From: Candidatus Micrarchaeota archaeon
GTDB lineage: Archaea; Micrarchaeota; Micrarchaeia; Anstonellales; Bilamarchaeaceae
Direction: 5' to 3'
Length of the DNA: 59,881 nucleotides
Assembly: GCA_043800955.1 (NCBI GenBank)
Contig: JAZDMN010000078.1
Coordinates: 1-59,881 of the forward strand
Both the position numbers and the translations under genes were made by a program. Below are positions 1-59,881 of the stretch, in pieces (the first letter of the stretch is position 1; every line of letters begins with the position of its first letter). The notes under the pieces are model-generated. The model ran no database searches. It was given only the letters and a program-made list of their open reading frames with translations, and was not told where the DNA came from.

Positions 1-1266
1 ATCATTGCCTGGCCCGCCATACATCAGATCATCCTGGTCACCGCCATAGAGGCTGTCGTTGTCGTCCCCTCCGTCAAGCTGATCGGTGCCCTGCCCTCCG
101 GAGAGATAATCGTTTTCTTCCTTACCGTAAATCTTGTCATAGCCGGATTCTCCATAGAGTATGTCATTGCCGCGGCCGCCGTCGATGGTGTCATCCCCGT
201 TGCCGACGACGATGAATAAGGATATCGAATCCGATGCGCCTGCGACTCCCTCCCCAACCACGTCGATGGTGCCTCGGTACACTCCATCGGAAGCGTTCGC
301 CGGAACGGTGATTGTCATGGACTTCAGCCTGCATGTGCCCTCGGACATTGGCCCGAGGGAACCGGTATCGTTCACCCAGCTTCCCGGCTCGCCGCCGCTC
401 GGGGTGAATGTGACATCGGTCGGGGCGGTATACTTGTTCGTGCATACTGTGAACGTGGCGGTTGAGGAGTCCGTCGGGTCGAGGTTCTCAGCCCATAAAT
501 CAGGCGTGACATTCAAGGGCGGTATTTCATCCGCGCGGTATCCGATGACCTCCACGCTGATTGGCAGTCGGACAGACTCTGAATTGTTGCCTTCTGTCGC
601 GGTGAAGACCATCTCGCCCGCGTAAAAGCCCACCGCCTGGCTGTTGGATGCGACAAGAAGGGAGATATCCTGCCTCTGCCCCGGGGTGAGCTGGAAGGAT
701 GTTGTCGAAGGCGTCAGGCTGACATTGGTATGAGGCCAGGAAAGAGTGCCCTGCACGCTGATATCACGGTCCCAGATGCTCTCTACAAAAAATGAGGGCG
801 ACGCGGATGAGTTCCGCTCCATTATGATTGATACCGCATTCTTGCTCAGGTGGAGCATGGCAGTGCCGATTCTGACCTTGTTGCCTTCTGAGATGACCCA
901 GACCCAGTGGCCGCCCGGCGTCGATGGCCACGAGCCATGGACATCGAACATCTCCGAGGAGGCATAGTCCGTGTCCTCAACGCTGAGCAGGAGCGAGCGG
1001 TTGGAAATGAATGAATCGTCAGGCTCGTATCCTGATGGGATGAAGATGTAAACCTGCTTCTTCGCGCCTTCGCCCTGTGAATACACGTCTTTGGCGGCCG
1101 CGCTGACATCCGCAACGGAATTCAGCGCGTCGTTCTGCCCCTTGAGAGCTGAGATGTTTCCAAGCTGCCCGGACGAAAGAAGGATGATGACTAAAAGTAT
1201 TACTAGGGCGACTGCGAATATGAGAAGGAGCTCCAGGCTGGCCTGCCCCCGCTTATTTGATGCCAA
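1..1266 (-). CDS. Secreted protein with archaeal class III (type IV pilin-like) signal peptide and C-terminal RTX-type Ca-binding repeats; 3' end runs off the window
   Basis: Own minus-strand translation; it is absent from the ORF track because there is no stop in the window. TTG(1266)-[29 protein letters not shown], with E at +5 after the Gly. The last ~65 aa read [62 protein letters not shown], a 9-residue GGxGxD period. The start overlaps the upstream stop by 14 nt. Confidence 0.7.
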
Positions 1267-2023
1267 CTGCCCCCAGCCTCCGCGACACCCGTACGCCGCT
1301 TCGGGAAATACTGAACCCGCGCATCTCGTCGCTGTGCTGCGTATCCCTCATTTTGATTATCTCGAGGGCTCTGCGGCGGTGCGCCTTTGTCCTCAGGTAG
1401 TAGAGATTGATTATCCCATCAGAAAGGAATCCGAGCCTGCCATATCCTTCCTTGAATGGGGATATTGCGCCTTCAGAGGTTACCAGGGAGGTGGTGTTCC
1501 ATTTACGCAGGATTTCCAGAAGCGAGAGGACCGATTCGTTGGCGCGGTACTGGTTCTCGAAGAGCATCTCATAGGCAGTCAGCGAGTCGATGACGAGCCT
1601 TTTTGCGCCCATGGACTCGAACGTGTCGCGGATTACGCCGCCGCCCTCATCTATGATTTTGACAATCTCGTGCGGCTGGTAGCGGATGACCGCGAACTCG
1701 TTCCTTGCTGCAAGCGCCTCGAAATCCCATGAGAACAGCCTGCCATGCTGGTAAATCATGCTTTCGGATTCGGCGAAACTCAGGAATATGCCCGGCTCGT
1801 CATACTCCTTGATGCCCTGGTAGAGGTACTGCAGGCAGAAAAGCGTTTTGCCCGAGCCCGTGCCCCCCCGCACAAGGGAAGTGCTGTTCCTGACGAATCC
1901 GCCGCAAATCATCTCGTCGAGGCCGGGAACGCCGCTTGGCACCCGCTCCACAACGAAGCCGCGCCCCTTGGAAGAGCTTGCTACCATATACATCAGCCTG
2001 GCTCGCGATAACAATATTGACAA
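1253..2023 (-). CDS. KaiC-like RecA-superfamily ATPase (single KaiC domain, ArlH/FlaH-like)
   Basis: [13 protein letters not shown]...GGTGSGKT (Walker A), RLVIDSL (Walker B). It sits directly upstream of, and overlaps, the pilin-like gene. Confidence 0.8.
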
Positions 2024-2042
2024 ATCCGAGCAGATTTAAAAA

Positions 2043-2342
2043 TCATAGTGTGGGACGACGGGACGAAAATACGCTGGCCGGGCGTTTCCGTGGGCCGATG
2101 ATGATGGGTTCCAGTTTCAGCGCGATGGATAAGAGGATTACGTATCCGAGAAGCCCGGCCGCTATCTCCTCGATTTCGCCGATGCCGATGGGAACTGTCC
2201 CGAAGTAAGAATTGAGGGGCGGGCTGATTACGGCAAATTCAAGAATTATGGAGGATAGCACCGCCAGGTGGAGCCATTTGTTAGAAGCGATGCGGGTTAT
2301 TCCCTCGCCGTGCCTCCAGCGTACAGCGTACACGGTGAGCAT
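2043..2342 (-). CDS. Small membrane protein resembling the last two TM helices (Cation_ATPase_C) of the adjacent P-type ATPase; may be a gene remnant
   Basis: SNKWLHLAVLSSIILEFAVISPPLNSYFGTVPIG aligns by eye with ANKWIVVTTLLTLGLHLAILYHPMLNEMFHVKPLA at the C-terminus of ORF 2414..5077. Confidence 0.4.
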   Translation of the reverse strand: MLTVYAVRWRHGEGITRIASNKWLHLAVLSSIILEFAVISPPLNSYFGTVPIGIGEIEEIAAGLLGYVILLSIALKLEPIIIGPRKRPASVFSSRRPTL

Positions 2343-2413
2343 CTCCAGAAGTGACCTCGTAGGAAGCCCTGAATAAACTGACTGGTCAAGCCGGGGAAAC
2401 GGCTGTAATTGTG

Positions 2414-5077
2414 TCAGCTATTGAGTACTGATGGGACAATTTGCGAAACCTGGGTTTTAGTCCTCGTCCCAGTCCACTTCCTCGCCTCAAGATAAACGAA
2501 AAGGAAAAGGCTCGCCCCCAAAATCACCGCCCAGTGTTCCAGCGCAAGTGGCTTCACATGGAACATCTCGTTCAGCATGGGATGGTAAAGTATCGCAAGG
2601 TGCAACCCCAGCGTCAGCAATGTTGTCACCACAATCCATTTGTTCGCAAGCGCCTCCCGCCACACCGGCTTTTCGAGGGACCTGCATGCAAACACCTGCA
2701 CCTTTTCAAACATCACCATCATCGTGAAGGCAATCGTCTGGGCAAGCACCAGGTCTCCCAGGCCCACCATATATTCAAACGCCGCAAGGGTCGCAAACGT
2801 TGCTATTATTGGGTATTCCACAATGAAAAGGCCCATGCCTTTCCATATGCTTTCATTTTTCTGCCTTGGCTGTTTCTTCATCACATCCCGGTCTACCGGG
2901 TCAATCGCCAGCGCAATCGCCGGAAGGCCATCAGTAACAAGGTTTATCCACAATATTTGTATTGCTATTAGCGGGAGCGGCATTCCCGCCATCACTGAGA
3001 TGAATATCACGGCCACTTCCATGATGTTTCCTGAAATGAGGAATGCCAGGGTTTTCCTTATGTTTTCATATATGCCCCGCCCCTCCTCCACAGCCGCCAC
3101 AATGCTCGCAAAATTGTCATCCACAAGAACCATGTCCGCGCTCTCTTTCGCGACCTCAGTTCCGGTTATACCCATCGCAACCCCGATATCCGCCTTCTTC
3201 AGCGCGGGCGCGTCGTTCACCCCATCACCAGTCATTGCGACAACATGCCCCCTTGCATTGAGGGCATTCACTATGCGAAGCTTGTGTGCGGGCGATACGC
3301 GAGCATATACGGATATTTCGTCAACTATCTTCTCAAGCCGGGCTGCATCCATCCGGTCCAATTCCTCCCCGATCACAACCTTTCCGTTCTCTATCCCCAA
3401 CTCTTCCGCCACCGCTTTTGCTGTAAGAGGATGGTCGCCGGTTATCATCACCACCCTTATCCCCGCGCTTCTGCACAGCCCAAGTGCATCCTTGACCTCT
3501 TCCCTAGGTGTGTCCATCATTCCCGCTACCCCTATGAAAATAAGCTCCGCCTCAACCTCCGTCTGCCTGAACCTGCCGCCCGTTGCAAGTTCCTTGTATG
3601 CAATCGCAAGCGTTCTGTATCCCTTCGAGGTGAGGGCATCGTTTTCCCTGCGTATAAGTTCCAAATCCTCTTTGGTAAGCTTCCTCAGCTTTCCGCCCCC
3701 CAAAATCCTTGAGCATTTCTGTAGCAAAATCTCAGGGGCGCCTTTTGAGTATGCAATTGTTTTCCCCCCGCCCTTCCTGACGATTGTCATCATTTTTCGC
3801 TCAGAGTCGAACGGAAACTCCACGACCACAGGATTTCCTTCCTCAAGCCCATCTTTCCAAAGCCCGCCCTTGGCAGCGAGCACAAGCAACGAGCCCTCGG
3901 TCGGGTCGCCTATTATCCCCCAGCCCCTATTCTCCTCCTTCAGGGTTGCGCCGTTGCATAACACACCGGCCGTCATCAGCGCTTTCAATTCCTCATCCGG
4001 CTCAGCATTACCCGTCCCGATTGAAAATCCGCCCTTCGGCTCATACCCCGAGCCGTCCACATCCACGACCCTTCCCCCTACGAACACCTTTCGCACGGTC
4101 ATCTCATTCCTGGTCAGGGTGCCCGTCTTATCCGTACAAATGACATCCGCGCATCCAAGGGTCTCCACCGATTTCAGCTTTTTCACTATCGAGTTCCTGC
4201 GACTCATTCTCTGCACGCCCACCGCGAGCGTAACCACAACCACTGCAGGAAGGCCCTCGGGTATCGCCGCAACCGCCAGGCTCACCGAAGTCAGGAACAT
4301 GCCCAGGGGCTCAAAGCCCCTGAAAATCCCGATAAGGAAAATGAATGCGCAAAGAACCAGCACGCCCAGCCCTATATGGTGCCCCATCTTCTCCAGGCCC
4401 ACTTCCAATGGAGTCCTTTCCTTCTTCACGGTCTGCACCAGCTCGGTTATCTTCCCCATCCTGGTTTGCATTCCCGTGGCCTCAACAACCATCTTTCCTT
4501 TTCCGGCAGCTATCACCGTTCCCATGAATGCGCCGTCTTCCCCCGCCTCCTTGTGCAATGGAACGCTCTCCCCGCTCAGTGCCGCCTCATCCGCCGCGAG
4601 GCTGAAGGATTCCGTCACCCTCCCGTCCGCAGGCACCCTGTCCCCGGCCTCAAGCAGCACCAGGTCCCCGGGGACTATTTCCCGCGCATCAACCACTACG
4701 ACCTCCCCGTCCCGAATGACGCTTGCCTTGGGGGAGACCATTTTCTTCAGCGCTTCAAAGGATTTTTCTGCCCGGTACTCCTGTATGAAGCCGAGCACCC
4801 CCTGCAGGACCACTATCGCCAGTATCATTGCCGCATCCAGCATCTCATCCAGCATCGCAGCCACAACCGCAGCGGCTATTAGCAGCAAAACAAGGAAATT
4901 CGTAAAGCTCCTGATGAATTTGACTGCAATGTGCTCCCCTTTCTTCTCGACAAGTTCGTTAGGGCCGTGCTCAGCAAACAGTGCCTTCGCCCTTGCGCTC
5001 GTTAGGCCTCTGCTCCCCGTCATGTCTATCAGTAAATCTGAAAGTGTATAAAAAGGCGTTGAGATTATCTTTGCCAC
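2414..5077 (-). CDS. P2-type cation-transporting ATPase (Ca2+-ATPase-like)
   Basis: DKTGTLT phosphorylation site, PEGLPAVV, TGDGVNDAPALKKADIGVAMG; GTG start. Confidence 0.9.
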   Translation of the reverse strand: MAKIISTPFYTLSDLLIDMTGSRGLTSARAKALFAEHGPNELVEKKGEHIAVKFIRSFTNFLVLLLIAAAVVAAMLDEMLDAAMILAIVVLQGVLGFIQEYRAEKSFEALKKMVSPKASVIRDGEVVVVDAREIVPGDLVLLEAGDRVPADGRVTESFSLAADEAALSGESVPLHKEAGEDGAFMGTVIAAGKGKMVVEATGMQTRMGKITELVQTVKKERTPLEVGLEKMGHHIGLGVLVLCAFIFLIGIFRGFEPLGMFLTSVSLAVAAIPEGLPAVVVVTLAVGVQRMSRRNSIVKKLKSVETLGCADVICTDKTGTLTRNEMTVRKVFVGGRVVDVDGSGYEPKGGFSIGTGNAEPDEELKALMTAGVLCNGATLKEENRGWGIIGDPTEGSLLVLAAKGGLWKDGLEEGNPVVVEFPFDSERKMMTIVRKGGGKTIAYSKGAPEILLQKCSRILGGGKLRKLTKEDLELIRRENDALTSKGYRTLAIAYKELATGGRFRQTEVEAELIFIGVAGMMDTPREEVKDALGLCRSAGIRVVMITGDHPLTAKAVAEELGIENGKVVIGEELDRMDAARLEKIVDEISVYARVSPAHKLRIVNALNARGHVVAMTGDGVNDAPALKKADIGVAMGITGTEVAKESADMVLVDDNFASIVAAVEEGRGIYENIRKTLAFLISGNIMEVAVIFISVMAGMPLPLIAIQILWINLVTDGLPAIALAIDPVDRDVMKKQPRQKNESIWKGMGLFIVEYPIIATFATLAAFEYMVGLGDLVLAQTIAFTMMVMFEKVQVFACRSLEKPVWREALANKWIVVTTLLTLGLHLAILYHPMLNEMFHVKPLALEHWAVILGASLFLFVYLEARKWTGTRTKTQVSQIVPSVLNS

Positions 5078-5239
5078 GGATTACCTTCCAGCTGATTTTG
5101 CACCTTAGCAGTGTTTCACTGTATTAAGTCAACAATTCGATTGGCGAGATTTCAACTTTTATTTTCTTTCGACGTTAATTTCAATCGGTTAAACAGATAC
5201 TGGTGGCAAGTGGAAGCCATAAACAAAAAAGTACTGCGA

Positions 5240-6148
5240 TTATCCGAATCCGGACACCGCGTCAATCAGGGTCACGTTGAAATACAGCGTCTCGTTCGCA
5301 AGGGGGTGGTTGGAGTCGAGCGTGATGTTCTGGTCTGTCTTGTCCAGAACGGTGTAGCGCGTCGGCTGCCCGGTGGCTGGGTCGGCAAGGTTATATGTGC
5401 TGTTGACATTGAGCAGCAGCTCTATTGTCGATGTGAAATTGGACGAATTGACAACCTGCTGGGGCATGTTCATGTACTTGAATGATGTGCCAGGCGTGGC
5501 AAGCGACAGGTAGAAGAGCGTGACGTTCTCATCGTTGACATCCTGCGCGAAGACAGTGCCAAAGGGCGAATCGAATCCCGTGCCGTTTGCTATTGAGAGA
5601 TTCCGCTCTGTGAAATAGGACCTCGGAACGGTTTCATAGAGGCTCTTTTCGTAGTAGCGCGGGACTGTGATTATCTTTTTCGGGTCGTATGGGCCATAAC
5701 CCCTCGATGGCTCTACGCTGAAGGTGATGGTTTCGTTGATTTTCATACCTACCATATTGGTTACGAAGCCGTCTATGACGCCCTTGTTGAAAAGGACCAT
5801 AAAGGTGAAGGGCTTGTACGTCCTAAGAGGGTTGAAAATCCCGGATTCGTTGGCGAGGGTCGCATTGCTCGTATCGTACAGCTTGCCCTGGACATACAGC
5901 GAATACATGACTGAAACGTTGTCCCCTAGGCTTACCGAGTAATCCGGAGGCAGCGGCTTGGGGCCGGTGCTTGCGTTGGTCGCTGTGCTCGCGTTCGTCA
6001 GGTTCGCCGGCGGGTTCGCAGGTTGCGAGACCGAGCCGTTAGGCGAGTTAATCACCGGCTGGGTGTTCGTCGTATTTCCTTCTGGGGGCGGGTTGATGCA
6101 CCCGAACAGCAGAAGGCCGATTATCGCGAAGATGATGATGTTGCGCAT
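5240..6148 (-). CDS. Secreted lipoprotein-like FKBP-type peptidyl-prolyl isomerase (SlyD-like with insert-in-flap domain)
   Basis: Start moved to MRNIIIFAIIGLLLFGC (signal peptide plus Cys), with GAGGTG 6 nt upstream. FKBP motifs are GVIDGFVTNMVGMK and NHPLANETLYFNVTLIDAV. The track's longer ORF (to 6385) runs through a tRNA gene. Confidence 0.75.
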   Translation of the reverse strand: MRNIIIFAIIGLLLFGCINPPPEGNTTNTQPVINSPNGSVSQPANPPANLTNASTATNASTGPKPLPPDYSVSLGDNVSVMYSLYVQGKLYDTSNATLANESGIFNPLRTYKPFTFMVLFNKGVIDGFVTNMVGMKINETITFSVEPSRGYGPYDPKKIITVPRYYEKSLYETVPRSYFTERNLSIANGTGFDSPFGTVFAQDVNDENVTLFYLSLATPGTSFKYMNMPQQVVNSSNFTSTIELLLNVNSTYNLADPATGQPTRYTVLDKTDQNITLDSNHPLANETLYFNVTLIDAVSGFG

Positions 6149-6173
6149 ATTTTTCACCTCGGAAATAATGAAT

Positions 6174-6228
6174 AAAAAAATATGGGGTAGTCGTGAACCA
6201 GCGGGTTCACTTTCCCCCCATTTCTTCG
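6174..6228 (-). terminator. Hairpin plus T7 tract downstream of tRNA-Trp
   Basis: Minus strand reads GTGAACC-CGCT-GGTTCAC flanked by ATGGGG/CCCCAT, followed by TTTTTTT. Confidence 0.35.
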
Positions 6229-6231
6229 AAA

Positions 6232-6399
6232 TGGGGTCACGGAGATTCGAACTCCGACGTACAGGTTTCACGGCTCGTTTGCCTCCGCAAAGCGGAAGCG
6301 GGATCTGGAGCTTCGACAGCCGTACTGAGAAAAAGATTTTCAGGACGGCTTCTGCCGCGCTACCAGGTTGCGTGCCAAAAGGCATTACGCCATAACCCC
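6232..6399 (-). tRNA. tRNA-Trp(CCA) with three predicted introns (6388..6372, 6351..6312, 6304..6267)
   Basis: Hand fold. Acceptor GGGGTTA/TGACCCC plus A. D-arm GC[17 nt]GC-AACCTGGTA-GCGC. Anticodon arm GCAG[40 nt]G-CTCCAG[38 nt]A-CCTGT. T-arm CGGAG-TTCGAAT-CTCCG. The spliced product is 73 nt. Confidence 0.6.
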
Positions 6400-6452
6400 A
6401 TAACAGACTTGGGCAACTGACCCAAGAGGAGTATTATTAGGCTAGGTCACGT

Positions 6453-7370
6453 TTAAATTAATAGGTGGATGAGCTCGGTTTCGACCGCAACAAGCTCAGC
6501 ATGGAACTTTTCACGCCCTAAGACGCTTATTTGGTACTCTGGTGAATATTGTTTTCGCCGGTAGGAATAAATTGACGTGCAGTATCCGAGCCCTGCCAAT
6601 GCGGATTCGAGGTCATTTTTCATCGTTCTACTGGACGTATAAAACCTGAGGTATTTTTTCGTGAGGGAACCGTCGGTGTGGAATAACCCGAGCAACAATG
6701 CAAGTTTTTGATTTCGGGTCAAACCATCAAACTCGGATAATCCGACTGTGTGTGCTTTCCTTGGCCCAAGCCCGAAAAAACGATTAAAAAAATAATAGAT
6801 GGCCTTGTTGGAATATTTCAGAAGATAGCTTCGTCGTCCATCAGAGCGTTTTATGCGTTTTATCTTTCTGGATACCAGAAAAACATGACTAAATGCCCGC
6901 TCAATCAGCTTCAGGATGCTTCTATCTGCCATCTCATAACTGATGAAGTACGACTCCCCGGGTGCATGTCGGAGGGAGCCATCGCCGATTGTCGCTCCGA
7001 CGAGGAACATGAGGGGTAGGGACGGAGCGACAGGAAGCGTTGCGCAACAATGCCCTGCGGCCTTGCCAGAGTACAATCTTGTGACTCGCAGTTTATAGAA
7101 ACGCTCACGCCCAATGATCCTAACTGCCTCGTCGATTGGTATTCCATATTCGCATCTTAGCCACGAGGAGAGGGTATTCCTGGAGATACGGAGGGAATGG
7201 GCTGAGATGAAATGCCCGCAGGATGCTTCGCCCTTCACCTCGTTTAACAAAGCTACAAGCTGTCGGTCTTTGATCCTGAAGCCAAGGCCAAGCAATTTTG
7301 AATAATCGAGTCTGAATCCAGCCATAAAGGAGATTCGCCTTGCAACGATAAAAACGCGGGGATGCGTCAT
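6453..7370 (-). CDS. Free-standing double-motif LAGLIDADG homing-endonuclease-like protein with N-terminal HTH
   Basis: Two LAGLIDADG-type motifs, MFLVGATIGDGSL and LLLGLFHTDGSL. The track start at 7388 is TTG; the first ATG is at 7370. Confidence 0.7.
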   Translation of the reverse strand: MTHPRVFIVARRISFMAGFRLDYSKLLGLGFRIKDRQLVALLNEVKGEASCGHFISAHSLRISRNTLSSWLRCEYGIPIDEAVRIIGRERFYKLRVTRLYSGKAAGHCCATLPVAPSLPLMFLVGATIGDGSLRHAPGESYFISYEMADRSILKLIERAFSHVFLVSRKIKRIKRSDGRRSYLLKYSNKAIYYFFNRFFGLGPRKAHTVGLSEFDGLTRNQKLALLLGLFHTDGSLTKKYLRFYTSSRTMKNDLESALAGLGYCTSIYSYRRKQYSPEYQISVLGREKFHAELVAVETELIHLLI

Positions 7371-7416
7371 TTCCGCGGAAACCACCAATTAAAAGGCCGG
7401 CTCCAATAATTTGTGC

Positions 7417-8226
7417 ATGGACGCGCGGGAAATGCTGGTTCGGGCCGCAGAGGAGAGAAAGACTATTCTATGTTTCGGTATAGACCCGGACATCCGCAGG
7501 ATGGAGGCGGCGATAGGGCACGGGAAGACAGTGGAGCAGACCATTACCCAGTTTTTCCATCCTATAATCGAAAAGCTTCTGGAAGAGAATGCCGTTTCTG
7601 CGCTGAAGCCGAACTATGCGTATTTTGCGCAATTCGGATTCGAAGGCCTTTACGCGCTCCAGGACATCATCCAGCACTACCGAGGCAAGGTACCGATAAT
7701 ACTCGATGGAAAGCGCGGCGACATCGGAAAGAGCAGCGAGGCATATGCGCACGAGGCGTATGAATTCTGGGGCGCGGACGCGGTAACAATCAGCCCGTAC
7801 ATGGGCGAGGATTCGGTGAAGCCGTTCGTGCGCGAGGGAAAGCTTGCATACATGCTTTGCAGGACCTCGAATCCGGGCGCGAAGGACTTCGAAGAGCTGA
7901 TGGTCGGGAAGAAGGCGGTGTACGAGCATGTAGCGGAAAAAGCGATGGAATGGAAGACCGGCCTTGTCGTCGGGGCGACCAGCGATGCGATAAAGAAGCT
8001 CGCGAAGGCGACGAAGAATGAGGTTCCGTTCCTGATTCCAGGGATAGGGAGCCAGGGCGGGGATTTGGCGATGGTGATGGATGCGATAAAGGCTAATCCG
8101 CACATCCACCGCATCAACGCCTCGTCCTCCATCGCCTATGCGTACCAGAAGGCGGGCGGGAACCCTGCGGACGCGGCGCTGAAAGAGGCCGAAAAGCTGA
8201 ACGAAACTATAAGGAAGCATCTCTGA
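7417..8226 (+). CDS. pyrF: Orotidine 5'-phosphate decarboxylase (type 2)
   Basis: ILCFGIDPD, ALKPNYAYF, ILDGKRGDIGKSS, CRTSNPGA. ATG at 7417; the track start at 7411 is TTG. Confidence 0.85.
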   Translation: MDAREMLVRAAEERKTILCFGIDPDIRRMEAAIGHGKTVEQTITQFFHPIIEKLLEENAVSALKPNYAYFAQFGFEGLYALQDIIQHYRGKVPIILDGKRGDIGKSSEAYAHEAYEFWGADAVTISPYMGEDSVKPFVREGKLAYMLCRTSNPGAKDFEELMVGKKAVYEHVAEKAMEWKTGLVVGATSDAIKKLAKATKNEVPFLIPGIGSQGGDLAMVMDAIKANPHIHRINASSSIAYAYQKAGGNPADAALKEAEKLNETIRKHL

Positions 8227-8303
8227 ACGCTAATTGTGTTATCAAAAGTATTAAAAAGTGTAATTAACACATATTCTGCAGGTTTCAAACGTCAGGTTTT
8301 GCT

Positions 8304-11243
8304 ATGGCAGTCAAAACCAGGGAAGAACGGTTGCGGGATGTGCTAGATGCATTCATACAGGAGTTTCCATCCCTGGAAGAAGCGAGGAAGGATTTGGGAG
8401 GTTTGACAGAAGCCAGAAGTGCAAAAAAAGCAGTAGGCAGGAAAGGCCATTGGTATCAAAAAGCCCGCGTTATTTTCGGCAAAGAAGAAAGAGGCGGGGG
8501 GGAGAGCATTTCCTGGTATGACATCCTCGCTCGGCTAGTTATGAACGCAAGCTGGTTCGAAAATATCGATGACGCCAGGGCATTTTGCGAGGAAGTCAGA
8601 AACCAGGGTAGGGAAACGGCTAGAGCTAAAGTGCTCGCAAGATGCAAGGAGAAGAGGGAAAAACGGCTTGACGTGGTGTTAGCCGCATTCAAGAAGGCAT
8701 TTCCCTCGCTGGAATATGCACGGAACAACTTGGATGCACTTAGAGAAGGAAATGTGAGGCCGAAGAAAGGCGAGCGCGGGCACTTTTATTACCAAGCAAT
8801 CCAGTTATTCAGCAAGGTCAAAGGGCGCGTAGGATCTTGGCACGACGATGCCTTGCCGGAACTCATGCTACGTGCAGGCTGGTTCAGAACGCTGGATGAA
8901 GCGAAGGCCTTTGCAGATGCCAGCCGGGAGACAAGCAGGAAAAAATCGAAATCTAAACGGCGGTCTATGGTTGAGCAGGAGATAATCACTGCATTCGTAA
9001 AGGAATTCCTTAGTCTTGAGAAGGCGAAAGCCGATCTAGGGCGGCTAAGCGCGGCCAGAGCAAGGAAAATAGGAAATGGCGCTGGTGCGAACTGGTTTTT
9101 TTGCGCCGCCAACTTTTACAAAAAGACAGGTGGGAAAACAGGTTCTTGGTATTCTGACGCCCTGCCGTGGCTGGCATTTAGAGCGGGTTGGTTCGATAGC
9201 ATCGAAAAGGCCAGGGAGTTCGGAGATGAAGTGAGGAATCAGGCAGTCAAGACGAGGGGACATAGGGCTTGCCGATTGAGCGAAGCAGAGGTTGTTGGGG
9301 CTTTTGTGGAGGAATTCAAATCGCTCGAAACGGTCCGAAAGAACTTAGGGCGGCTCAGCGCGGATGAGGTCAAGGACATGGGCTGGTATAATCCTGCCCG
9401 CTCGCTTTTCAAAGGAAGCAGAGGTGGAAAACCAAGACCGGGGAGTTGGTACGGCGATATTCTTCCTAAACTCGTGGTGAAAGCAGGATGGTTCAAAACC
9501 ATTGAAGAGGCGCAGGGATTCTCAAAGAGTGTCGAGGCGCATTACGCCACAATTGCATGGAGAAGAATAACCGAGAAGCGGCTGAAGAAAAGGGATGTGA
9601 GGTTAATTGAAGAATTCAGAAAGGATTTTCCGTCTCTCGACGAAGTGAGATGGAATCCCGCAAGACTGGGAGAAGGACGAGTCTGCAATAGAAGATGGCA
9701 CAGCGCAGCGGTAAGGGTTTTCAGGGGCCCGGATAATAAACGAAGAGGAAATTGGTATACGGACATTTTACCATACGTTATGATGAAGGCCGGTTGGTTT
9801 ACTGGCATAGCGGAGGCGAAGGCCTTCGGCCAGGAGGTAAAAAAGCGGTATAGACAGCAGACTTACGGTAAAAGTGCGGCGCCAGTGCGCACTGAATCTT
9901 CCGCTCCGCCTCATCCTGCAAAAAGTGATTCTAAAATGCAGCGAAAATACGCCATCGTGATAGCCACTCTGAGAAGCGCAAGGGGCGCTAGCTTCGAGGG
10001 CATATCATCCTGCCTTTCACTCGATGCGACGGCTGCAAACACGAATGGAAACGGAAATGGGATGGCGCGTGCGGTGGTCATAGACGCTGCGCCCGCAGGA
10101 AGGCAGCTCACGCCAGGAGAGCTGGTCCGCCTCAATATGATGACCGAAAACTGGGGCGGGGATTTGGCTGAGGCGTACGCCTCTGCCTTCGCGTACATCG
10201 CGCCGTATCTGACTACGAGGCTTCTGATGCTCCATATGCTCAGGCTCTCAAAGGAAAGGACGCTGCCGGAGCTGAACGAAGGTGCGAGCTTCATGAGCGG
10301 GCCCGGGGAGGTCTATGGCGCGCTTCAGGACCTGAGGGCGGAAATCGAAAAAGGCGGAATGAATGTTCCGAAAGTTGTTGATGTCGATGCCGAAAAGGAC
10401 ATGCTTAACAAATCGAAAAACCCGATCCGCCTCCTCTCAGTGCTGCCCGACTCGCCACTGGCGCCAGGTTCGCTTGATTTCGTGGAGTGTTCGAGCCTCT
10501 ACCAGTTCAATCCCAGGAAACATCCTACGATAGCCAGGGATACGCTAACCGAGGCCGCGCGGGTGCTGAAATACAATGGGGCGCTCATACTCACCAGCAC
10601 GGTGAAGAGATTCTCCGCCACTTTCGAGGAAGGTCTGCGGAAGCTCGGCTTCGACATAGTCGCGCCGGCGAACACGCGACTTGAGCTGTCGGAGGAAACA
10701 AAGGCGAAAGTAGCTGCCGCGATGGGCGAGGAGGTGCTCGGCAAAGCGGTTGATGCTTCAAAGCGCACATACCATCTTATCGCAATTAAAAGCGCAAGGC
10801 CCGGGGGGGACGCGCCTGCGGGGATGTTCGGCTTCGAGAGACCGAAGGCCGCATTGCCAGAGGAAGCGAGAACCATGGCAACGCAGGCAAGAAGATTCGA
10901 CAGGGACAGGAAGGCATCCACCGAAGCAGCGGTGCACAACATGGGCAGCTTCGCCGCGATGATGGAACGGTTGGAACCGGACTCGCACGAAAGGAACGCG
11001 GTGCTCATCCAGACCATACTCAGCAAGTACCTGCTCGACCCGAAGGTAAGGAAGCCCGAGTGCGGGCCTGATGAATTGCTGGAAAACGCCGGGAAAATCG
11101 CGGAAGAAGTGAGATGGGCGAACGGGACTGAGAAGGAGAAGTACTACATTTACCTGAGAAGGGCTGCCGAGACTCACAGGGCGAAGCTCGATGCTTCGGC
11201 AAGGACTAGGAGAGCTTCAACGTGCCAAGCAAAGACTGGATGA
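8304..11243 (+). CDS. Large protein of unknown function: five tandem ~100-aa repeats plus a C-terminal region with a possible class I methyltransferase-like fold
   Basis: The repeats share EF.SLE.A+..L...GSWY.D.LP.L...AGWF...EA..F. The C-terminal part reads FMSGPGE...VVDVDAEKDML...LDFVECSSLYQFNP...EAARVLKYNGALIL, a weak by-eye resemblance only. Confidence 0.7.
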   Translation: MAVKTREERLRDVLDAFIQEFPSLEEARKDLGGLTEARSAKKAVGRKGHWYQKARVIFGKEERGGGESISWYDILARLVMNASWFENIDDARAFCEEVRNQGRETARAKVLARCKEKREKRLDVVLAAFKKAFPSLEYARNNLDALREGNVRPKKGERGHFYYQAIQLFSKVKGRVGSWHDDALPELMLRAGWFRTLDEAKAFADASRETSRKKSKSKRRSMVEQEIITAFVKEFLSLEKAKADLGRLSAARARKIGNGAGANWFFCAANFYKKTGGKTGSWYSDALPWLAFRAGWFDSIEKAREFGDEVRNQAVKTRGHRACRLSEAEVVGAFVEEFKSLETVRKNLGRLSADEVKDMGWYNPARSLFKGSRGGKPRPGSWYGDILPKLVVKAGWFKTIEEAQGFSKSVEAHYATIAWRRITEKRLKKRDVRLIEEFRKDFPSLDEVRWNPARLGEGRVCNRRWHSAAVRVFRGPDNKRRGNWYTDILPYVMMKAGWFTGIAEAKAFGQEVKKRYRQQTYGKSAAPVRTESSAPPHPAKSDSKMQRKYAIVIATLRSARGASFEGISSCLSLDATAANTNGNGNGMARAVVIDAAPAGRQLTPGELVRLNMMTENWGGDLAEAYASAFAYIAPYLTTRLLMLHMLRLSKERTLPELNEGASFMSGPGEVYGALQDLRAEIEKGGMNVPKVVDVDAEKDMLNKSKNPIRLLSVLPDSPLAPGSLDFVECSSLYQFNPRKHPTIARDTLTEAARVLKYNGALILTSTVKRFSATFEEGLRKLGFDIVAPANTRLELSEETKAKVAAAMGEEVLGKAVDASKRTYHLIAIKSARPGGDAPAGMFGFERPKAALPEEARTMATQARRFDRDRKASTEAAVHNMGSFAAMMERLEPDSHERNAVLIQTILSKYLLDPKVRKPECGPDELLENAGKIAEEVRWANGTEKEKYYIYLRRAAETHRAKLDASARTRRASTCQAKTG
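8325..9851 (+). repeat. Five diverged tandem coding repeats (about aa 8-112, 117-215, 221-318, 324-418, 424-517 of the 979-aa protein)
   Basis: Each unit has F(P/K/L)SLE...GSW(Y/H).D.LP...AGWF...(E/D)A(K/R/Q).F. Similarity is at protein level only. Confidence 0.7.
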
Positions 11244-12894
11244 GCGCCCAGTTCACGAATAACACGTAAAGCAATAGCAGCAACAGCAGGAAATAGAGCA
11301 CCCGGACCGGCTTCTTCACCAGGTATTTGTAGAACGACTTCAGCGGCTTTGCGATTAGCGCGCCCACGACCATCCCCGCGGCTTTCAATATGAACTGCAG
11401 GAGCTTGAGCAATCCGCCGAGCAATGCGTCAAGGATGCTGGGTCCGGCCTTCTTCACGACCTTCTTCTCCACGATGACTTCCTTCACCACTTCCTTGACC
11501 CGGACGGGCAGGACTTTCTGGGCCGGAACGGGCTTCTGGCGGGTTTCGGGTTTGGGAACGGAGCGGGGGGGTTGCTGGAGGGTTTCAGGCTTTGGAGAGG
11601 CAGCGGGTTGTGGTTTTGATATCGGCGCTGCCTTGGGAGCGGCATCCCTCTTCGCGTATTTCTTGAGGAGCGCGGGGTCGCACGCATTCCTGAGCGCATC
11701 GTCCGGAACCACGCTCATCGTGGTCGCGGGAGCGAAGACCTTCACTTGGACCGGAACTGTCTGATTGCCCCCGTCTGCAAGCGTTGAAAGGAGGGCGGTG
11801 CCGGGCGGGAGGGATTTCAATGCCTCCATGATGTCGAATCCCGCCTTCGGGAATGATTTCGCCAGCGCTTTCAGGCGCGCGTTCCCCTTTTCCGTCATAG
11901 GTTTCTGCGAGAATATTATCTTGGTGGAAAGCTGGCCGAGTATCTCGTCCGGTATGTCCGTGACATCCTGCGTGACGAAAAAGATCGAGACGCCTTTCGA
12001 GCGTATCTGCTTCAGCATCGTCACCATCAAATCGCGCAGCGACTTGTTCGCGTCTTTGAAGAGATAGTGCGCCTCGTCGAAAAAGATGACGAACCTGGGT
12101 TTGTCCACGTCGCCTACTTCTGGAAGCTGCGAGAAAAGCTTCTGGAGAAGGAATGCAGGGGAAATCGTGACTGCCATATCTGAGCGCGCATCCGAAAGGT
12201 TCAGGACGTTCAGCCCGCCCAAATCCTCGAGCCGGACGCTGGGCTTTCCAAACATCCGCTCCAGTCCGGATTCCTGCAATGCGATGATTTTGCGCTGGAT
12301 GACCGAGATGCTTGAGGGGCTGATGCCCCGCTGGTTCGTGCTGACAAGCTGGTCCAGGACGTCGAGCAGCTGCTCCGGCGTATCGAGCGGGATGTCGCTT
12401 TTTTTCGCGTATGAGAACGCGATGGCTAAGTGGCTCTCCTGCGTCGGGTTTAGAGAAAGAAGACGTGAGAACAAAACGCTGCCGACGCTGCTGATCGAGA
12501 AGCGGAATGGTATGAATCTGTCGCTCGCGCTCCAGTAATTGGCCCCGAACGCCTGCGGCTCGAACGGGGCGAGCGAGTTCCGCTCGTTCCATTTTTTTTC
12601 AGTTTCGGATGGCTCTTTGTCGTTCTGAATGAATGCAGGCTCGCAGAATCCGCTCGCATCGCCCTTCACGTCTGAGACGAATACATGCACGCCGGAATTT
12701 GCCAGCTGCTCGGCCAGCACCTGCATGGCGCGACTTTTCCCTGTGCCTGTGCTGCCGGCGATGATTCCATGGCGTGTAAGGTAGCGATAAGGAATGCCGC
12801 ATGCTACCCCGTCTGATTCGCCTAAAGCAAGCACTGGGGGCGCTTCAACGTTATTTGCCATCGGATTGAGTTTGCAATCAGGATTTTTAATCAT
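11206..12894 (-). CDS. HerA-like/DUF853-type P-loop NTPase with Pro/Lys-rich linker and C-terminal TM anchor
   Basis: GIIAGSTGTGKSRAMQVLAEQL (Walker A), FVIFFDEAHYLF (Walker B). The tail is PKAAPISKPQPAASPKPE..., then hydrophobic LKAAGMVVGALIA and YFLLLLLLLYVLFV. An alternative start is MANNVE at 12861. Confidence 0.7.
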   Translation of the reverse strand: MIKNPDCKLNPMANNVEAPPVLALGESDGVACGIPYRYLTRHGIIAGSTGTGKSRAMQVLAEQLANSGVHVFVSDVKGDASGFCEPAFIQNDKEPSETEKKWNERNSLAPFEPQAFGANYWSASDRFIPFRFSISSVGSVLFSRLLSLNPTQESHLAIAFSYAKKSDIPLDTPEQLLDVLDQLVSTNQRGISPSSISVIQRKIIALQESGLERMFGKPSVRLEDLGGLNVLNLSDARSDMAVTISPAFLLQKLFSQLPEVGDVDKPRFVIFFDEAHYLFKDANKSLRDLMVTMLKQIRSKGVSIFFVTQDVTDIPDEILGQLSTKIIFSQKPMTEKGNARLKALAKSFPKAGFDIMEALKSLPPGTALLSTLADGGNQTVPVQVKVFAPATTMSVVPDDALRNACDPALLKKYAKRDAAPKAAPISKPQPAASPKPETLQQPPRSVPKPETRQKPVPAQKVLPVRVKEVVKEVIVEKKVVKKAGPSILDALLGGLLKLLQFILKAAGMVVGALIAKPLKSFYKYLVKKPVRVLYFLLLLLLLYVLFVNWALIQSLLGTLKLS

Positions 12895-12911
12895 GAGCGA
12901 GAAGGCTCATC

Positions 12912-13694
12912 ATGGATAGCTTCGTCAAATCGCTTCATACGCCGCCTAAGGACTCGCGCAAGGGGGACAACGGACGGCTGCTCGTTATTGGCGGAAGCAG
13001 GGATTATCACGGTGCGCCCATGTTCACGCTGCTTGCGGCAAGGCGTTTTGTCGATTTGCTTTATTTTTTTCCGGCAGAGAAAGATTCGTATCTGATAAAC
13101 GCGGTGAAAACGATTCCCGAAGCGATAGTTGTCGATAGATACGATAGTCCGGCAATCCGCGGGAAGTTGGACTGCGTTCTTTATGGAATCGGGTTGGGCG
13201 ATACGAAACCGAAACTTCCAGCCATCCCATCCGGAACTGCGCTCGTCATCGATGGGGACGGCCTTAAGCGCGTGAAAGGGAAAATCCCCAAAGGCGCCAT
13301 ACTCACCCCGCACGAAAACGAGTTCAGGATGCTTTTCGGGATGGAAGGGAGCGAAAGGAATGTGCTAACCATGGCAAGGAAACACGGATGCGTTATCCTG
13401 AAGAAGGGGCCTATTGACATCATTGCAGACGGAAGACCAGGTGCCGGCTGTGGACGGGTTGAAACGAACCGCATCCACAACCAGGGCATGACCAAGGGGG
13501 GGACAGGGGACGTCTTGGCCGGGCTCGTTGCAGCCCTCGCCTGCAAGAACGACGCGTTCACGGCTGCTGTTGCCGGAGCGCGGATAAACGGCAACGCCGG
13601 CAACCTGCTCAAAAAAAGGTATGGGTACAATTATTGCGCATCAGACCTCGCGCAGATGCTTGCGGAAAGCTATATGATGCTCAAGGGAAAGTGA
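12912..13694 (+). CDS. ADP-dependent NAD(P)H-hydrate dehydratase (YjeF C-terminal/carbohydrate-kinase family)
   Basis: KGDNGRLLVIGGSRDYHGAP and KGGTGDVLAGLVAAL. Confidence 0.8.
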   Translation: MDSFVKSLHTPPKDSRKGDNGRLLVIGGSRDYHGAPMFTLLAARRFVDLLYFFPAEKDSYLINAVKTIPEAIVVDRYDSPAIRGKLDCVLYGIGLGDTKPKLPAIPSGTALVIDGDGLKRVKGKIPKGAILTPHENEFRMLFGMEGSERNVLTMARKHGCVILKKGPIDIIADGRPGAGCGRVETNRIHNQGMTKGGTGDVLAGLVAALACKNDAFTAAVAGARINGNAGNLLKKRYGYNYCASDLAQMLAESYMMLKGK

Positions 13695-13698
13695 TGGC

Positions 13699-14595
13699 AT
13701 GATGATACGGGACATCAAGGCGGAAGACCTGAAAGGTTTCGACGGAGCGATGCTTGCGGACTGCGGCTTCCAGGCGACTAATATCGGCCGGGCAATAGAC
13801 ATAATCGGCAGGATGAAGAAGGAGAACGCCACGGTCTTCCTGACGTTCACTTCGAACATGATAGCCTCCGGCCTCCGTGGTGTTGTAACCGAGATGTGCA
13901 GGCGCAAGTTCGTGGACGTCATCATCACGGCAGGCGGCTCGCTCGACCATGACCTAATCAAATCCGCCAAGCCCTACGAGCTTGGGGACTTCATGATGGA
14001 CGATGCGGCGCTTCATCGGAAAGGCATCAACAGGATTGGTAATATCCTCGTCCCCAATGACCGCTACGAATACCTCGAGACATTCATGCACGGGGTGTAT
14101 GACGAGATGTATGCGGTCGACAAGCTTACTTCCCCGTCCGCCATCGCGAGGAAGATAGGTGAAAAGACGAAGCCTGACTCGTTCCTTCACTGGTGCACGA
14201 AAAACAAGATTCCGGTTTTCTGCCCGGGGATAACGGACTCGGCCATCGGCCTTCAGACGTACTTCTACAAACAGAAGAGGAAGGACTTCGGAATCGATGT
14301 CACGAAGGACATGAACGAGCTGGCGCAGCTTTCATTGAACGCGGACAGCACTGGCGGCATCATCCTGGGCGGCGGGATTTCCAAGCATCACGCCATCGGA
14401 GTCAACCTCCTGCGGGGCGGGTTCGATTATGCAGTTTATGTCACCACCTCCTCGCCGTGGGACGGTTCCTTAAGCGGCGCGCGCACCAACGAGGGTATCT
14501 CATGGGGCAAAATCAAGGAGAAAGCAAACCACGTGACGGTTGACGCGGATGCGACTATAGCGCTGCCATTATTAATGTCAAGGTTCCTCAGGTGA
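13699..14595 (+). CDS. dys: Deoxyhypusine synthase
   Basis: FLTFTSNMIASGLRG, ITAGGSLDHD, ILGGGISKHH. Confidence 0.9.
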   Translation: MMIRDIKAEDLKGFDGAMLADCGFQATNIGRAIDIIGRMKKENATVFLTFTSNMIASGLRGVVTEMCRRKFVDVIITAGGSLDHDLIKSAKPYELGDFMMDDAALHRKGINRIGNILVPNDRYEYLETFMHGVYDEMYAVDKLTSPSAIARKIGEKTKPDSFLHWCTKNKIPVFCPGITDSAIGLQTYFYKQKRKDFGIDVTKDMNELAQLSLNADSTGGIILGGGISKHHAIGVNLLRGGFDYAVYVTTSSPWDGSLSGARTNEGISWGKIKEKANHVTVDADATIALPLLMSRFLR

Positions 14596-15149
14596 ATCGC
14601 ATGCTTGAATACATCATCGCCTTCATTTCCGGCGCGCTTGTAAAGACGGTGGACTGGCTCGACGACACGAAGAAGAGCAAGAGCCCTGTAAAATACCTGC
14701 TCGGGGCGCTGTATGGTCTCCTTATCGGGTATTTAATCGGCAGGGCGTCGTTCTCGCTCATCTTCCTCGCCGCGCTCGCTGCGCAGGTCTTCGCGAGGAA
14801 GGTCGACACGACCGCGCACAAGCTCGGGTTCCTCGTCGCTGCTGTTTCGCTCCTATACTTCAGCTTCCCGACAATAGACGCTGGGCTTTTCATCCTGTTC
14901 CTCGCACTTGCGTTCCTTGACGAGATGGATTACATCGGAAAGCTCAGGTGGGTCGCCGAATACAGGCCTTTCCTGAAGATAGGCGCCCTATTGCCGGCAA
15001 TATTCGGGGTATGGGACTACTTCTTTGGGATAATAGTATTCGACATCGGATACGAACTTGTCGCGACCCTCACCAGAAGCAGGGAAAAGGAGGTTGAAAC
15101 GAAAGCGGCGCCCCCGCAAAGAGTGCGCCGCAGGGGAAAGGGCACTTAA
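14592..15149 (+). CDS. Hypothetical polytopic membrane protein
   Basis: Several hydrophobic segments and a basic C-tail. Its GTG start has a 4-nt overlap with the dys stop. Confidence 0.5.
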   Translation: MNRMLEYIIAFISGALVKTVDWLDDTKKSKSPVKYLLGALYGLLIGYLIGRASFSLIFLAALAAQVFARKVDTTAHKLGFLVAAVSLLYFSFPTIDAGLFILFLALAFLDEMDYIGKLRWVAEYRPFLKIGALLPAIFGVWDYFFGIIVFDIGYELVATLTRSREKEVETKAAPPQRVRRRGKGT

Positions 15150-15209
15150 TTGCAGCGGGGAAATGCCCTATCCCAAGTATTTTAGCGATATCCCCCAGAT
15201 AAACATCTC

Positions 15210-16163
15210 ATGGATGAGGGGCTGGATTTTGCTGTCAAATATCCGTTCAGCTCCAGCGCCAAAGCCGCCCTTTCCGGAACCGAGCTCAACGAGCGGATTG
15301 TGGACATGGCGCTCGTGCGGCTGAAGAAGGCGCTCAAGGGCGACAAATCCGTCAAGCTGCTCCTCCATGATTCGGACCGCAAGGAGGAAATAGCGTCATA
15401 CGCCGCGGCGAGGATGATTCTTGGCCACCTGCGGAACAATTACCTCACGAATTCATTTGCGGTGAACGAATCGAAGAAGGTCCGCGACAATCTTGACAAG
15501 GAGGACTCGAAGACCGTGGATGCGGTAGCAACCGAGTTCGGGATTTCCACAGGCTCAGGCGGCGGCAGGATGGACATCGACCTCCCGACCTATCTGCGGT
15601 TCAGCACCCGCAACCCGCACTACCGCCTCATCAACAGGCGCCTGATTTGCGGGAGGGTGGAGATAACATACGACGAGAAGAAGCGGCTTGTCGAAGAAGC
15701 GGTGAAGAAACACATCGAAATCATCCCGCTCGTCAAAGACCCTCCGGACATGATAAAGTCCGCAGGGAAGAAGCTCATAGAGGAGCTCCCTAAAACCGAA
15801 AGCCGGATAATCGTGAACGTCAAGGAAGGCGACCATCCGCCCTGCGTCATGAGGCTCCTTGAGGAGATGAAGAAGCACCAGAACCTCCCGCACCAGGCGA
15901 GGCTGTTCCTTTCATCATACCTTATTACGGCAGGCATGAACGATGACGAGATAACCGACCTGTTTTCGATGCTCCCGGATTTCAGCGAGAAGGTTACAAG
16001 GTACCAGGTTGGGCATATCCGGAAGAAGGGGTACAACGTGGCCTCGTGCGCGACGGTCATGACATACGGGCTCTGCTGCGCGGTCTGCAAAATCGGGAGC
16101 CCGCTGAATTGGCATTCGCTCGATGATTATAGGAAAAAGTCAATCAGGGAGGGGACGGCCTGA
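15210..16163 (+). CDS. priL: DNA primase large subunit
   Basis: PPCVMRLLEEMKKHQNLPHQARLFLSSYLITAGM and a C-terminal Cys cluster (CATVMTYGLCCAVC). Confidence 0.85.
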   Translation: MDEGLDFAVKYPFSSSAKAALSGTELNERIVDMALVRLKKALKGDKSVKLLLHDSDRKEEIASYAAARMILGHLRNNYLTNSFAVNESKKVRDNLDKEDSKTVDAVATEFGISTGSGGGRMDIDLPTYLRFSTRNPHYRLINRRLICGRVEITYDEKKRLVEEAVKKHIEIIPLVKDPPDMIKSAGKKLIEELPKTESRIIVNVKEGDHPPCVMRLLEEMKKHQNLPHQARLFLSSYLITAGMNDDEITDLFSMLPDFSEKVTRYQVGHIRKKGYNVASCATVMTYGLCCAVCKIGSPLNWHSLDDYRKKSIREGTA

Positions 16164-17266
16164 TGGGCGCCAATGAGGTCGCTTTTGCCAGGAAGATATT
16201 CGCATCCTACTACGACAAGGCTGAGTTCAGGATTCCGAAAATCGAGCAGAGGGAGTTCGGGATAGGCAACCAGAAGAAGATTGACGCAAGGCACCTCAAT
16301 TTCGGAAACGCGCAGGAATTCCGGAACTACCTCTGCAATAACACCCCCCTCTTCGTCTCGCACTCGACATCATACTATGATTTCCCGGGGGCGAGCCCGA
16401 TGCAGAAGAAGGGGTGGCGGGGGGCCGACCTGGTCTTCGACCTTGACATCCATGCGGAAGGCAAATACGGCGCGTATGCCCACCTAGGCCGCGTCAAGGA
16501 GGACGTGGCCCGCCTCGTGAACGATTTCATCCTGGGCGATTTCGGGGTGAAAAAGGAGCATGTCGTTGTGGCGTTCTCCGGCAACCGGGGCTACCATGTG
16601 CATGTCCGCGACCCGGCGTTCCTGCCGCTCGGGAGCGAAGAGCGACGCGAGCTTGTCGACTACATCATGGGCCAGGGCCTCAACTACACCGAATTCTTTT
16701 CGCTCGAAGGAAGGCCGGCAAAGCTAATCGGACCAAAGCCTAGTGAGGGCGGATACCGCGGGAGGCTCGCAAGGGGGACGATAAAGCTTCTGGAGGAGAG
16801 CCCGGGCACGCTCTCCAGATTGTTCACAAAAGAGAAGGAGAAGGGTTTTTTCATCAGTGGCATCAACGAAGGCAATTGGAGCAGGACCTCCCTTAAATCC
16901 AACGACCTGGTCGGAAGGCTCAAACCAATCGCTGCGGACCTTCCGGTCAACTCGGTCGACACCGATGTCGGGGTGACGCAGGATTTGAGCAAGCTCATCC
17001 GCGTGCCGAATTCCATCCACGGAGACACAGGCCTGGTCGCTAGGATTGTAGGGGATATCACTACCTTCAACCCCTGGGTTGATGCGCGGATTCCTGGTGG
17101 GGCCCCGCTTCGCGTGCGCTTTGTTGAGGATGTCCCGGCGATAGAGATGGAAGGGACGGTAGGCCCATTCAGGAAAGACGAGGAGAAAGAGCTCCCACAG
17201 CATCAGGCGCTGTTCTTCATGCTCAAGGGGAGCGCCACGCTCGTTGCCGGGCAGATGGCAGACTAG
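16163..17266 (+). CDS. priS: DNA primase small (catalytic) subunit
   Basis: DLVFDLDI, FSGNRGYHVHV, IRVPNSIHGDTGL. TGATG overlap with priL. Confidence 0.9.
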   Translation: MGANEVAFARKIFASYYDKAEFRIPKIEQREFGIGNQKKIDARHLNFGNAQEFRNYLCNNTPLFVSHSTSYYDFPGASPMQKKGWRGADLVFDLDIHAEGKYGAYAHLGRVKEDVARLVNDFILGDFGVKKEHVVVAFSGNRGYHVHVRDPAFLPLGSEERRELVDYIMGQGLNYTEFFSLEGRPAKLIGPKPSEGGYRGRLARGTIKLLEESPGTLSRLFTKEKEKGFFISGINEGNWSRTSLKSNDLVGRLKPIAADLPVNSVDTDVGVTQDLSKLIRVPNSIHGDTGLVARIVGDITTFNPWVDARIPGGAPLRVRFVEDVPAIEMEGTVGPFRKDEEKELPQHQALFFMLKGSATLVAGQMAD

Positions 17267-17322
17267 GGAGAAGAAAGAACAGGATAAAATAATAAGATAA
17301 AATTGAAAGAAGAAAGAAAAAA

Positions 17323-17745
17323 TTATTTCTTGGCCGAAGGAGCCTTGGCCGATCCGCCGTCAGTGGCCTTCGAGAGCTGGATTTTGGGCGGGATAAGCGG
17401 GGCTGTGAGGCCAAGGACGCGTGCGATCAGTGTGCCGTTCGCGCTGCCGCTGTAGTTGACCGCGCTCAGGACGACCGTCGCGTACTCATCAGGCACCTTC
17501 TTGTTCTTCTTCCAGGTCTCCGCGATTTCCTTCGAGAGCTTCGGCTCCTCCTTCGCGAGGATGATGCCGCGGATTTTTATCTGGCCCACGTCCTCCTGGT
17601 AGTTTGCAGTGTAGACGTAGGTAATCTCGACGATCTCCTCTGCAAGCTTCACGTCCTCGAGCGAGATGTTTATGTTAAGGCCCTTTATGTTCGTCTTGGG
17701 CACTTTGTTCCCGCTGACTTCAAGTATCCTTTCACCAACAATCAT
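17323..17745 (-). CDS. Hypothetical protein
   Basis: Clean 140-aa ORF with no recognisable motif. Confidence 0.5.
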   Translation of the reverse strand: MIVGERILEVSGNKVPKTNIKGLNINISLEDVKLAEEIVEITYVYTANYQEDVGQIKIRGIILAKEEPKLSKEIAETWKKNKKVPDEYATVVLSAVNYSGSANGTLIARVLGLTAPLIPPKIQLSKATDGGSAKAPSAKK

Positions 17746-17812
17746 TCAATTCGCCTCCATGATAATTCGATGGGACTAATCTGGAGGAAAAAATATTAAA
17801 ACCTGAGCGAAA

Positions 17813-17850
17813 CCGATTAGTGGAAGTGGGCACGGCCGATTAGTGGAAGT
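17813..17850. promoter_or_regulatory. Two direct 15-nt ORB-like repeats (CCGATTAGTGGAAGT) upstream of orc1; candidate replication-origin elements
   Basis: Perfect copies at 17813-17827 and 17836-17850. They contain AGTGGAA, resembling the archaeal ORB core. An AT-rich tract lies at 17787-17801. Confidence 0.45.
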
Positions 17851-17854
17851 ACGG

Positions 17855-17862
17855 TATAAAAA
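17855..17862 (+). promoter_or_regulatory. TATA box for orc1 (transcript apparently leaderless)
   Basis: TATAAAAA centred ~27 nt upstream of the ATG at 17885. Confidence 0.4.
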
Positions 17863-17884
17863 TGTTTCCTGAGTAAGGGCTCAC

Positions 17885-19075
17885 ATGGCTTCTTTTGACA
17901 AAATCCTTTCAGAGAAATCCATCTTCAAGGATCTCTCGGTCCTTTCCCCGCATTATGTGCCCAAGGACCTTCCGTACCGGCAGCACCAGATGCATGAGAT
18001 ACGCTCGGTTCTGACGCCGGCCCTCAAAGGGCAGAAGCCCCGCAACCTGATAATATACGGGAAGACCGGGACCGGTAAGACGTGCACAACTAAAAAAATC
18101 ATGGACGAGTTCATACAGACTGCGGCTCCTGGGAAGGCGAGCATGCACTATGTGAACTGCCGGATATACAATTCCCGCTACAGGATACTCCAGAGGATTC
18201 TCAAGGGGTACGTACCGGAGCTGGAGAAGGCCGGATTCGGGCTCCCGTTCCTCTATGAGAAGCTCGTTGAAATCGCATCCAACGGCGAGCAGCTCGTCGT
18301 CATCCTCGATGAGATTGACATGGTGAAGGACCTGGACGAGCTCGTGTATACGATGACACGCTCGAATGACGAGATAAAGAAGGGGGGCGTCACGATTGTA
18401 GGCATATCGAACAAGCTCTCGTTCAAGGATTCGCTGGACCCGCGAAGCAAGAGCAGCCTGTATGAGACTGAGATGATATTCCAGCCGTATACGGCGGAGC
18501 AGCTCCAGAAGATACTCGACCAGCGGGTGAAGGAGGGCTTCGCCGACGGCGTTGTCGAATCCGGAGCCGTGAACCTGGCCGCCGCGATAACCTCGCAGGA
18601 GAGCGGAGATGCGCGCTACGCATTGAAGCTCCTGAACAAGGCCGGGGAGATGGCGCAGCAATCAGGACGCGAGAAGGTCACCGATGACGATGTTGAATCT
18701 GCCAGGAAGAGCGTGGAGATAGACCTTACTGTAGAGACGATAAACACGCTTCCGGAGATGCACCAGCTCGTCCTGCACGCGATAGCCACGCTCACCAGCT
18801 CGGGCAGCAGGTATTCAAGGCTCGAGGGGGTGGACAGCGGGTTCCTGTTCTCCGGCGAGGTGTACGAGCAGTACGAGCGCGCCTGCAAGGGCGCGAATAA
18901 GCGGCCGCGCAGCTCCAGATGGTACAAGGAATACCTCAATGATTTGGAAACGCTCGGCATGATAGTCACAACGCCTAGCGGAAAGGGGATTCGGGGCCAG
19001 ACGACGCTAATCAAGCTCGGGCCGAGCCCGGAAAGCGTGATGGGTGTCCTGAAAAAGAACCTGTTTGGCGGCTGA
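17885..19075 (+). CDS. orc1: Orc1/Cdc6 replication initiator
   Basis: IYGKTGTGKT, VVILDEID, GDARYALKLL, and a C-terminal winged helix. Confidence 0.9.
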   Translation: MASFDKILSEKSIFKDLSVLSPHYVPKDLPYRQHQMHEIRSVLTPALKGQKPRNLIIYGKTGTGKTCTTKKIMDEFIQTAAPGKASMHYVNCRIYNSRYRILQRILKGYVPELEKAGFGLPFLYEKLVEIASNGEQLVVILDEIDMVKDLDELVYTMTRSNDEIKKGGVTIVGISNKLSFKDSLDPRSKSSLYETEMIFQPYTAEQLQKILDQRVKEGFADGVVESGAVNLAAAITSQESGDARYALKLLNKAGEMAQQSGREKVTDDDVESARKSVEIDLTVETINTLPEMHQLVLHAIATLTSSGSRYSRLEGVDSGFLFSGEVYEQYERACKGANKRPRSSRWYKEYLNDLETLGMIVTTPSGKGIRGQTTLIKLGPSPESVMGVLKKNLFGG

Positions 19076-19124
19076 GGCTGATAACCTGGACGAGCGCCGG
19101 CAATTGCGGCGACGTTTTTTCTCC

Positions 19125-19607
19125 TCATCCTGCCTCTTTCAGCTCGTCCACGACGCGTATCATGTTTATCTTGCCGTATTTCTCCACATGCACAATGCCG
19201 CGGTCCTCGAGCTTCTTCACGACGCGGTGTGCTTTGAGCCGCGACATGCCGGGCAGGCGGGCGATTTCGCTCTGGGTTGTCATCCCCTCTTTCTCGAGCA
19301 GAAGAAGAACGACTTCGCGGTCCTCCGGGCTGAGGAACTTCATTATAATGTCCATGTTCGTCTTGACGACCTGTTTCTGCTTCTCTATCGTCGCGTTCAG
19401 GAGGCTGTAGACGATGAGGCCCGAGAGGACGCCGAAAACACCCATCACTACCATGAAATGTATGTGGAACTCCATGAAGGGATGCAGGATATCCGGCACT
19501 TCCATCCCCTGCGATGAGATGGCATAAACGAAGACCAGGACTGTTATCAGGAATATGAATACAGACACTATTACCAGCCCTAGGACTATCTCTTTGCGTC
19601 TATCCAT
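19125..19607 (-). CDS. Membrane-anchored winged-HTH transcription regulator (MarR/TrmB-like)
   Basis: Start moved to MDRRKEIV at 19607. It has two N-terminal TM segments, then EGMTTQSEIARLPGMSRLKAHRVVKKLEDRGIV. The track's N-extension overlaps the divergent cupredoxin gene. Confidence 0.65.
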   Translation of the reverse strand: MDRRKEIVLGLVIVSVFIFLITVLVFVYAISSQGMEVPDILHPFMEFHIHFMVVMGVFGVLSGLIVYSLLNATIEKQKQVVKTNMDIIMKFLSPEDREVVLLLLEKEGMTTQSEIARLPGMSRLKAHRVVKKLEDRGIVHVEKYGKINMIRVVDELKEAG

Positions 19608-19611
19608 GACG

Positions 19612-19664
19612 TGAAAATTGATTGTTTCATTATTTAATATATATTGTTTCAGCGGAATGAAACA
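19612..19664. promoter_or_regulatory. Repeated TGTTTCA/TGAAACA half-sites around a TATA-like box in the divergent promoter
   Basis: TGAAAAttgatTGTTTCA (19612-19629), TTTAATATATATT, then TGTTTCAgcggaaTGAAACA (19645-19664). Confidence 0.4.
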
Positions 19665-19701
19665 GTGCAGCTGGCATAGATTGTCGCTGGCCGGTGATTG
19701 A

Positions 19702-20133
19702 TTGGATGGAATAACGATACACAAAACAACCCTGATGGTATTTGTTGGGCTCATACTTGCAATACTACTGGGCGGATATGTGGTGTTCAGCGCGCCCCAG
19801 CAGAATGCCCTGGGGACTTCCGGCAATGGAAACGATGTAAGCTCAGGCATAGGAGGAGCGGCTGCCCAGGACATATACATCAAGGCATTGAGCAACGGGG
19901 CATACGACAAGCAGGAGATAACGGTCAAAGTTGGCGTGCCGGTCAGGCTCCATTTCACTGCAGACCCGAATGCTGGCTGCGGCAGGCAGCTCGTGATATA
20001 CGGGCTTAACGTGAAGGCCCTTTCAAGAAATGGCGAAGAGAACGTCGTGGAGTTCACGCCTTCACAGGAGGGGACCTACGAATATAATTGCGGCAGGAGG
20101 ATGTGGCAGCCCGGAAAGCTGGTGGTCCAATGA
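19702..20133 (+). CDS. Membrane-anchored cupredoxin-like (Cupredoxin_1-type) protein
   Basis: N-terminal TM, then ITVKVGVPVRLHFTADPNAGCGRQLVIYGLNV...TYEYNCGRRMWQPGKLVV. TTG start preceded by GGTGAT. Confidence 0.6.
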   Translation: MDGITIHKTTLMVFVGLILAILLGGYVVFSAPQQNALGTSGNGNDVSSGIGGAAAQDIYIKALSNGAYDKQEITVKVGVPVRLHFTADPNAGCGRQLVIYGLNVKALSRNGEENVVEFTPSQEGTYEYNCGRRMWQPGKLVVQ

Positions 20134-20151
20134 AAATCGGGGCATCATGAG

Positions 20152-20751
20152 GTGATGATTTTGTCGGATGGAATCAAAGTGCACAAGACAACGTTATTGG
20201 TTATGTTTGGGCTCCTGGTAGCGGTTGTTGCAGGTGTGTACGTCATCAAATCCCAGCCCGAGCCCAGCAGCTTTCAGAACACATGCGCCGGGCAGGAGGG
20301 TCTGTGCACTGCAGTCCAGCAGCCGCAGGCGCCCCAGACAATAGAGCCGGCGCCTGCGCTAAGAGTGGGCTGCGGATGCGGCGGGGGAGGGCTAACCTGC
20401 GGGGCCGGAGCCCAGGCTGCGGCACCCGACCCTTCCAAAGCAGTCCTGCTGAATTCGACCAACGCTTTGGCGACGGGTGATGTACAGGATATATACATCA
20501 AAGCGAAGAACGACGGCACATATGACAAGGCGGAACTGACTGTCAATGCAGGCTCCCCCGTGAGGCTTCATTTCACCGCGGACCCTGATGCCGGATGCGG
20601 AAGGCAGATGGTCATATACGGGCTCAACATCAAGGCAAAATCCCTAAACGGCGAGGAGAATGTCGTCGATTTCATCCCGAAGCAGGCAGGAACGTATGGG
20701 TACAACTGCGGCATGAGGATGTGGCGGGCCGGAAAGCTGGTGGTCGTCTGA
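20152..20751 (+). CDS. Paralogous cupredoxin-like protein with Cys/Gly-rich linker
   Basis: LTVNAGSPVRLHFTADPDAGCGRQMVIYGLNI...TYGYNCGMRMWRAGKLVV and the linker VGCGCGGGGLTCGAG. The true start may be the TTG at 20161, after GAGGTGAT. Confidence 0.6.
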   Translation: MMILSDGIKVHKTTLLVMFGLLVAVVAGVYVIKSQPEPSSFQNTCAGQEGLCTAVQQPQAPQTIEPAPALRVGCGCGGGGLTCGAGAQAAAPDPSKAVLLNSTNALATGDVQDIYIKAKNDGTYDKAELTVNAGSPVRLHFTADPDAGCGRQMVIYGLNIKAKSLNGEENVVDFIPKQAGTYGYNCGMRMWRAGKLVVV

Positions 20752-20801
20752 CTGCGATAAGGTGCCTCTTGGATATTCTCGGCAAACCGAAATATCTTGC
20801 G

Positions 20802-21224
20802 ATGGCGATAGTGTCAGCGGCGCTTTTTTTCGCACTACTGGCACTCACATCGAATATGATAGTGTGGGGATATTGGGAGCTGAACCCTTTTGTGGAGCCT
20901 GCGCGTATCGCGATGAACGTGTTCATAGCGATGCTTTTCGGGGCGAACATCGGGGTCCTGCTCCACAACAGCGATTTAAGGAACACTGTGGCTGGTGGGA
21001 CCCAGATGACGGTTTTTGGGGCCCTTGCCGCGCTCATGACGAGCTCATGCCCGCTGTGCCAGCCTTTTTTCATGCTGGCCTTCGGGCTGGGCGGGATAGG
21101 CGCGCTGTTTGCCGGCTTCAGCATTCTGATAGCCCTTTTCAGCATCGGCCTTCTGGCGATTTCGCTCAAAAGAGGGCTGGAAGCAGCGAACGGAACATGC
21201 AAATTGGATACGCGGAGGAGATGA
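20802..21224 (+). CDS. Small polytopic membrane protein with CPLC motif
   Basis: MAIVSAALFFALLAL...MTSSCPLCQPFFMLAFGLGG. The part of the track ORF upstream of 20751 overlaps the previous gene. TTG at 20769 is an alternative start. Confidence 0.5.
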   Translation: MAIVSAALFFALLALTSNMIVWGYWELNPFVEPARIAMNVFIAMLFGANIGVLLHNSDLRNTVAGGTQMTVFGALAALMTSSCPLCQPFFMLAFGLGGIGALFAGFSILIALFSIGLLAISLKRGLEAANGTCKLDTRRR

Positions 21225-21430
21225 CGATGGATTGGACGATTAAAGTTGAAGGAATGCACTGCAAATCATGCGAGATGCTTCTGACAGACGTGCTTTCTGA
21301 GATAAAAGGCGTGCAGAAAATTAGCGCGGATTTCAAGAAAGGAACGGTTACTGTCAGCGCCACGGACAATGGCGCGCTCGAAGAGGCGAAGAAGGCCATT
21401 GCGAAAGAAGGATACAAGGTGGTGGGCTGA
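21221..21430 (+). CDS. copZ: Heavy-metal-associated (HMA) copper chaperone
   Basis: MTMDWTIKVEGMHCKSCE; 69 aa; ATGA overlap with the upstream gene. Confidence 0.8.
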   Translation: MTMDWTIKVEGMHCKSCEMLLTDVLSEIKGVQKISADFKKGTVTVSATDNGALEEAKKAIAKEGYKVVG

Positions 21431-22401
21431 TGAGCGAGGAACAGAATCCGGATGAAGCCGTGCCAGAAGAGAAGAAAGAGTACAAGCTGACCCTGAGCGG
21501 GATGACATGCGGAGCATGCGAGAAGGTGATAGAGAGGGTTGTCTCGAACAATGGCGCCGAGGTCAAGGAAATTGATGCCGGCAGGGGCCTGGTCGATATA
21601 CGTTGTCAGCCAGAGAGAATCGAAACGATAAAACAGCAGCTTGCCCAGAGGGGGTTTCGGGAACGAGGCGAGGGCGAGCCCGAAGAGCGGGGTGACCCGA
21701 GGAGGTTCCTCGCTTACCTCAAATCAGTGATTGCCGGGGAGCCGCATGCTAGGGTAGAGAACAGATTGCTCAACAACGCCCTTGGCACCACAATCATCCT
21801 TGTGCTGGCAGGCGCTTTAATGTATGGAGCTTTCCTGGATATATTCGGAAGCCCGGTTGCAGCCGCATCGCTGCTGGTTTTCGTGATATCCTCATCTGTC
21901 ATGTCAGTTTATTCGCTCCTCCATATGGAGACGTACCGGAAAGGGATGACCTGTTCAAACGGCATGATGGTGGGCATGACGACGGGAATGGCAAGCGGTT
22001 ATATGATAGGCGCAATACTCGGGGCGACGAACGGGATGTTCGTAGGCTCAGTTATCGGAACGGCAATGGGGATAACCATAGGACTGACCCTGGGCAGGTA
22101 CAGCGGCATCATGGGGGCCATGGAAGGGTTGATGGCTGGGCTCATGGCCGGGACAATGGGCGCCATGACCTCACTAATGATGCTGAACGACAACCTGCTC
22201 GCATTCCTCTATATCCTAAACGGCTTATGCCTGGTGATGGTCGGGAGCCTCAGCTATATGATGTTCCGCGAGGCCGGGCCGGCCTCTGCGACGGCTCCGG
22301 CTGGAAATTTTGGCAGGTTCGCCGGCCTATCTATTGCCATGAGCGCGGTACTGGTCGCAATCATGCTATATGGGCCTAGGTCACTGATAACAATCGCATG
22401 A
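21430..22401 (+). CDS. HMA domain fused to a Met/Gly-rich polytopic membrane domain
   Basis: YKLTLSGMTCGACEKV, then GMMVGMTTGMASGYMIGAILGATNGMFVG...GAMEGLMAGLMAGTMGAMTSLMM. TGATG overlap with copZ. Confidence 0.7.
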   Translation: MSEEQNPDEAVPEEKKEYKLTLSGMTCGACEKVIERVVSNNGAEVKEIDAGRGLVDIRCQPERIETIKQQLAQRGFRERGEGEPEERGDPRRFLAYLKSVIAGEPHARVENRLLNNALGTTIILVLAGALMYGAFLDIFGSPVAAASLLVFVISSSVMSVYSLLHMETYRKGMTCSNGMMVGMTTGMASGYMIGAILGATNGMFVGSVIGTAMGITIGLTLGRYSGIMGAMEGLMAGLMAGTMGAMTSLMMLNDNLLAFLYILNGLCLVMVGSLSYMMFREAGPASATAPAGNFGRFAGLSIAMSAVLVAIMLYGPRSLITIA

Positions 22402-22493
22402 TTGCCAGACGATACAATATATAATTTGGGAAAGAAGACAAACAGTTCGATGAAGGTGGTTTTATAAAAAAGATAACGATTCCGATAAGCGGG

Positions 22494-24746
22494 ATGGATT
22501 GCACGTCCTGCGCACTCAATATCGAAAGAAGGCTCAGGAAGCTCGACGGCGTGAAGAGCGCGAACGTCAATTATGCCAGCGGGCGGGCAGCCGTCGAGTA
22601 TGATGAGAAGAGCGTCAGCCCACGCGATTTCAAGCAGACCATAGAGAAGCTCGGGTATGGAGCGGACATCGGTGAGGGTGGAAACGGAGGGGAGGCACCT
22701 TCGAAGATGGAGGATCGCGAGAAGATTGCGCGTGAAAACGAGATACAGGACCTCAGGCGCAGGGTCATTTATTCGGCTCTTCTCACGCTGCCCGTGGTCA
22801 TTCTCGCTCTTCCGGAGATGCTTAAGGGCATCTTCGAGCTCGAATATCCGGAATTCTTCATGGTCAAGATGGCCGCCTTGCAGTTCCTGCTGACGACTCC
22901 GGTGCTTTATGTCAACAGGGAGTTCTTTTCAAGGGGATTGAAGGGGCTCAGGGAGCGCTCGCCGGGCATGGACAGCCTTGTGGCGCTCGGTGTCGGAACC
23001 GCATATTCATATAGCACCGCAGTCGGATTCGGGTTCATAGAGGGAAGCGTCTATTTCGAGACAGCGGCCCTCCTGCTGACATTCATAGTTCTTGGGAAAT
23101 ACCTCGAAGCGGTCGCAAAGGGAAAGACATCTGAGGCGATAAAAAGGCTGATCGGACTTGCGCCCAGGACAGCCCTAGTCGTAAGGGAGGGCGAGGAAAT
23201 CGAGATACCAATCAGCCAGGTTGTCATCGGTGACATTGTGATAGTCAAGCCAGGCGGCAAAATCCCGGTGGACGGGATTGTCATCGAAGGCGACAGCAGC
23301 GTGGATGAAAGCATGATTACCGGCGAAAGCCTTCCTGTCCACAAGAAGAAGGGCGACCCGGTCATAGGAGCGACAATCAACAAGAGCGGCTCATTCAGTT
23401 TCAAGGCGACCAAGGTGGGCAGCGATACCATGCTCGCGCAGATAATCAAGCTTGTCGAGGATGCACAGGGAAGCAAGGCCCCCATACAGAAGCTCGCGGA
23501 CTCCGTTGCAGGATATTTCGTCCAAGGGGTAATTGTGCTCGCGCTCCTCGCATTCTCATACTGGTTCTTCGTTGCGGGAGAGCCGTTCCTTTTTGCGCTC
23601 ACAATAATGGTTTCGACCCTCATCATCGCCTGCCCCTGCGCCATGGGGCTTGCGACGCCCACAGCTGTGATGCTGGGGACCGGGAAAGGCGCTGAGATTG
23701 GAGTGCTTTTCAAGAATGCGGAGAGCCTGGAACTCCTTGAGAAGGCCAAGATAGTCGTCTTCGACAAAACCGGGACGATTACCAAGGGAGAGCCGGCGGT
23801 AACGGACATCATCCCGTTCGGGATGAAGGAAACCGAGCTCCTGAGCGTGTCTGCTTCTGCCGAACGCGGGTCCGAGCACTTCCTTGGGAAGGCGATAGTG
23901 AAAGAGGCAAAGAAAAGGAAGGTGAAAATCGGCAAGCCCGAGGGCTTCGAGGCGGTTGCAGGTCATGGAATCAAGGCCACTTTCGGAAAAATCAAGGTGT
24001 TGATAGGGAATCCGCTCCTTATGGAGAAGAACGGAGTAGAGCTGGGGAATGGCATAATAAAGACGATGCATGGGCTCGAGAGGGCGGGAAAGACCGTGGT
24101 CGTCGTGTCGGCAGGCGGGCGGGTTGCGGGAATAATAGCGATTGCGGATACGATGAAGGAGCATTCGCGCGAAGCGATTGCGAGGCTGAAAAGGATGGGC
24201 TACGAGACGGCGATGATAACCGGCGACAACGAGCGGACCGCCATGGCGATAGCAAAAGAGGCCGGCATCGACCGCGTGCTGGCGCATGTCCTTCCCCAGG
24301 ACAAGGCGCAGGAGGTCAAGCGGCTGCAGGAGACCGGACATAAGGTCGCATTCGTCGGCGACGGAATAAACGATGCTCCGGCCCTCGCTCAGGCTGATAT
24401 CGGCATCGCGATAGGTTCAGGGACCGACGTGGCAATCGAAAGCGGCGGGGTGATCCTGGTCAAAAGCGACCTCCGCGACATCGTCAGCGCGATAGAGCTC
24501 AGTAGGTACACGATGAGCAAAATAAAGCAGAACCTGTTCTGGGCTTTTGCTTACAACACAGTGGGAATACCGGTGGCCATGGGCATACTGTTCCCCTTTT
24601 CCGGCTTCCTTCTGAGCCCTGTGATTGCAGGGGCGGCGATGGCGTTCAGCTCAATCAGCGTGGTCTCGAACAGCCTCCTGATGAGGGGCTGGAAACCCAA
24701 GTGGAAATCAGCGCTGCCTAAGGCGAAGGAAGCCGAACATAGATGA
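22494..24746 (+). CDS. copA: Copper-translocating P1B-type ATPase
   Basis: GMDCTSC (HMA), [11 protein letters not shown] (CPC), [17 protein letters not shown]. The first ATG removes HMA strand beta-1, and the in-frame ATA at 22464 is a likely real start (see findings). Confidence 0.9.
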
Positions 24747-25052
24747 GAAGAGCAGGAATGCCGAGAACGACACCACCGCAAGCGTTTTCATCTCCGGGAA
24801 CCACATAAAAACGAAAGCGGAGAACAACCCCATCAGCGCAAGCCTCGAACTTATCGTCTGGAGGCTCAGTTCTTCCGAGAATGGGTCGTGCGGCGAGCTC
24901 TTGTCAACTTTCATCTTGTCATAGAAGGAGGCGCCGCTTGCCCTAGGCGAGCCGGAATAACCGCACTCGCTGCATTTCAATGTCATTGAATGTATGTAGA
25001 AATTGCTGGAATCGACGGATTTTCCACAGCGCGGGCACTTGGGGATGTCCAC
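24708..25052 (-). CDS. Zinc-ribbon protein with C-terminal TM segments
   Basis: CPRCGKS...CSECGYSG, then hydrophobic [15 protein letters not shown] and [17 protein letters not shown]. Confidence 0.5.
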
Positions 25053-25062
25053 GGGCTCTACC

Positions 25063-25380
25063 TCAGCGCTTCTTGCCTTCCATCTCCGCTATGAAGCGGT
25101 CCGCCTCATCCAACCCTACGGTGGAGTTCAGCTCGCGTTCGGTGATTATGGACATCGGGGCGCCGACCATGTCGGAAAGCTCGCGTTCGGTCACGCGGCC
25201 GCTCTTATTGGAGAAAAAATGCGTGTCGAAGCTCGTCACCAGGAGGCTGGGCTTGTCATCAGGTTTCGTTTCGAGCATCGTCGATATGAGCGCCTGTTTT
25301 CCTGCAAAACCCTTTTTGCCGGCCATGCGGTCGGGCTTCAGCGCGTCTGCCGGTAATTGAACGTCCTTCATTTTTGCCAT
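25063..25380 (-). CDS. Hypothetical protein
   Basis: 105-aa ORF with the internal duplication TERELSDMVG / TERELNSTVG. Confidence 0.45.
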   Translation of the reverse strand: MAKMKDVQLPADALKPDRMAGKKGFAGKQALISTMLETKPDDKPSLLVTSFDTHFFSNKSGRVTERELSDMVGAPMSIITERELNSTVGLDEADRFIAEMEGKKR

Positions 25381-25527
25381 GGGGATTCCTCTGCCTCTTG
25401 GATATAATATGGCGAAAAATGTTTATAAACGATTGTAATTGGGGGGTGGCGCTTGTGGCAGTGCCGGATTTAAAAATATATTGCATAAGAATACACATAT
25501 TAACACTAAATTGGGGGAATCGTATTC

Positions 25528-26694
25528 ATGACCAGCGGGAGTAGTGCACGTTTCAAGAAAATCAAGGCGGCCATTGCGATAGCAGGCGTCATTTGCGCAG
25601 GGGCAGGGCTGTTTAGAACGTGTGCTGGACCGATGAGCGAACCCATGCAGGGAACTGTTCCGCATGCGGCTGACGCCCCACAACCTGAAAGCAGGAACAG
25701 GGAAATAAATCCGGAAGAACGCAGGCGTCATTCCCCGGACCTGTCGGAAATTTTGCGAAGATGGATGAACGGCATCGGAAGAACCCGGATGCCGCAATAT
25801 GTGCCTGCGTTTGATTTCGGGGACAGCGATGCGAATCCGGACGTTGCATGCAGGGAATACCCCGCCATTGAACGATATTCGGGACAAAGCAAGGTCGACC
25901 CGCTTCTCGTGCGCGCAGTCATGTCGGTTGAAAGTGGATTCGACAACTGCCACGCGACTAAGGTTTGCCAGTCCGGATTCAGGAGCGACGATTGTGACAA
26001 TATTGGATATGACCCCCGTTATGATATCGGCATTGATGAAGTGGATGATTCCGGCTTAGGATGCTACCTGCCCCCGGCCCCCGAGATAAACGGCGAGCCG
26101 GCATGGAGATGGTTCGGATTCGGCCTCGGGAACACCATCGGAGCGCCGCAGGAAATTCGGCCTGAAGGAAGCATCGAGAATGGATGCAGCGACTCGTTCG
26201 ACCCGTTCAATCCGGATGACGCCAGCTGCGCGGTGAGCACGGCTATGGAAAGGGCCCTCTCATCGGCAAGGGTGTGGATTGACGCCCATAAGGATATCCT
26301 TGGATGGTGCAAAGATGAACGCCAGATGGAGGATTTGACCTCATATATCGCGGCGAGCATGTATTCCGGGGCATGGCATGCGCGTATTGGAGTCAACCAC
26401 CCCGGATGCTCGAGCGCGATTGGTTTCGGGGAATGCCTGATTCGGGGGTTCGATGAAAGCAACCGGATAGACGAGGCATTTTGCGGAACTCCGGACGGAC
26501 GGGAGGACGAGCGCTGCGCTGGGGGCATTCCGCTCAATGAACCGCCATTCTCATGCTATGGACGCCAGGATATTGTGGGGTATATCCGCGACTGCGGGCT
26601 TCCGTTCCTTCCCGAGGGTTCCAGAACTGATATGGGAGCAGAAGTCATGGCGGCGTATTACCGCCTCAAGAATGAATGCCCGGGAAGGCGCTAG
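25528..26694 (+). CDS. Secreted or membrane-anchored Cys-rich protein with lytic-transglycosylase (SLT/GH23)-like motif
   Basis: N-terminal hydrophobic AAIAIAGVICAGAGLF. DPLLVRAVMSVESGFD resembles the SLT catalytic E-S motif, and ASMYSGAW resembles the AYNAG region. Confidence 0.5.
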   Translation: MTSGSSARFKKIKAAIAIAGVICAGAGLFRTCAGPMSEPMQGTVPHAADAPQPESRNREINPEERRRHSPDLSEILRRWMNGIGRTRMPQYVPAFDFGDSDANPDVACREYPAIERYSGQSKVDPLLVRAVMSVESGFDNCHATKVCQSGFRSDDCDNIGYDPRYDIGIDEVDDSGLGCYLPPAPEINGEPAWRWFGFGLGNTIGAPQEIRPEGSIENGCSDSFDPFNPDDASCAVSTAMERALSSARVWIDAHKDILGWCKDERQMEDLTSYIAASMYSGAWHARIGVNHPGCSSAIGFGECLIRGFDESNRIDEAFCGTPDGREDERCAGGIPLNEPPFSCYGRQDIVGYIRDCGLPFLPEGSRTDMGAEVMAAYYRLKNECPGRR

Positions 26695-26741
26695 CCGGTT
26701 TTTGGTTCGGGAGTCTTCAAATTAGCGGACGACGCCAGGAT

Positions 26742-27032
26742 TCATATCCGGACAAGGCACGCCTTCAGGACCCTGCCATTTTTGATAAGGACCCCTTCTT
26801 TCCTTAGCAGCTCCCCCTTCTTTTTCGCCCCCCATGCGAAACCCCCGACACCAAGGTCGCTGCGGATGACGCGATGGCATGGCACCAACGGAGAGCGGTT
26901 CTTGTTGAGCGCGTTCCCGACAGCCCTGAATGCCCCGGGCCGGCCTATCGCCCTGGCGATATTGGAGTACGTAGCGACTTTGCCCTTTGGGATGCGCATG
27001 CAGGCGCGGAGGACATCATCAAGGAATGCCAT
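26742..27032 (-). CDS. ogt: Methylated-DNA-protein-cysteine methyltransferase (C-terminal domain only)
   Basis: VATYSNIARAIGRPGAFRAVGNALNKNRSPLVPCHRVI. Start moved to MAFLDD at 27032; the track's N-extension covers a tRNA-end duplicate. Confidence 0.8.
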   Translation of the reverse strand: MAFLDDVLRACMRIPKGKVATYSNIARAIGRPGAFRAVGNALNKNRSPLVPCHRVIRSDLGVGGFAWGAKKKGELLRKEGVLIKNGRVLKACLVRI

Positions 27033-27139
27033 AAGTGGATAAAATGCGGGAAAAAGGATATTAATTTTCCAGAGCGGGTCGAGTCCGGCAATAAGTTTGA
27101 AAAAAACGCTAAGGGGGGCTTCCATGAACTTATCGTTGT

Positions 27140-27269
27140 CAAGGTCGACGCTTCGACCTTGAACATGCTCGCGAACGAATCGTCGTTCGCGATATCATAT
27201 GCCCCCTATACTGCTTACCGTTTTATCGTTTGTTCACGCCGAGCGTTAAACGCGAGGCTAGTGAACAAA
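27140..27269. repeat. Three strong hairpins downstream of tRNA-Ser
   Basis: CAAGGTCGA-cgct-TCGACCTTG (27140-27161), CGCGAACGA-atcg-TCGTTCGCG (27170-27191), and TTTGTTCAC-23 nt-GTGAACAAA (27229-27269). Confidence 0.6.
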
Positions 27270-27271
27270 AA

Positions 27272-27409
27272 CGCTAGGGGGGAGATTTGAACTCCCGAAC
27301 GCTTGCGCGCAAAAGGTTTCTGCAACGCTTTTTACTGCCCGTTTTTGGGCGCTTTTTCCTAAAAAGCGCGATAGCAACCTTTCGCCCTACCAGGCTAGGC
27401 GACCCCAGC
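27272..27409 (-). tRNA. tRNA-Ser(GCU), class II, with ~54-nt intron at the canonical 37/38 position (27371..27318)
   Basis: GCTGGGG/CCCTAGC plus G discriminator. D-arm GCCT-AGCCTGGTA-GGGC. Anticodon arm AAAGG-TTGCTA[intron]A-CCTTT. Long variable arm T-GCGC-GCAA-GCGT-TC. T-arm GGGAG-TTCAAAT-CTCCC. Confidence 0.75.
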
Positions 27410-27600
27410 TGAAAATTTCCTTCGATTTCACTTAGGATAAATTTTCATCAAACTTCTTGAGGCATACTTCAACTGGGGGCACATGTCCGGAACTCCGGCC
27501 ATGAACGACCCCAGCAGGAACTCTCGTAAAATCGAATTAGAGAATTGCAAGAAACCTTATCCGCAAAGTGGTTTAAAAGATAACGGATAGGAGGGTATTC

Positions 27601-28530
27601 ATGGCAAACGAAGGCATCGACCAGGACGAGCTCAGCCGCTTCGAGGTCGCATTGGTTCAGGAGCTGGCCAAGCGCGGTTTTGAGATGATACTGATCGGCG
27701 ACGAGCTGACCTTCGAATCGCTTAAGACCAAGCGGAGAGGCTCTGCCAACCTCGTCACCTTCTTCAAAGTCCATAAAGGTGGGAAAAGCGTCGAAGAGGT
27801 CGCGGACCAGATAACCGGGATGCTTGATACCCTGGCGTCGCCGGCGCCCCAGGTTCCGGGCGAAAAGCCGCAGCCGAGATTCGACCTGGACAGATTGTAT
27901 CCGCTGATAAAGGGCCCGGATTTCATAATGGCGTACCATAAAACCCTCGAAACCAGGTTAGGCGCTAATCTGCCCCCGAACCACCCGTCAATGCCCGTCG
28001 TGTTCAGATACGCCAAGGACCACGAGGTGTACATTCTCTGCGGATTCGACATCGGAACAGGCTATGCCTACCTGATGAACGGGGTTTTCAATGAGTACAG
28101 TATCAGCGAATCGGACCTTTTCAAAAGGATGATGCAGAACCTTGTCCGGAAGATGGATGCCATCATCAGGGAGAAAAAATTCAGATACCTGAAACAGGCT
28201 GACGGGGTTTTTTCCATCGCGTTTCCTGAGGACCTGGCCCCCTCATTCCTTCTTCTGGCCAACAGGTATTATGACCTTCTCGAAGAGATAACAGGCATTA
28301 AAGGGGGAAAGTTCTTCTGGGCATTTTGCGTAAGCGGGGAGGAGATGCTTATTTGCAGTCCCTCCCTGTCAGATGAGACCCTCGGGGTAGTTGTCGCAAC
28401 AGTCCATCAAAGGCAGGAAGAGTTGATGAAGCGCCCGGAGATGCATCAGATAATCAGGATTGAGCCGATGGTCATTCTCAGGGAGGGAATGACTTTCCCG
28501 GCCCCTACACAACCTTCCCCCAAGCGCTGA
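27601..28530 (+). CDS. Hypothetical protein
   Basis: 309-aa ORF with ordinary composition and no motif recognised. Confidence 0.5.
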   Translation: MANEGIDQDELSRFEVALVQELAKRGFEMILIGDELTFESLKTKRRGSANLVTFFKVHKGGKSVEEVADQITGMLDTLASPAPQVPGEKPQPRFDLDRLYPLIKGPDFIMAYHKTLETRLGANLPPNHPSMPVVFRYAKDHEVYILCGFDIGTGYAYLMNGVFNEYSISESDLFKRMMQNLVRKMDAIIREKKFRYLKQADGVFSIAFPEDLAPSFLLLANRYYDLLEEITGIKGGKFFWAFCVSGEEMLICSPSLSDETLGVVVATVHQRQEELMKRPEMHQIIRIEPMVILREGMTFPAPTQPSPKR

Positions 28531-29695
28531 GCCGCCATCTCTGGCCCACCTTCCTGGAAAGGGCCACGTGCATGTCCTTGTGCACGACGGTCGGCTTCTT
28601 GAGCTTGATTGTCGCGATTCCCTTTGCCAGCTTCGCGACGACGCCGACACCAGTAGATGTGTGGATATTGACCACGACGGGCTCGGCTTCCCGTAATGGC
28701 ATGTTCTGCATGTCCGCCCTCTCGAGCAGGTTGTATTTCACATTGAGCGTGTCGACCGGTTCGGGGACTTCGCCTTTGCGCCCCACCACAGAGCCGACGA
28801 AAGCATCGGATTTTGTGAGGGACGGGTCTAACGTGGTCCCGATTGCAACAAGGCCGCCGGCCCTTGCCGACTCGAGCTTCTCTGTCTCTTCCATTAGGGC
28901 CTGGACCGTGCATAAGACAGAGGATGGCTTTGCGCCCTCCTTTCTGGAAATCCCGGGCTTTATCTCTATCTCATCTCCGAGTTTGAGGACGCCCTGGACA
29001 ATCGAGCCCCCGAGGACTCCGCCCTTGAGGTCTTTTATCTCGGCTCCGGGACGGTTGACATCGAATGAGCGCGAAACATACATACGCAGCTCGGCCTTCT
29101 CGTCGTGCTTTGGCTGCTTCATCACGTCGTTTATCGTTTTAAGAAGGACGTCTATGTTGAGGCCTGCATTGGCCGAAACCGGAATTATCGGGGCGTTTTC
29201 AGCCGCTGAACCCTTGAGGAACGCCTTAATCTGCTTGTAGTTCTCGATTGCCTTTTCCCTGCCGACGAGGTCTATCTTCGTCTGGACTATTATGATGTTC
29301 TTTATCCCGGTGGAATTGAGCACGAGAAGGTGCTCGGCGGTCTGCGGCTGGGGGCAGGGCTCGTTTGCGGCTATCAAGAAGAGCACGCCGTCAAGGATGC
29401 TGGTGGCGGATATCACCGTCGTCATCAGCGTCTCGTGGCCCGGCGCGTCCACTATGGACAGCTTGCGGAGCAGCTTCGTCTTGCCGCCGCATTTTGCGCA
29501 TTTGGCGTCAGGCGAAAGCAGGTCGCATTTCGTGCAGTTATATATGTAGGCATCGGCATAGCCGAGCCGGATAGAGATTCCACGCTTTATTTCCTCGCTG
29601 TGCGTATCGGTCCATTTGCCGGTAAGCGCCTTTGTGAGCGTGGTTTTCCCATGGTCGACATGCCCCAGCATGCCGACATTCATCTCGGCTTGCAT
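28505..29695 (-). CDS. eif2g: Translation initiation factor aIF2 gamma subunit
   Basis: GHVDHGKTTL, the zinc knuckle CTKCDLLSPDAKCAKCG, NKID-like QTKIDL. 1-nt overlap with rps6e. Confidence 0.92.
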   Translation of the reverse strand: MQAEMNVGMLGHVDHGKTTLTKALTGKWTDTHSEEIKRGISIRLGYADAYIYNCTKCDLLSPDAKCAKCGGKTKLLRKLSIVDAPGHETLMTTVISATSILDGVLFLIAANEPCPQPQTAEHLLVLNSTGIKNIIIVQTKIDLVGREKAIENYKQIKAFLKGSAAENAPIIPVSANAGLNIDVLLKTINDVMKQPKHDEKAELRMYVSRSFDVNRPGAEIKDLKGGVLGGSIVQGVLKLGDEIEIKPGISRKEGAKPSSVLCTVQALMEETEKLESARAGGLVAIGTTLDPSLTKSDAFVGSVVGRKGEVPEPVDTLNVKYNLLERADMQNMPLREAEPVVVNIHTSTGVGVVAKLAKGIATIKLKKPTVVHKDMHVALSRKVGQRWRLSAWGKVV

Positions 29696-30084
29696 TATTT
29701 GCTCTCCTTTTTCTCAGCCTTGGGAAAGAGCTGCTCGAGGGGGGTGCTGCCAGGCGCCTTGACCTTGCAGTTCACCTGGACTATTTCTGCAGAAAACGTA
29801 TTGCCGCGGATATGCTTGCGCCTCCGGGCGCCATCTTCCTTGGCGTTGAAGCCCACGCCGTCGCTCATGAGTATCTGCTTCTTGGCAGAACCGTGCACTT
29901 CCACCCTCATGGGGAAGCCGCTTCCGTCGGAGCCGCCCGTAAGCGTAAGGGTGTAGCCCGCAGCGCCGACGAGGTTTCCGTCGAGCTCGTCCCCGAGCTT
30001 CTTGCCGATGATGCCTGCTTCCTTGTCTTTAGGGAGCTCGAACTGGTAGCTCTTTCCGCTAGATTCCGATATAACTATCCGCAT
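29695..30084 (-). CDS. rps6e: 30S ribosomal protein S6e
   Basis: GGSDGSGFPMR and GARRRKHIRGNT. Confidence 0.9.
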   Translation of the reverse strand: MRIVISESSGKSYQFELPKDKEAGIIGKKLGDELDGNLVGAAGYTLTLTGGSDGSGFPMRVEVHGSAKKQILMSDGVGFNAKEDGARRRKHIRGNTFSAEIVQVNCKVKAPGSTPLEQLFPKAEKKESK

Positions 30085-30172
30085 GTGTTCACCTCACAAA
30101 TAGAATAGGACAAGAGATGATTTGATTGGGATTGTTTTAAAAAGATTAGGAAAAGGAAAAAGAAGAAAAAAT

Positions 30173-30388
30173 TCAGGCATTCTTCAGCTTCGCCTTGTAT
30201 ACGTAGCCGTCCTTGCCAAGGTAGTACATGAAGCCATCTTCCTTGTTAATCTTCTCAGAGCCTACCTTCTTCTTCTTACCCCTTGTATTGTGCTTCATTG
30301 GCGCAGCCCAAACGTAGCCGTCTTTTCCGACGAAGTACAGGTATCCATCTTCCCTAGAGATTTTTTCAGATCCGACTTTTGATCCCAT
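30173..30388 (-). CDS. Small basic protein made of two ~30-aa repeats
   Basis: KVGSEKISREDGYLYFVGKDGYVWAAPMK / KVGSEKINKEDGFMYYLGKDGYVYKAKLK. GGAAGGTG lies upstream of the ATG. Confidence 0.55.
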   Translation of the reverse strand: MGSKVGSEKISREDGYLYFVGKDGYVWAAPMKHNTRGKKKKVGSEKINKEDGFMYYLGKDGYVYKAKLKNA

Positions 30389-30468
30389 GTTGACACCTTC
30401 CTAAAGCCTCCCGCGGGGAGGATTCGTTAATTCCGAGAGATAAACCTAGATATATTTTATAAAGGTAT

Positions 30469-30484
30469 CGTCGATGCATCGACG
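30469..30484. promoter_or_regulatory. Perfect 16-nt palindrome next to a TATA box in a divergent promoter
   Basis: CGTCGATGCATCGACG, 5 nt downstream of TTTTATAAA (30455-30463). Confidence 0.4.
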
Positions 30485-30584
30485 GAAAAAGCACATTTTT
30501 AAAGTGTCGGCGTCAAAACGGCGCAAATACAGGCGACAAAGACCTCGGAAAAGGTTAATAAGCCTAGGAACGCTTGTCCATTCC

Positions 30585-30845
30585 ATGTTCCAGGTCTTCG
30601 CCCGCCCAAAGCCGTGCAGGATACTCGTGCTCCTTCGTGATAGCGAAACGAACTGGCACCTCTCAAAGCTCGCCAGGGGGAGCGACACCACCTATGTATA
30701 TGTGACAAAGCTGGTCTCCAACTTCCAGAAAAGCGGCCTTGTCACAATCGAGCCTAAGGGCAAGAAGAGGATTGTGAAGCTCACCGACAAGGGGATGCGC
30801 GTGGCGAAATCCATCGAGGAGTTAAAGAACTCGCTCGAAGGTTAA
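30585..30845 (+). CDS. Small winged-HTH regulator (ArsR/MarR-like)
   Basis: MFQVFARPKPCRILVLLRDSETNWHLSKLARGSDTTYVYVTKLVSNFQKSGLV. The track start at 30474 lies inside the promoter palindrome. Confidence 0.6.
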   Translation: MFQVFARPKPCRILVLLRDSETNWHLSKLARGSDTTYVYVTKLVSNFQKSGLVTIEPKGKKRIVKLTDKGMRVAKSIEELKNSLEG

Positions 30846-30876
30846 GATTCGTTTTGGAAAAAAATGATTGTTAAAA

Positions 30877-31311
30877 TCAGACCGCTCGGAGCGCAGTGCT
30901 CTTCTTGAGGTAGCTCACCACTTTCTCGTATCCGATGTAATGCGAGTATACCGTCACTTCGACCGGGTACGAGCCCTCCTTCGTCTGGTTGCTCGACCAT
31001 ATGGTAATCGGCACATCGAGCGACGCGCCGGGCTTCAGCTCCCCAAGGCGCTTCTCCGCGGCCTTGTTGATGCATGCCGGGTCGAATCCTATCATCGCAT
31101 CGCGCGGAAGCAGCGCATCGACAGAAACCAGGTGTGGCGATGCGGAGATGTTCTTTACCTTAACGACGAGGTTGACAGAGCTGCGGTTCTTTGCTGAGAG
31201 GCGCAGGGGGGCAAATGAGATTGAGACATTGAACGGGTTGGATGACTTGTCTTCCGATGGCGCCTCTTGCGAGCCTTTGTCGCTCCCTAGAACAGAATCC
31301 CAGAATCCCAT
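30877..31311 (-). CDS. Hypothetical protein (probable Ig/CARDB-like beta-sandwich)
   Basis: 144-aa ORF with alternating beta-strand-like pattern NLVVKVKNIS...LDVPITIW...YPVEVTVY. Confidence 0.5.
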   Translation of the reverse strand: MGFWDSVLGSDKGSQEAPSEDKSSNPFNVSISFAPLRLSAKNRSSVNLVVKVKNISASPHLVSVDALLPRDAMIGFDPACINKAAEKRLGELKPGASLDVPITIWSSNQTKEGSYPVEVTVYSHYIGYEKVVSYLKKSTALRAV

Positions 31312-31345
31312 ATTTTCACCTTGATAACAGTACCATATTATAGCA

Positions 31346-31894
31346 TCATAATATTAAAACCGCAGCGGCGACGACGGACGTCCAATTCCCATCCTTGTCG
31401 CATACCGCCGATTGCGTGATATTCATCGTTTTGACGAATTTTCCGCTCATCTTGAACTGCTGCTCGCGCTCATCCCAGGCGGTATTGGAATCGAATGCGA
31501 TGCCAAGCGATGACGCGAGCATCGTGGCGGCAAGGTCCTCCGCGTATTCCCCGGCCTTCTCCTCGGTCTGGCCGAACGCATGGTGCTCGCTTAAGTAGCC
31601 GTAGATTTCCTTGTCTGCCGGAATCGCGCATCCGACTGATGCCGCTATCAGGCGGTTGGGCTCGTTCGCCGCGCAGCGGGAAAGAACCGTGAACACTACC
31701 TGTCCGCTATAAAGGTGCTTGAGGCCTTCGGTTTTCGGGATAATCTCCGCCTTGGGTGCGAGGATACTTGAAACGGTAACGAGATTGAATGGCGAGATTC
31801 CGGCATCGCGCAGGGCGAATTCGAATGATGTGAGCTGCTCTGTCGCCCGGCCGACGCCTTTTGTGAAAAAGACCTTCTTCGGTATGAAATCCAT
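31346..31894 (-). CDS. pdaD: Pyruvoyl-dependent arginine decarboxylase
   Basis: [11 protein letters not shown] and [11 protein letters not shown] (self-cleavage Ser-Ser). Confidence 0.85.
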
Positions 31895-32009
31895 GCGATA
31901 GATACTATGGATAGTGTTTTAATATTCCTTGATGCGGCTGGTAGTGGCCGCAGCTAACAGAAAGGAATTTATTACCAAACCAATAATCCCGATGATACGA
32001 GGTGTCAGG

Positions 32010-33266
32010 ATGGAATATCAGCAGAAACTCTTATTGGTCACGGCAATCCTTGTAGCGGTTGCTTTGTATATTGTGTTCACGACGGCTCCGGCCCCGGGCC
32101 CGGAGAGCAGCGAGGAAGCGGAAGCGCTCCTTCTGAAATCCGCGGGATTCGGGAAGGGATTGACGGACTACACATACTCATACAGCGATATGTCGGATGG
32201 GTATAAGACCACTTATTCTCTGATAAAGGCCGGCGATGCGGGCTTCATCGAGATAAGGAACCCGCTTTCGACAAAGAAGGTTTATTTGCTCCCAAATGAC
32301 ACTATATTCTGCATCCAGTACCCCGTCAACGAGTCGTGCGTCTCGGTTGCGAACAACAGCGAGATGGGGAACTATATCAGCTTCGTGCAGTCGAAATTCT
32401 TCAACGACACGAACATCCTCAAGGCCGAGAGCGCGATGGGCGAGCTGATAAAGAAGGGCTACCTCCGCGTCGAGCCCGAGATAACGAACAAGGCCGTGGG
32501 TACGTTCGCCTGCAGCCAGGTCGTTTACATAATCGACTATTCCAATGTGACGGTCGACGAGGCGTCCAGGTACGGGATTGGAGCGCAGTCGCCAAAAAGA
32601 TACTCGCTCTACCGCTGCATAGATGCCGAGGGCGGGCTGGCTTACGAGACGGGCCTTTTCTATATCGACAAGGTGATGGAGCACAACAAGCTCACAACGG
32701 TCTCCGCGTTCAGGATGGATGCCCCCGCGATTGCGCCCCCGGCTAACCTTTCCGGCGATGCCATCAGCATCTTCAGGAAGGAAAGGGAGCAGCAGGTGAA
32801 GCTTGCGACCTGCCACACAGATAAGACGGGCGAGGAGAAGGACAAGTGCGTATCAGACATCGCATTCAACCTGAAGCGCAAGGACATCTGTGAGCTTTCC
32901 ATGTCCAAGAGGGACACGTGCCTGCTTTCCATAGTTTCACTGACGAAGGATGAGACGATTTGCCAGGCCATTTCAGATGCAGGTATGAAGGACAGCTGCT
33001 ACATCGAGCTTGCAGGCGCTTACAAGGACAGCACGTTCTGCGCGAAAGTGGCTGACGCGTCCAAGGTCCAGGCTTGCCAGGATGCTGCAACGCCGAAACC
33101 TGCTCCGCAGGGAAACGAGACGGCAGGAAATGTCACCGGAACGGCTGGGAATACGACAGGAACCGTTGACATAGAAAAGCTACTCGACTATGTGGACAAG
33201 GAAGACTCGGATAATGGCAATGCCTCTGCGGAGAATGCCACCGCAGGCAATGAATCAGAGGGCTGA
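32010..33266 (+). CDS. N-terminally anchored extracellular protein with C-terminal ~13-residue Cys-containing repeats and an N/T/G-rich tail
   Basis: Start moved to MEYQQKLLLVTAILVAVALYIVF. Repeats read KDKCVSDIA / KDICELSMS / RDTCLLSIV / ETICQAISD / KDSCYIELA / STFCAKVAD / VQACQDAA. Confidence 0.55.
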   Translation: MEYQQKLLLVTAILVAVALYIVFTTAPAPGPESSEEAEALLLKSAGFGKGLTDYTYSYSDMSDGYKTTYSLIKAGDAGFIEIRNPLSTKKVYLLPNDTIFCIQYPVNESCVSVANNSEMGNYISFVQSKFFNDTNILKAESAMGELIKKGYLRVEPEITNKAVGTFACSQVVYIIDYSNVTVDEASRYGIGAQSPKRYSLYRCIDAEGGLAYETGLFYIDKVMEHNKLTTVSAFRMDAPAIAPPANLSGDAISIFRKEREQQVKLATCHTDKTGEEKDKCVSDIAFNLKRKDICELSMSKRDTCLLSIVSLTKDETICQAISDAGMKDSCYIELAGAYKDSTFCAKVADASKVQACQDAATPKPAPQGNETAGNVTGTAGNTTGTVDIEKLLDYVDKEDSDNGNASAENATAGNESEG

Positions 33267-33287
33267 AATGCAAACCCACCCCGAATC

Positions 33288-33306
33288 TTTTTTTTAATTT
33301 TTTTTT
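33288..33306 (+). terminator. Oligo-T terminator
   Basis: TTTTTTTTAATTTTTTTTT, 22 nt after the stop at 33266. Confidence 0.5.
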
Positions 33307-33329
33307 ATAAAAGCGCAGGAAAAGCGCTG

Positions 33330-33338
33330 TTATAAATA
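33330..33338 (+). promoter_or_regulatory. TATA box for the glycosyltransferase gene
   Basis: TTATAAATA, ~30 nt upstream of the ATG at 33367. Confidence 0.45.
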
Positions 33339-33366
33339 TCCGCCCGGCAATCGCATTGGGATAACG

Positions 33367-34527
33367 ATGAAGATTGCGCTTTTCACCGATACGTACCTCC
33401 CGCAGACAAACGGTGTGGTTGCCTATCTTTGCGATATCATAGGCGCCCTTTCAAAGGAACATGAGGTCGTGCTTTTCGCTCCTGGGGAGGGGGACTTTTT
33501 TCACGAGCGGGTTTCGAAGAATTTCAGCATATACTGGATGCCATCATCGCCTTTTCCGTTCTATGAGAGCTACAGGGTCGCATCGATGGATTACCGGCGC
33601 GTGAGCGCGCTCATATCGAAGGAGAAGCCGGATATCATCCATGCCCATGCACCGATAAACCTCGGCCTTCAGGGTATGATAGCGGGGAAAAGGAAAAGAC
33701 TGCCGGTCGTGGCGACATACCATACGCATTATCCGGATTATGTGCCGCATCTTCTCAACGGGAAGCTCCCATCCATCTTCGGGAAGGTCGGGCACCTTAC
33801 TGCCAAAAAATTCGTGAAGCACACGTTCGGCATGGCAGATATAGTCACGGCGCCGACCAGGGAGCTTGCATCCGAACTGCGCTCGTATGGGATGAAGAAT
33901 GTGGTGCCCCTCCAGAACGGGATTTGCCTCAAGAAGCTCAGGTGTACGGCAAAGGAGGCTGCGCATTTTCGGAAGACGTATTCGATACCCAGGGGCAGGA
34001 GGACGGTCATCTACCTTGGCAGGATAAGCTTCGAAAAGAGGCTGGATAAGCTGCTCGAAGCATACGGGATGATTGAGGATGATGGCAAGCTGCTGATTAT
34101 TGCCGGCGGAGGCCCGTACCTGGAAAAATTCAAGGCCCTTTCCTCCTCGCTCGGGATAAGGAATATAGTTTTCACGGGGTATGTGAAGCGGCCGGCAATC
34201 GCCTATTCTGTGGCCGACGTATTCGCTTCTGCCTCCGACAGCGAGACTTTCGGGCTGACATTTGTCGAGGCCATGCACATGGGGCTGCCTGCAATAGGCG
34301 TCCGGAAGCTCGGGGCAAAAGAGGTCATAACGGACAAGAAGGATGGCCTCCTCGTAGAGCCGGGGGATACAAAGGCCCTTGCGCAGGCCATCAGGCGCCT
34401 CCTTGAGGATAAAGGGCTGTGCAGCGCGCTTGCCAGGGAAGGCAGGAAGACCGCCAGAAGGTTTTCGATTGAGAACAGCATGGAAGAGACGATCAGGATA
34501 TACGAAAAGCTCCTGAAATCGCGGTGA
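33367..34527 (+). CDS. Family 4 glycosyltransferase
   Basis: GRISFEKR and ETFGLTFVEAMHMGLPAIG. Confidence 0.85.
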   Translation: MKIALFTDTYLPQTNGVVAYLCDIIGALSKEHEVVLFAPGEGDFFHERVSKNFSIYWMPSSPFPFYESYRVASMDYRRVSALISKEKPDIIHAHAPINLGLQGMIAGKRKRLPVVATYHTHYPDYVPHLLNGKLPSIFGKVGHLTAKKFVKHTFGMADIVTAPTRELASELRSYGMKNVVPLQNGICLKKLRCTAKEAAHFRKTYSIPRGRRTVIYLGRISFEKRLDKLLEAYGMIEDDGKLLIIAGGGPYLEKFKALSSSLGIRNIVFTGYVKRPAIAYSVADVFASASDSETFGLTFVEAMHMGLPAIGVRKLGAKEVITDKKDGLLVEPGDTKALAQAIRRLLEDKGLCSALAREGRKTARRFSIENSMEETIRIYEKLLKSR

Positions 34528-34983
34528 TTGTGCATATACCTTATCATCGGCATCGACCCTGGGATAAAGACCGGATATGCCATACTCGACCTTTCCGGAA
34601 ACCTTGTCGCAAGCGGGTGCGAGAAGGAAGCCAGCGACGAGAGGCTGGTCAAAATCATATCCGATGCCGGCACGCCAGTACTGATTGCCGCGGATACGCA
34701 CCCGCCGTCGCATTTTGTCCAGAAGATTGCCGCGAGGCTCAATGTCCGGGTTTTCTCCCCCAATGGCAGCATGAGCAAGCTCGAAAAAAGGCAGATTGGC
34801 GCGCGTATCGATGATGTCCATATACGGGACTCATATGCCGCCGCGATCAAGGCGTTCAGACGCTACCAGAACCGCCTCCGGCAGATAGATTCCATGCCCC
34901 TCGGGGCAAGGGAACGGGAAGGGCTTAAAAGGATGGTAATATGCGGGCAGAGGATAGCGGACGCCCTGAATGCAAACATTTAA
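34528..34983 (+). CDS. RuvC/RNase H-fold protein resembling the N-terminal part of archaeal DUF460
   Basis: LIIGIDPGIKTGYAILDLSG...GTPVLIAADTHPPSHFVQKIAARL. TTG start abuts the GT4 stop. Confidence 0.5.
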   Translation: MCIYLIIGIDPGIKTGYAILDLSGNLVASGCEKEASDERLVKIISDAGTPVLIAADTHPPSHFVQKIAARLNVRVFSPNGSMSKLEKRQIGARIDDVHIRDSYAAAIKAFRRYQNRLRQIDSMPLGAREREGLKRMVICGQRIADALNANI

Positions 34984-35008
34984 ATATCAAAAATGAGCAA
35001 TAACAGGA

Positions 35009-35689
35009 TTGTTGTGGGTGATACCAGTGGCTCTCAGGAAGACAAAGAAAAAGGCTTTTAAGGGAAAGAAGGTCGCAAAGGCCAGGAAGGCCAAAATTAC
35101 TGCCAAGTCCAGTTTCAAGGGGAAATCCTCGAAAAAGCTCCTCAAGAAGCCCCTGAAGAAGCCTGAAGAGCCTGCACCTGTGAACAACCAGGTGGACACC
35201 GAAAAGTTCATGCAGAAAGTCGGCAGGATACTCGGCGATTCCAACGTCAGGCAGGATCTGATCGAGATTGGTGGGGAGAATGCCCTTGCCATCGTCAGGA
35301 ATTTCTACGGCAACCACAGCGACGAGGAGCTCGCAAAGAAGCTAAAAATCAAGATCAGCGACGTGCGCGCCACGCTCAACAAGCTCCATAACGAAGGGCT
35401 CGTGAACTACATTCGCGAAAAGGACAGCGAAACCGGCTGGTATTCATACAGCTGGTCGCTGAACCATGAGAGGATGGAGAGGTGGGCGACCACGCATACC
35501 GCCAAGCTGAACGCCGTCACTAGCGAAAGCGGCGTGGAGTACTATTTCTGCCCCACTTGCGGCACGTCAAGCATAACGAATTTTGAATCTGCCGCCAACG
35601 TCGATTTCAGGTGCGACCGCTGCAACAGGCTTTTGGAATTCATCGACGAAAAAAAGATGGCCGGATTGTTCGAGAAGCAGAAATCCTGA
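35009..35689 (+). CDS. tfe: Transcription factor E alpha (TFIIE-alpha homologue), possibly with a Lys-rich N-terminal extension
   Basis: wHTH ELAKKLKIKISDVRATLNKLHNEGLV and zinc ribbon CPTCG...CDRCN. An alternative start is MQKVG at 35210. Confidence 0.8.
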   Translation: MLWVIPVALRKTKKKAFKGKKVAKARKAKITAKSSFKGKSSKKLLKKPLKKPEEPAPVNNQVDTEKFMQKVGRILGDSNVRQDLIEIGGENALAIVRNFYGNHSDEELAKKLKIKISDVRATLNKLHNEGLVNYIREKDSETGWYSYSWSLNHERMERWATTHTAKLNAVTSESGVEYYFCPTCGTSSITNFESAANVDFRCDRCNRLLEFIDEKKMAGLFEKQKS

Positions 35690-35848
35690 ATTTGCCCGTG
35701 TTTTTCAGGATTATTCTATAGACGCGAGAGGCAGCCATATCCTAGGGTGAGAACGCCCAGACCATTTGCCTTACCCCCAACCCCACCTGAGGCTGTCCTC
35801 AGGAAGTTTCGCGGGCCTTTATCATAGGTTAGACTTAAGGAAAGGCCC

Positions 35849-38416
35849 TCACATGGATTTGAACTCGATAAGCATCTTCTCGAGCTCGTCTGCCGTCAGA
35901 AGCAGGAGCGACGAGCTGTCGGATTCCATCTTGACAATCAGTGGTCCTACCGTGGGCGAGGAGTTGATCAGGGTCTGGAACTGCTCCTTGTCGGATGCGC
36001 TCTTGAAGAGGATAATCGCTATGCCGTGGCCGATTGTCGGGATTACGCGGGCCAGAAGAGCGGATGGGTTCATGTTCTTCTCGTAGAAGTGGAGTGACAT
36101 CGTCTGGCCGACAACGGTTATCTCGCTGTCGGCCTCCTTCGATTCCCCTATGCCCGTGAATGGGATGGCGTTGTTGACGCATATGTCGCGCAGGCGGCGC
36201 ATCATTGCCAGGTATTCTACCGTGCGCCTGCTTTCCTGCTGCCAGGCTATCAGTCCGTAATACCCCTGGGATTCCTTGACCATGCCCTTCTTCTCAAGGT
36301 CATCGAGCAGGAATTCCACGTTGTAATCGGTAATATAGACGGGCTTGCCCTTGTAGAATATCTCCTTGAAGCCGTTCTTGACTTCAGGAGCTGTTAGCGG
36401 TGTGTTCTGCCAGCGGTAGTTGCCGTTGACCTTTTCGAAGACGCTTAGGACGGTATCAGGCGAAAGCGGTATCTTGGTCCTGGCTATCGGCGGGAAGTCG
36501 GGGATGTCTATCGAGAAGAACACCTCTTCCTGGCGGGCGAATATGGCTCCGACACCCACGATGCCACCCGTGAGGAGGAGGGTTATCCAGAAGAAAGGCT
36601 CATCGAATATGGTCTTGGGGCGCGTGTGATTGACCGGGACGCTGACTCTCAGTCCGCCGGCTGTGAAATCGAAGCTGTGTTTTCCGATGGGGAGGAGCTC
36701 GCCTCCGGTGTACTGGCCGACGTCAATCGTGAGCTTGTCCACATTGTTGAATGTATAGGTGCCGTACTGCCCCCCGTCTACCTTGACGCTGATTTCGTTA
36801 AGGAGCTTCGGTGTGCCATCCATCATGATGTCGAAGCGGTATCCTGAGCGCCTCTGCTGGTTGTTGCCTGTGTATAGGATGTCGATGGAAACGATTTTCA
36901 TGTAGGTCTGTGCGTACACGCGGCTTTCATCATCTATGAGCTTTACGAGGTATTCCCCGCGGTCCAGGTAGATGAGGACGTCGAATGACGCATCCGCCTG
37001 CAGGTTCAGGTTGCCCTGCGGGAACGTCTGTATCTCGCTGCCGTTGCTGTCATACACGACAAGATACATGTTCGGCTGAGCGGCCTGCAATTCGCGCAGC
37101 TGCGCGTTCATGCGGACCGGGAGATTCGTGATGTTGGCAGAGACGACCCGCCCGCCTTCTTCGATGAATAGGGAGTTGTTCCGCTGCTTCTCGACCCGTA
37201 TGTAGAGCGTCTCCTTTATCGGGTTGTTGGATGTCGCCGAGTACCCGGTGAAATCCACCCTGACCGTCGCCTTGGGCGATTTGAATGGCTCGGAGAAGAA
37301 ATAGCGGTTGCCGGTATAATTGGTCTGGTTGACGAACAGGTATTCCTTGCTCTGAGAGCCTGGTGTGGCCCACGGGACCTCGAACACGATGCGCGAGACG
37401 TCCTCGGCGGCAGCTGAATAGTTCCCCCTCCAGCCGCCATCAAGCGTCTGGGGAAGGAAAATGAACGCCCCGTCCCCGGATTTGACGATGCTGACCGAGC
37501 CGTATGCCTGGCCGGACGCCCACCCGCCTCCGGGCACTGCCCGGTAGAGGGGCTGGAACAGGTGGAAGCCGTCGGTTGAGCTGACAGGGCTGCTCTCGTC
37601 GAACTTAACCGGAAGGTTCTGCATTATCTCTTTGGGCGTGAAGGCGACGAGGGTGCCATTGAGCATTTTCGAGAACGGCTGGCCGATGTATAGTATGACC
37701 ACGCCCCTCTGGGCAAGCTTGTTCATATTCATTGGGCTCTCGATACCGAGTATCTCTTTCGGTACGGCTCCAGAAGGGACGATGACCAGGGCGCCTTCCG
37801 GCACGGTCTCAAGCTGCTTGAGGGTGATTTCGTTGAGTATGATTTTCCTCTTGGCCAGATTCGCCCTTAGAGATGATATGAAATCCGGGTAGGTCGTCGC
37901 CTCAATCCTCTCGCTGTTCAATATGAACACTTCCGAGGGCATCTTATTCTCGTAGGTAGTGAGGTTGACGGAGTAGTTGTCGAGGTTGCGGGCGGTATAA
38001 TCCACGAGAACTGCCGCAATGTAACTGGAGGTGCCCCTGGAGCCGAATGTCATGACCTCCCCGCTTTCCAGGGTGTTCTCGACGGCTGCCTTGTCAATCT
38101 GCGGCTGGAGGAAGCCGGTCCCTGGCTCGATGAGCGCCATAGAAAGGTAGAGCCAGGCCATGCCCAGGATTATTAGCGCGATGAAGATGAACGCCCCGAA
38201 GACCATGAAGTTGAAGCCGCCTTTTGGAGGCTCCGCCATGATTACCGCCGCGGCTTTTTTCTCCTCCTTTTTCGGTTTCAGAAGGGCACGGAATGCGTCC
38301 TTTATGCGCTCCATCGGGGGGCGCTCTTTCATCTTGTAGTGGCCGAGGTACTGGTACTTCTTCTTCAGCTCGAAGCTGTATGTCTTCTTCTTGATTTTCG
38401 TGCTTTGCTCGGCCAT
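35849..38416 (-). CDS. Large bitopic membrane protein (basic N-tail, TM, ~520-aa extracytoplasmic domain, TM, ~245-aa C-domain); unknown function
   Basis: TM1 FNFMVFGAFIFIALIILGMAWLYL and TM2 FFWITLLLTGGIVGVGAIFA. It is the last gene of the VirB4-like cluster. Confidence 0.6.
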   Translation of the reverse strand: MAEQSTKIKKKTYSFELKKKYQYLGHYKMKERPPMERIKDAFRALLKPKKEEKKAAAVIMAEPPKGGFNFMVFGAFIFIALIILGMAWLYLSMALIEPGTGFLQPQIDKAAVENTLESGEVMTFGSRGTSSYIAAVLVDYTARNLDNYSVNLTTYENKMPSEVFILNSERIEATTYPDFISSLRANLAKRKIILNEITLKQLETVPEGALVIVPSGAVPKEILGIESPMNMNKLAQRGVVILYIGQPFSKMLNGTLVAFTPKEIMQNLPVKFDESSPVSSTDGFHLFQPLYRAVPGGGWASGQAYGSVSIVKSGDGAFIFLPQTLDGGWRGNYSAAAEDVSRIVFEVPWATPGSQSKEYLFVNQTNYTGNRYFFSEPFKSPKATVRVDFTGYSATSNNPIKETLYIRVEKQRNNSLFIEEGGRVVSANITNLPVRMNAQLRELQAAQPNMYLVVYDSNGSEIQTFPQGNLNLQADASFDVLIYLDRGEYLVKLIDDESRVYAQTYMKIVSIDILYTGNNQQRRSGYRFDIMMDGTPKLLNEISVKVDGGQYGTYTFNNVDKLTIDVGQYTGGELLPIGKHSFDFTAGGLRVSVPVNHTRPKTIFDEPFFWITLLLTGGIVGVGAIFARQEEVFFSIDIPDFPPIARTKIPLSPDTVLSVFEKVNGNYRWQNTPLTAPEVKNGFKEIFYKGKPVYITDYNVEFLLDDLEKKGMVKESQGYYGLIAWQQESRRTVEYLAMMRRLRDICVNNAIPFTGIGESKEADSEITVVGQTMSLHFYEKNMNPSALLARVIPTIGHGIAIILFKSASDKEQFQTLINSSPTVGPLIVKMESDSSSLLLLTADELEKMLIEFKSM

Positions 38417-38428
38417 ATGAACCCTGCC

Positions 38429-39235
38429 TTACCGGACGACTTCCAGATAACCCTCGCTCACAAGCTTGTTGAGCATCTCCTCGATGCGGGCATCCGGGAC
38501 CTTGTTGAGCTTGGCAAACTCGGTGATGTTTATCGTCCCGCTGTGCTCAGCCACCCACTCCTGAAGCTTGCCTTTCAGAGCCTCGTCGGAAAGCCCTTCC
38601 AGCTGCTGGAGGCGGAGCTTGAATTCGTCGTTCTGCGATTTCAGCTCATAGTTCTGGGATGTAAGGGCCTGGTTCTGCTCGGTCAGCCGGTCGACCTTTT
38701 TCCTGCAGTCGTCGACCTCCTTCTTGAGCGAATCGTAGGACGTGTAGAGCTTGTTGTAGTCCATTGTCACTGAGCCGGCCAGCTCCTTTATCGAAGTCTC
38801 GATGAGCTGGTATATTGTCTTGTTGTCCACTGAATACGAGGACTCGATGAGGGATAGGATGTTGAGCAGGTAGCGGATGACGTCCACGCGCCTCTTCTTC
38901 GGGCTGATTTCAGAGGGGATGGTGTACATCACTTCGAGCTCGTCCTCCTTGAGTTTAACTATTGAGAAGAGATAGGGGTTCTTGTCGATATCCCTGCTTT
39001 CCACGTAGATGACGTTCAGGACGTCCTTTTCAGGGGCGAGCTCGAGGAACGAAATCGAGCGCAGAATGGTGGCGAGGTCCTTCAGCTTGCCATTGACGAG
39101 CTTTCCCTTCATCTTGAAGCCGTCGACCTGCGGCGGGTGCGCCTCATCCTTCAATGGAGCGGCACCCTGCTGCGATGGCTGGGCTGCGCCAGGAGTTGGC
39201 GCGCCTTTCTTTGGCTGTGTCGTTGGAAGCGGCAT
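38429..39235 (-). CDS. Coiled-coil protein with P/Q-rich N-terminus and C-terminal wHTH-like domain
   Basis: Heptad-rich LKKEVDDCRKKVDRLTEQNQALTSQNYELKSQNDEFKLRLQQLE, ending ITEFAKLNKVPDARIEEMLNKLVSEGYLEVV. Confidence 0.55.
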   Translation of the reverse strand: MPLPTTQPKKGAPTPGAAQPSQQGAAPLKDEAHPPQVDGFKMKGKLVNGKLKDLATILRSISFLELAPEKDVLNVIYVESRDIDKNPYLFSIVKLKEDELEVMYTIPSEISPKKRRVDVIRYLLNILSLIESSYSVDNKTIYQLIETSIKELAGSVTMDYNKLYTSYDSLKKEVDDCRKKVDRLTEQNQALTSQNYELKSQNDEFKLRLQQLEGLSDEALKGKLQEWVAEHSGTINITEFAKLNKVPDARIEEMLNKLVSEGYLEVVR

Positions 39236-39244
39236 GTCTACACC

Positions 39245-39832
39245 TCACTTCTTCTTTGTCTTCTTTTTCCTGGCGGTTTCCCCTTTCGCGCCCTGCAGCG
39301 GGGCTTTTGCGGCAGTCCCGGCCTGGCTTTTCTGCTTCGGCGGCTCGGCCTGCGCCGTTTGCATTGGCGCGGGCGGATAATAGGGCCCGGGCGGAACCGG
39401 ACGCGCAGACCCCCCCGAAGCCTGCTTGGCCAGTGTGCTGACCCCTTCGACCGCAGGGACGTACTTGAACATGACCGGCAGGAGCACGATGAACCCCGCC
39501 ACGATGAAGCCGGACACGAAGGCCAATGCCTCGAAGCGGCCTGACAGGATGGGCGCGATTATCATGATGAGGAGCATTATTCCCGCAAGCACGCTTGCAA
39601 AGAGCATAGTCTTCTCGAACGAGCGCCTCCTTTCCATGTGCTTGGGCATGCAGGCCTCGCAGACGAAGAGCTTGTTCATCTGCGCGATGCGGAGCGCCTT
39701 CTTCACTGCCCGGAGGATGCGGATTACGCGGTCCTCCGCTATGGGGAACGCTTTCTTGCCCTCGACATCGAGCTGGCAGGAGACGCACATCTTCCTTCCG
39801 ACGGTTGCACCGTAATTGACATATTCGGCCAT
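39245..39832 (-). CDS. Zinc-finger (CxxC...CxxC) protein with two TM helices and a Pro-rich basic tail
   Basis: CVSCQ...CEAC. TMs are MLFASVLAGIMLLIMIIAPIL and LAFVSGFIVAGFIVLLPVMF. Start set at MAEYVNY, with GAGGGGGTG upstream. Confidence 0.55.
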   Translation of the reverse strand: MAEYVNYGATVGRKMCVSCQLDVEGKKAFPIAEDRVIRILRAVKKALRIAQMNKLFVCEACMPKHMERRRSFEKTMLFASVLAGIMLLIMIIAPILSGRFEALAFVSGFIVAGFIVLLPVMFKYVPAVEGVSTLAKQASGGSARPVPPGPYYPPAPMQTAQAEPPKQKSQAGTAAKAPLQGAKGETARKKKTKKK

Positions 39833-39845
39833 GCCATCCACCCCC

Positions 39846-41429
39846 TCATTCCTCCAGGACAACCTGGCTTATCTCGCGGCCAACGCCGCCGCTTTTCTTA
39901 AGATCCACTTTTCCGAAGATGTTGATTATCGTTATGTCGTCTATCCCCGCGTCTTTGAGGAAGTCGCCGATATTCCTGCGCGCGATGCCGTCGCGCTCGA
40001 GGGTCAGCACGAACGATACGACGTCCATGCGCCTGTTGGATTTATCGAAGACTTTTGTAAGCTCTTCGATTTTGTCGTCGGCCATGCCGAACTGCCGGAG
40101 CTTCCTCCTGAAATCCTCCTTTAGAAACGATACGCTTCTTGACACTGCAACATCCCTCCGCTGTTTGTCTGAGAGCACTCCGCTCAGGTCGAGGAAGAAC
40201 TCCTTGCTTGGCTCCTCGCCTTCAATCTGGCTGATAAGGAACGTGGACGGGTACGGCGTCGACAGCGTCAGCGACAAGTTGACTGCGCACTGACCTACGC
40301 CGAGCCGGCTGATTTCATCGCGCATGTAGTTGCTGAAATTGAGCGAGCCCTGGAGATAGTCCAGGAACTTCTCGAACTTCACCTTCAGCATGAATGTCGT
40401 TCCGACGTTCGAGAATATCGCCTCGCTGATGTCTGTTGGGTTCTGAGACGCGATAATCATGGCGAAATTGTACTTGCGGCCTTCGCGGACAATCATGACA
40501 GCGTCCGAGTTATCGTCTTTCCCGATTTTCCAGGCTTCGTCCAGGACGATGAGGAGTTTGAGGCCCTTCTGCGAGGCCCACCCTTCCAGCCTCATCTTCT
40601 CCTTGATGAACTGCAGTATCGTAAGCGCGGCAAGCGCACGGGACGTCTCATCCGGCAGCCCCGCAAGGTCCAGGTCCACTAAGCCAGACGATATGAGTAC
40701 ATCCAGGCTGACAGTGCTCTGCTGGGCGAAGAAGTCCTCTCCGGGCTTCGTGAACTGCTTGAGGCGGTAAATCGCGTTTTCGAGCTCTGCCGGGAATTCG
40801 TAGGAGCCGACCTGCGACTGTTCGGTGAGCACGCGCACGACGTCTTTGAGCGTGGGAGGGTTGAGGGGCTTTCCAAGCTCATCCTTCTGCTCCCTGGCAT
40901 CCATCCTGAACTTGTTTTCCATATAGACCTTCTCAATCGCCTGCTCGGTGAGCCTTCTCTGTTCAGGATAATTGGTGATGTCGGTAAGCAGCTCCAGCGT
41001 CCTCATGACCTGCTTGATACGGTCGTACGGCTTCATGCCGCCTAAATCAAGGAGGTTGAGGTACGAGCCTTTGCCCAGCGAGACTACCTTGCCGCTGGTC
41101 TGCTTGACCCAGTCGCGGTACTCTCCCGCCCAGTCAATTATCAGGCCGTTGCTGTTCCAGACGAACGCCGAGCGGAGCAGGAATGTCTTGATGAAATACG
41201 ACTTACCTGAACCGGATATTCCGACAATCGCGATATGGGGGTTGGCGACATTCTGGTAGCTCCAGTAGAAGGGCATGTTGAATATCTTGGTCCTGCCGAT
41301 GTAGATGGAATCGGTCGGGTCCCCGAAAAGGACCTCCATGGGCGGCTCCGGCGGATGAACCAGGAGGTTCCTCCTGGATATGGATGAATTTGAGAGCTTG
41401 ACGAGCCTCAGCTTTCCGCCGACAGCCAT
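39846..41429 (-). CDS. VirB4/TrbE/TraC-like (HerA-FtsK superfamily, DUF87-type) ATPase domain protein
   Basis: HIAIVGISGSGKSYF (Walker A), LLIVLDEAWKIG (DEAW Walker B), REGRKYNFAMIIASQNPTDI. Confidence 0.75.
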   Translation of the reverse strand: MAVGGKLRLVKLSNSSISRRNLLVHPPEPPMEVLFGDPTDSIYIGRTKIFNMPFYWSYQNVANPHIAIVGISGSGKSYFIKTFLLRSAFVWNSNGLIIDWAGEYRDWVKQTSGKVVSLGKGSYLNLLDLGGMKPYDRIKQVMRTLELLTDITNYPEQRRLTEQAIEKVYMENKFRMDAREQKDELGKPLNPPTLKDVVRVLTEQSQVGSYEFPAELENAIYRLKQFTKPGEDFFAQQSTVSLDVLISSGLVDLDLAGLPDETSRALAALTILQFIKEKMRLEGWASQKGLKLLIVLDEAWKIGKDDNSDAVMIVREGRKYNFAMIIASQNPTDISEAIFSNVGTTFMLKVKFEKFLDYLQGSLNFSNYMRDEISRLGVGQCAVNLSLTLSTPYPSTFLISQIEGEEPSKEFFLDLSGVLSDKQRRDVAVSRSVSFLKEDFRRKLRQFGMADDKIEELTKVFDKSNRRMDVVSFVLTLERDGIARRNIGDFLKDAGIDDITIINIFGKVDLKKSGGVGREISQVVLEE

Positions 41430-42239
41430 TCAAATCACGCTCTCCTCCATCTCCTGAGCCGTCATCGGGAAGAATTTCTCCCACTCGAAGCACTTTAGCA
41501 TCTCGTCCCCGGTGAGGTTCACGACTTCCACGTTCAGCGCATTTGCCAGCACGGTCTTGAGCTCGTTCGCCTGCGAGCGAGCGCCTGCCATGGCCGCGTC
41601 CTTGCTAAGGCCTACTGCTGTCGTCTGGGCATAGGCTATCACGCCCATCGGCTTCACGCCCTTGATCAGCTTCGTGAGCTGGTTGTCCCAGATGGCGACC
41701 TCGCGCTCGAGCTTGTCCACCCTAAGGACATCGGGCTGCTGCTTGTCGCGCTCGCGGGCAAGGCGCAGCTGCGCCTCGGCGCGCTTAGTCTCGATTGTCT
41801 TCCTCTTCTCGCCTACATCCTCGACATAGAGCATGTATGCGATTTTCGTAACATATTTGATGTTCGATATGGCGCGCTCGAAGAACGCGTTGTAGGCCAT
41901 CGTCTCCTCGCCCGTCTTCTCCGTGGCCGACTCGAAAATCTTGACACCGAGGAAAGCCGACGAATAGAACACGCCGTTGACGCTCTTGACTATGACGTCC
42001 TGGCTAGGGGGTATCTCGTATCCGAGGTCGGATATCATCACGATCTTGGTCCTCTCTGTTATGAGGGGTATCATGATGTAGCCGTATCTCCAGAAAAGGA
42101 CGCCAAGGACAGAGCCCATGAAGGCGAGCAACCCCCCCAGAAGGGAAAGCAGGCCTCCCCCGCCGATAAGGGAAAAGAGGGCTCCGATAAATCCGACCGC
42201 GATAGCGGCATAAGTGTAAGTCTTCGCCGGTGTAGCCAT
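41430..42239 (-). CDS. Two-TM membrane protein with soluble domain; candidate VirB3/VirB4 N-terminal-domain equivalent
   Basis: Start set at MATPAKTYTY, with GAGGT 8 nt upstream and TTTATATA further upstream. TMs are AAIAVGFIGALFSLIGGGGLL and LLAFMGSVLGVLFW. Its stop TGA abuts the ATPase ATG. Confidence 0.55.
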   Translation of the reverse strand: MATPAKTYTYAAIAVGFIGALFSLIGGGGLLSLLGGLLAFMGSVLGVLFWRYGYIMIPLITERTKIVMISDLGYEIPPSQDVIVKSVNGVFYSSAFLGVKIFESATEKTGEETMAYNAFFERAISNIKYVTKIAYMLYVEDVGEKRKTIETKRAEAQLRLARERDKQQPDVLRVDKLEREVAIWDNQLTKLIKGVKPMGVIAYAQTTAVGLSKDAAMAGARSQANELKTVLANALNVEVVNLTGDEMLKCFEWEKFFPMTAQEMEESVI

Positions 42240-42344
42240 ACGATTGTACCTCTGGTTTGATTGATTATTTAAGAAAGTATATAAAAACCGCACTATTGCG
42301 TTCCTGACGTTATTTTATCAACCCGGTTGCCAACCGCGCAATCA

Positions 42345-43058
42345 TCACCTTATCAACGCGCTCTGGGCTCTTTCCACATCCCTTGCGACAAGCACCGGGC
42401 TCGGCTGGGATGACATCCTTAATGCGCCCTGTCTTATGAGGTCAGCGGGGTTCAGGTAGCCCGCCAACGAGGACGGGTCGCGGTAGCGCGCTGCGGGCAT
42501 CAGGGCGAAGAAGTTTTTCCCCCGCAGATATGCGCCAAGCTCGCCCCGCTGGTGCATCTCCATGAAGCTGTCCGCGGAATATGAGCGGCCGCCGAACTGG
42601 AATTCGGTCGTTGCGCTCACATGAACGTGCGGCCCGCTTGCCCCAGTCGCCGACCTTCCGGTCACTGCGACAGGTGAGCCTTCCCCTCCAGGGCGCATTT
42701 CGACTTCGGTGCCTATGGATATGCGTTCCCGCCTGAGAAGCTGGAAGGTTCTGGGCGAGAGGTGGAGAAGGGATACGAAATACGGCCTCCCTTCGTTCGG
42801 GATGAAGAAAATGAGGGCGTTGCCCATAGAGCGGCCTGCAGGCGAGCTCTCGCGCGTCGTGCCAATCAATACCGCCCGGTGCGCCGGGACCTGGATTGGG
42901 ATGCCTTCCGGTACAAAAAGGTCTATGCCGTTATGAGGCGTCTGGCGCACCGCGCCGAAATGGAACCCCCCACCCGTGCGCTCGCTCCGGTCGACAAGCC
43001 GGAACGCCTGCTCGAACGGGTCAGCCCTTCTCGGCACCTGCCCTCCCGGCTGTGTCAT
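42345..43058 (-). CDS. M23 (LytM) family metallopeptidase without an evident signal peptide
   Basis: HNGIDLFVP (HxxxD), LLHLS, TGRSATGASGPHVHV (G.TG.STGPHLH-like). It starts 8 nt after the purB stop. Confidence 0.75.
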   Translation of the reverse strand: MTQPGGQVPRRADPFEQAFRLVDRSERTGGGFHFGAVRQTPHNGIDLFVPEGIPIQVPAHRAVLIGTTRESSPAGRSMGNALIFFIPNEGRPYFVSLLHLSPRTFQLLRRERISIGTEVEMRPGGEGSPVAVTGRSATGASGPHVHVSATTEFQFGGRSYSADSFMEMHQRGELGAYLRGKNFFALMPAARYRDPSSLAGYLNPADLIRQGALRMSSQPSPVLVARDVERAQSALIR

Positions 43059-43066
43059 ATAGCCAC

Positions 43067-44377
43067 CTAGTCTTTCACCGCGTCTTCAACAATCTTCTTC
43101 GCCTGCCCTATATATGTCGTGTAGTCGAAAAGCTCGTCCGCTTCTTTCTTCGAGAGGAGCTTCCGCTCTAATACCAGGTCTTTCATATGGCGCTTCTTGG
43201 CGAACGCCTCTTGTGCAAGCTGGCGGACGGCCTCATGGGCCTCCTGCCTCCCGAGCCTGCCGCTTTCAACCAAAAAAATCATGATGCGCTCGGACATGAC
43301 AAGGCCCTGCGTCAGCTCGAGGTCTTTTTTGATGTTTTCCGGGTAGAATACAAGGCCGTCCAGGATTTTGGTCATCTCGAGAGCCATATAATCGACGGAA
43401 ATGAAGCTTTCGCCGAAAATCGCCCGCTCGTTCGCGCTGTTTGTGAGGTCGCGCTCATGCTCGAGCGCTATGTTCTCCAAGGCCGTCAGGACGTTCGCCC
43501 GTGAGAGGCGCGCAAGCGAACAGACCCGCTCGCATTTGTGCGGGTTGCGCTTCTGCGGCATCGTGGAAGAGCCGACCTGCTTGGCGGAGAATGGCTCGGA
43601 GACCTCGCATATCTCGCTCCGCTGCAGGTTCCTTATCTCCTTGGCCATCTTCTCGAGCAGAGCCGCCGTGATGGCGATTGCGCATAGCGCTTCGGCATGC
43701 CGGTCGCGCTGCACGACCTGGTTCGTCACCGGATCTTCCCCCAGGCCGAGCTCCTTCATGACCAGCTTCTGCATTTTCGGGCCGTCGTTGCCGAAGGTTG
43801 CCATGGTGCCAACGGCGCCGGACATCTTGCCCACCGATATGCGCTTCTTTGCCTCTTTGAGACGCTCGAGGTCGCGCTTGAGCTCCTGGTAATACAAGGC
43901 GAACTTCATCCCGTACGTGGTGGGGACCGCGTGCTGGCCATGCGTGCGGCCGATGCAGACCGTCCCCTTGTGCATAAGGGCAAGGCGCTTAAGCGTGGTC
44001 GCGAGGACGCCAAGCCGCTTCTCGAGCTGGGATATGCCCTCTATGAAAATCAGGGCCGTCGCGGTATCCTCTATGTCGTAGCTTGTGGCTCCCAGATGGA
44101 CGTACTTGCCCGCTTCGCCAGCCTGCTCGGTGAGCGCCTTCACCATCGCCATCAGGTCGTGGTGTATCTGGGCCTCTATCTCGATGACGCGGCTATGGGT
44201 GACCTTCTTTGCCGCCGCCTCTATCTTGGATGGGGCGTCCTTGGGGATGTGCCCGAGAGCGGCATGGGCCCTGGCGAGAGCGACCTCCACGGCCATCCAT
44301 TTGCGGAGTATAGTCTCGTCATCGAAAACAGCGTTCATCTCTGTCTTGTACCTTTCTTCGAATGGAGATATCGCCAT
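43067..44377 (-). CDS. purB: Adenylosuccinate lyase
   Basis: GSSTMPQKRNPHKCE signature plus fumarate-lyase family motifs. Confidence 0.9.
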   Translation of the reverse strand: MAISPFEERYKTEMNAVFDDETILRKWMAVEVALARAHAALGHIPKDAPSKIEAAAKKVTHSRVIEIEAQIHHDLMAMVKALTEQAGEAGKYVHLGATSYDIEDTATALIFIEGISQLEKRLGVLATTLKRLALMHKGTVCIGRTHGQHAVPTTYGMKFALYYQELKRDLERLKEAKKRISVGKMSGAVGTMATFGNDGPKMQKLVMKELGLGEDPVTNQVVQRDRHAEALCAIAITAALLEKMAKEIRNLQRSEICEVSEPFSAKQVGSSTMPQKRNPHKCERVCSLARLSRANVLTALENIALEHERDLTNSANERAIFGESFISVDYMALEMTKILDGLVFYPENIKKDLELTQGLVMSERIMIFLVESGRLGRQEAHEAVRQLAQEAFAKKRHMKDLVLERKLLSKKEADELFDYTTYIGQAKKIVEDAVKD

Positions 44378-44610
44378 GATGGATTATCGGCGTCAAGGAT
44401 TAAAAACATCCGTACCCGCCCGGTCCTGGTCGGGCCTACTCCACGCGAGCCGTGAGGCGAGCAAACAAATAAATACTTGAAAATTCAAAAAGAATAACAC
44501 AGAACCAGAACCCTCAGCTTGGCAAAAATCCCGGTCAGGATGGGTTATCGAAAGCTTTATATATACGAAAAACCATATATTATCACACAAAAACCAGTCC
44601 CCCAGGTGAT

Positions 44611-45735
44611 ATGAGCATGATAGCACAGGAAACATACGATAAGCTTGCAAAAGGCGACAGCGCCCCCCTTGACGAAGTCAGCGCAGCAATATCATCCAGG
44701 AACCTGACTCAGCCGGAGATAAACGCCACCTGGAAGGCCCTTTTTGAGGCGGTTTCTTCGAAAAATGGCAATACCGCCCGGTTGGTCGATTTGGGCATCT
44801 CTCTGTGCAACATCTCCCAGAACCCGGAGGCCCGCGACATGCACGAGAAGCTTTTCATGCTGGCTGCCTTTCCGCTCAATCCCCGCGCGCATGTTGCGAT
44901 TATCGGTGTAGGCGCATCAGTAGTCAGGATAAATGCCGGCGAGGTGGAAACGAAAGCCGTTGACAGGCAATGGTACCTCGGGATGGCCAAGAGATGCCTG
45001 ATAAACGCCATCCATGCAAACGAGGGTGCGATAAAGAAGGCCGGGGAGAAGGGCGACCCAATCCAGGACATGGAGCAGAACGTGATATTCATTATCGAAG
45101 CGCTGAGGCAAATCGAAGGGAACGACGTCAAGGCCGAGCTTGTGGCAATCGTCCGCAACGGCTTCGGAAAGAAGGTCAAGGATGTTGCAGGGGGCAGCAT
45201 AGGGCCCATCCGCATAAGGGATGAAGCAGATGGGGCGACGGCCGACAAGGACTTCCTCATCGAAACGGTCTATCCTGACCCGACGACCCCGCAGAGGATG
45301 TACATAGAATGCATATTCAGCGCGGTTGAGACTGTCTATTCCGGTAAAGCAAGTGAAAACGAGACCGCGATTGCCCTTAAACAGCTGACGACTTTCGGCG
45401 CTCAGCCAGGCGAAATCGGCTCCCTTTTCGACGCGCACAGCCTCAGGGTCATAACAAGGAATGTCGAGAACGCGCTCCTTCATGCGCTCTCTAGCCCGAA
45501 TCCTGCGCACAGGGAAGTGGCTGCAGCCGGGCTTGAGAAAATCGGCAGCGACCGCATCGAAGAGATACTCGAGCGGATAGTCGCACGCAGCGGCGAATCA
45601 AGCGAAGTCTCCGCTCTCGCATCCGAGGCGCTCTCCGTAATCAGGGGAAACAAGCTTGAGATATTCGAGGTCAGGCTTCCGCCGCCTTTCCGTAAACCGG
45701 CGCCGCCCCCGCTGCAGAAACGAGCTGTCCAGTAG
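44611..45735 (+). CDS. Hypothetical protein with HEAT-like repeats
   Basis: LLHALSSPNPAHREVAAAGLEKIGSDRIEEILERIV. The second ATG at 44617 is better spaced from AGGTGAT. Confidence 0.5.
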   Translation: MSMIAQETYDKLAKGDSAPLDEVSAAISSRNLTQPEINATWKALFEAVSSKNGNTARLVDLGISLCNISQNPEARDMHEKLFMLAAFPLNPRAHVAIIGVGASVVRINAGEVETKAVDRQWYLGMAKRCLINAIHANEGAIKKAGEKGDPIQDMEQNVIFIIEALRQIEGNDVKAELVAIVRNGFGKKVKDVAGGSIGPIRIRDEADGATADKDFLIETVYPDPTTPQRMYIECIFSAVETVYSGKASENETAIALKQLTTFGAQPGEIGSLFDAHSLRVITRNVENALLHALSSPNPAHREVAAAGLEKIGSDRIEEILERIVARSGESSEVSALASEALSVIRGNKLEIFEVRLPPPFRKPAPPPLQKRAVQ

Positions 45736-45768
45736 CATTAAAACCCTAAGCGGGCAAATCATAATTGA

Positions 45769-46560
45769 ATGGCCAATGTTCGAGTTCTCCGGAGGCAGGA
45801 AAAGGCCTATATTGAGCTTCCATCTGCCATTGCTGGGTACGATGAGCTCGAGCTTTTCATGCTGAAAGAGGGCTATTACCTGATTACTGTTCCTTTGGGC
45901 GTTCATGCGCCCCAGCAAACCCTGGAGAAAGGCCGTTTAAGCGAGGCTGAAATCGCCATCATGAAAAAGCTCCTTTCTATAAGATTCGAGAACCGCACGC
46001 CGGAGTATGTTGGGAAGGCGCTTTCGGAAAGCGAGATGAAAACGCTCCACGGGTTAGAGCAGAGGGGAATGGTCAATGTTTTCCGGGGGACCAAGTACAA
46101 GGACGGCGTCTACAATATCAGCGACCACATCTATCCGCTCCTCCAGAAAAGCCAGGGGGCGCCATCAACGGACGCTCCAGCGGAAATAAAGCCGCAGGCG
46201 ACAAGCCCCAGGGGCGCGGCCCCCGGAAGCCAGACCGGGGCGATGCTTCAGAGCCAGGGATTCATAATCATCCAGGACAAGCGCGAGGCGATGATGCTTT
46301 CCGAGGGGCTTGGCCCGCAGATGAAAAGCGGTGCTGTCGTCGGTGTGAAAGGCTTCGACGGAAAATTCTACATCGTCACAAGGGAGTACTACTCGAAGGC
46401 CAGGGCACTGATAGACGCAGCGTTGAAGGGCCAGATGGACGCTCCTTCCGTCGCATCAGCGACCAGGCTTGACCCGGAGGGATGCCTGGCGGTGCTGCGC
46501 CTGATGGCTGAAAACGGGGACATAATCGAGAAGAAGAAGGGCATTTTCGCGCCAGTCTGA
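45769..46560 (+). CDS. Hypothetical protein with two wHTH-like regions
   Basis: LSEAEIAIMKKLLSI...LEQRGMVNV and ATRLDPEGCLAVLRLMAENGDIIE. Confidence 0.5.
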   Translation: MANVRVLRRQEKAYIELPSAIAGYDELELFMLKEGYYLITVPLGVHAPQQTLEKGRLSEAEIAIMKKLLSIRFENRTPEYVGKALSESEMKTLHGLEQRGMVNVFRGTKYKDGVYNISDHIYPLLQKSQGAPSTDAPAEIKPQATSPRGAAPGSQTGAMLQSQGFIIIQDKREAMMLSEGLGPQMKSGAVVGVKGFDGKFYIVTREYYSKARALIDAALKGQMDAPSVASATRLDPEGCLAVLRLMAENGDIIEKKKGIFAPV

Positions 46561-46604
46561 AAAGGCACGGAATCCGCGCATGGGGAAGCGCTGAGGGAGT
46601 AACA

Positions 46605-47744
46605 GTGATAGTGAAGGACGAAATACACGGCACAATCGGGTTCGACGACCTCGAGGAGAGGGTCATAGACAGCAGGCTGTTCCAGAGGCTGCGGCGCATC
46701 AGGCAGATGTCGGTGACGAACCTCGTCTATCCTGGCGCCAATCACACCCGCTTCGAGCATTCGCTCGGCACCGCCCACCTCGCATTCGTCATCGCACGGA
46801 ATGTCGGGCTGGAAGAGGATGAAATCCGCAAGGTCAAGCTCTACGGCCTGCTCCATGATATAGGGCATGTGCCCTTTTCCCATGAAGGCGAGGACATACT
46901 GGCAAGATACGTCGGGAACCATGAGGAGCGCGGGGAAAGGCTCATCGAAAAGGACGAGATAGCAGATATCATCAGCGAGAATTTCAACCCCGCCCAGATA
47001 GCCGGCATAGGAAAATCCCCATACGGCAGTATCGTAACATCCGACCTCGGTGCCGACCGCATGGATTACCTCAAAAGGGACGCCCTCAACACAGGCGTGG
47101 CATATGGGGTCATAGACATCGACCGCATCGTGCACACGCTGACGATGAAAGACGGCGAGCTCTGCATCGAGAAAGGCGGGTTCGAGGCGGCCGAATACCT
47201 GCTTGTTGCGAGGTTCATGATGTTCTCGACGGTCTACCTCCACCGGACGGTGAGGATTGCGACCGCGATGCTGTACCGGGCGCTGGAAGGGACGATTGGG
47301 GATGGTGAAGTCACGCCTGCCCAGCTCGCAGCAATGGACGATGAGGAGGCGCTTGCTGCTCTTTCGCATTCGGCAACCGGGGGCCGGTATGCGAAGGCGC
47401 TTACCGAAAGGAGGCTATACAAAGAGATTGCCTCCCTTCCCAAGGAAGGATGGAGCGAGGCCAAGGCTGCCAGGCTGGAAGCCATGCTCACGAAGGAGTC
47501 AGGCAGCGACATCATCGTAGATTTTCCCCGCAGGTTCTTCAAAAGCGTGGAATTCAAAGTCGACACCGGCAGCGAGCGCGTGCCCATAATCACGTTATCC
47601 AAGCTCGTGCAATCGCTCAAAAAAGCCGAGGAGGACCGGATGAGGCTGCTGGTGCTGGCAGAAGAAAGCGTACGCGAGCGCCAGCCGGATAGGATAAAGA
47701 GTGTTCTTGCTACTTCACTGCGAAAGCTGCAGCGTGCACGATGA
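46605..47744 (+). CDS. HD-domain dNTP triphosphohydrolase-like phosphohydrolase
   Basis: RFEHSLGTAHLA, LLHDIGHVPFSH, DRMDYLKRD. Confidence 0.8.
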   Translation: MIVKDEIHGTIGFDDLEERVIDSRLFQRLRRIRQMSVTNLVYPGANHTRFEHSLGTAHLAFVIARNVGLEEDEIRKVKLYGLLHDIGHVPFSHEGEDILARYVGNHEERGERLIEKDEIADIISENFNPAQIAGIGKSPYGSIVTSDLGADRMDYLKRDALNTGVAYGVIDIDRIVHTLTMKDGELCIEKGGFEAAEYLLVARFMMFSTVYLHRTVRIATAMLYRALEGTIGDGEVTPAQLAAMDDEEALAALSHSATGGRYAKALTERRLYKEIASLPKEGWSEAKAARLEAMLTKESGSDIIVDFPRRFFKSVEFKVDTGSERVPIITLSKLVQSLKKAEEDRMRLLVLAEESVRERQPDRIKSVLATSLRKLQRAR

Positions 47745-47877
47745 CGACAATCAGGACTATTGCCATCACAAGGTATTTCGGGTCGATTTCCATGCCGCTG
47801 ATTTTTATGTCCGGCGAGAATCCTATGATTCCGGCCGAAGTCATCGGCATCGAGACCTTTTCCTGCTTCATTGACAT
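47710..47877 (-). CDS. Possible 55-aa tail-anchored small membrane protein (below the ORF-track cutoff)
   Basis: Own translation: MSMKQEKVSMPMTSAGIIGFSPDIKISGMEIDPKYLVMAIVLIVVIVHAAAFAVK. Confidence 0.25.
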   Translation of the reverse strand: MSMKQEKVSMPMTSAGIIGFSPDIKISGMEIDPKYLVMAIVLIVVIVHAAAFAVK

Positions 47878-47933
47878 AGAAAAACAAATTTGATGCGAAT
47901 ATTATAAAAGCCTTTACCACCTCATAATACCGT

Positions 47934-48674
47934 ATGGGCGACGTTGAAATTCACAGGACCGCGGATATGAAGAAACTCCGGAAGCCGACCCTCATCATGG
48001 GATTCCCGGGCACAGGGCTGGTCGGCAGCGTCGCCGCATCGCAGATTGTCGAATCCCTGCAGATGGATTTCGGCGGGTATATCTCGAGCGCTGAGTTCGC
48101 CCCGCTTGCGGCAATACATGACTACAAACCGATGCCGGCAGCGCGCATCCATTACTCCGAAAAACAGAACATGATAGTGATAATCTCCGAAATGACGATT
48201 CCGGTCGGCTCGTCGCAGGATGTCGCCGACAAGATATACGAATTCGCAAAATCGGTCGGCGCATCCACCATCATCTCGCTTGGCGGCATCTCGCTCCAGG
48301 ACGAGAAGAAGGGCGTGTTCGTCGTATCGAGCGACGCCGCAATCGTAAAGGACATCATCGCGAAGAAAATCGCCAAGCCCATCCGTGAAGGCGCGACTAC
48401 CGGCGTTACCGGAATCCTGCTCGCCAAGGGGACGCTGGACAGCTTCCCGGTCACCACAATCCTGGCCGAATCATCGGAGGAGTACCTGGATCCGCGAGCC
48501 GCGTCGAACGTCCTCAAGGTCCTTAGCAGGATAACTGGCGTGCAGTTCAACACCGCAAAGCTCGAGAAGGAAGCCGAGGAGTTCTCCAAGGACATCAAGG
48601 AGTCCGTCCTGAAATCCAGAATCATGAGGAAGAAGGGCCCGAGCGCGAACGAAGGCGGCTCGATGTACGGGTAA
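47934..48674 (+). CDS. PAC2-family proteasome assembly chaperone (PbaA/PbaB-like)
   Basis: PTLIMGFPGTGLVGSVAASQIV. The C-terminus ...GGSMYG ends in a hydrophobic-Tyr-X (HbYX) motif. Confidence 0.75.
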   Translation: MGDVEIHRTADMKKLRKPTLIMGFPGTGLVGSVAASQIVESLQMDFGGYISSAEFAPLAAIHDYKPMPAARIHYSEKQNMIVIISEMTIPVGSSQDVADKIYEFAKSVGASTIISLGGISLQDEKKGVFVVSSDAAIVKDIIAKKIAKPIREGATTGVTGILLAKGTLDSFPVTTILAESSEEYLDPRAASNVLKVLSRITGVQFNTAKLEKEAEEFSKDIKESVLKSRIMRKKGPSANEGGSMYG

Positions 48675-48750
48675 GCGGGCATTCCAGAAAAGCAATTGAG
48701 ATTCGCTCACCCACGGGTCTGGCGCACTGAAGGGCCAATCAGGTTTCCAT

Positions 48751-49791
48751 ATGCTTTACAGAAAAGTTTTTCCAAGGGAGTACCTGAGCCTCTGCCCCAA
48801 TGAGTCCGAGAGGAAGAGGATAGTTCGGGCAGAGGGGCTGGTGGATTTTGTCGAGCTTGGCCGCTATGGCGGGGGGGTGCTCAGGAACGAACGTGACCTC
48901 CAGTCGTTGTATGCCCATCTTTTCCCTAACCCGAACGAGAGGATTCCCTGGGACAGGCTCGTCGAGGCGATGGGACAGCACGACGGGGCGCAGTGGAAGG
49001 AAATCGCAAGGCTCGGGTTCCACGCAAGGATGCACGCCCTTGCCGCACTCCGCGAGGGAAGGGTGGTCGGCATCTCTTTTTTCAAGAGCATGAGGATGGA
49101 CTGCCAGGGCTACCTGACCGGCCTCATGTACAGCGGCGTGGCCGACCGCGCATATGCAAAAGCAGCATACGGCATCGACAGGGTCTTCCGCGGCGCAGGG
49201 ATAACTGATGCGTTCTATCTCCTTTCGCATGGGATAACGCTTGAGGATGCGGAATCCGACGGCAGGAAGAACGTATTCGGCACTATAGGCGACTGCGAGT
49301 TAATCGGGCAGGGGTTGAGCAAAGAGCATATCAGGTTCACGAAAATGAGGCTGGATATCCATGCCAGGCACGGATTGCTGCCTGTGATGTTCGAGACTGG
49401 GCCCGGTTGCTGGGTCACCCCAGTCGTCCAGCCGTCCCTCGGAAATGGGAGGGTGCCGCTTGTGATGCATATGCTCTTCAAGCCGTTTAGTCCCGGTTTC
49501 CATGTCGAAGAGGGGATGCTCGAACTTGACCGTGAGCTTGTAGGCAAGCTGGTGAGGGCGTACATAAGGAGCTATGATTCCCTTGAGAATGAGCCGGAGG
49601 CCATCGCATTCGCCAGGGATGCTATGATAACCAGGCTGGAAGCGGCAAGGCGAATGATGATAATGCACCCGGATGCCCTTCCGGACATTGGAACGCTTGC
49701 AGGCGCTGATCCACTCCTGCGGGCGCAGATTGAGCGCGATTTCGGGGATTTGAAGACGCATCTCGAACGCGTGAGGGATGCCTTAGGCTGA
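48751..49791 (+). CDS. Hypothetical protein
   Basis: 346-aa ORF with no motif recognised with confidence. Confidence 0.5.
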   Translation: MLYRKVFPREYLSLCPNESERKRIVRAEGLVDFVELGRYGGGVLRNERDLQSLYAHLFPNPNERIPWDRLVEAMGQHDGAQWKEIARLGFHARMHALAALREGRVVGISFFKSMRMDCQGYLTGLMYSGVADRAYAKAAYGIDRVFRGAGITDAFYLLSHGITLEDAESDGRKNVFGTIGDCELIGQGLSKEHIRFTKMRLDIHARHGLLPVMFETGPGCWVTPVVQPSLGNGRVPLVMHMLFKPFSPGFHVEEGMLELDRELVGKLVRAYIRSYDSLENEPEAIAFARDAMITRLEAARRMMIMHPDALPDIGTLAGADPLLRAQIERDFGDLKTHLERVRDALG

Positions 49792-49937
49792 TTTTTTACA
49801 ATCCTTTTTTCCGGTGCCTTTGGGAATCAGGAAGTTTGATAAAGACTTGAATAGACAGTTTTGATGAAACTTCCCTATTGTTCTTTGAACAATGGGGTGC
49901 AAAGAACGAAGTTCTTTGCCATTCCTAAAAGTTTGAT

Positions 49938-49952
49938 GCAGGAGTAGCGAAG
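49938..49952 (+). repeat. Orphan perfect copy of the first 15 nt of tRNA-Leu
   Basis: GCAGGAGTAGCGAAG at 49938-49952 and again at 50011-50025. Confidence 0.7.
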
Positions 49953-50010
49953 TTATTGAACTGCGGTTCAATATTCGCCGCTCCCGCTAAGGTGAAACAG
50001 ATGTTTTCAC

Positions 50011-50129
50011 GCAGGAGTAGCGAAGCGGTCAAACGCGGTGGACTTAAGAGCCGTATATTCCCGAGCCGAATGCGGCATGGGAAATCCTCTGGCTTAGTGC
50101 CTTCGAAGGTTCGAATCCTTCCTCCTGCA
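50011..50129 (+). tRNA. tRNA-Leu(UAA), class II, with ~35-nt intron at 37/38 (50049..50083)
   Basis: GCAGGAG/CTCCTGC plus A. D-arm GCG-AAGCGGTCAAA-CGC. Anticodon arm GTGGA-CTTAAG[intron]A-TCCTC (one U-U mismatch). Variable arm TGGCTTAGTGCCTTC. T-arm GAAGG-TTCGAAT-CCTTC. Confidence 0.75.
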
Positions 50130-50240
50130 TATAGTTTTTTGTTATAATCTCAAATCGCCGCTTCGTCTATTACTCTAATTGATTCCGTTTTTTGACGATA
50201 TGATACAAATGTTTTTATAGCTCTTAACACAAAATTACTC

Positions 50241-50936
50241 ATGGAAATAATTCCAAGTCCAACCCTGCTGGCCCCATACGATTTACTATCTAGTCAGCTA
50301 TGCGTATTTGACTCAATCAGATCATCTCTTTCATTCGCTCATGCCGCTTCCCAACTATGTATGCCATTAGTGAATAATACGCTACAGATAGCGATAAAGC
50401 AAATCCAGCAGACGTATGATGCAGTAAAGAATCTCATTCAATCCTCACTGTCGAGCATTCTTGAGAATATCCAGTGGTTCTTCAGGCAATTGAATGTAAT
50501 CATTCGTAAGGCGTATATCAGGTTCTTTGCAGTCGACGAGGACCAATTGGACAATAACCTGGTGGGGGCTTCGCCTCAATATGCGTCTATGCGTCGATCA
50601 GCTTGGAAGGCTTACAAAGATAAAAATACTGAAGACTATGCCCGGCAGGCGTGCATATCCATGCGCGAGTTGTATAATGACTGTATTGGGAAGAATCCGA
50701 CTTATCGCGATAGCATAAAAAAGAAGCTTCGGGGTAGAGAACAAACCTTAGTTGATTATATCTGTGACCTGAATAAAGAGGTTGCTGATGACCTAAGTAC
50801 CCAGTGTCATACTAGGGGGGTAGGAGAGGTCATCGATATCGAGTTAGTCTTTTATCAGGCGCAATTTGTTCTTTTTGCTTTGTTTAATCCAAATTATTTA
50901 GATTCAAGATTCGCCGCCCATGCAAGTGCTAGTTAG
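50241..50936 (+). CDS. Hypothetical protein (island)
   Basis: 231-aa ORF with no recognisable motif. Confidence 0.45.
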   Translation: MEIIPSPTLLAPYDLLSSQLCVFDSIRSSLSFAHAASQLCMPLVNNTLQIAIKQIQQTYDAVKNLIQSSLSSILENIQWFFRQLNVIIRKAYIRFFAVDEDQLDNNLVGASPQYASMRRSAWKAYKDKNTEDYARQACISMRELYNDCIGKNPTYRDSIKKKLRGREQTLVDYICDLNKEVADDLSTQCHTRGVGEVIDIELVFYQAQFVLFALFNPNYLDSRFAAHASAS

Positions 50937-51042
50937 ACCTTCATCAGATAGCATAGGTTACATACGAATAAATCATTTTGCTCCAATGAATAAGCTATCA
51001 GTGGGTTCCTCCTAAGCAGCGCGTCCCCTTTGGGGTGTTGAG

Positions 51043-52056
51043 ATGAGTTACGAGAATCAGATAATAGATGTCGAGAAAATCATTTCCGAACATGTCAGAT
51101 ACTTCTCGCCCAGGAGGAAGAACTACCTTAAGGGCCGGTTGGAAGACTTTACAAATAAAGTTTATCACTTTGGCGAGATTGAACTCCAATTAGTGGTAGA
51201 CGCAAACATGATGATCGCGGCGGGTATTGCCAAGTGTAAGGGCAGGTTTTCTTTTTTCTATGAACTAGCGAATTCACCGCATCTGAAGCTTTGTGCGCCA
51301 CCAACACTCATTCAGGAACTAGAAAAAAACATCCCAAAAAGGGCGGAAGAGAATAAAGTTGAAGCTTCTGCAGTTAAAGCTTCAATTGAACCGCTTCTCA
51401 ACAAGGTATCTATCCTCAAAGCTGATGACCCCGCCCTCCAAAAAGCAGACAAGCTCATTGGAGCTAGGGATCCGGGAGATGTTTCTTACGTTGCATTATC
51501 TATCCATACTAGATCGCATGGGGTTCTAACCAACGACAACGACATCAAAGAGTTACCTCAAATCGCTAGCTGGAATCTTAGCGGAGTAGCTAAGGTCTTA
51601 ACAATCTTCGAAAATGGGTCTTTCTCATTTCACGCATTAGCGTTCGATGTTCCTGTCCTCCTTAGAATATTATATGAAGCCTGTCTGTGTATTCTGGGTT
51701 ATATATGGAGAACGATTACAAGTATGATTTCTAGTTTTGCTCAGATAGTTAGTGGGGGTTTGGCTGCCATGTCCAAATCATCTGCCTTAACTGCCTTAGT
51801 AATCCTTAGTGTCATTGGCGTATATATTTACGCAAAAGACCTTTGCGTTCAAATACTAGCCGATGTCGCTTCGAAAATCTCGAATTTCCTTAACAGTGTC
51901 TATAATGCGATAAAAAGTATCATAGGATTCGCTGGTGGGCTTATCCAAATGGGAATTTCTGTTCTTGCACTACTTTTCAAGAACGTCGAGAATACGATTA
52001 CAACATACAAGAATCTTTCTGAGAACCCTACAACTGTAGCATCAAATTTCTGTTGA
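51043..52056 (+). CDS. PIN-domain nuclease fused to a C-terminal multi-TM region
   Basis: LVVDANMMIAAG, IQELEK, DPGDVSYVALS, VLTNDNDI. These are followed by ~4 hydrophobic segments (ALTALVILSVIGVYIY, GFAGGLIQMGISVLALLF). Confidence 0.6.
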   Translation: MSYENQIIDVEKIISEHVRYFSPRRKNYLKGRLEDFTNKVYHFGEIELQLVVDANMMIAAGIAKCKGRFSFFYELANSPHLKLCAPPTLIQELEKNIPKRAEENKVEASAVKASIEPLLNKVSILKADDPALQKADKLIGARDPGDVSYVALSIHTRSHGVLTNDNDIKELPQIASWNLSGVAKVLTIFENGSFSFHALAFDVPVLLRILYEACLCILGYIWRTITSMISSFAQIVSGGLAAMSKSSALTALVILSVIGVYIYAKDLCVQILADVASKISNFLNSVYNAIKSIIGFAGGLIQMGISVLALLFKNVENTITTYKNLSENPTTVASNFC

Positions 52057-52191
52057 TATTTCCGACCGTTCTCAGGGCATCGTCGTATAAGGGTCTGGCA
52101 GAGCCTTATAAAGCCGGAACAAAAACTCAGGGGATTGACGAGATGCTCTCAGGCCTGAGAATATATAGAACCTAGCTCAGAACAGGGCTCC

Positions 52192-53391
52192 ATGAACGAA
52201 TACACAATTTACAAGCATCAGACAAATATGGAGCAGGAACTCAAACGACTTAATGCTTCGGGTTTACCTCTCAAAACAAAGGGAATAATCGAAGAATTCG
52301 CCAAAATGCGACTTGCCAGGGGGGCTACCAAGCTGAGGGTAGTTAAGTGCATGTGGTGCCTCCGTCTTATGGCGTCCTGGCTCAATAAAGACTTTAAGAA
52401 AGCGAACCAGAACGACCTTCTGAACCTTGTTTCTGCGCTGGATATGAAAGACTATTCCGAATACACCAAATACGATTTCAAGATTGTCCTCAAAACATTC
52501 TACAAATGGCTTTTGGGCGAGGATGAGGAGTTCCCGAAGGTCATCAAGTGGCTTAAACCAAAGCTCAAGAACAAGAAGCATAAGCTACCAGAGGAGCTTT
52601 TGAGCGTAGAGGAAGTCCAAAAGCTCGCTAATGCTACGACAAACCCGCGCGATAAAGCCCTTATTTTGGCTTTATACGAGTCTGGATGTCGTATTGGAGA
52701 GATATTATACCTCAAGCTCAAGAACGTCCAATTTGACCAATATGGCGCTATCCTGAGAGTATCTGGTAAAACAGGAGACCGACGGGTTCGTATTATTGCC
52801 TCGGTTCAAGTGCTTTCCCTTTGGCTGCAGGAACACCCTGATAAGGATAACCCCGAGGCTCCTATGTGGCCCGGTAGGCTTGGACGATACCGGCCGGAGC
52901 CATGTTCTTACCCCACAATATTGGCGATGCTCATTCGGGCCAGAAAGGCTGCTGGCATAAAGAAACGGGTTTATCCTCACCTTTTCAGGCATTCCCGAGC
53001 TACGGCCCTCGCAAACAAGCTAACCGAAGCGCAAATGAAGGAATATTTTGGTTGGACTCAAGGCTCGGAGATGGCAGCTACATACGTTCATTTGTCAGGC
53101 CGAGATGTTGATTCGGCGCTACTTCAGATGTATTCGATGAAAGATGTTCCAACCCAGAAAGAGGTCAAGTTGGATATTCGCACTTGCATACGCTGCAAAG
53201 AGAAAAACTCACCAACTCAGACATTCTGCGGAAAATGCGGAAATCCGCTTGACGAAAAATTGATTCTTGAAGATCCGAACAAGAAGCCGAATGAGCTGAT
53301 GAATGCCTTAATCGAAGACAAAGAAGTGAAGGAGCTGCTCGTAAGGAAAATAGCTGAGCTTGGGCTAGAGGATAAACTGAAGGTGTGCTAA
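52192..53391 (+). CDS. Tyrosine recombinase/integrase with C-terminal zinc ribbon
   Basis: GCRIGEILYLKLKNV (Arg), HLFRHSRAT (HxxR), ATYVHLS (Tyr), CIRCKEK...CGKCGNPL. Confidence 0.85.
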   Translation: MNEYTIYKHQTNMEQELKRLNASGLPLKTKGIIEEFAKMRLARGATKLRVVKCMWCLRLMASWLNKDFKKANQNDLLNLVSALDMKDYSEYTKYDFKIVLKTFYKWLLGEDEEFPKVIKWLKPKLKNKKHKLPEELLSVEEVQKLANATTNPRDKALILALYESGCRIGEILYLKLKNVQFDQYGAILRVSGKTGDRRVRIIASVQVLSLWLQEHPDKDNPEAPMWPGRLGRYRPEPCSYPTILAMLIRARKAAGIKKRVYPHLFRHSRATALANKLTEAQMKEYFGWTQGSEMAATYVHLSGRDVDSALLQMYSMKDVPTQKEVKLDIRTCIRCKEKNSPTQTFCGKCGNPLDEKLILEDPNKKPNELMNALIEDKEVKELLVRKIAELGLEDKLKVC

Positions 53392-53832
53392 ATGGGGATT
53401 GTCGAAAACATATATTATCGGTTATTTCCAAAGGCGCTGGAAATAAAACAGAAAAAGGAGGCTCAGGAAGCAAAACGGATTAAAAGAAGGCAAAAAGCAA
53501 ATTTATTACTGGAATACGAAGAGCTTCTCCAGAAAAGAGATGAATTGGTCAAAGAATTGAACAACCAGTCACACCTCCTCAACGAATTCGGGTACCGTAT
53601 TGGTCAAGTAACCAGAGAAGATTTCATACGTAGCAGATTCAAAGGAGAAACCGCAGAATCAATACTGCTGAATTTTGACATATGGAGGATGTACCCTCCG
53701 AAGAAAATAAAGAAAATTGGCCTGGAATGCGAAAAAACCTGGATAGGTCTCTTCGTTGCGGAACAGAAACTGAAATTGCTTGGCCTTGATAGAAGGACAC
53801 ACCCGGAGAGGTATAAGCATGAAGAGTACTGA
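53392..53832 (+). CDS. Hypothetical protein (island)
   Basis: TAAATG junction with the integrase gene; charged, helical-looking sequence. Confidence 0.45.
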   Translation: MGIVENIYYRLFPKALEIKQKKEAQEAKRIKRRQKANLLLEYEELLQKRDELVKELNNQSHLLNEFGYRIGQVTREDFIRSRFKGETAESILLNFDIWRMYPPKKIKKIGLECEKTWIGLFVAEQKLKLLGLDRRTHPERYKHEEY

Positions 53833-54724
53833 TTACATCCGGGAAAAATATCATCAGAAGGGGAAATTTCCCATATGGCTAGAGTACCACATAGAAAAAA
53901 TGGCCCATGACTACAAAACTGAAGAATTTTTTGCAAAACACCGGGTAAAGCATGCTGTAGCCGATAAAAAAGAAAAATACAAAAAGGAACTGAAAAAACT
54001 TCAAACTGAACATGAACAAAAACTGGTCAAGGAATTAAGGAACCTCGATAAATTTCGCAACGTTCTTACCGGCTCAGAAGAAAGCCACAGGGAAGCCGAG
54101 GAACGTGTTTACCATTTTGTTGACAAATTCTACAAAACCTGCGAAAGGCTGGATAAATTGCCATCACGGCATAAGACGGAGTCAGATCTGGCCAAAGAGG
54201 AAGAAAAGGAAAAAGAGGCCGAAGAAGAGGAAGAGCAAGAGGACAAAGTGAAAACTCTGGCAAATGGTTTTTATGCTGAAAAAGATTTAACTGCTCGACA
54301 ACGTGATTTCCTCCAGAATAGCCGATATAAGCGTTTGAAAATAAGCCCGTATGGAGATTCAGGAGCTGCTTACTACTGGGTAAAAACACGCTACAATGAA
54401 GGCAAGGAACACGCCTTCTTTTGCTATCTGATCAAAACAGAATTGAAAAAATACGTGAAGACAATCAGCATGAATGTCAATAGTGGGCCCGATATTGAGT
54501 TTGAAAGAAAAAAGGTCAGGTATTGCATAGATGTTGAGACTGGAAAGAAATTGCAGAGAGAGCCGGAAGAAGTCGATTGGAAGTATGCTAAATATAAGCG
54601 ACGGTATGGAAAAATCCTGATATTCGTTACCAGAAGGAAAATGAAGAAAAAATATTCATATTACGGAGATGTATTCGCTAGGGGAAAACTCAAAGAAACC
54701 ATAGCTGCCTTATTCAATCCATAA
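53819..54724 (+). CDS. Hypothetical protein with acidic coiled region and possible C-terminal PD-(D/E)xK-like nuclease fold
   Basis: Start set at MKSTDYIREKY. The C-terminus reads EHAFFCYLIKTEL...GPDIEFE...CIDVETGK; the nuclease resemblance is weak. Confidence 0.4.
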   Translation: MKSTDYIREKYHQKGKFPIWLEYHIEKMAHDYKTEEFFAKHRVKHAVADKKEKYKKELKKLQTEHEQKLVKELRNLDKFRNVLTGSEESHREAEERVYHFVDKFYKTCERLDKLPSRHKTESDLAKEEEKEKEAEEEEEQEDKVKTLANGFYAEKDLTARQRDFLQNSRYKRLKISPYGDSGAAYYWVKTRYNEGKEHAFFCYLIKTELKKYVKTISMNVNSGPDIEFERKKVRYCIDVETGKKLQREPEEVDWKYAKYKRRYGKILIFVTRRKMKKKYSYYGDVFARGKLKETIAALFNP

Positions 54725-54783
54725 CACTCACACATACAGAGTAGGGAGTAGGTTAAGCGGCCCGATTTTCTTTGATTTATCGA

Positions 54784-55653
54784 ATGAGAAAAGCACCAAA
54801 ACGCCTAATTTTTAGGGGGTTCGACCAGGTTCGCCTAATTTACTTTATGGTCCGGGACAGAAAACTCCTTAAACAATCTTTACGTATACAGTCTATGACG
54901 GATTCTCAGCCGCATTCTACATCGAAGAATGGAATCCATGGCCTTGGAAATCTTTCTCTTCTGATTTTCATCGCAATTTTACTTTCTCTATTCACATTCA
55001 TTCAATTTAACGTAGGTCCAAACGGTACTTTGACAGATTCAGCTCGCACAACGTACGGAGCGAATAAGGAAAATCTTTTAGGGGTAGTCACGAGCCATTT
55101 TATTCACCGTGATTCGAATCATTTAGTCAATAATATTGCAGTAGCAATTCTCTTACTGTTCTTTGTGTTTATTCTGGAGTCTAAGGATTCTTCATTTAAA
55201 GAGTTGGGGCTTTTTTGGTGGATTATTCTGCCCGTCGGCATATCAGATTTATTTTTAGTCGCCTTCAATGCTTATGCAACTACAATTATTCCATCATTCA
55301 ACCCGTACTCAGTAGGCCTTTCCTTATTTGACACATATCTTCTCGGTTTTTTAATGATTATCGGGTGGAAAAGATTGATTGCGGTTCTTGTCAATGGGTT
55401 CACTGAATATCTGAATGTTTGTAAAACTAGAACTCTCGGCAAAATCAAAGTGCAGCATTTCCTTTTTTCATGTATTTTCTTATTGTTAATTTTGATTTCT
55501 TTCTCAATAGTCTGGACGATTTTCGCTACACTAACTAGCGGCTCAAGTTTGGATCGGCTGTGGACCGAATATGCCCATTTTATCGGGTTCATCTCCGGTG
55601 GTCTGGTTGGAGGGTACTGGACGAAAAAGAACCCAAAATCAAATTTACTTTAA
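54784..55653 (+). CDS. Rhomboid-family intramembrane protease-like protein
   Basis: HFIHRDSNHLVNN (HxxxxHxxxN), SVGLSL (GxS) and AHFIGFISGGLVG (AHxxGxxxG). Confidence 0.55.
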   Translation: MRKAPKRLIFRGFDQVRLIYFMVRDRKLLKQSLRIQSMTDSQPHSTSKNGIHGLGNLSLLIFIAILLSLFTFIQFNVGPNGTLTDSARTTYGANKENLLGVVTSHFIHRDSNHLVNNIAVAILLLFFVFILESKDSSFKELGLFWWIILPVGISDLFLVAFNAYATTIIPSFNPYSVGLSLFDTYLLGFLMIIGWKRLIAVLVNGFTEYLNVCKTRTLGKIKVQHFLFSCIFLLLILISFSIVWTIFATLTSGSSLDRLWTEYAHFIGFISGGLVGGYWTKKNPKSNLL

Positions 55654-55685
55654 ATTACTTTAAATTTCGATAATTTACTTTAAAT
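55645..55685. repeat. Three copies of the 11-mer TTACTTTAAAT in a convergent intergenic region
   Basis: Copies at 55645-55655, 55655-55665 and 55675-55685. Confidence 0.5.
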
Positions 55686-55690
55686 TAAAG

Positions 55691-57073
55691 TTATTTAATG
55701 TTTTTCACAAGCTCGTATCTTGCTCCCCTGTACTTACCGATTTTTCTGAGTTTTCCTTGCTTAACGAGCTCGTTTAGATCTTTGACTGCTGTCGGTTTTG
55801 ATACCCCAGTCATTTTAGCGTATTGAACTGTTTTAAGGATGGGATTCTTCTCAAGGTACGCTAATGCCTGTTTCTGCCTTTGATTCTGGAAATCGTCCGA
55901 ATATCGTCTTTTCCTGCTCTTCATATTGTAAAGGATGACCTTGAACGCATTACCGATTTCATAGAACTCTGGGTCGGGTAGCCTTACTTGCCTGAATTGC
56001 TTACGGATAAGCCTAATCCCCAAACCAAGCCCTTCTCCTTTACCAAGGTCATGAAGCAAACGATAGACAATTGGGTTCCTGTGCCTTGGCGTTTTATCGA
56101 AGTTCTTGATATTCTGACCAGGAAGCAAGCCACCCGGATTCGTTATTTCGAGCCTGTCCTCGAAAATCTCAACAATGACATCCTTTGACTCGAAATAATC
56201 CCTGTGCCCAAAAGCATTGGTTATGACTTCTCTCAAAGAATCGGGCGGATAGTCCAGAATGGTTTCTCTTGTCGTTCCGACCAAGGCGAGCGTTTTACCT
56301 ATGTTTTCTGATACCGCGTTGAAAGTGAGATCGATAAGGTCAGGAACAACTCCGTAAAAGCGTTTATCCAGCACGATTGCTCCGACAGCCGGTTCCGTTC
56401 CGGAGTATTTGACGATTCGAACCTCAAGATTGGAAAGGAATCTTTGAGGCTCTTTTGCAAAGAATAGGATAGATGCGTTCTTGAGGAAGAACTCGCCGTT
56501 ATAGTTGGCAACATTCAACCCTGCAAGAATGGGTTTGAGGTCTTCGTCTGTAAGGTTTTCTGTCTTTAAGCCTCGTTTTTTGAAGAATGCGAATATTTTT
56601 TCTTTATCGAGATCCTCCAGAGTAGCTTTGCTCTTGGATTCTTCAAAATTAAGCAAGGCTCTCTTTTTGAGGAAATCAATCAATTCCTCGCCTGATAATT
56701 CGAGGTTGGTCGTTCCTTGCCGGATATAGCACCTTTTGCTGAAGAAACAGGGGTTTTGTGAGTACGGAAATGCTTCGATCTTGAGCACAATAAAGGTTTT
56801 TCCTTCGTGGCGTATGAACTCCTGCTCGGGTTTGGGGTTGGGTTTGCACAGTTCAAGGACGTTCCTTAGACGTTGGGATTCTTCGTCGGGGTTGGGTATT
56901 CCCCTGAGTTCTTTCTTTTTCGGCTCAACACCAAAAACTATGATTCCCCCGTAAGTGTTGGCGAATGCACAAATCGTTTCCCCGACCTCTTTCTGGACGC
57001 TTAGCTTGAATTCCAGAGCTGGCCCTTCCCATTCGGAAACCCAACGTTGAAGATCAGGATAAGAAAAGATCAT
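55691..57073 (-). CDS. Schlafen/AlbA_2 domain plus HATPase_c_4-like domain plus C-terminal wHTH protein
   Basis: EGPALEFKLS...ICAFANTYGGIIVFGV (AlbA_2), LEITNPGGLLPG, and wHTH VQYAKMTGVSKPTAVKDLNELVKQGKL. Confidence 0.7.
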   Translation of the reverse strand: MIFSYPDLQRWVSEWEGPALEFKLSVQKEVGETICAFANTYGGIIVFGVEPKKKELRGIPNPDEESQRLRNVLELCKPNPKPEQEFIRHEGKTFIVLKIEAFPYSQNPCFFSKRCYIRQGTTNLELSGEELIDFLKKRALLNFEESKSKATLEDLDKEKIFAFFKKRGLKTENLTDEDLKPILAGLNVANYNGEFFLKNASILFFAKEPQRFLSNLEVRIVKYSGTEPAVGAIVLDKRFYGVVPDLIDLTFNAVSENIGKTLALVGTTRETILDYPPDSLREVITNAFGHRDYFESKDVIVEIFEDRLEITNPGGLLPGQNIKNFDKTPRHRNPIVYRLLHDLGKGEGLGLGIRLIRKQFRQVRLPDPEFYEIGNAFKVILYNMKSRKRRYSDDFQNQRQKQALAYLEKNPILKTVQYAKMTGVSKPTAVKDLNELVKQGKLRKIGKYRGARYELVKNIK

Positions 57074-57474
57074 TTAGGCACCTGATTTGGTATCTTTTTT
57101 ATTGCTTCGGTAAGAAGTTCAAGGACTTGGCCAAGAACCTTTTGATTTTTGCTTCTCGATTTAAATGAACTCAAAGTCCTCGCCTTCTCCTTGTATGACA
57201 TTATCTCATTTTTTGCCGTATTTAGATCGTTCTCAAGTATAGCAGTCTTAGAGCCCTTACACATTTTTCTCATCAACAGTATCAAAGAGACCTCGGACAG
57301 TTCGCAGTTTAATTGTAATTCTATTCGTTCAAAATCGTTAGACGAAACGGGTTTGTCTTTTATCTCTTCAAAAAGCGCAATCCATCGTTTTTTTAGTTCG
57401 GAAATACGCTTTTTGAACTTGCTATAGCTAATCGTTGCGGGTTGAGAGGGTAGACAAGGTGGTTCATAACTCAT
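57070..57474 (-). CDS. Small helical hypothetical protein between the RM gene and the Schlafen-like gene
   Basis: ATGA overlaps at both ends (57471-57474 and 57070-57073). Confidence 0.45.
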   Translation of the reverse strand: MSYEPPCLPSQPATISYSKFKKRISELKKRWIALFEEIKDKPVSSNDFERIELQLNCELSEVSLILLMRKMCKGSKTAILENDLNTAKNEIMSYKEKARTLSSFKSRSKNQKVLGQVLELLTEAIKKIPNQVPK

Positions 57475-59881
57475 TTTACCGCCTCCTCGACGATTTTGAT
57501 TTCTTCTTCAGTCAGGCCATATAATTCGTAGATGAGACGGTCGATTTCACCATCGGTTTTCACAATTTGCGTTTTGAGGGTTTGTGCTTCGTTGGAATTT
57601 TGATCGGAAATGTCTCTGAAATGTCGGTTGAGAGAAAGTAACTCATCAACCAATTTAACTAATTGACATTGTTTTTCAGGTACAACGATCTTTATTGGAA
57701 GTTGTGCTACTTGGCGAGCACCTATTTCAGAAAATACTGTTTTTGTTGATGCAAATACGTTTCGATAATAATAAGTTAGCAGTTTAGAATTGAAATGCGC
57801 TAAAAAATATCTTATATTAACATCTACATCTGGCTTCAGATTCATTATTACTAAAGTGTGTAACCCATAATATTGTTCCGTATCAAGCGTTGCAATTAAT
57901 CGATCAGCAACTCTTCTGAAAATAATTTTCTCCTTAGTTAGAAAAATAGATTCGCTCTTGCAACTATGAATGGCGTTTATATCATATTTTAGATAATCTC
58001 CGTCCCAACGTATGGAATAGCGACCAATATTTTTACCACCAACAAGCAGAGGTTTGGTGTTTTTTTCGAACTTGTTTTTTGTAACCCAGTTAGCCCTATC
58101 ATGCCTTAGAGCGATAGCCTGATTTACTTCGAGAAAACTTCCCAAGGGAAGAGCATCTCTTTCAACTTTCTCCCGAATGGAGGTGGATTTTTCATCTTCA
58201 TAGATATTGAATGTGGACTTTCTATTTATAGAAAAACGTTGTTGGTAAATCGTTTTATTCTTAATAAAATTCAATCGACTATCTAAATCATAGATAATCG
58301 TTTCATTAGTATTTCTATTTTTCTCAACAGTGCTTTTCTCAATTACAAGAATGATATTTTCTACAACTGCATCTTTGAAAGGTAAATTTTGAAAATTTAC
58401 AATTGATTTAATTTTAGATTTGTTTAGAATTTCGGTTCTAAGTTCTTCGTAATAATCTTGAGTGAGTAATGTATTTGGGATAATGAACCCCTCATTTCCG
58501 TTTTCATTTAGTAAATCAATCCCAAGTTTAATGAAAAAACCAAACGTGTTTAATCTGCCCATAGAAGATTCAAAACGCGTTATTAGATAGTTTTTCAAAG
58601 ATGGGGGAACCTCAGCCTCCATTGACAATTGAACATATGGCGGATTCCCAACCACAACATCAAACCCGCCATTCCTGAAAACTTCGGGAAACTTCTCCCC
58701 CCATTTAAAAGCCACTTCGCCAGCGACTATTGAATCATCAATGAGACTATTTCCGCATTGGACCGTATGATTTAGTGTTGGCAACTTATGCTTCCCTTCA
58801 GCCGATTTAAGGAGAAGATTAAGCTGTGCGATCTCAACAGCCTTGGGGTCCAGATCCACACCATAAATACAGTTCTCAAGGACCTTGTCCATGAATTCGG
58901 TGGTTCCCTTCAACTCATGGTTTAATGTGTGCTGTTTCTCACCGTTCTTTTTCATATGGCTTGTGTACCAATTCCTAAACTCATCATACGATCGAATTAG
59001 GAATGACCCCGAACCGCAAGCAGGATCAAGCATCTTGATTTTCAATGCTTCCTCAGGTTTACTGCATTTTTTTAGCCTCTCTCCCAAGGTATTTTTCACG
59101 ATATAATCGACGATATATGTCGGTGTATAGTAAATCCCATGGGCCTTTCTCTTGCTTTTCTGCTTGCTTTCTTTATCCCAGACCCTTTTCTGGATGTATG
59201 CAAGATAATTCTCGTAAATCGTTCCGAGTATATCAGCGTCAATCGCTGAAAAGTCGTAAGTCAAGCCGTTGGGATTAACGTAGCTCTCCTCGATTATACT
59301 CTCAAGTGTGCCATTTTCTATAGTCAGATTCTCTGAATAATGCGGAGCAAATATGCCGCTGTTATACTCGCCATTCTTCTTTGAGAAGAGTCGGGATAGC
59401 CAGTTCATCAGTGGAATCTTCTTATCGTTTTTCCACTGCCTGACGCACCATCTCAGAAGTTCTTCTTCTTCCAGCCCCCTGTCTTCGCATACCCTTACGA
59501 AAATAATTCTGTCAAGAATTTTCTGAACTGCCTCATCAATATATGCTTCAGCCGCTACAGAATCAGTTGGGAGACGGTTCAATCGTTCATGCTCTTTTAT
59601 GCCCTTTTCTAGAGCCTTCCTCCATCTCATTAAGTCTTCAAAGATAAGCGAGTCTATGGCCTCTTTTGGCTTTACTTTTCCGTATTTATTCGCCAACTGA
59701 TTTATCAGATTCTCGTTCATACCGTCGCGGCTAAGGATCCAAAGATCATCTAATCGTGCGACGGAGTCTTCAATTTTTATCGGCTCGTATAGTCTCCGTA
59801 TGTACTCTTCCTTATCGTAGTATTTTGCGTTATAGACTCGGATTTCCCTGAAATTAGTTAGTACAACCCATGTTTTGTTGC
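57471..59881 (-). CDS. Type IIG restriction-modification enzyme (gamma-class N6-adenine MTase with N-terminal endonuclease region); 5' end beyond the window
   Basis: DPACGSGSFL (motif I) and VVGNPPYV (motif IV). The frame stays open upstream of the track's Met (59720) to the window end: NKTWVVLTNFREIRVYNAKYYDKEEYIRRLYEP... Confidence 0.8.
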   Translation of the reverse strand, partial: NKTWVVLTNFREIRVYNAKYYDKEEYIRRLYEPIKIEDSVARLDDLWILSRDGMNENLINQLANKYGKVKPKEAIDSLIFEDLMRWRKALEKGIKEHERLNRLPTDSVAAEAYIDEAVQKILDRIIFVRVCEDRGLEEEELLRWCVRQWKNDKKIPLMNWLSRLFSKKNGEYNSGIFAPHYSENLTIENGTLESIIEESYVNPNGLTYDFSAIDADILGTIYENYLAYIQKRVWDKESKQKSKRKAHGIYYTPTYIVDYIVKNTLGERLKKCSKPEEALKIKMLDPACGSGSFLIRSYDEFRNWYTSHMKKNGEKQHTLNHELKGTTEFMDKVLENCIYGVDLDPKAVEIAQLNLLLKSAEGKHKLPTLNHTVQCGNSLIDDSIVAGEVAFKWGEKFPEVFRNGGFDVVVGNPPYVQLSMEAEVPPSLKNYLITRFESSMGRLNTFGFFIKLGIDLLNENGNEGFIIPNTLLTQDYYEELRTEILNKSKIKSIVNFQNLPFKDAVVENIILVIEKSTVEKNRNTNETIIYDLDSRLNFIKNKTIYQQRFSINRKSTFNIYEDEKSTSIREKVERDALPLGSFLEVNQAIALRHDRANWVTKNKFEKNTKPLLVGGKNIGRYSIRWDGDYLKYDINAIHSCKSESIFLTKEKIIFRRVADRLIATLDTEQYYGLHTLVIMNLKPDVDVNIRYFLAHFNSKLLTYYYRNVFASTKTVFSEIGARQVAQLPIKIVVPEKQCQLVKLVDELLSLNRHFRDISDQNSNEAQTLKTQIVKTDGEIDRLIYELYGLTEEEIKIVEEAVK

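Follow-up and report, generated by a model that had tools for sequence, protein, structure and literature searches.

A split VirB4/CedB-like motor in a conserved chromosomal operon of Micrarchaeota, a likely cell-contact or exchange apparatus

The locus described here raises the question of whether a VirB4-like ATPase set among archaeal housekeeping genes belongs to a mobile element or to a machine that the cell has made its own, and what such a machine would do. The window analyzed is the whole of contig JAZDMN010000078.1 (positions 1-59,881; assembly GCA_043800955.1) from a Candidatus Micrarchaeota archaeon of the Bilamarchaeaceae. An earlier note on this DNA described a module of six co-oriented, tightly packed genes of host-like composition between purB and tfe, and read it as a domesticated machine. 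All six minus-strand open reading frames (ORFs) are present at the coordinates it reported, and profile matches confirm the flanks as purB (TIGR00928, E 1e-147) and tfe. The operon genes lie 0, 13, 9 and 12 nt apart, with gaps of mostly -4 to +15 nt in relatives, and the module and its neighboring genes have the same GC3 (0.76-0.79 in the module). Seven kilobases from the operon, beyond the syntenic block, lies a low-GC, tRNA-flanked island, which holds only restriction-modification (R-M), PIN and integrase genes.

The conserved unit comprises five genes, not six. It is an operon on the minus strand (35849-42239), together with a conserved stretch of about 70 nt upstream, and encodes in order a 2-TM protein, an ATPase, a CxxC 2-TM protein, a coiled-coil/winged-helix protein and an 855-aa protein. 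The upstream region (42240-42309, minus strand) reads as a putative promoter: the TATA-like box TTTTTATATA lies some 45 nt ahead of the ATG, and an SD-like motif, AGAGGT, is also present. It is retained in the closest relative, L003, where positions 9121-10129 align with 42309-41301 of the window at 88.6% identity. The sixth ORF, a 237-aa M23/LytM-like frame (42345-43058), is carried on a strain-specific 764-bp insertion (42310-43073, minus strand; GC 0.626) defined against L003, in which only about 19 nt lie between purB and the 2-TM gene's promoter region. Its M23 assignment is weak: the Pfam M23 match (E 0.044, 14.4 bits) falls below the cut-off of 28.7, and the best PDB-sequence match, to the M23 entry 2hsi (E 0.011), centers on the HxxxD motif. 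The ORF also has an HxH motif, and it has neither a signal peptide nor a TM segment. Searching 82 related loci by tblastn gave no match to it. The argument that a hydrolase beside a VirB4 marks an MPF-FATA arrangement therefore fails, because this ORF is absent from all relatives compared.

The ATPase (39846-41429, minus strand; 527 aa) belongs to the FtsK-HerA superfamily. It lacks an N-terminal domain and ends in a conserved helical extension of about 140 aa. The motifs pointed out in the earlier note do not vary among 11 aligned sequences (Walker A, GISGSGKS; Walker B, LDEAW; and REGRKYN...SQNPTD), and the Pfam families AAA_10, DUF87 and P-loop_TraG each match above cut-off. The top NCBIfam models are VirB4_plasma (8.7e-20), CedB (1.1e-19), CD1110 (1.1e-18) and CedD (8.9e-18), each covering residues ~40-380, whereas HerA models reach about 1e-11 at best and over local stretches. 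None of the curated VirB4, CedB or CedD cut-offs is reached (about 70 bits versus 325-700), and in a PDB-sequence profile search HerA chains rank over the VirB4 entry 4ag5. The nearest relatives outside the family, found among 1.8 billion representatives, are proteins of 870-913 aa with full-length matches to the CedB model (E 1e-34 to 1e-42). In tblastn, the ATPase hit at least 5000 plasmid records, with 4736 conjugative among the matches listed, and the genes underlying these matches include TraC and TraG-family conjugative ATPases. Taken together, the profiles support a VirB4/CedB-like assignment over HerA or FtsK.

What the ATPase lacks at its N terminus appears to be supplied by the gene upstream. 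The 2-TM protein (41430-42239, minus strand; 269 aa) starts at ATG 42239, in agreement with the family alignment, and has an N-terminal TM hairpin followed by a cytoplasmic alpha/beta and coiled-coil domain; we call it the NTD protein. Its AlphaFold2 (AF2) model is of moderate confidence (pLDDT 70), and the best specific Foldseek matches are to TrwK/VirB4 of R388 (7o41_B, 8rtd_g, 7o43_A; probability 0.77-0.89, with weak E-values of 0.06-0.08). Profile-profile comparison by hhalign aligns it with the first 300 aa of CedB-like ATPases in which both parts are fused (probability 89%, E 2e-6). The soluble part alone scores 71% (E 3.6e-5; reversed control 1.7%), and a broader NTD profile matches residues 1-254 of P0404 (93.8%, E 1.7e-7). 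Pfam CagE_TrbE_VirB did not match the protein, and no similarity to TrsD of pSK41 was found. From these profile and model comparisons, the protein is best described as a CedB/VirB4-like N-terminal half, anchored in the membrane and detached from its ATPase, so that the count of four family-less proteins in six was overstated. The VirB4-like motor is thus split over two genes, a membrane-anchored NTD protein and an intact P-loop ATPase, whose 269 and 527 aa together come close to the size of a complete VirB4. A division into TrsD and VirB4 has been described in pGO1-type and Patescibacteria T4SSs (PMC12102498), and in pSK41 trsD is likewise followed by a DUF87 ATPase.

The genomic distribution speaks to the origin of this motor. 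No related Micrarchaeota genome among those examined lacked the operon, and a scan found it in 161 species genomes. Wherever a related locus extends far enough, its five genes keep the same order, between the same housekeeping neighbors in dozens of species; the NTD gene is syntenic in 73 related loci. As the earlier note had stated for the window, relaxase, coupling protein (VirD4-type) and integrase genes are missing from the syntenic flanks, and no VirB6-like or other polytopic channel gene, nor a pilin gene, occurs in cis in window-type loci. An ordinary integrated conjugative or other mobile element, or an anti-phage defense module of HerA/DndH type, might be suspected from PADLOC matches to DndH (1e-18) and HerA (1e-16) on the P-loop domain and from the integrase-bearing island nearby. 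However, those matches are restricted to the shared ATPase fold, the island falls beyond the block of synteny, and integrase, relaxase, coupling protein, nuclease and sirtuin partner genes are all missing from the locus. IMG/VR contigs yielded no relatives, and the GC3 of the operon is that of its neighbors. This reading is hardly credible and is effectively refuted by synteny. Because the locus is chromosomal, host-like, syntenic and devoid of mobility genes in its syntenic flanks, we regard it, on sequence grounds, as a vertically inherited, domesticated operon, a divergent variant of the T4SS/Ced/Ted kind rather than an ICE, much as had been proposed.

Selection on the ATPase is strong. Its identity across 80 species loci is 64-98% and is higher than purB identity at 51 of 51 loci, which indicates stronger purifying selection than on purB. 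Such conservation, together with a single copy in a fixed housekeeping neighborhood, would also suit a role in chromosome segregation or division, in which an FtsK/HerA-like, membrane-tethered DNA pump of T4SS ancestry would work with a coiled-coil/winged-helix adaptor. The fourth protein of the operon (38429-39235, minus strand; 268 aa) could be such an adaptor. It is cytoplasmic, with a variable N-tail, a conserved N-domain (~35-150), a coiled coil (~155-215) and a C-terminal winged helix (alignment A6). Its Pfam matches are all sub-threshold coiled-coil and wHTH families, including EAP30/Vps36 (0.007; 0.001 in the L170 orthologue). The best PDB-sequence match is the winged helix of the ESCRT-III protein CdvB (2xvc, E 7e-4), which together with the ESCRT-II likeness of EAP30 adds to the case for division. 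Further sub-threshold matches to ZapB, DivIC and YabA are generic, however, and the Pfam FtsK_SpoIIIE match of the ATPase (E 3.4e-4) spans only 38 residues around the P-loop and is below cut-off, with neither a HAS barrel nor an FtsK gamma domain present. Moreover, the nearest ATPase relatives are of T4SS type and lie beside pilin-like genes, and the operon encodes a large adhesin-like extracellular region with no obvious part in segregation. We therefore consider a segregation or division machine quite unlikely.

That extracellular region belongs to the 855-aa bitopic membrane protein (35849-38416, minus strand), whose topology in the AF2 model (pLDDT 80.6) agrees with the earlier description. 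A Lys-rich, disordered cytoplasmic tail (1-69) and TM1 (70-95) precede the extracellular part; then come TM2 (607-627) and, in the cytoplasm, a conserved C-domain (653-855) that resembles a winged helix followed by a small alpha/beta fold. In the model, about 510 residues are thus predicted to lie outside the cell, and the conserved C-domain on the cytoplasmic side. The exposed part consists of a beta-sandwich, an alpha/beta domain (176-350) and three or four further beta-sandwiches (357-600); Foldseek relates it to macroglobulin-, Ig- and FnIII-like arrays (alpha2-macroglobulin, C3, RbmA, Bap; E down to 3.5e-8), and a viral library returned generic FN3/Big matches. The protein has no family in Pfam, NCBIfam, PHROG or PADLOC, and its homologues are all hypothetical proteins of Micrarchaeota, in which the cytoplasmic C-domain and the alpha/beta domain are best conserved. 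No other protein of the operon has a substantial extracellular part, and VirB4 proteins power the assembly of pili and channel complexes (PMC12102498). The ATPase might accordingly serve only to export or oligomerize this adhesin or envelope protein, with no transfer between cells; the conservation of its C-domain would fit. We find this very unlikely, given that the NTD-ATPase-coiled-coil triad also occurs in loci that lack the 855-aa gene (L083 and L092 among them) and elsewhere with a pilin and a polytopic protein instead; the motor is therefore not tied to one substrate.

The remaining protein (39245-39832, minus strand; alternative starts TTG 39862 and ATG 39790) is a lineage-specific, Zn-ribbon-like hairpin protein with a basic tail. 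A cytoplasmic N-domain of ~65 aa leads into the TM hairpin; beyond it come a conserved KYxPAxE motif and a variable stretch rich in Pro, and the C-terminal tail is rich in Lys and Arg. The ORF, hairpin and Pro-rich region are as first described, but the paired CxxC motifs are not universal, being present in most family members and degenerate in some, with one Cys nearly invariant (alignment A5). Family searches gave no significant match. The gene occurs in all window-type loci and is missing from type B and triad-only relatives.

The triad is common to the window type and a wider family of chromosomal modules. Coiled-coil homologues lie 3' of the ATPase in type B and triad-only modules (L083, 8e-37; L085, 5e-35), and in type A modules a candidate was seen in one locus (L088, a weak match at 2e-4). 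Some related or paralogous modules, including in Micrarchaeota, keep upstream of NTD-ATPase(-coiled-coil) a small 2-TM, VirB2-like pilin gene and then a gene for a 6-7-TM protein (L085, L087, L088, L090, L091, L104, L105, L108, L127, L170). These pilin-like proteins repeatedly give sub-threshold Pfam T4SS_pilin/TrbC matches (1.3e-5 to 0.035). This suggests that the window type descends from a pilin-bearing system and now has two lineage-specific membrane proteins in place of pilin and polytopic genes in cis. The partners are thus unlike those of Ced/Ted in cis, as claimed, but this does not extend to the same-phylum paralogues.

Such paralogues (L087 and L170 in Micrarchaeota) could supply a pilin and VirB6-like channel in trans, allowing the operon to import DNA from neighbor or host cells for repair or recombination, as Ced/Ted would. 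CedB and CedD are among the closest curated models of the ATPase, and Ced components are dispersed in Sulfolobales (PMC11823120). The basic tails of the two membrane proteins, the winged-helix domains and weak HhH-like matches in the C-terminal domain of the ATPase (TopoV and AGOG, E ~0.03) would also fit DNA handling. Against this, the ATPase scores far below the CedB and CedD cut-offs, Pfam did not confirm the HhH lead, and the winged helix of the coiled-coil protein is closest to protein-binding domains (CdvB, EAP30). Homologues of CedA, CedA1 and TedC are not found in cis, nor is a second VirD4/CedD-like ATPase in the locus. We consider DNA import unlikely.

The best explanation of the whole, to which we assign a probability of about 0.6, is a T4SS-derived operon of the archaeal/monoderm branch (CedB, TedB, MPF-FATA VirB4) that is likely a cell-contact or exchange apparatus. 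In such an apparatus, the NTD hairpins would tether an ATPase hexamer to the membrane, and this hexamer may serve as docking site for the coiled-coil/winged-helix protein and for the cytoplasmic parts of both membrane proteins. ATP hydrolysis would then drive assembly of a surface structure, of which the 855-aa protein would be the extracellular part, or translocation of macromolecules through it. Micrarchaeota are host-associated archaea. From this lifestyle and the strong purifying selection on the ATPase, we take contact or exchange between cells to be the most likely role. Nucleotide scavenging is not an obvious need, because the clade can synthesize both purines and pyrimidines itself (purB in the window; pyrBI and PRPP synthase also encoded in relatives).

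Our literature search found no description of this operon type, and precedents exist. Patescibacteria need a chromosomal T4SS without a relaxase for epibiotic growth (PMC12102498); the window operon, likewise chromosomal and relaxase-less, may be analogous to it. VirB4-like domains occur in giant surface proteins of nanohaloarchaea (PMC10266531), and the Ced/Ted systems are further precedents (PMC9905601, PMC11823120). The operon is therefore a strong candidate for a route by which tiny symbiotic Micrarchaeota may exchange material with other cells.

All six of the co-oriented minus-strand ORFs proposed in an earlier note as a unit between purB and tfe are present in the window, and both flanking genes were confirmed (purB, 43067-44377, TIGR00928, E 1e-147; tfe). 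However, only five of the six belong to a conserved unit. This operon (35849-42239) encodes a 269-aa protein with two transmembrane segments (2-TM protein, 41430-42239), a 527-aa ATPase (39846-41429), a CxxC protein (39245-39832), a 268-aa coiled-coil/winged-helix protein (38429-39235) and an 855-aa protein (35849-38416). Its genes are spaced by 0-13 nt, and their GC3 of 0.76-0.79 equals that of purB and other neighbors, in agreement with the host-like composition previously described. A conserved stretch of 70 nt before the 2-TM gene contains a TATA-like box and an SD-like element and is a putative promoter.

When one genome per GTDB species was scanned, the ATPase was detected in 161 genomes. 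Its best 80 loci share 64-98% ATPase identity with the window and carry the titles Micrarchaeota, Micrarchaeia, Anstonellales, Micrarchaeales or Bilamarchaeaceae, with a few labeled "Candidatus ainarchaeum sp." or "uncultured archaeon". More than 120 database clusters match the ATPase at 70-92% identity, those with names being "Candidatus Micrarchaeota", "Bilamarchaeum" or "Bilamarchaeaceae". We compared the window proteins by tblastn with 82 of the ATPase-bearing related loci and found the five genes colinear and on one strand wherever the related contig reaches, with conserved protein lengths and gaps mostly of -4 to +15 nt. The operon occurs at every related Micrarchaeota locus examined, and the flanking genes (purB, tfe, GT4, an HD-domain gene and PAC2) are syntenic across species. 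Median identities are 76% for the ATPase, 65% for the 2-TM protein, 58% for the coiled-coil protein, 41% for the 855-aa protein and 38% for the CxxC protein, with purB at 70%. ATPase identity exceeds purB identity in 51 of 51 loci; the ATPase is under stronger constraint than this purine-biosynthesis enzyme.

The sixth ORF (42345-43058) had been read as an M23 peptidase, and its position beside a VirB4 as an arrangement seen in MPF-FATA conjugation systems. This argument fails because the ORF is absent from relatives, lies in an insertion and scores below threshold for M23. It has no tblastn match in any of the 82 related loci. The closest relative, locus L003, whose ATPase is 98% identical to that of the window, lacks a 764-bp segment carrying the ORF (42310-43073), located between the purB stop codon and the conserved region upstream of the 2-TM gene. 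The match to Pfam PF01551 is 14.4 bits, against a gathering score of 28.7. The absence from 82 loci and the insertion relative to L003 rule out a six-gene unit with an M23 hydrolase, and the ORF does not qualify as the conserved cell-wall hydrolase (VirB1, TrsG, CHAP or M23) of a T4SS. The insertion itself, which is strain-specific, has a GC content of 0.626, above its neighbors, and its divergent M23/LytM-like ORF lacks a signal peptide, displays HNGID and HVH motifs in the HxxxD/HxH metal-ligand pattern, and weakly matches 2hsi and ShyA among sequences of solved structures. A peptidoglycan hydrolase would be an odd thing for an archaeon.

The ATPase motifs reported earlier (GISGSGKS, LDEAW, REGRKYN and SQNPTD) are all invariant in an 11-sequence family alignment, and Pfam AAA_10, DUF87 and P-loop_TraG match above cut-off, as fits a P-loop domain of the FtsK-HerA superfamily. 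Its assignment as VirB4-like rather than HerA- or FtsK-like is supported by the higher scores of VirB4-type models, which extend over the whole P-loop domain. NCBIfam VirB4_plasma, CedB and CD1110 reach 67-71 bits over residues ~40-375 (64-71 bits if CedD is included), whereas HerA models reach ~42 bits in local stretches covering Walker B and the sensor region. Only ~40 residues precede Walker A, no HAS barrel is present, and neither the locus nor its relatives encode a NurA, sirtuin or nuclease partner. In a profile search of solved-structure sequences, HerA chains outrank the single VirB4 C-terminal-domain entry, and the VirB4 placement thus rests on coverage and relatives, not on one score. 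Those relatives number 2635 in an exhaustive HMM search of 1.8 billion representatives; the nearest outside the family are 870-913 aa long and align with the CedB model over its full length (E 1e-34 to 1e-42). At least 5000 plasmid records match the ATPase, 4736 of them conjugative, and among the genes annotated under these matches are TraC and conjugative ATPases of the TraG family, which are 22-26% identical to the window ATPase across 63-81% of its length. Similarity to TrsE of pSK41 was detected by hhalign (E 2.5e-4).

Even so, the ATPase reaches none of the curated NCBIfam cut-offs for VirB4_CagE, TraC, TrbE or CD1110. Its best scores are ~70 bits against 325-1177, and 70.6 bits against 700 for CedB, placing it in relation to, yet outside, every curated equivalog. 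The FtsK_SpoIIIE Pfam model scores 20.6 bits (cut-off 24) over 38 aa only. A C-terminal domain of ~140 aa, conserved across the wider family, has no convincing family match, and the ATPase has no winged-helix, KOPS-binding FtsK gamma domain; an HhH DNA-binding reading of this domain was dropped, as it drew weak matches to solved-structure sequences that Pfam did not confirm. A role in segregation or division is one rival explanation that we retain. A defense system was rejected, with PADLOC matches confined to the shared ATPase fold; PHROGs likewise returned ATPase-fold matches only.

We propose that the 2-TM protein is the detached N-terminal half of this VirB4/CedB-like motor, a conclusion drawn from profile comparison and structure modeling, and we refer to it as the NTD protein. 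It had been considered an orphan. That holds for family databases, where it matches nothing in Pfam, CagE_TrbE_VirB included, or NCBIfam, but not for profile comparison. Against the N-terminal 300 residues of fused CedB-like proteins, its profile gives a probability of 89% (E 2e-6), or 71% (E 3.6e-5) without the TM segments; a reversed control gives 1.7%. A broader profile including divergent members matches residues 1-254 of P0404, a protein in this comparison, at 93.8% (E 1.7e-7). In its AlphaFold2 (AF2) model (pLDDT 70), a TM hairpin leads into an alpha/beta domain that has long helices, and the only specific Foldseek matches are to TrwK/VirB4 of R388 (probability 0.77-0.89, weak E-values). 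The 269 and 527 residues of the NTD protein and ATPase together approximate a full-length VirB4. A separate N-terminal-like protein beside VirB4, TrsD, is known from pGO1/pSK41-type and Patescibacteria T4SSs (PMC12102498), and the pSK41 gene order also shows TrsD next to VirB4. No similarity was detectable between the NTD protein and TrsD of pSK41 in a single-sequence comparison, which has low power. The SPFH/Band-7 label that UniRef attaches to one 2-TM homolog is unsupported by Pfam or Foldseek.

Of the remaining three proteins, the CxxC protein combines a cytoplasmic N-domain of ~65 aa and a TM hairpin with a basic tail and the motif KYxPAxE, and some members of its family lack the CxxC pairs. 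In the coiled-coil protein, a conserved N-domain precedes the coiled coil, and the closest counterparts of the C-terminal winged helix are protein-binding winged-helix domains (CdvB 2xvc, E 7e-4; EAP30/Vps36, 0.007). Its ortholog at L170, an Anstonellales contig, matches EAP30/Vps36 at 0.001. This ESCRT-type likeness is weak, yet recurs in two divergent orthologs (window 38429-38590; L170 11403-12074). For the 855-aa protein, AF2 yields a good model (pLDDT 80.6) in which a disordered Lys-rich N-tail and a TM segment (70-95) precede an extracellular region, composed of a beta-sandwich, an alpha/beta domain (176-350) and further beta-sandwiches (357-600); a second TM segment (607-627) and a cytoplasmic domain (653-855) follow. 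Foldseek relates the model to macroglobulin-, Ig- and FnIII-like arrays. Conservation is highest in the cytoplasmic and alpha/beta domains and lowest in the distal beta-sandwiches, the homologs are all unnamed Micrarchaeota proteins, and the cytoplasmic C-domain has no match in Pfam or solved-structure sequences. A fusexin or class II fusogen reading was discarded, as nothing of the kind appears among the top Foldseek matches. That the operon is a dedicated assembly system for the 855-aa protein is another rival we retain.

The apparent absence of a VirB6-like polytopic protein, noted earlier from the sequence, was borne out: tblastn and HMM searches of the window, and of 10 kb to either side of every window-type locus from the genome scan, revealed no VirB6-like polytopic gene and no VirB3- or VirB2-like small membrane gene, nor was a CedA- or CedA1-like gene found in cis. 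Also as claimed, the syntenic block contains no relaxase, VirD4-type coupling protein or integrase, and its flanks are syntenic housekeeping genes. Because of this, and because no relatives of the operon were found in IMG/VR, we conclude that it is not an integrative conjugative element (ICE); synteny and composition likewise rule out a mobile element.

The sole integrase in the window (52192-53391) lies outside the syntenic block, in a separate low-GC island (GC 0.41, versus 0.547 elsewhere). The island follows an intron-containing tRNA, which Rfam detects at 49.8 bits and ARAGORN misses, and runs to the contig end; tRNA and island together span 50011-59881. Besides this tyrosine integrase, the island encodes a PIN_2 protein (51043-52056), an AlbA_2/HATPase_c_4 regulator (55691-57073) and an Eco57I-type methylase (57471-59720), and it carries no T4SS genes. 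Similarity to L003 ends at the tRNA (window 49829-50130). The island is probably a strain-specific integrated element with defense genes, unrelated to the operon. Elsewhere in the window are two P-type ATPases (2414-5077, 22494-24746) and large ORFs with no family match or sub-threshold matches only (8304-11243, 31929-33266, 44611-46560). These ORFs comprise one of 979 aa, one for a Cys-rich, secreted-looking protein of 445 aa, and two for proteins of 374 aa and 263 aa that occur in relatives in synteny with the operon neighborhood; the 374-aa protein has only a sub-threshold HEAT_2 match (25.8 bits, cut-off 27.7).

VirB6- and VirB2-like genes are found instead in paralogous modules, which we defined from the contexts of divergent ATPase relatives through look-ups and a metagenome scan (338 relatives, best 80 loci kept). 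The window type, type C, consists of the NTD protein, ATPase, CxxC, coiled-coil and 855-aa genes and accounts for 22 of these best 80 loci. Type B (21 of 80) combines a small 2-TM protein, a 6-7-TM protein, the NTD protein, the ATPase and the coiled-coil protein, and seven further loci have the NTD, ATPase and coiled-coil genes only. Type A carries pilin-like, polytopic and NTD-like genes with a short (~370-aa) ATPase; one such locus, L088, also shows a weak coiled-coil match and a second, 757-aa DUF87/Zot/TrwB-like ATPase, a candidate coupling protein. Types A and B both occur in Micrarchaeota, to which L087 belongs, as does the Anstonellales contig L170, where the module sits between TBP, L21e, Rpb4, fibrillarin and Sua5. 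The small proteins repeatedly give sub-threshold matches to Pfam T4SS_pilin/TrbC (1.3e-5, 25.6 bits with a cut-off of 26.6, to 0.035), and the polytopic proteins of loci L085 and L087 are mutually homologous (E 4e-14). Housekeeping genes, purD among them, follow the type B modules, which are thus chromosomal too. The genes downstream of the type B coiled-coil gene had been considered as 855-aa homologs, which they are not: they encode purD, a geranylgeranyl reductase and a transglutaminase-like protein.

Paralogous chromosomal T4SS-like modules with VirB2-like pilin and polytopic genes (L087 5935-9113; L088 5858-13452; L170 8121-12074; L090, L091, L104, L105 and others) occur in Micrarchaeota and related metagenomic contigs, and look like undescribed Ced/Ted-like systems in DPANN. 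At one type C locus (L167 8020-15363), a 114-aa TrbC/VirB2-like ORF (Pfam E 0.009) and two tandem NTD copies lie upstream of the ATPase; this locus may be an intermediate between pilin-bearing and pilin-less architectures. Window-type operons adjoin purB in most species, and purD follows the type B coiled-coil gene in at least seven loci (L090, L092, L097, L104, L105, L118, L147). A purine-biosynthesis gene beside two paralogous modules may be coincidence or reflect shared neighborhood ancestry.

Among characterized systems, Ced of Sulfolobales and Ted of Thermoproteales are likewise archaeal, chromosomal, relaxase-less T4SS derivatives. They consist of a VirB4-like ATPase (CedB/TedB), a VirB6-like protein (CedA/TedA), a VirB2-like pilin (CedA1/TedC) and CedD/TedD. 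The operon resembles them in its membrane-anchored VirB4/HerA-like ATPase, for which CedB is among the best-scoring curated models, and in the pilin-like and polytopic genes of its related modules. It differs in that its ATPase is apparently split over two genes and scores far under the CedB and CedD cut-offs, in the lack of CedA/CedA1-like genes in cis, and in a host lineage that is DPANN, not Thermoproteota; the CxxC hairpin, coiled-coil/winged-helix and 855-aa bitopic surface proteins have no Ced/Ted counterpart. Ced and Ted import DNA (PMC9905601, PMC11823120), and a Ced-like DNA importer that uses the paralogous pilin and channel in trans is a further rival we retain.

The chromosomal T4SS of Patescibacteria is MPF-FATA-derived (VirB4, TrsD, PrgI/VirB3, VirB6 and a VirB2-like protein) and essential for epibiotic growth of Ca. 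Southlakia epibionticum (PMC12102498). The operon shares with it an ultrasmall, host-dependent lineage, a phylum-wide, chromosomal and relaxase-less distribution, a separate proposed counterpart of the VirB4 N terminus beside the ATPase, and apparent co-option away from conjugation; unlike it, the operon is archaeal and lacks VirB3, VirB6 and VirB2 in cis, which Patescibacteria encode near virB4. Conjugative VirB4/TraC/TrbE proteins (TrwK of R388, TraC of F, TrsE of pSK41) have the same P-loop with DEAW Walker B, RxGRKYN and SQ motifs, but the operon is non-mobile, its proposed N-terminal domain has a gene and a TM hairpin of its own, and its ATPase has the extra C-terminal domain and leaves CagE_TrbE_VirB unmatched. 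Giant surface proteins of nanohaloarchaea (SPEARE), also DPANN, combine Ig-like repeats and a TM segment with a coiled coil and an ATPase domain of the VirB4/TraG kind, and have been proposed to act in host interaction (PMC10266531). The likeness is one of architecture only, an extracellular beta-sandwich array with a membrane anchor, cytoplasmic VirB4-like ATPase and coiled coil, and is spread over separate genes in the operon rather than fused in one protein. HerA-NurA and anti-phage HerA systems share the ATPase superfamily and the DUF87 match, and HerA chains rank top in the solved-structure search; the operon differs from them in its local HerA matches, its missing HAS barrel and nuclease or sirtuin partners, and its membrane-tethered ATPase. 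The literature searched, mostly outside subscription journals, held no prior description of the operon, and an earlier one is possible.

Our results support a module that derives from a T4SS by domestication, is akin to Ced/Ted and MPF-FATA, and has an apparently split VirB4-type motor and new conserved partners. In this module, a membrane-tethered hexameric ATPase would couple to the surface-exposed beta-sandwich protein via cytoplasmic adaptor domains and power assembly or translocation at the cell surface. By analogy with the Patescibacteria T4SS (PMC12102498), the nanohaloarchaeal VirB4-like surface proteins (PMC10266531) and Ced/Ted (PMC9905601, PMC11823120), its role most likely lies in cell-to-cell contact or exchange. 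More tentatively, at perhaps three chances in ten, we speculate that these genes specify the core of a conduit between cells that is particular to Micrarchaeota. Its T4SS-derived motor would have lost or outsourced the pilin and VirB6 channel and would drive a novel structure across the envelope, in which the 855-aa beta-sandwich protein is joined by two sets of TM hairpins. Such a structure would be the long-sought machine with which these DPANN archaea dock to their hosts and trade macromolecules with them, an archaeal counterpart of the essential Patescibacteria T4SS. One candidate for it is the docking structure, embedded in the envelope, that cryo-ET revealed in a cultivated Micrarchaeon (PMC11329633).

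The operon pairs a motor recognizable as one of secretion or conjugation with a large protein exposed at the surface. To our knowledge, how DPANN archaea attach to and use their hosts is an open question to which almost no molecular components have been assigned. The interest of the operon rests on its presence at every related locus examined, its strongly constrained ATPase, the lack of a channel or pilin gene in cis, and its testability: the five genes are a concrete target for cryo-ET, proteomics and transcriptomics, directly testable in the handful of Micrarchaeota in culture. They indicate that a T4SS-type motor operates with neither a VirB6-like channel nor a pilin encoded in cis, and they carry the Ced/Ted kind of domesticated archaeal T4SS beyond Thermoproteota into DPANN, in at least three paralogous module types. 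The parallel with the independently domesticated T4SS of Patescibacteria suggests convergent use of such machines by ultrasmall symbionts.
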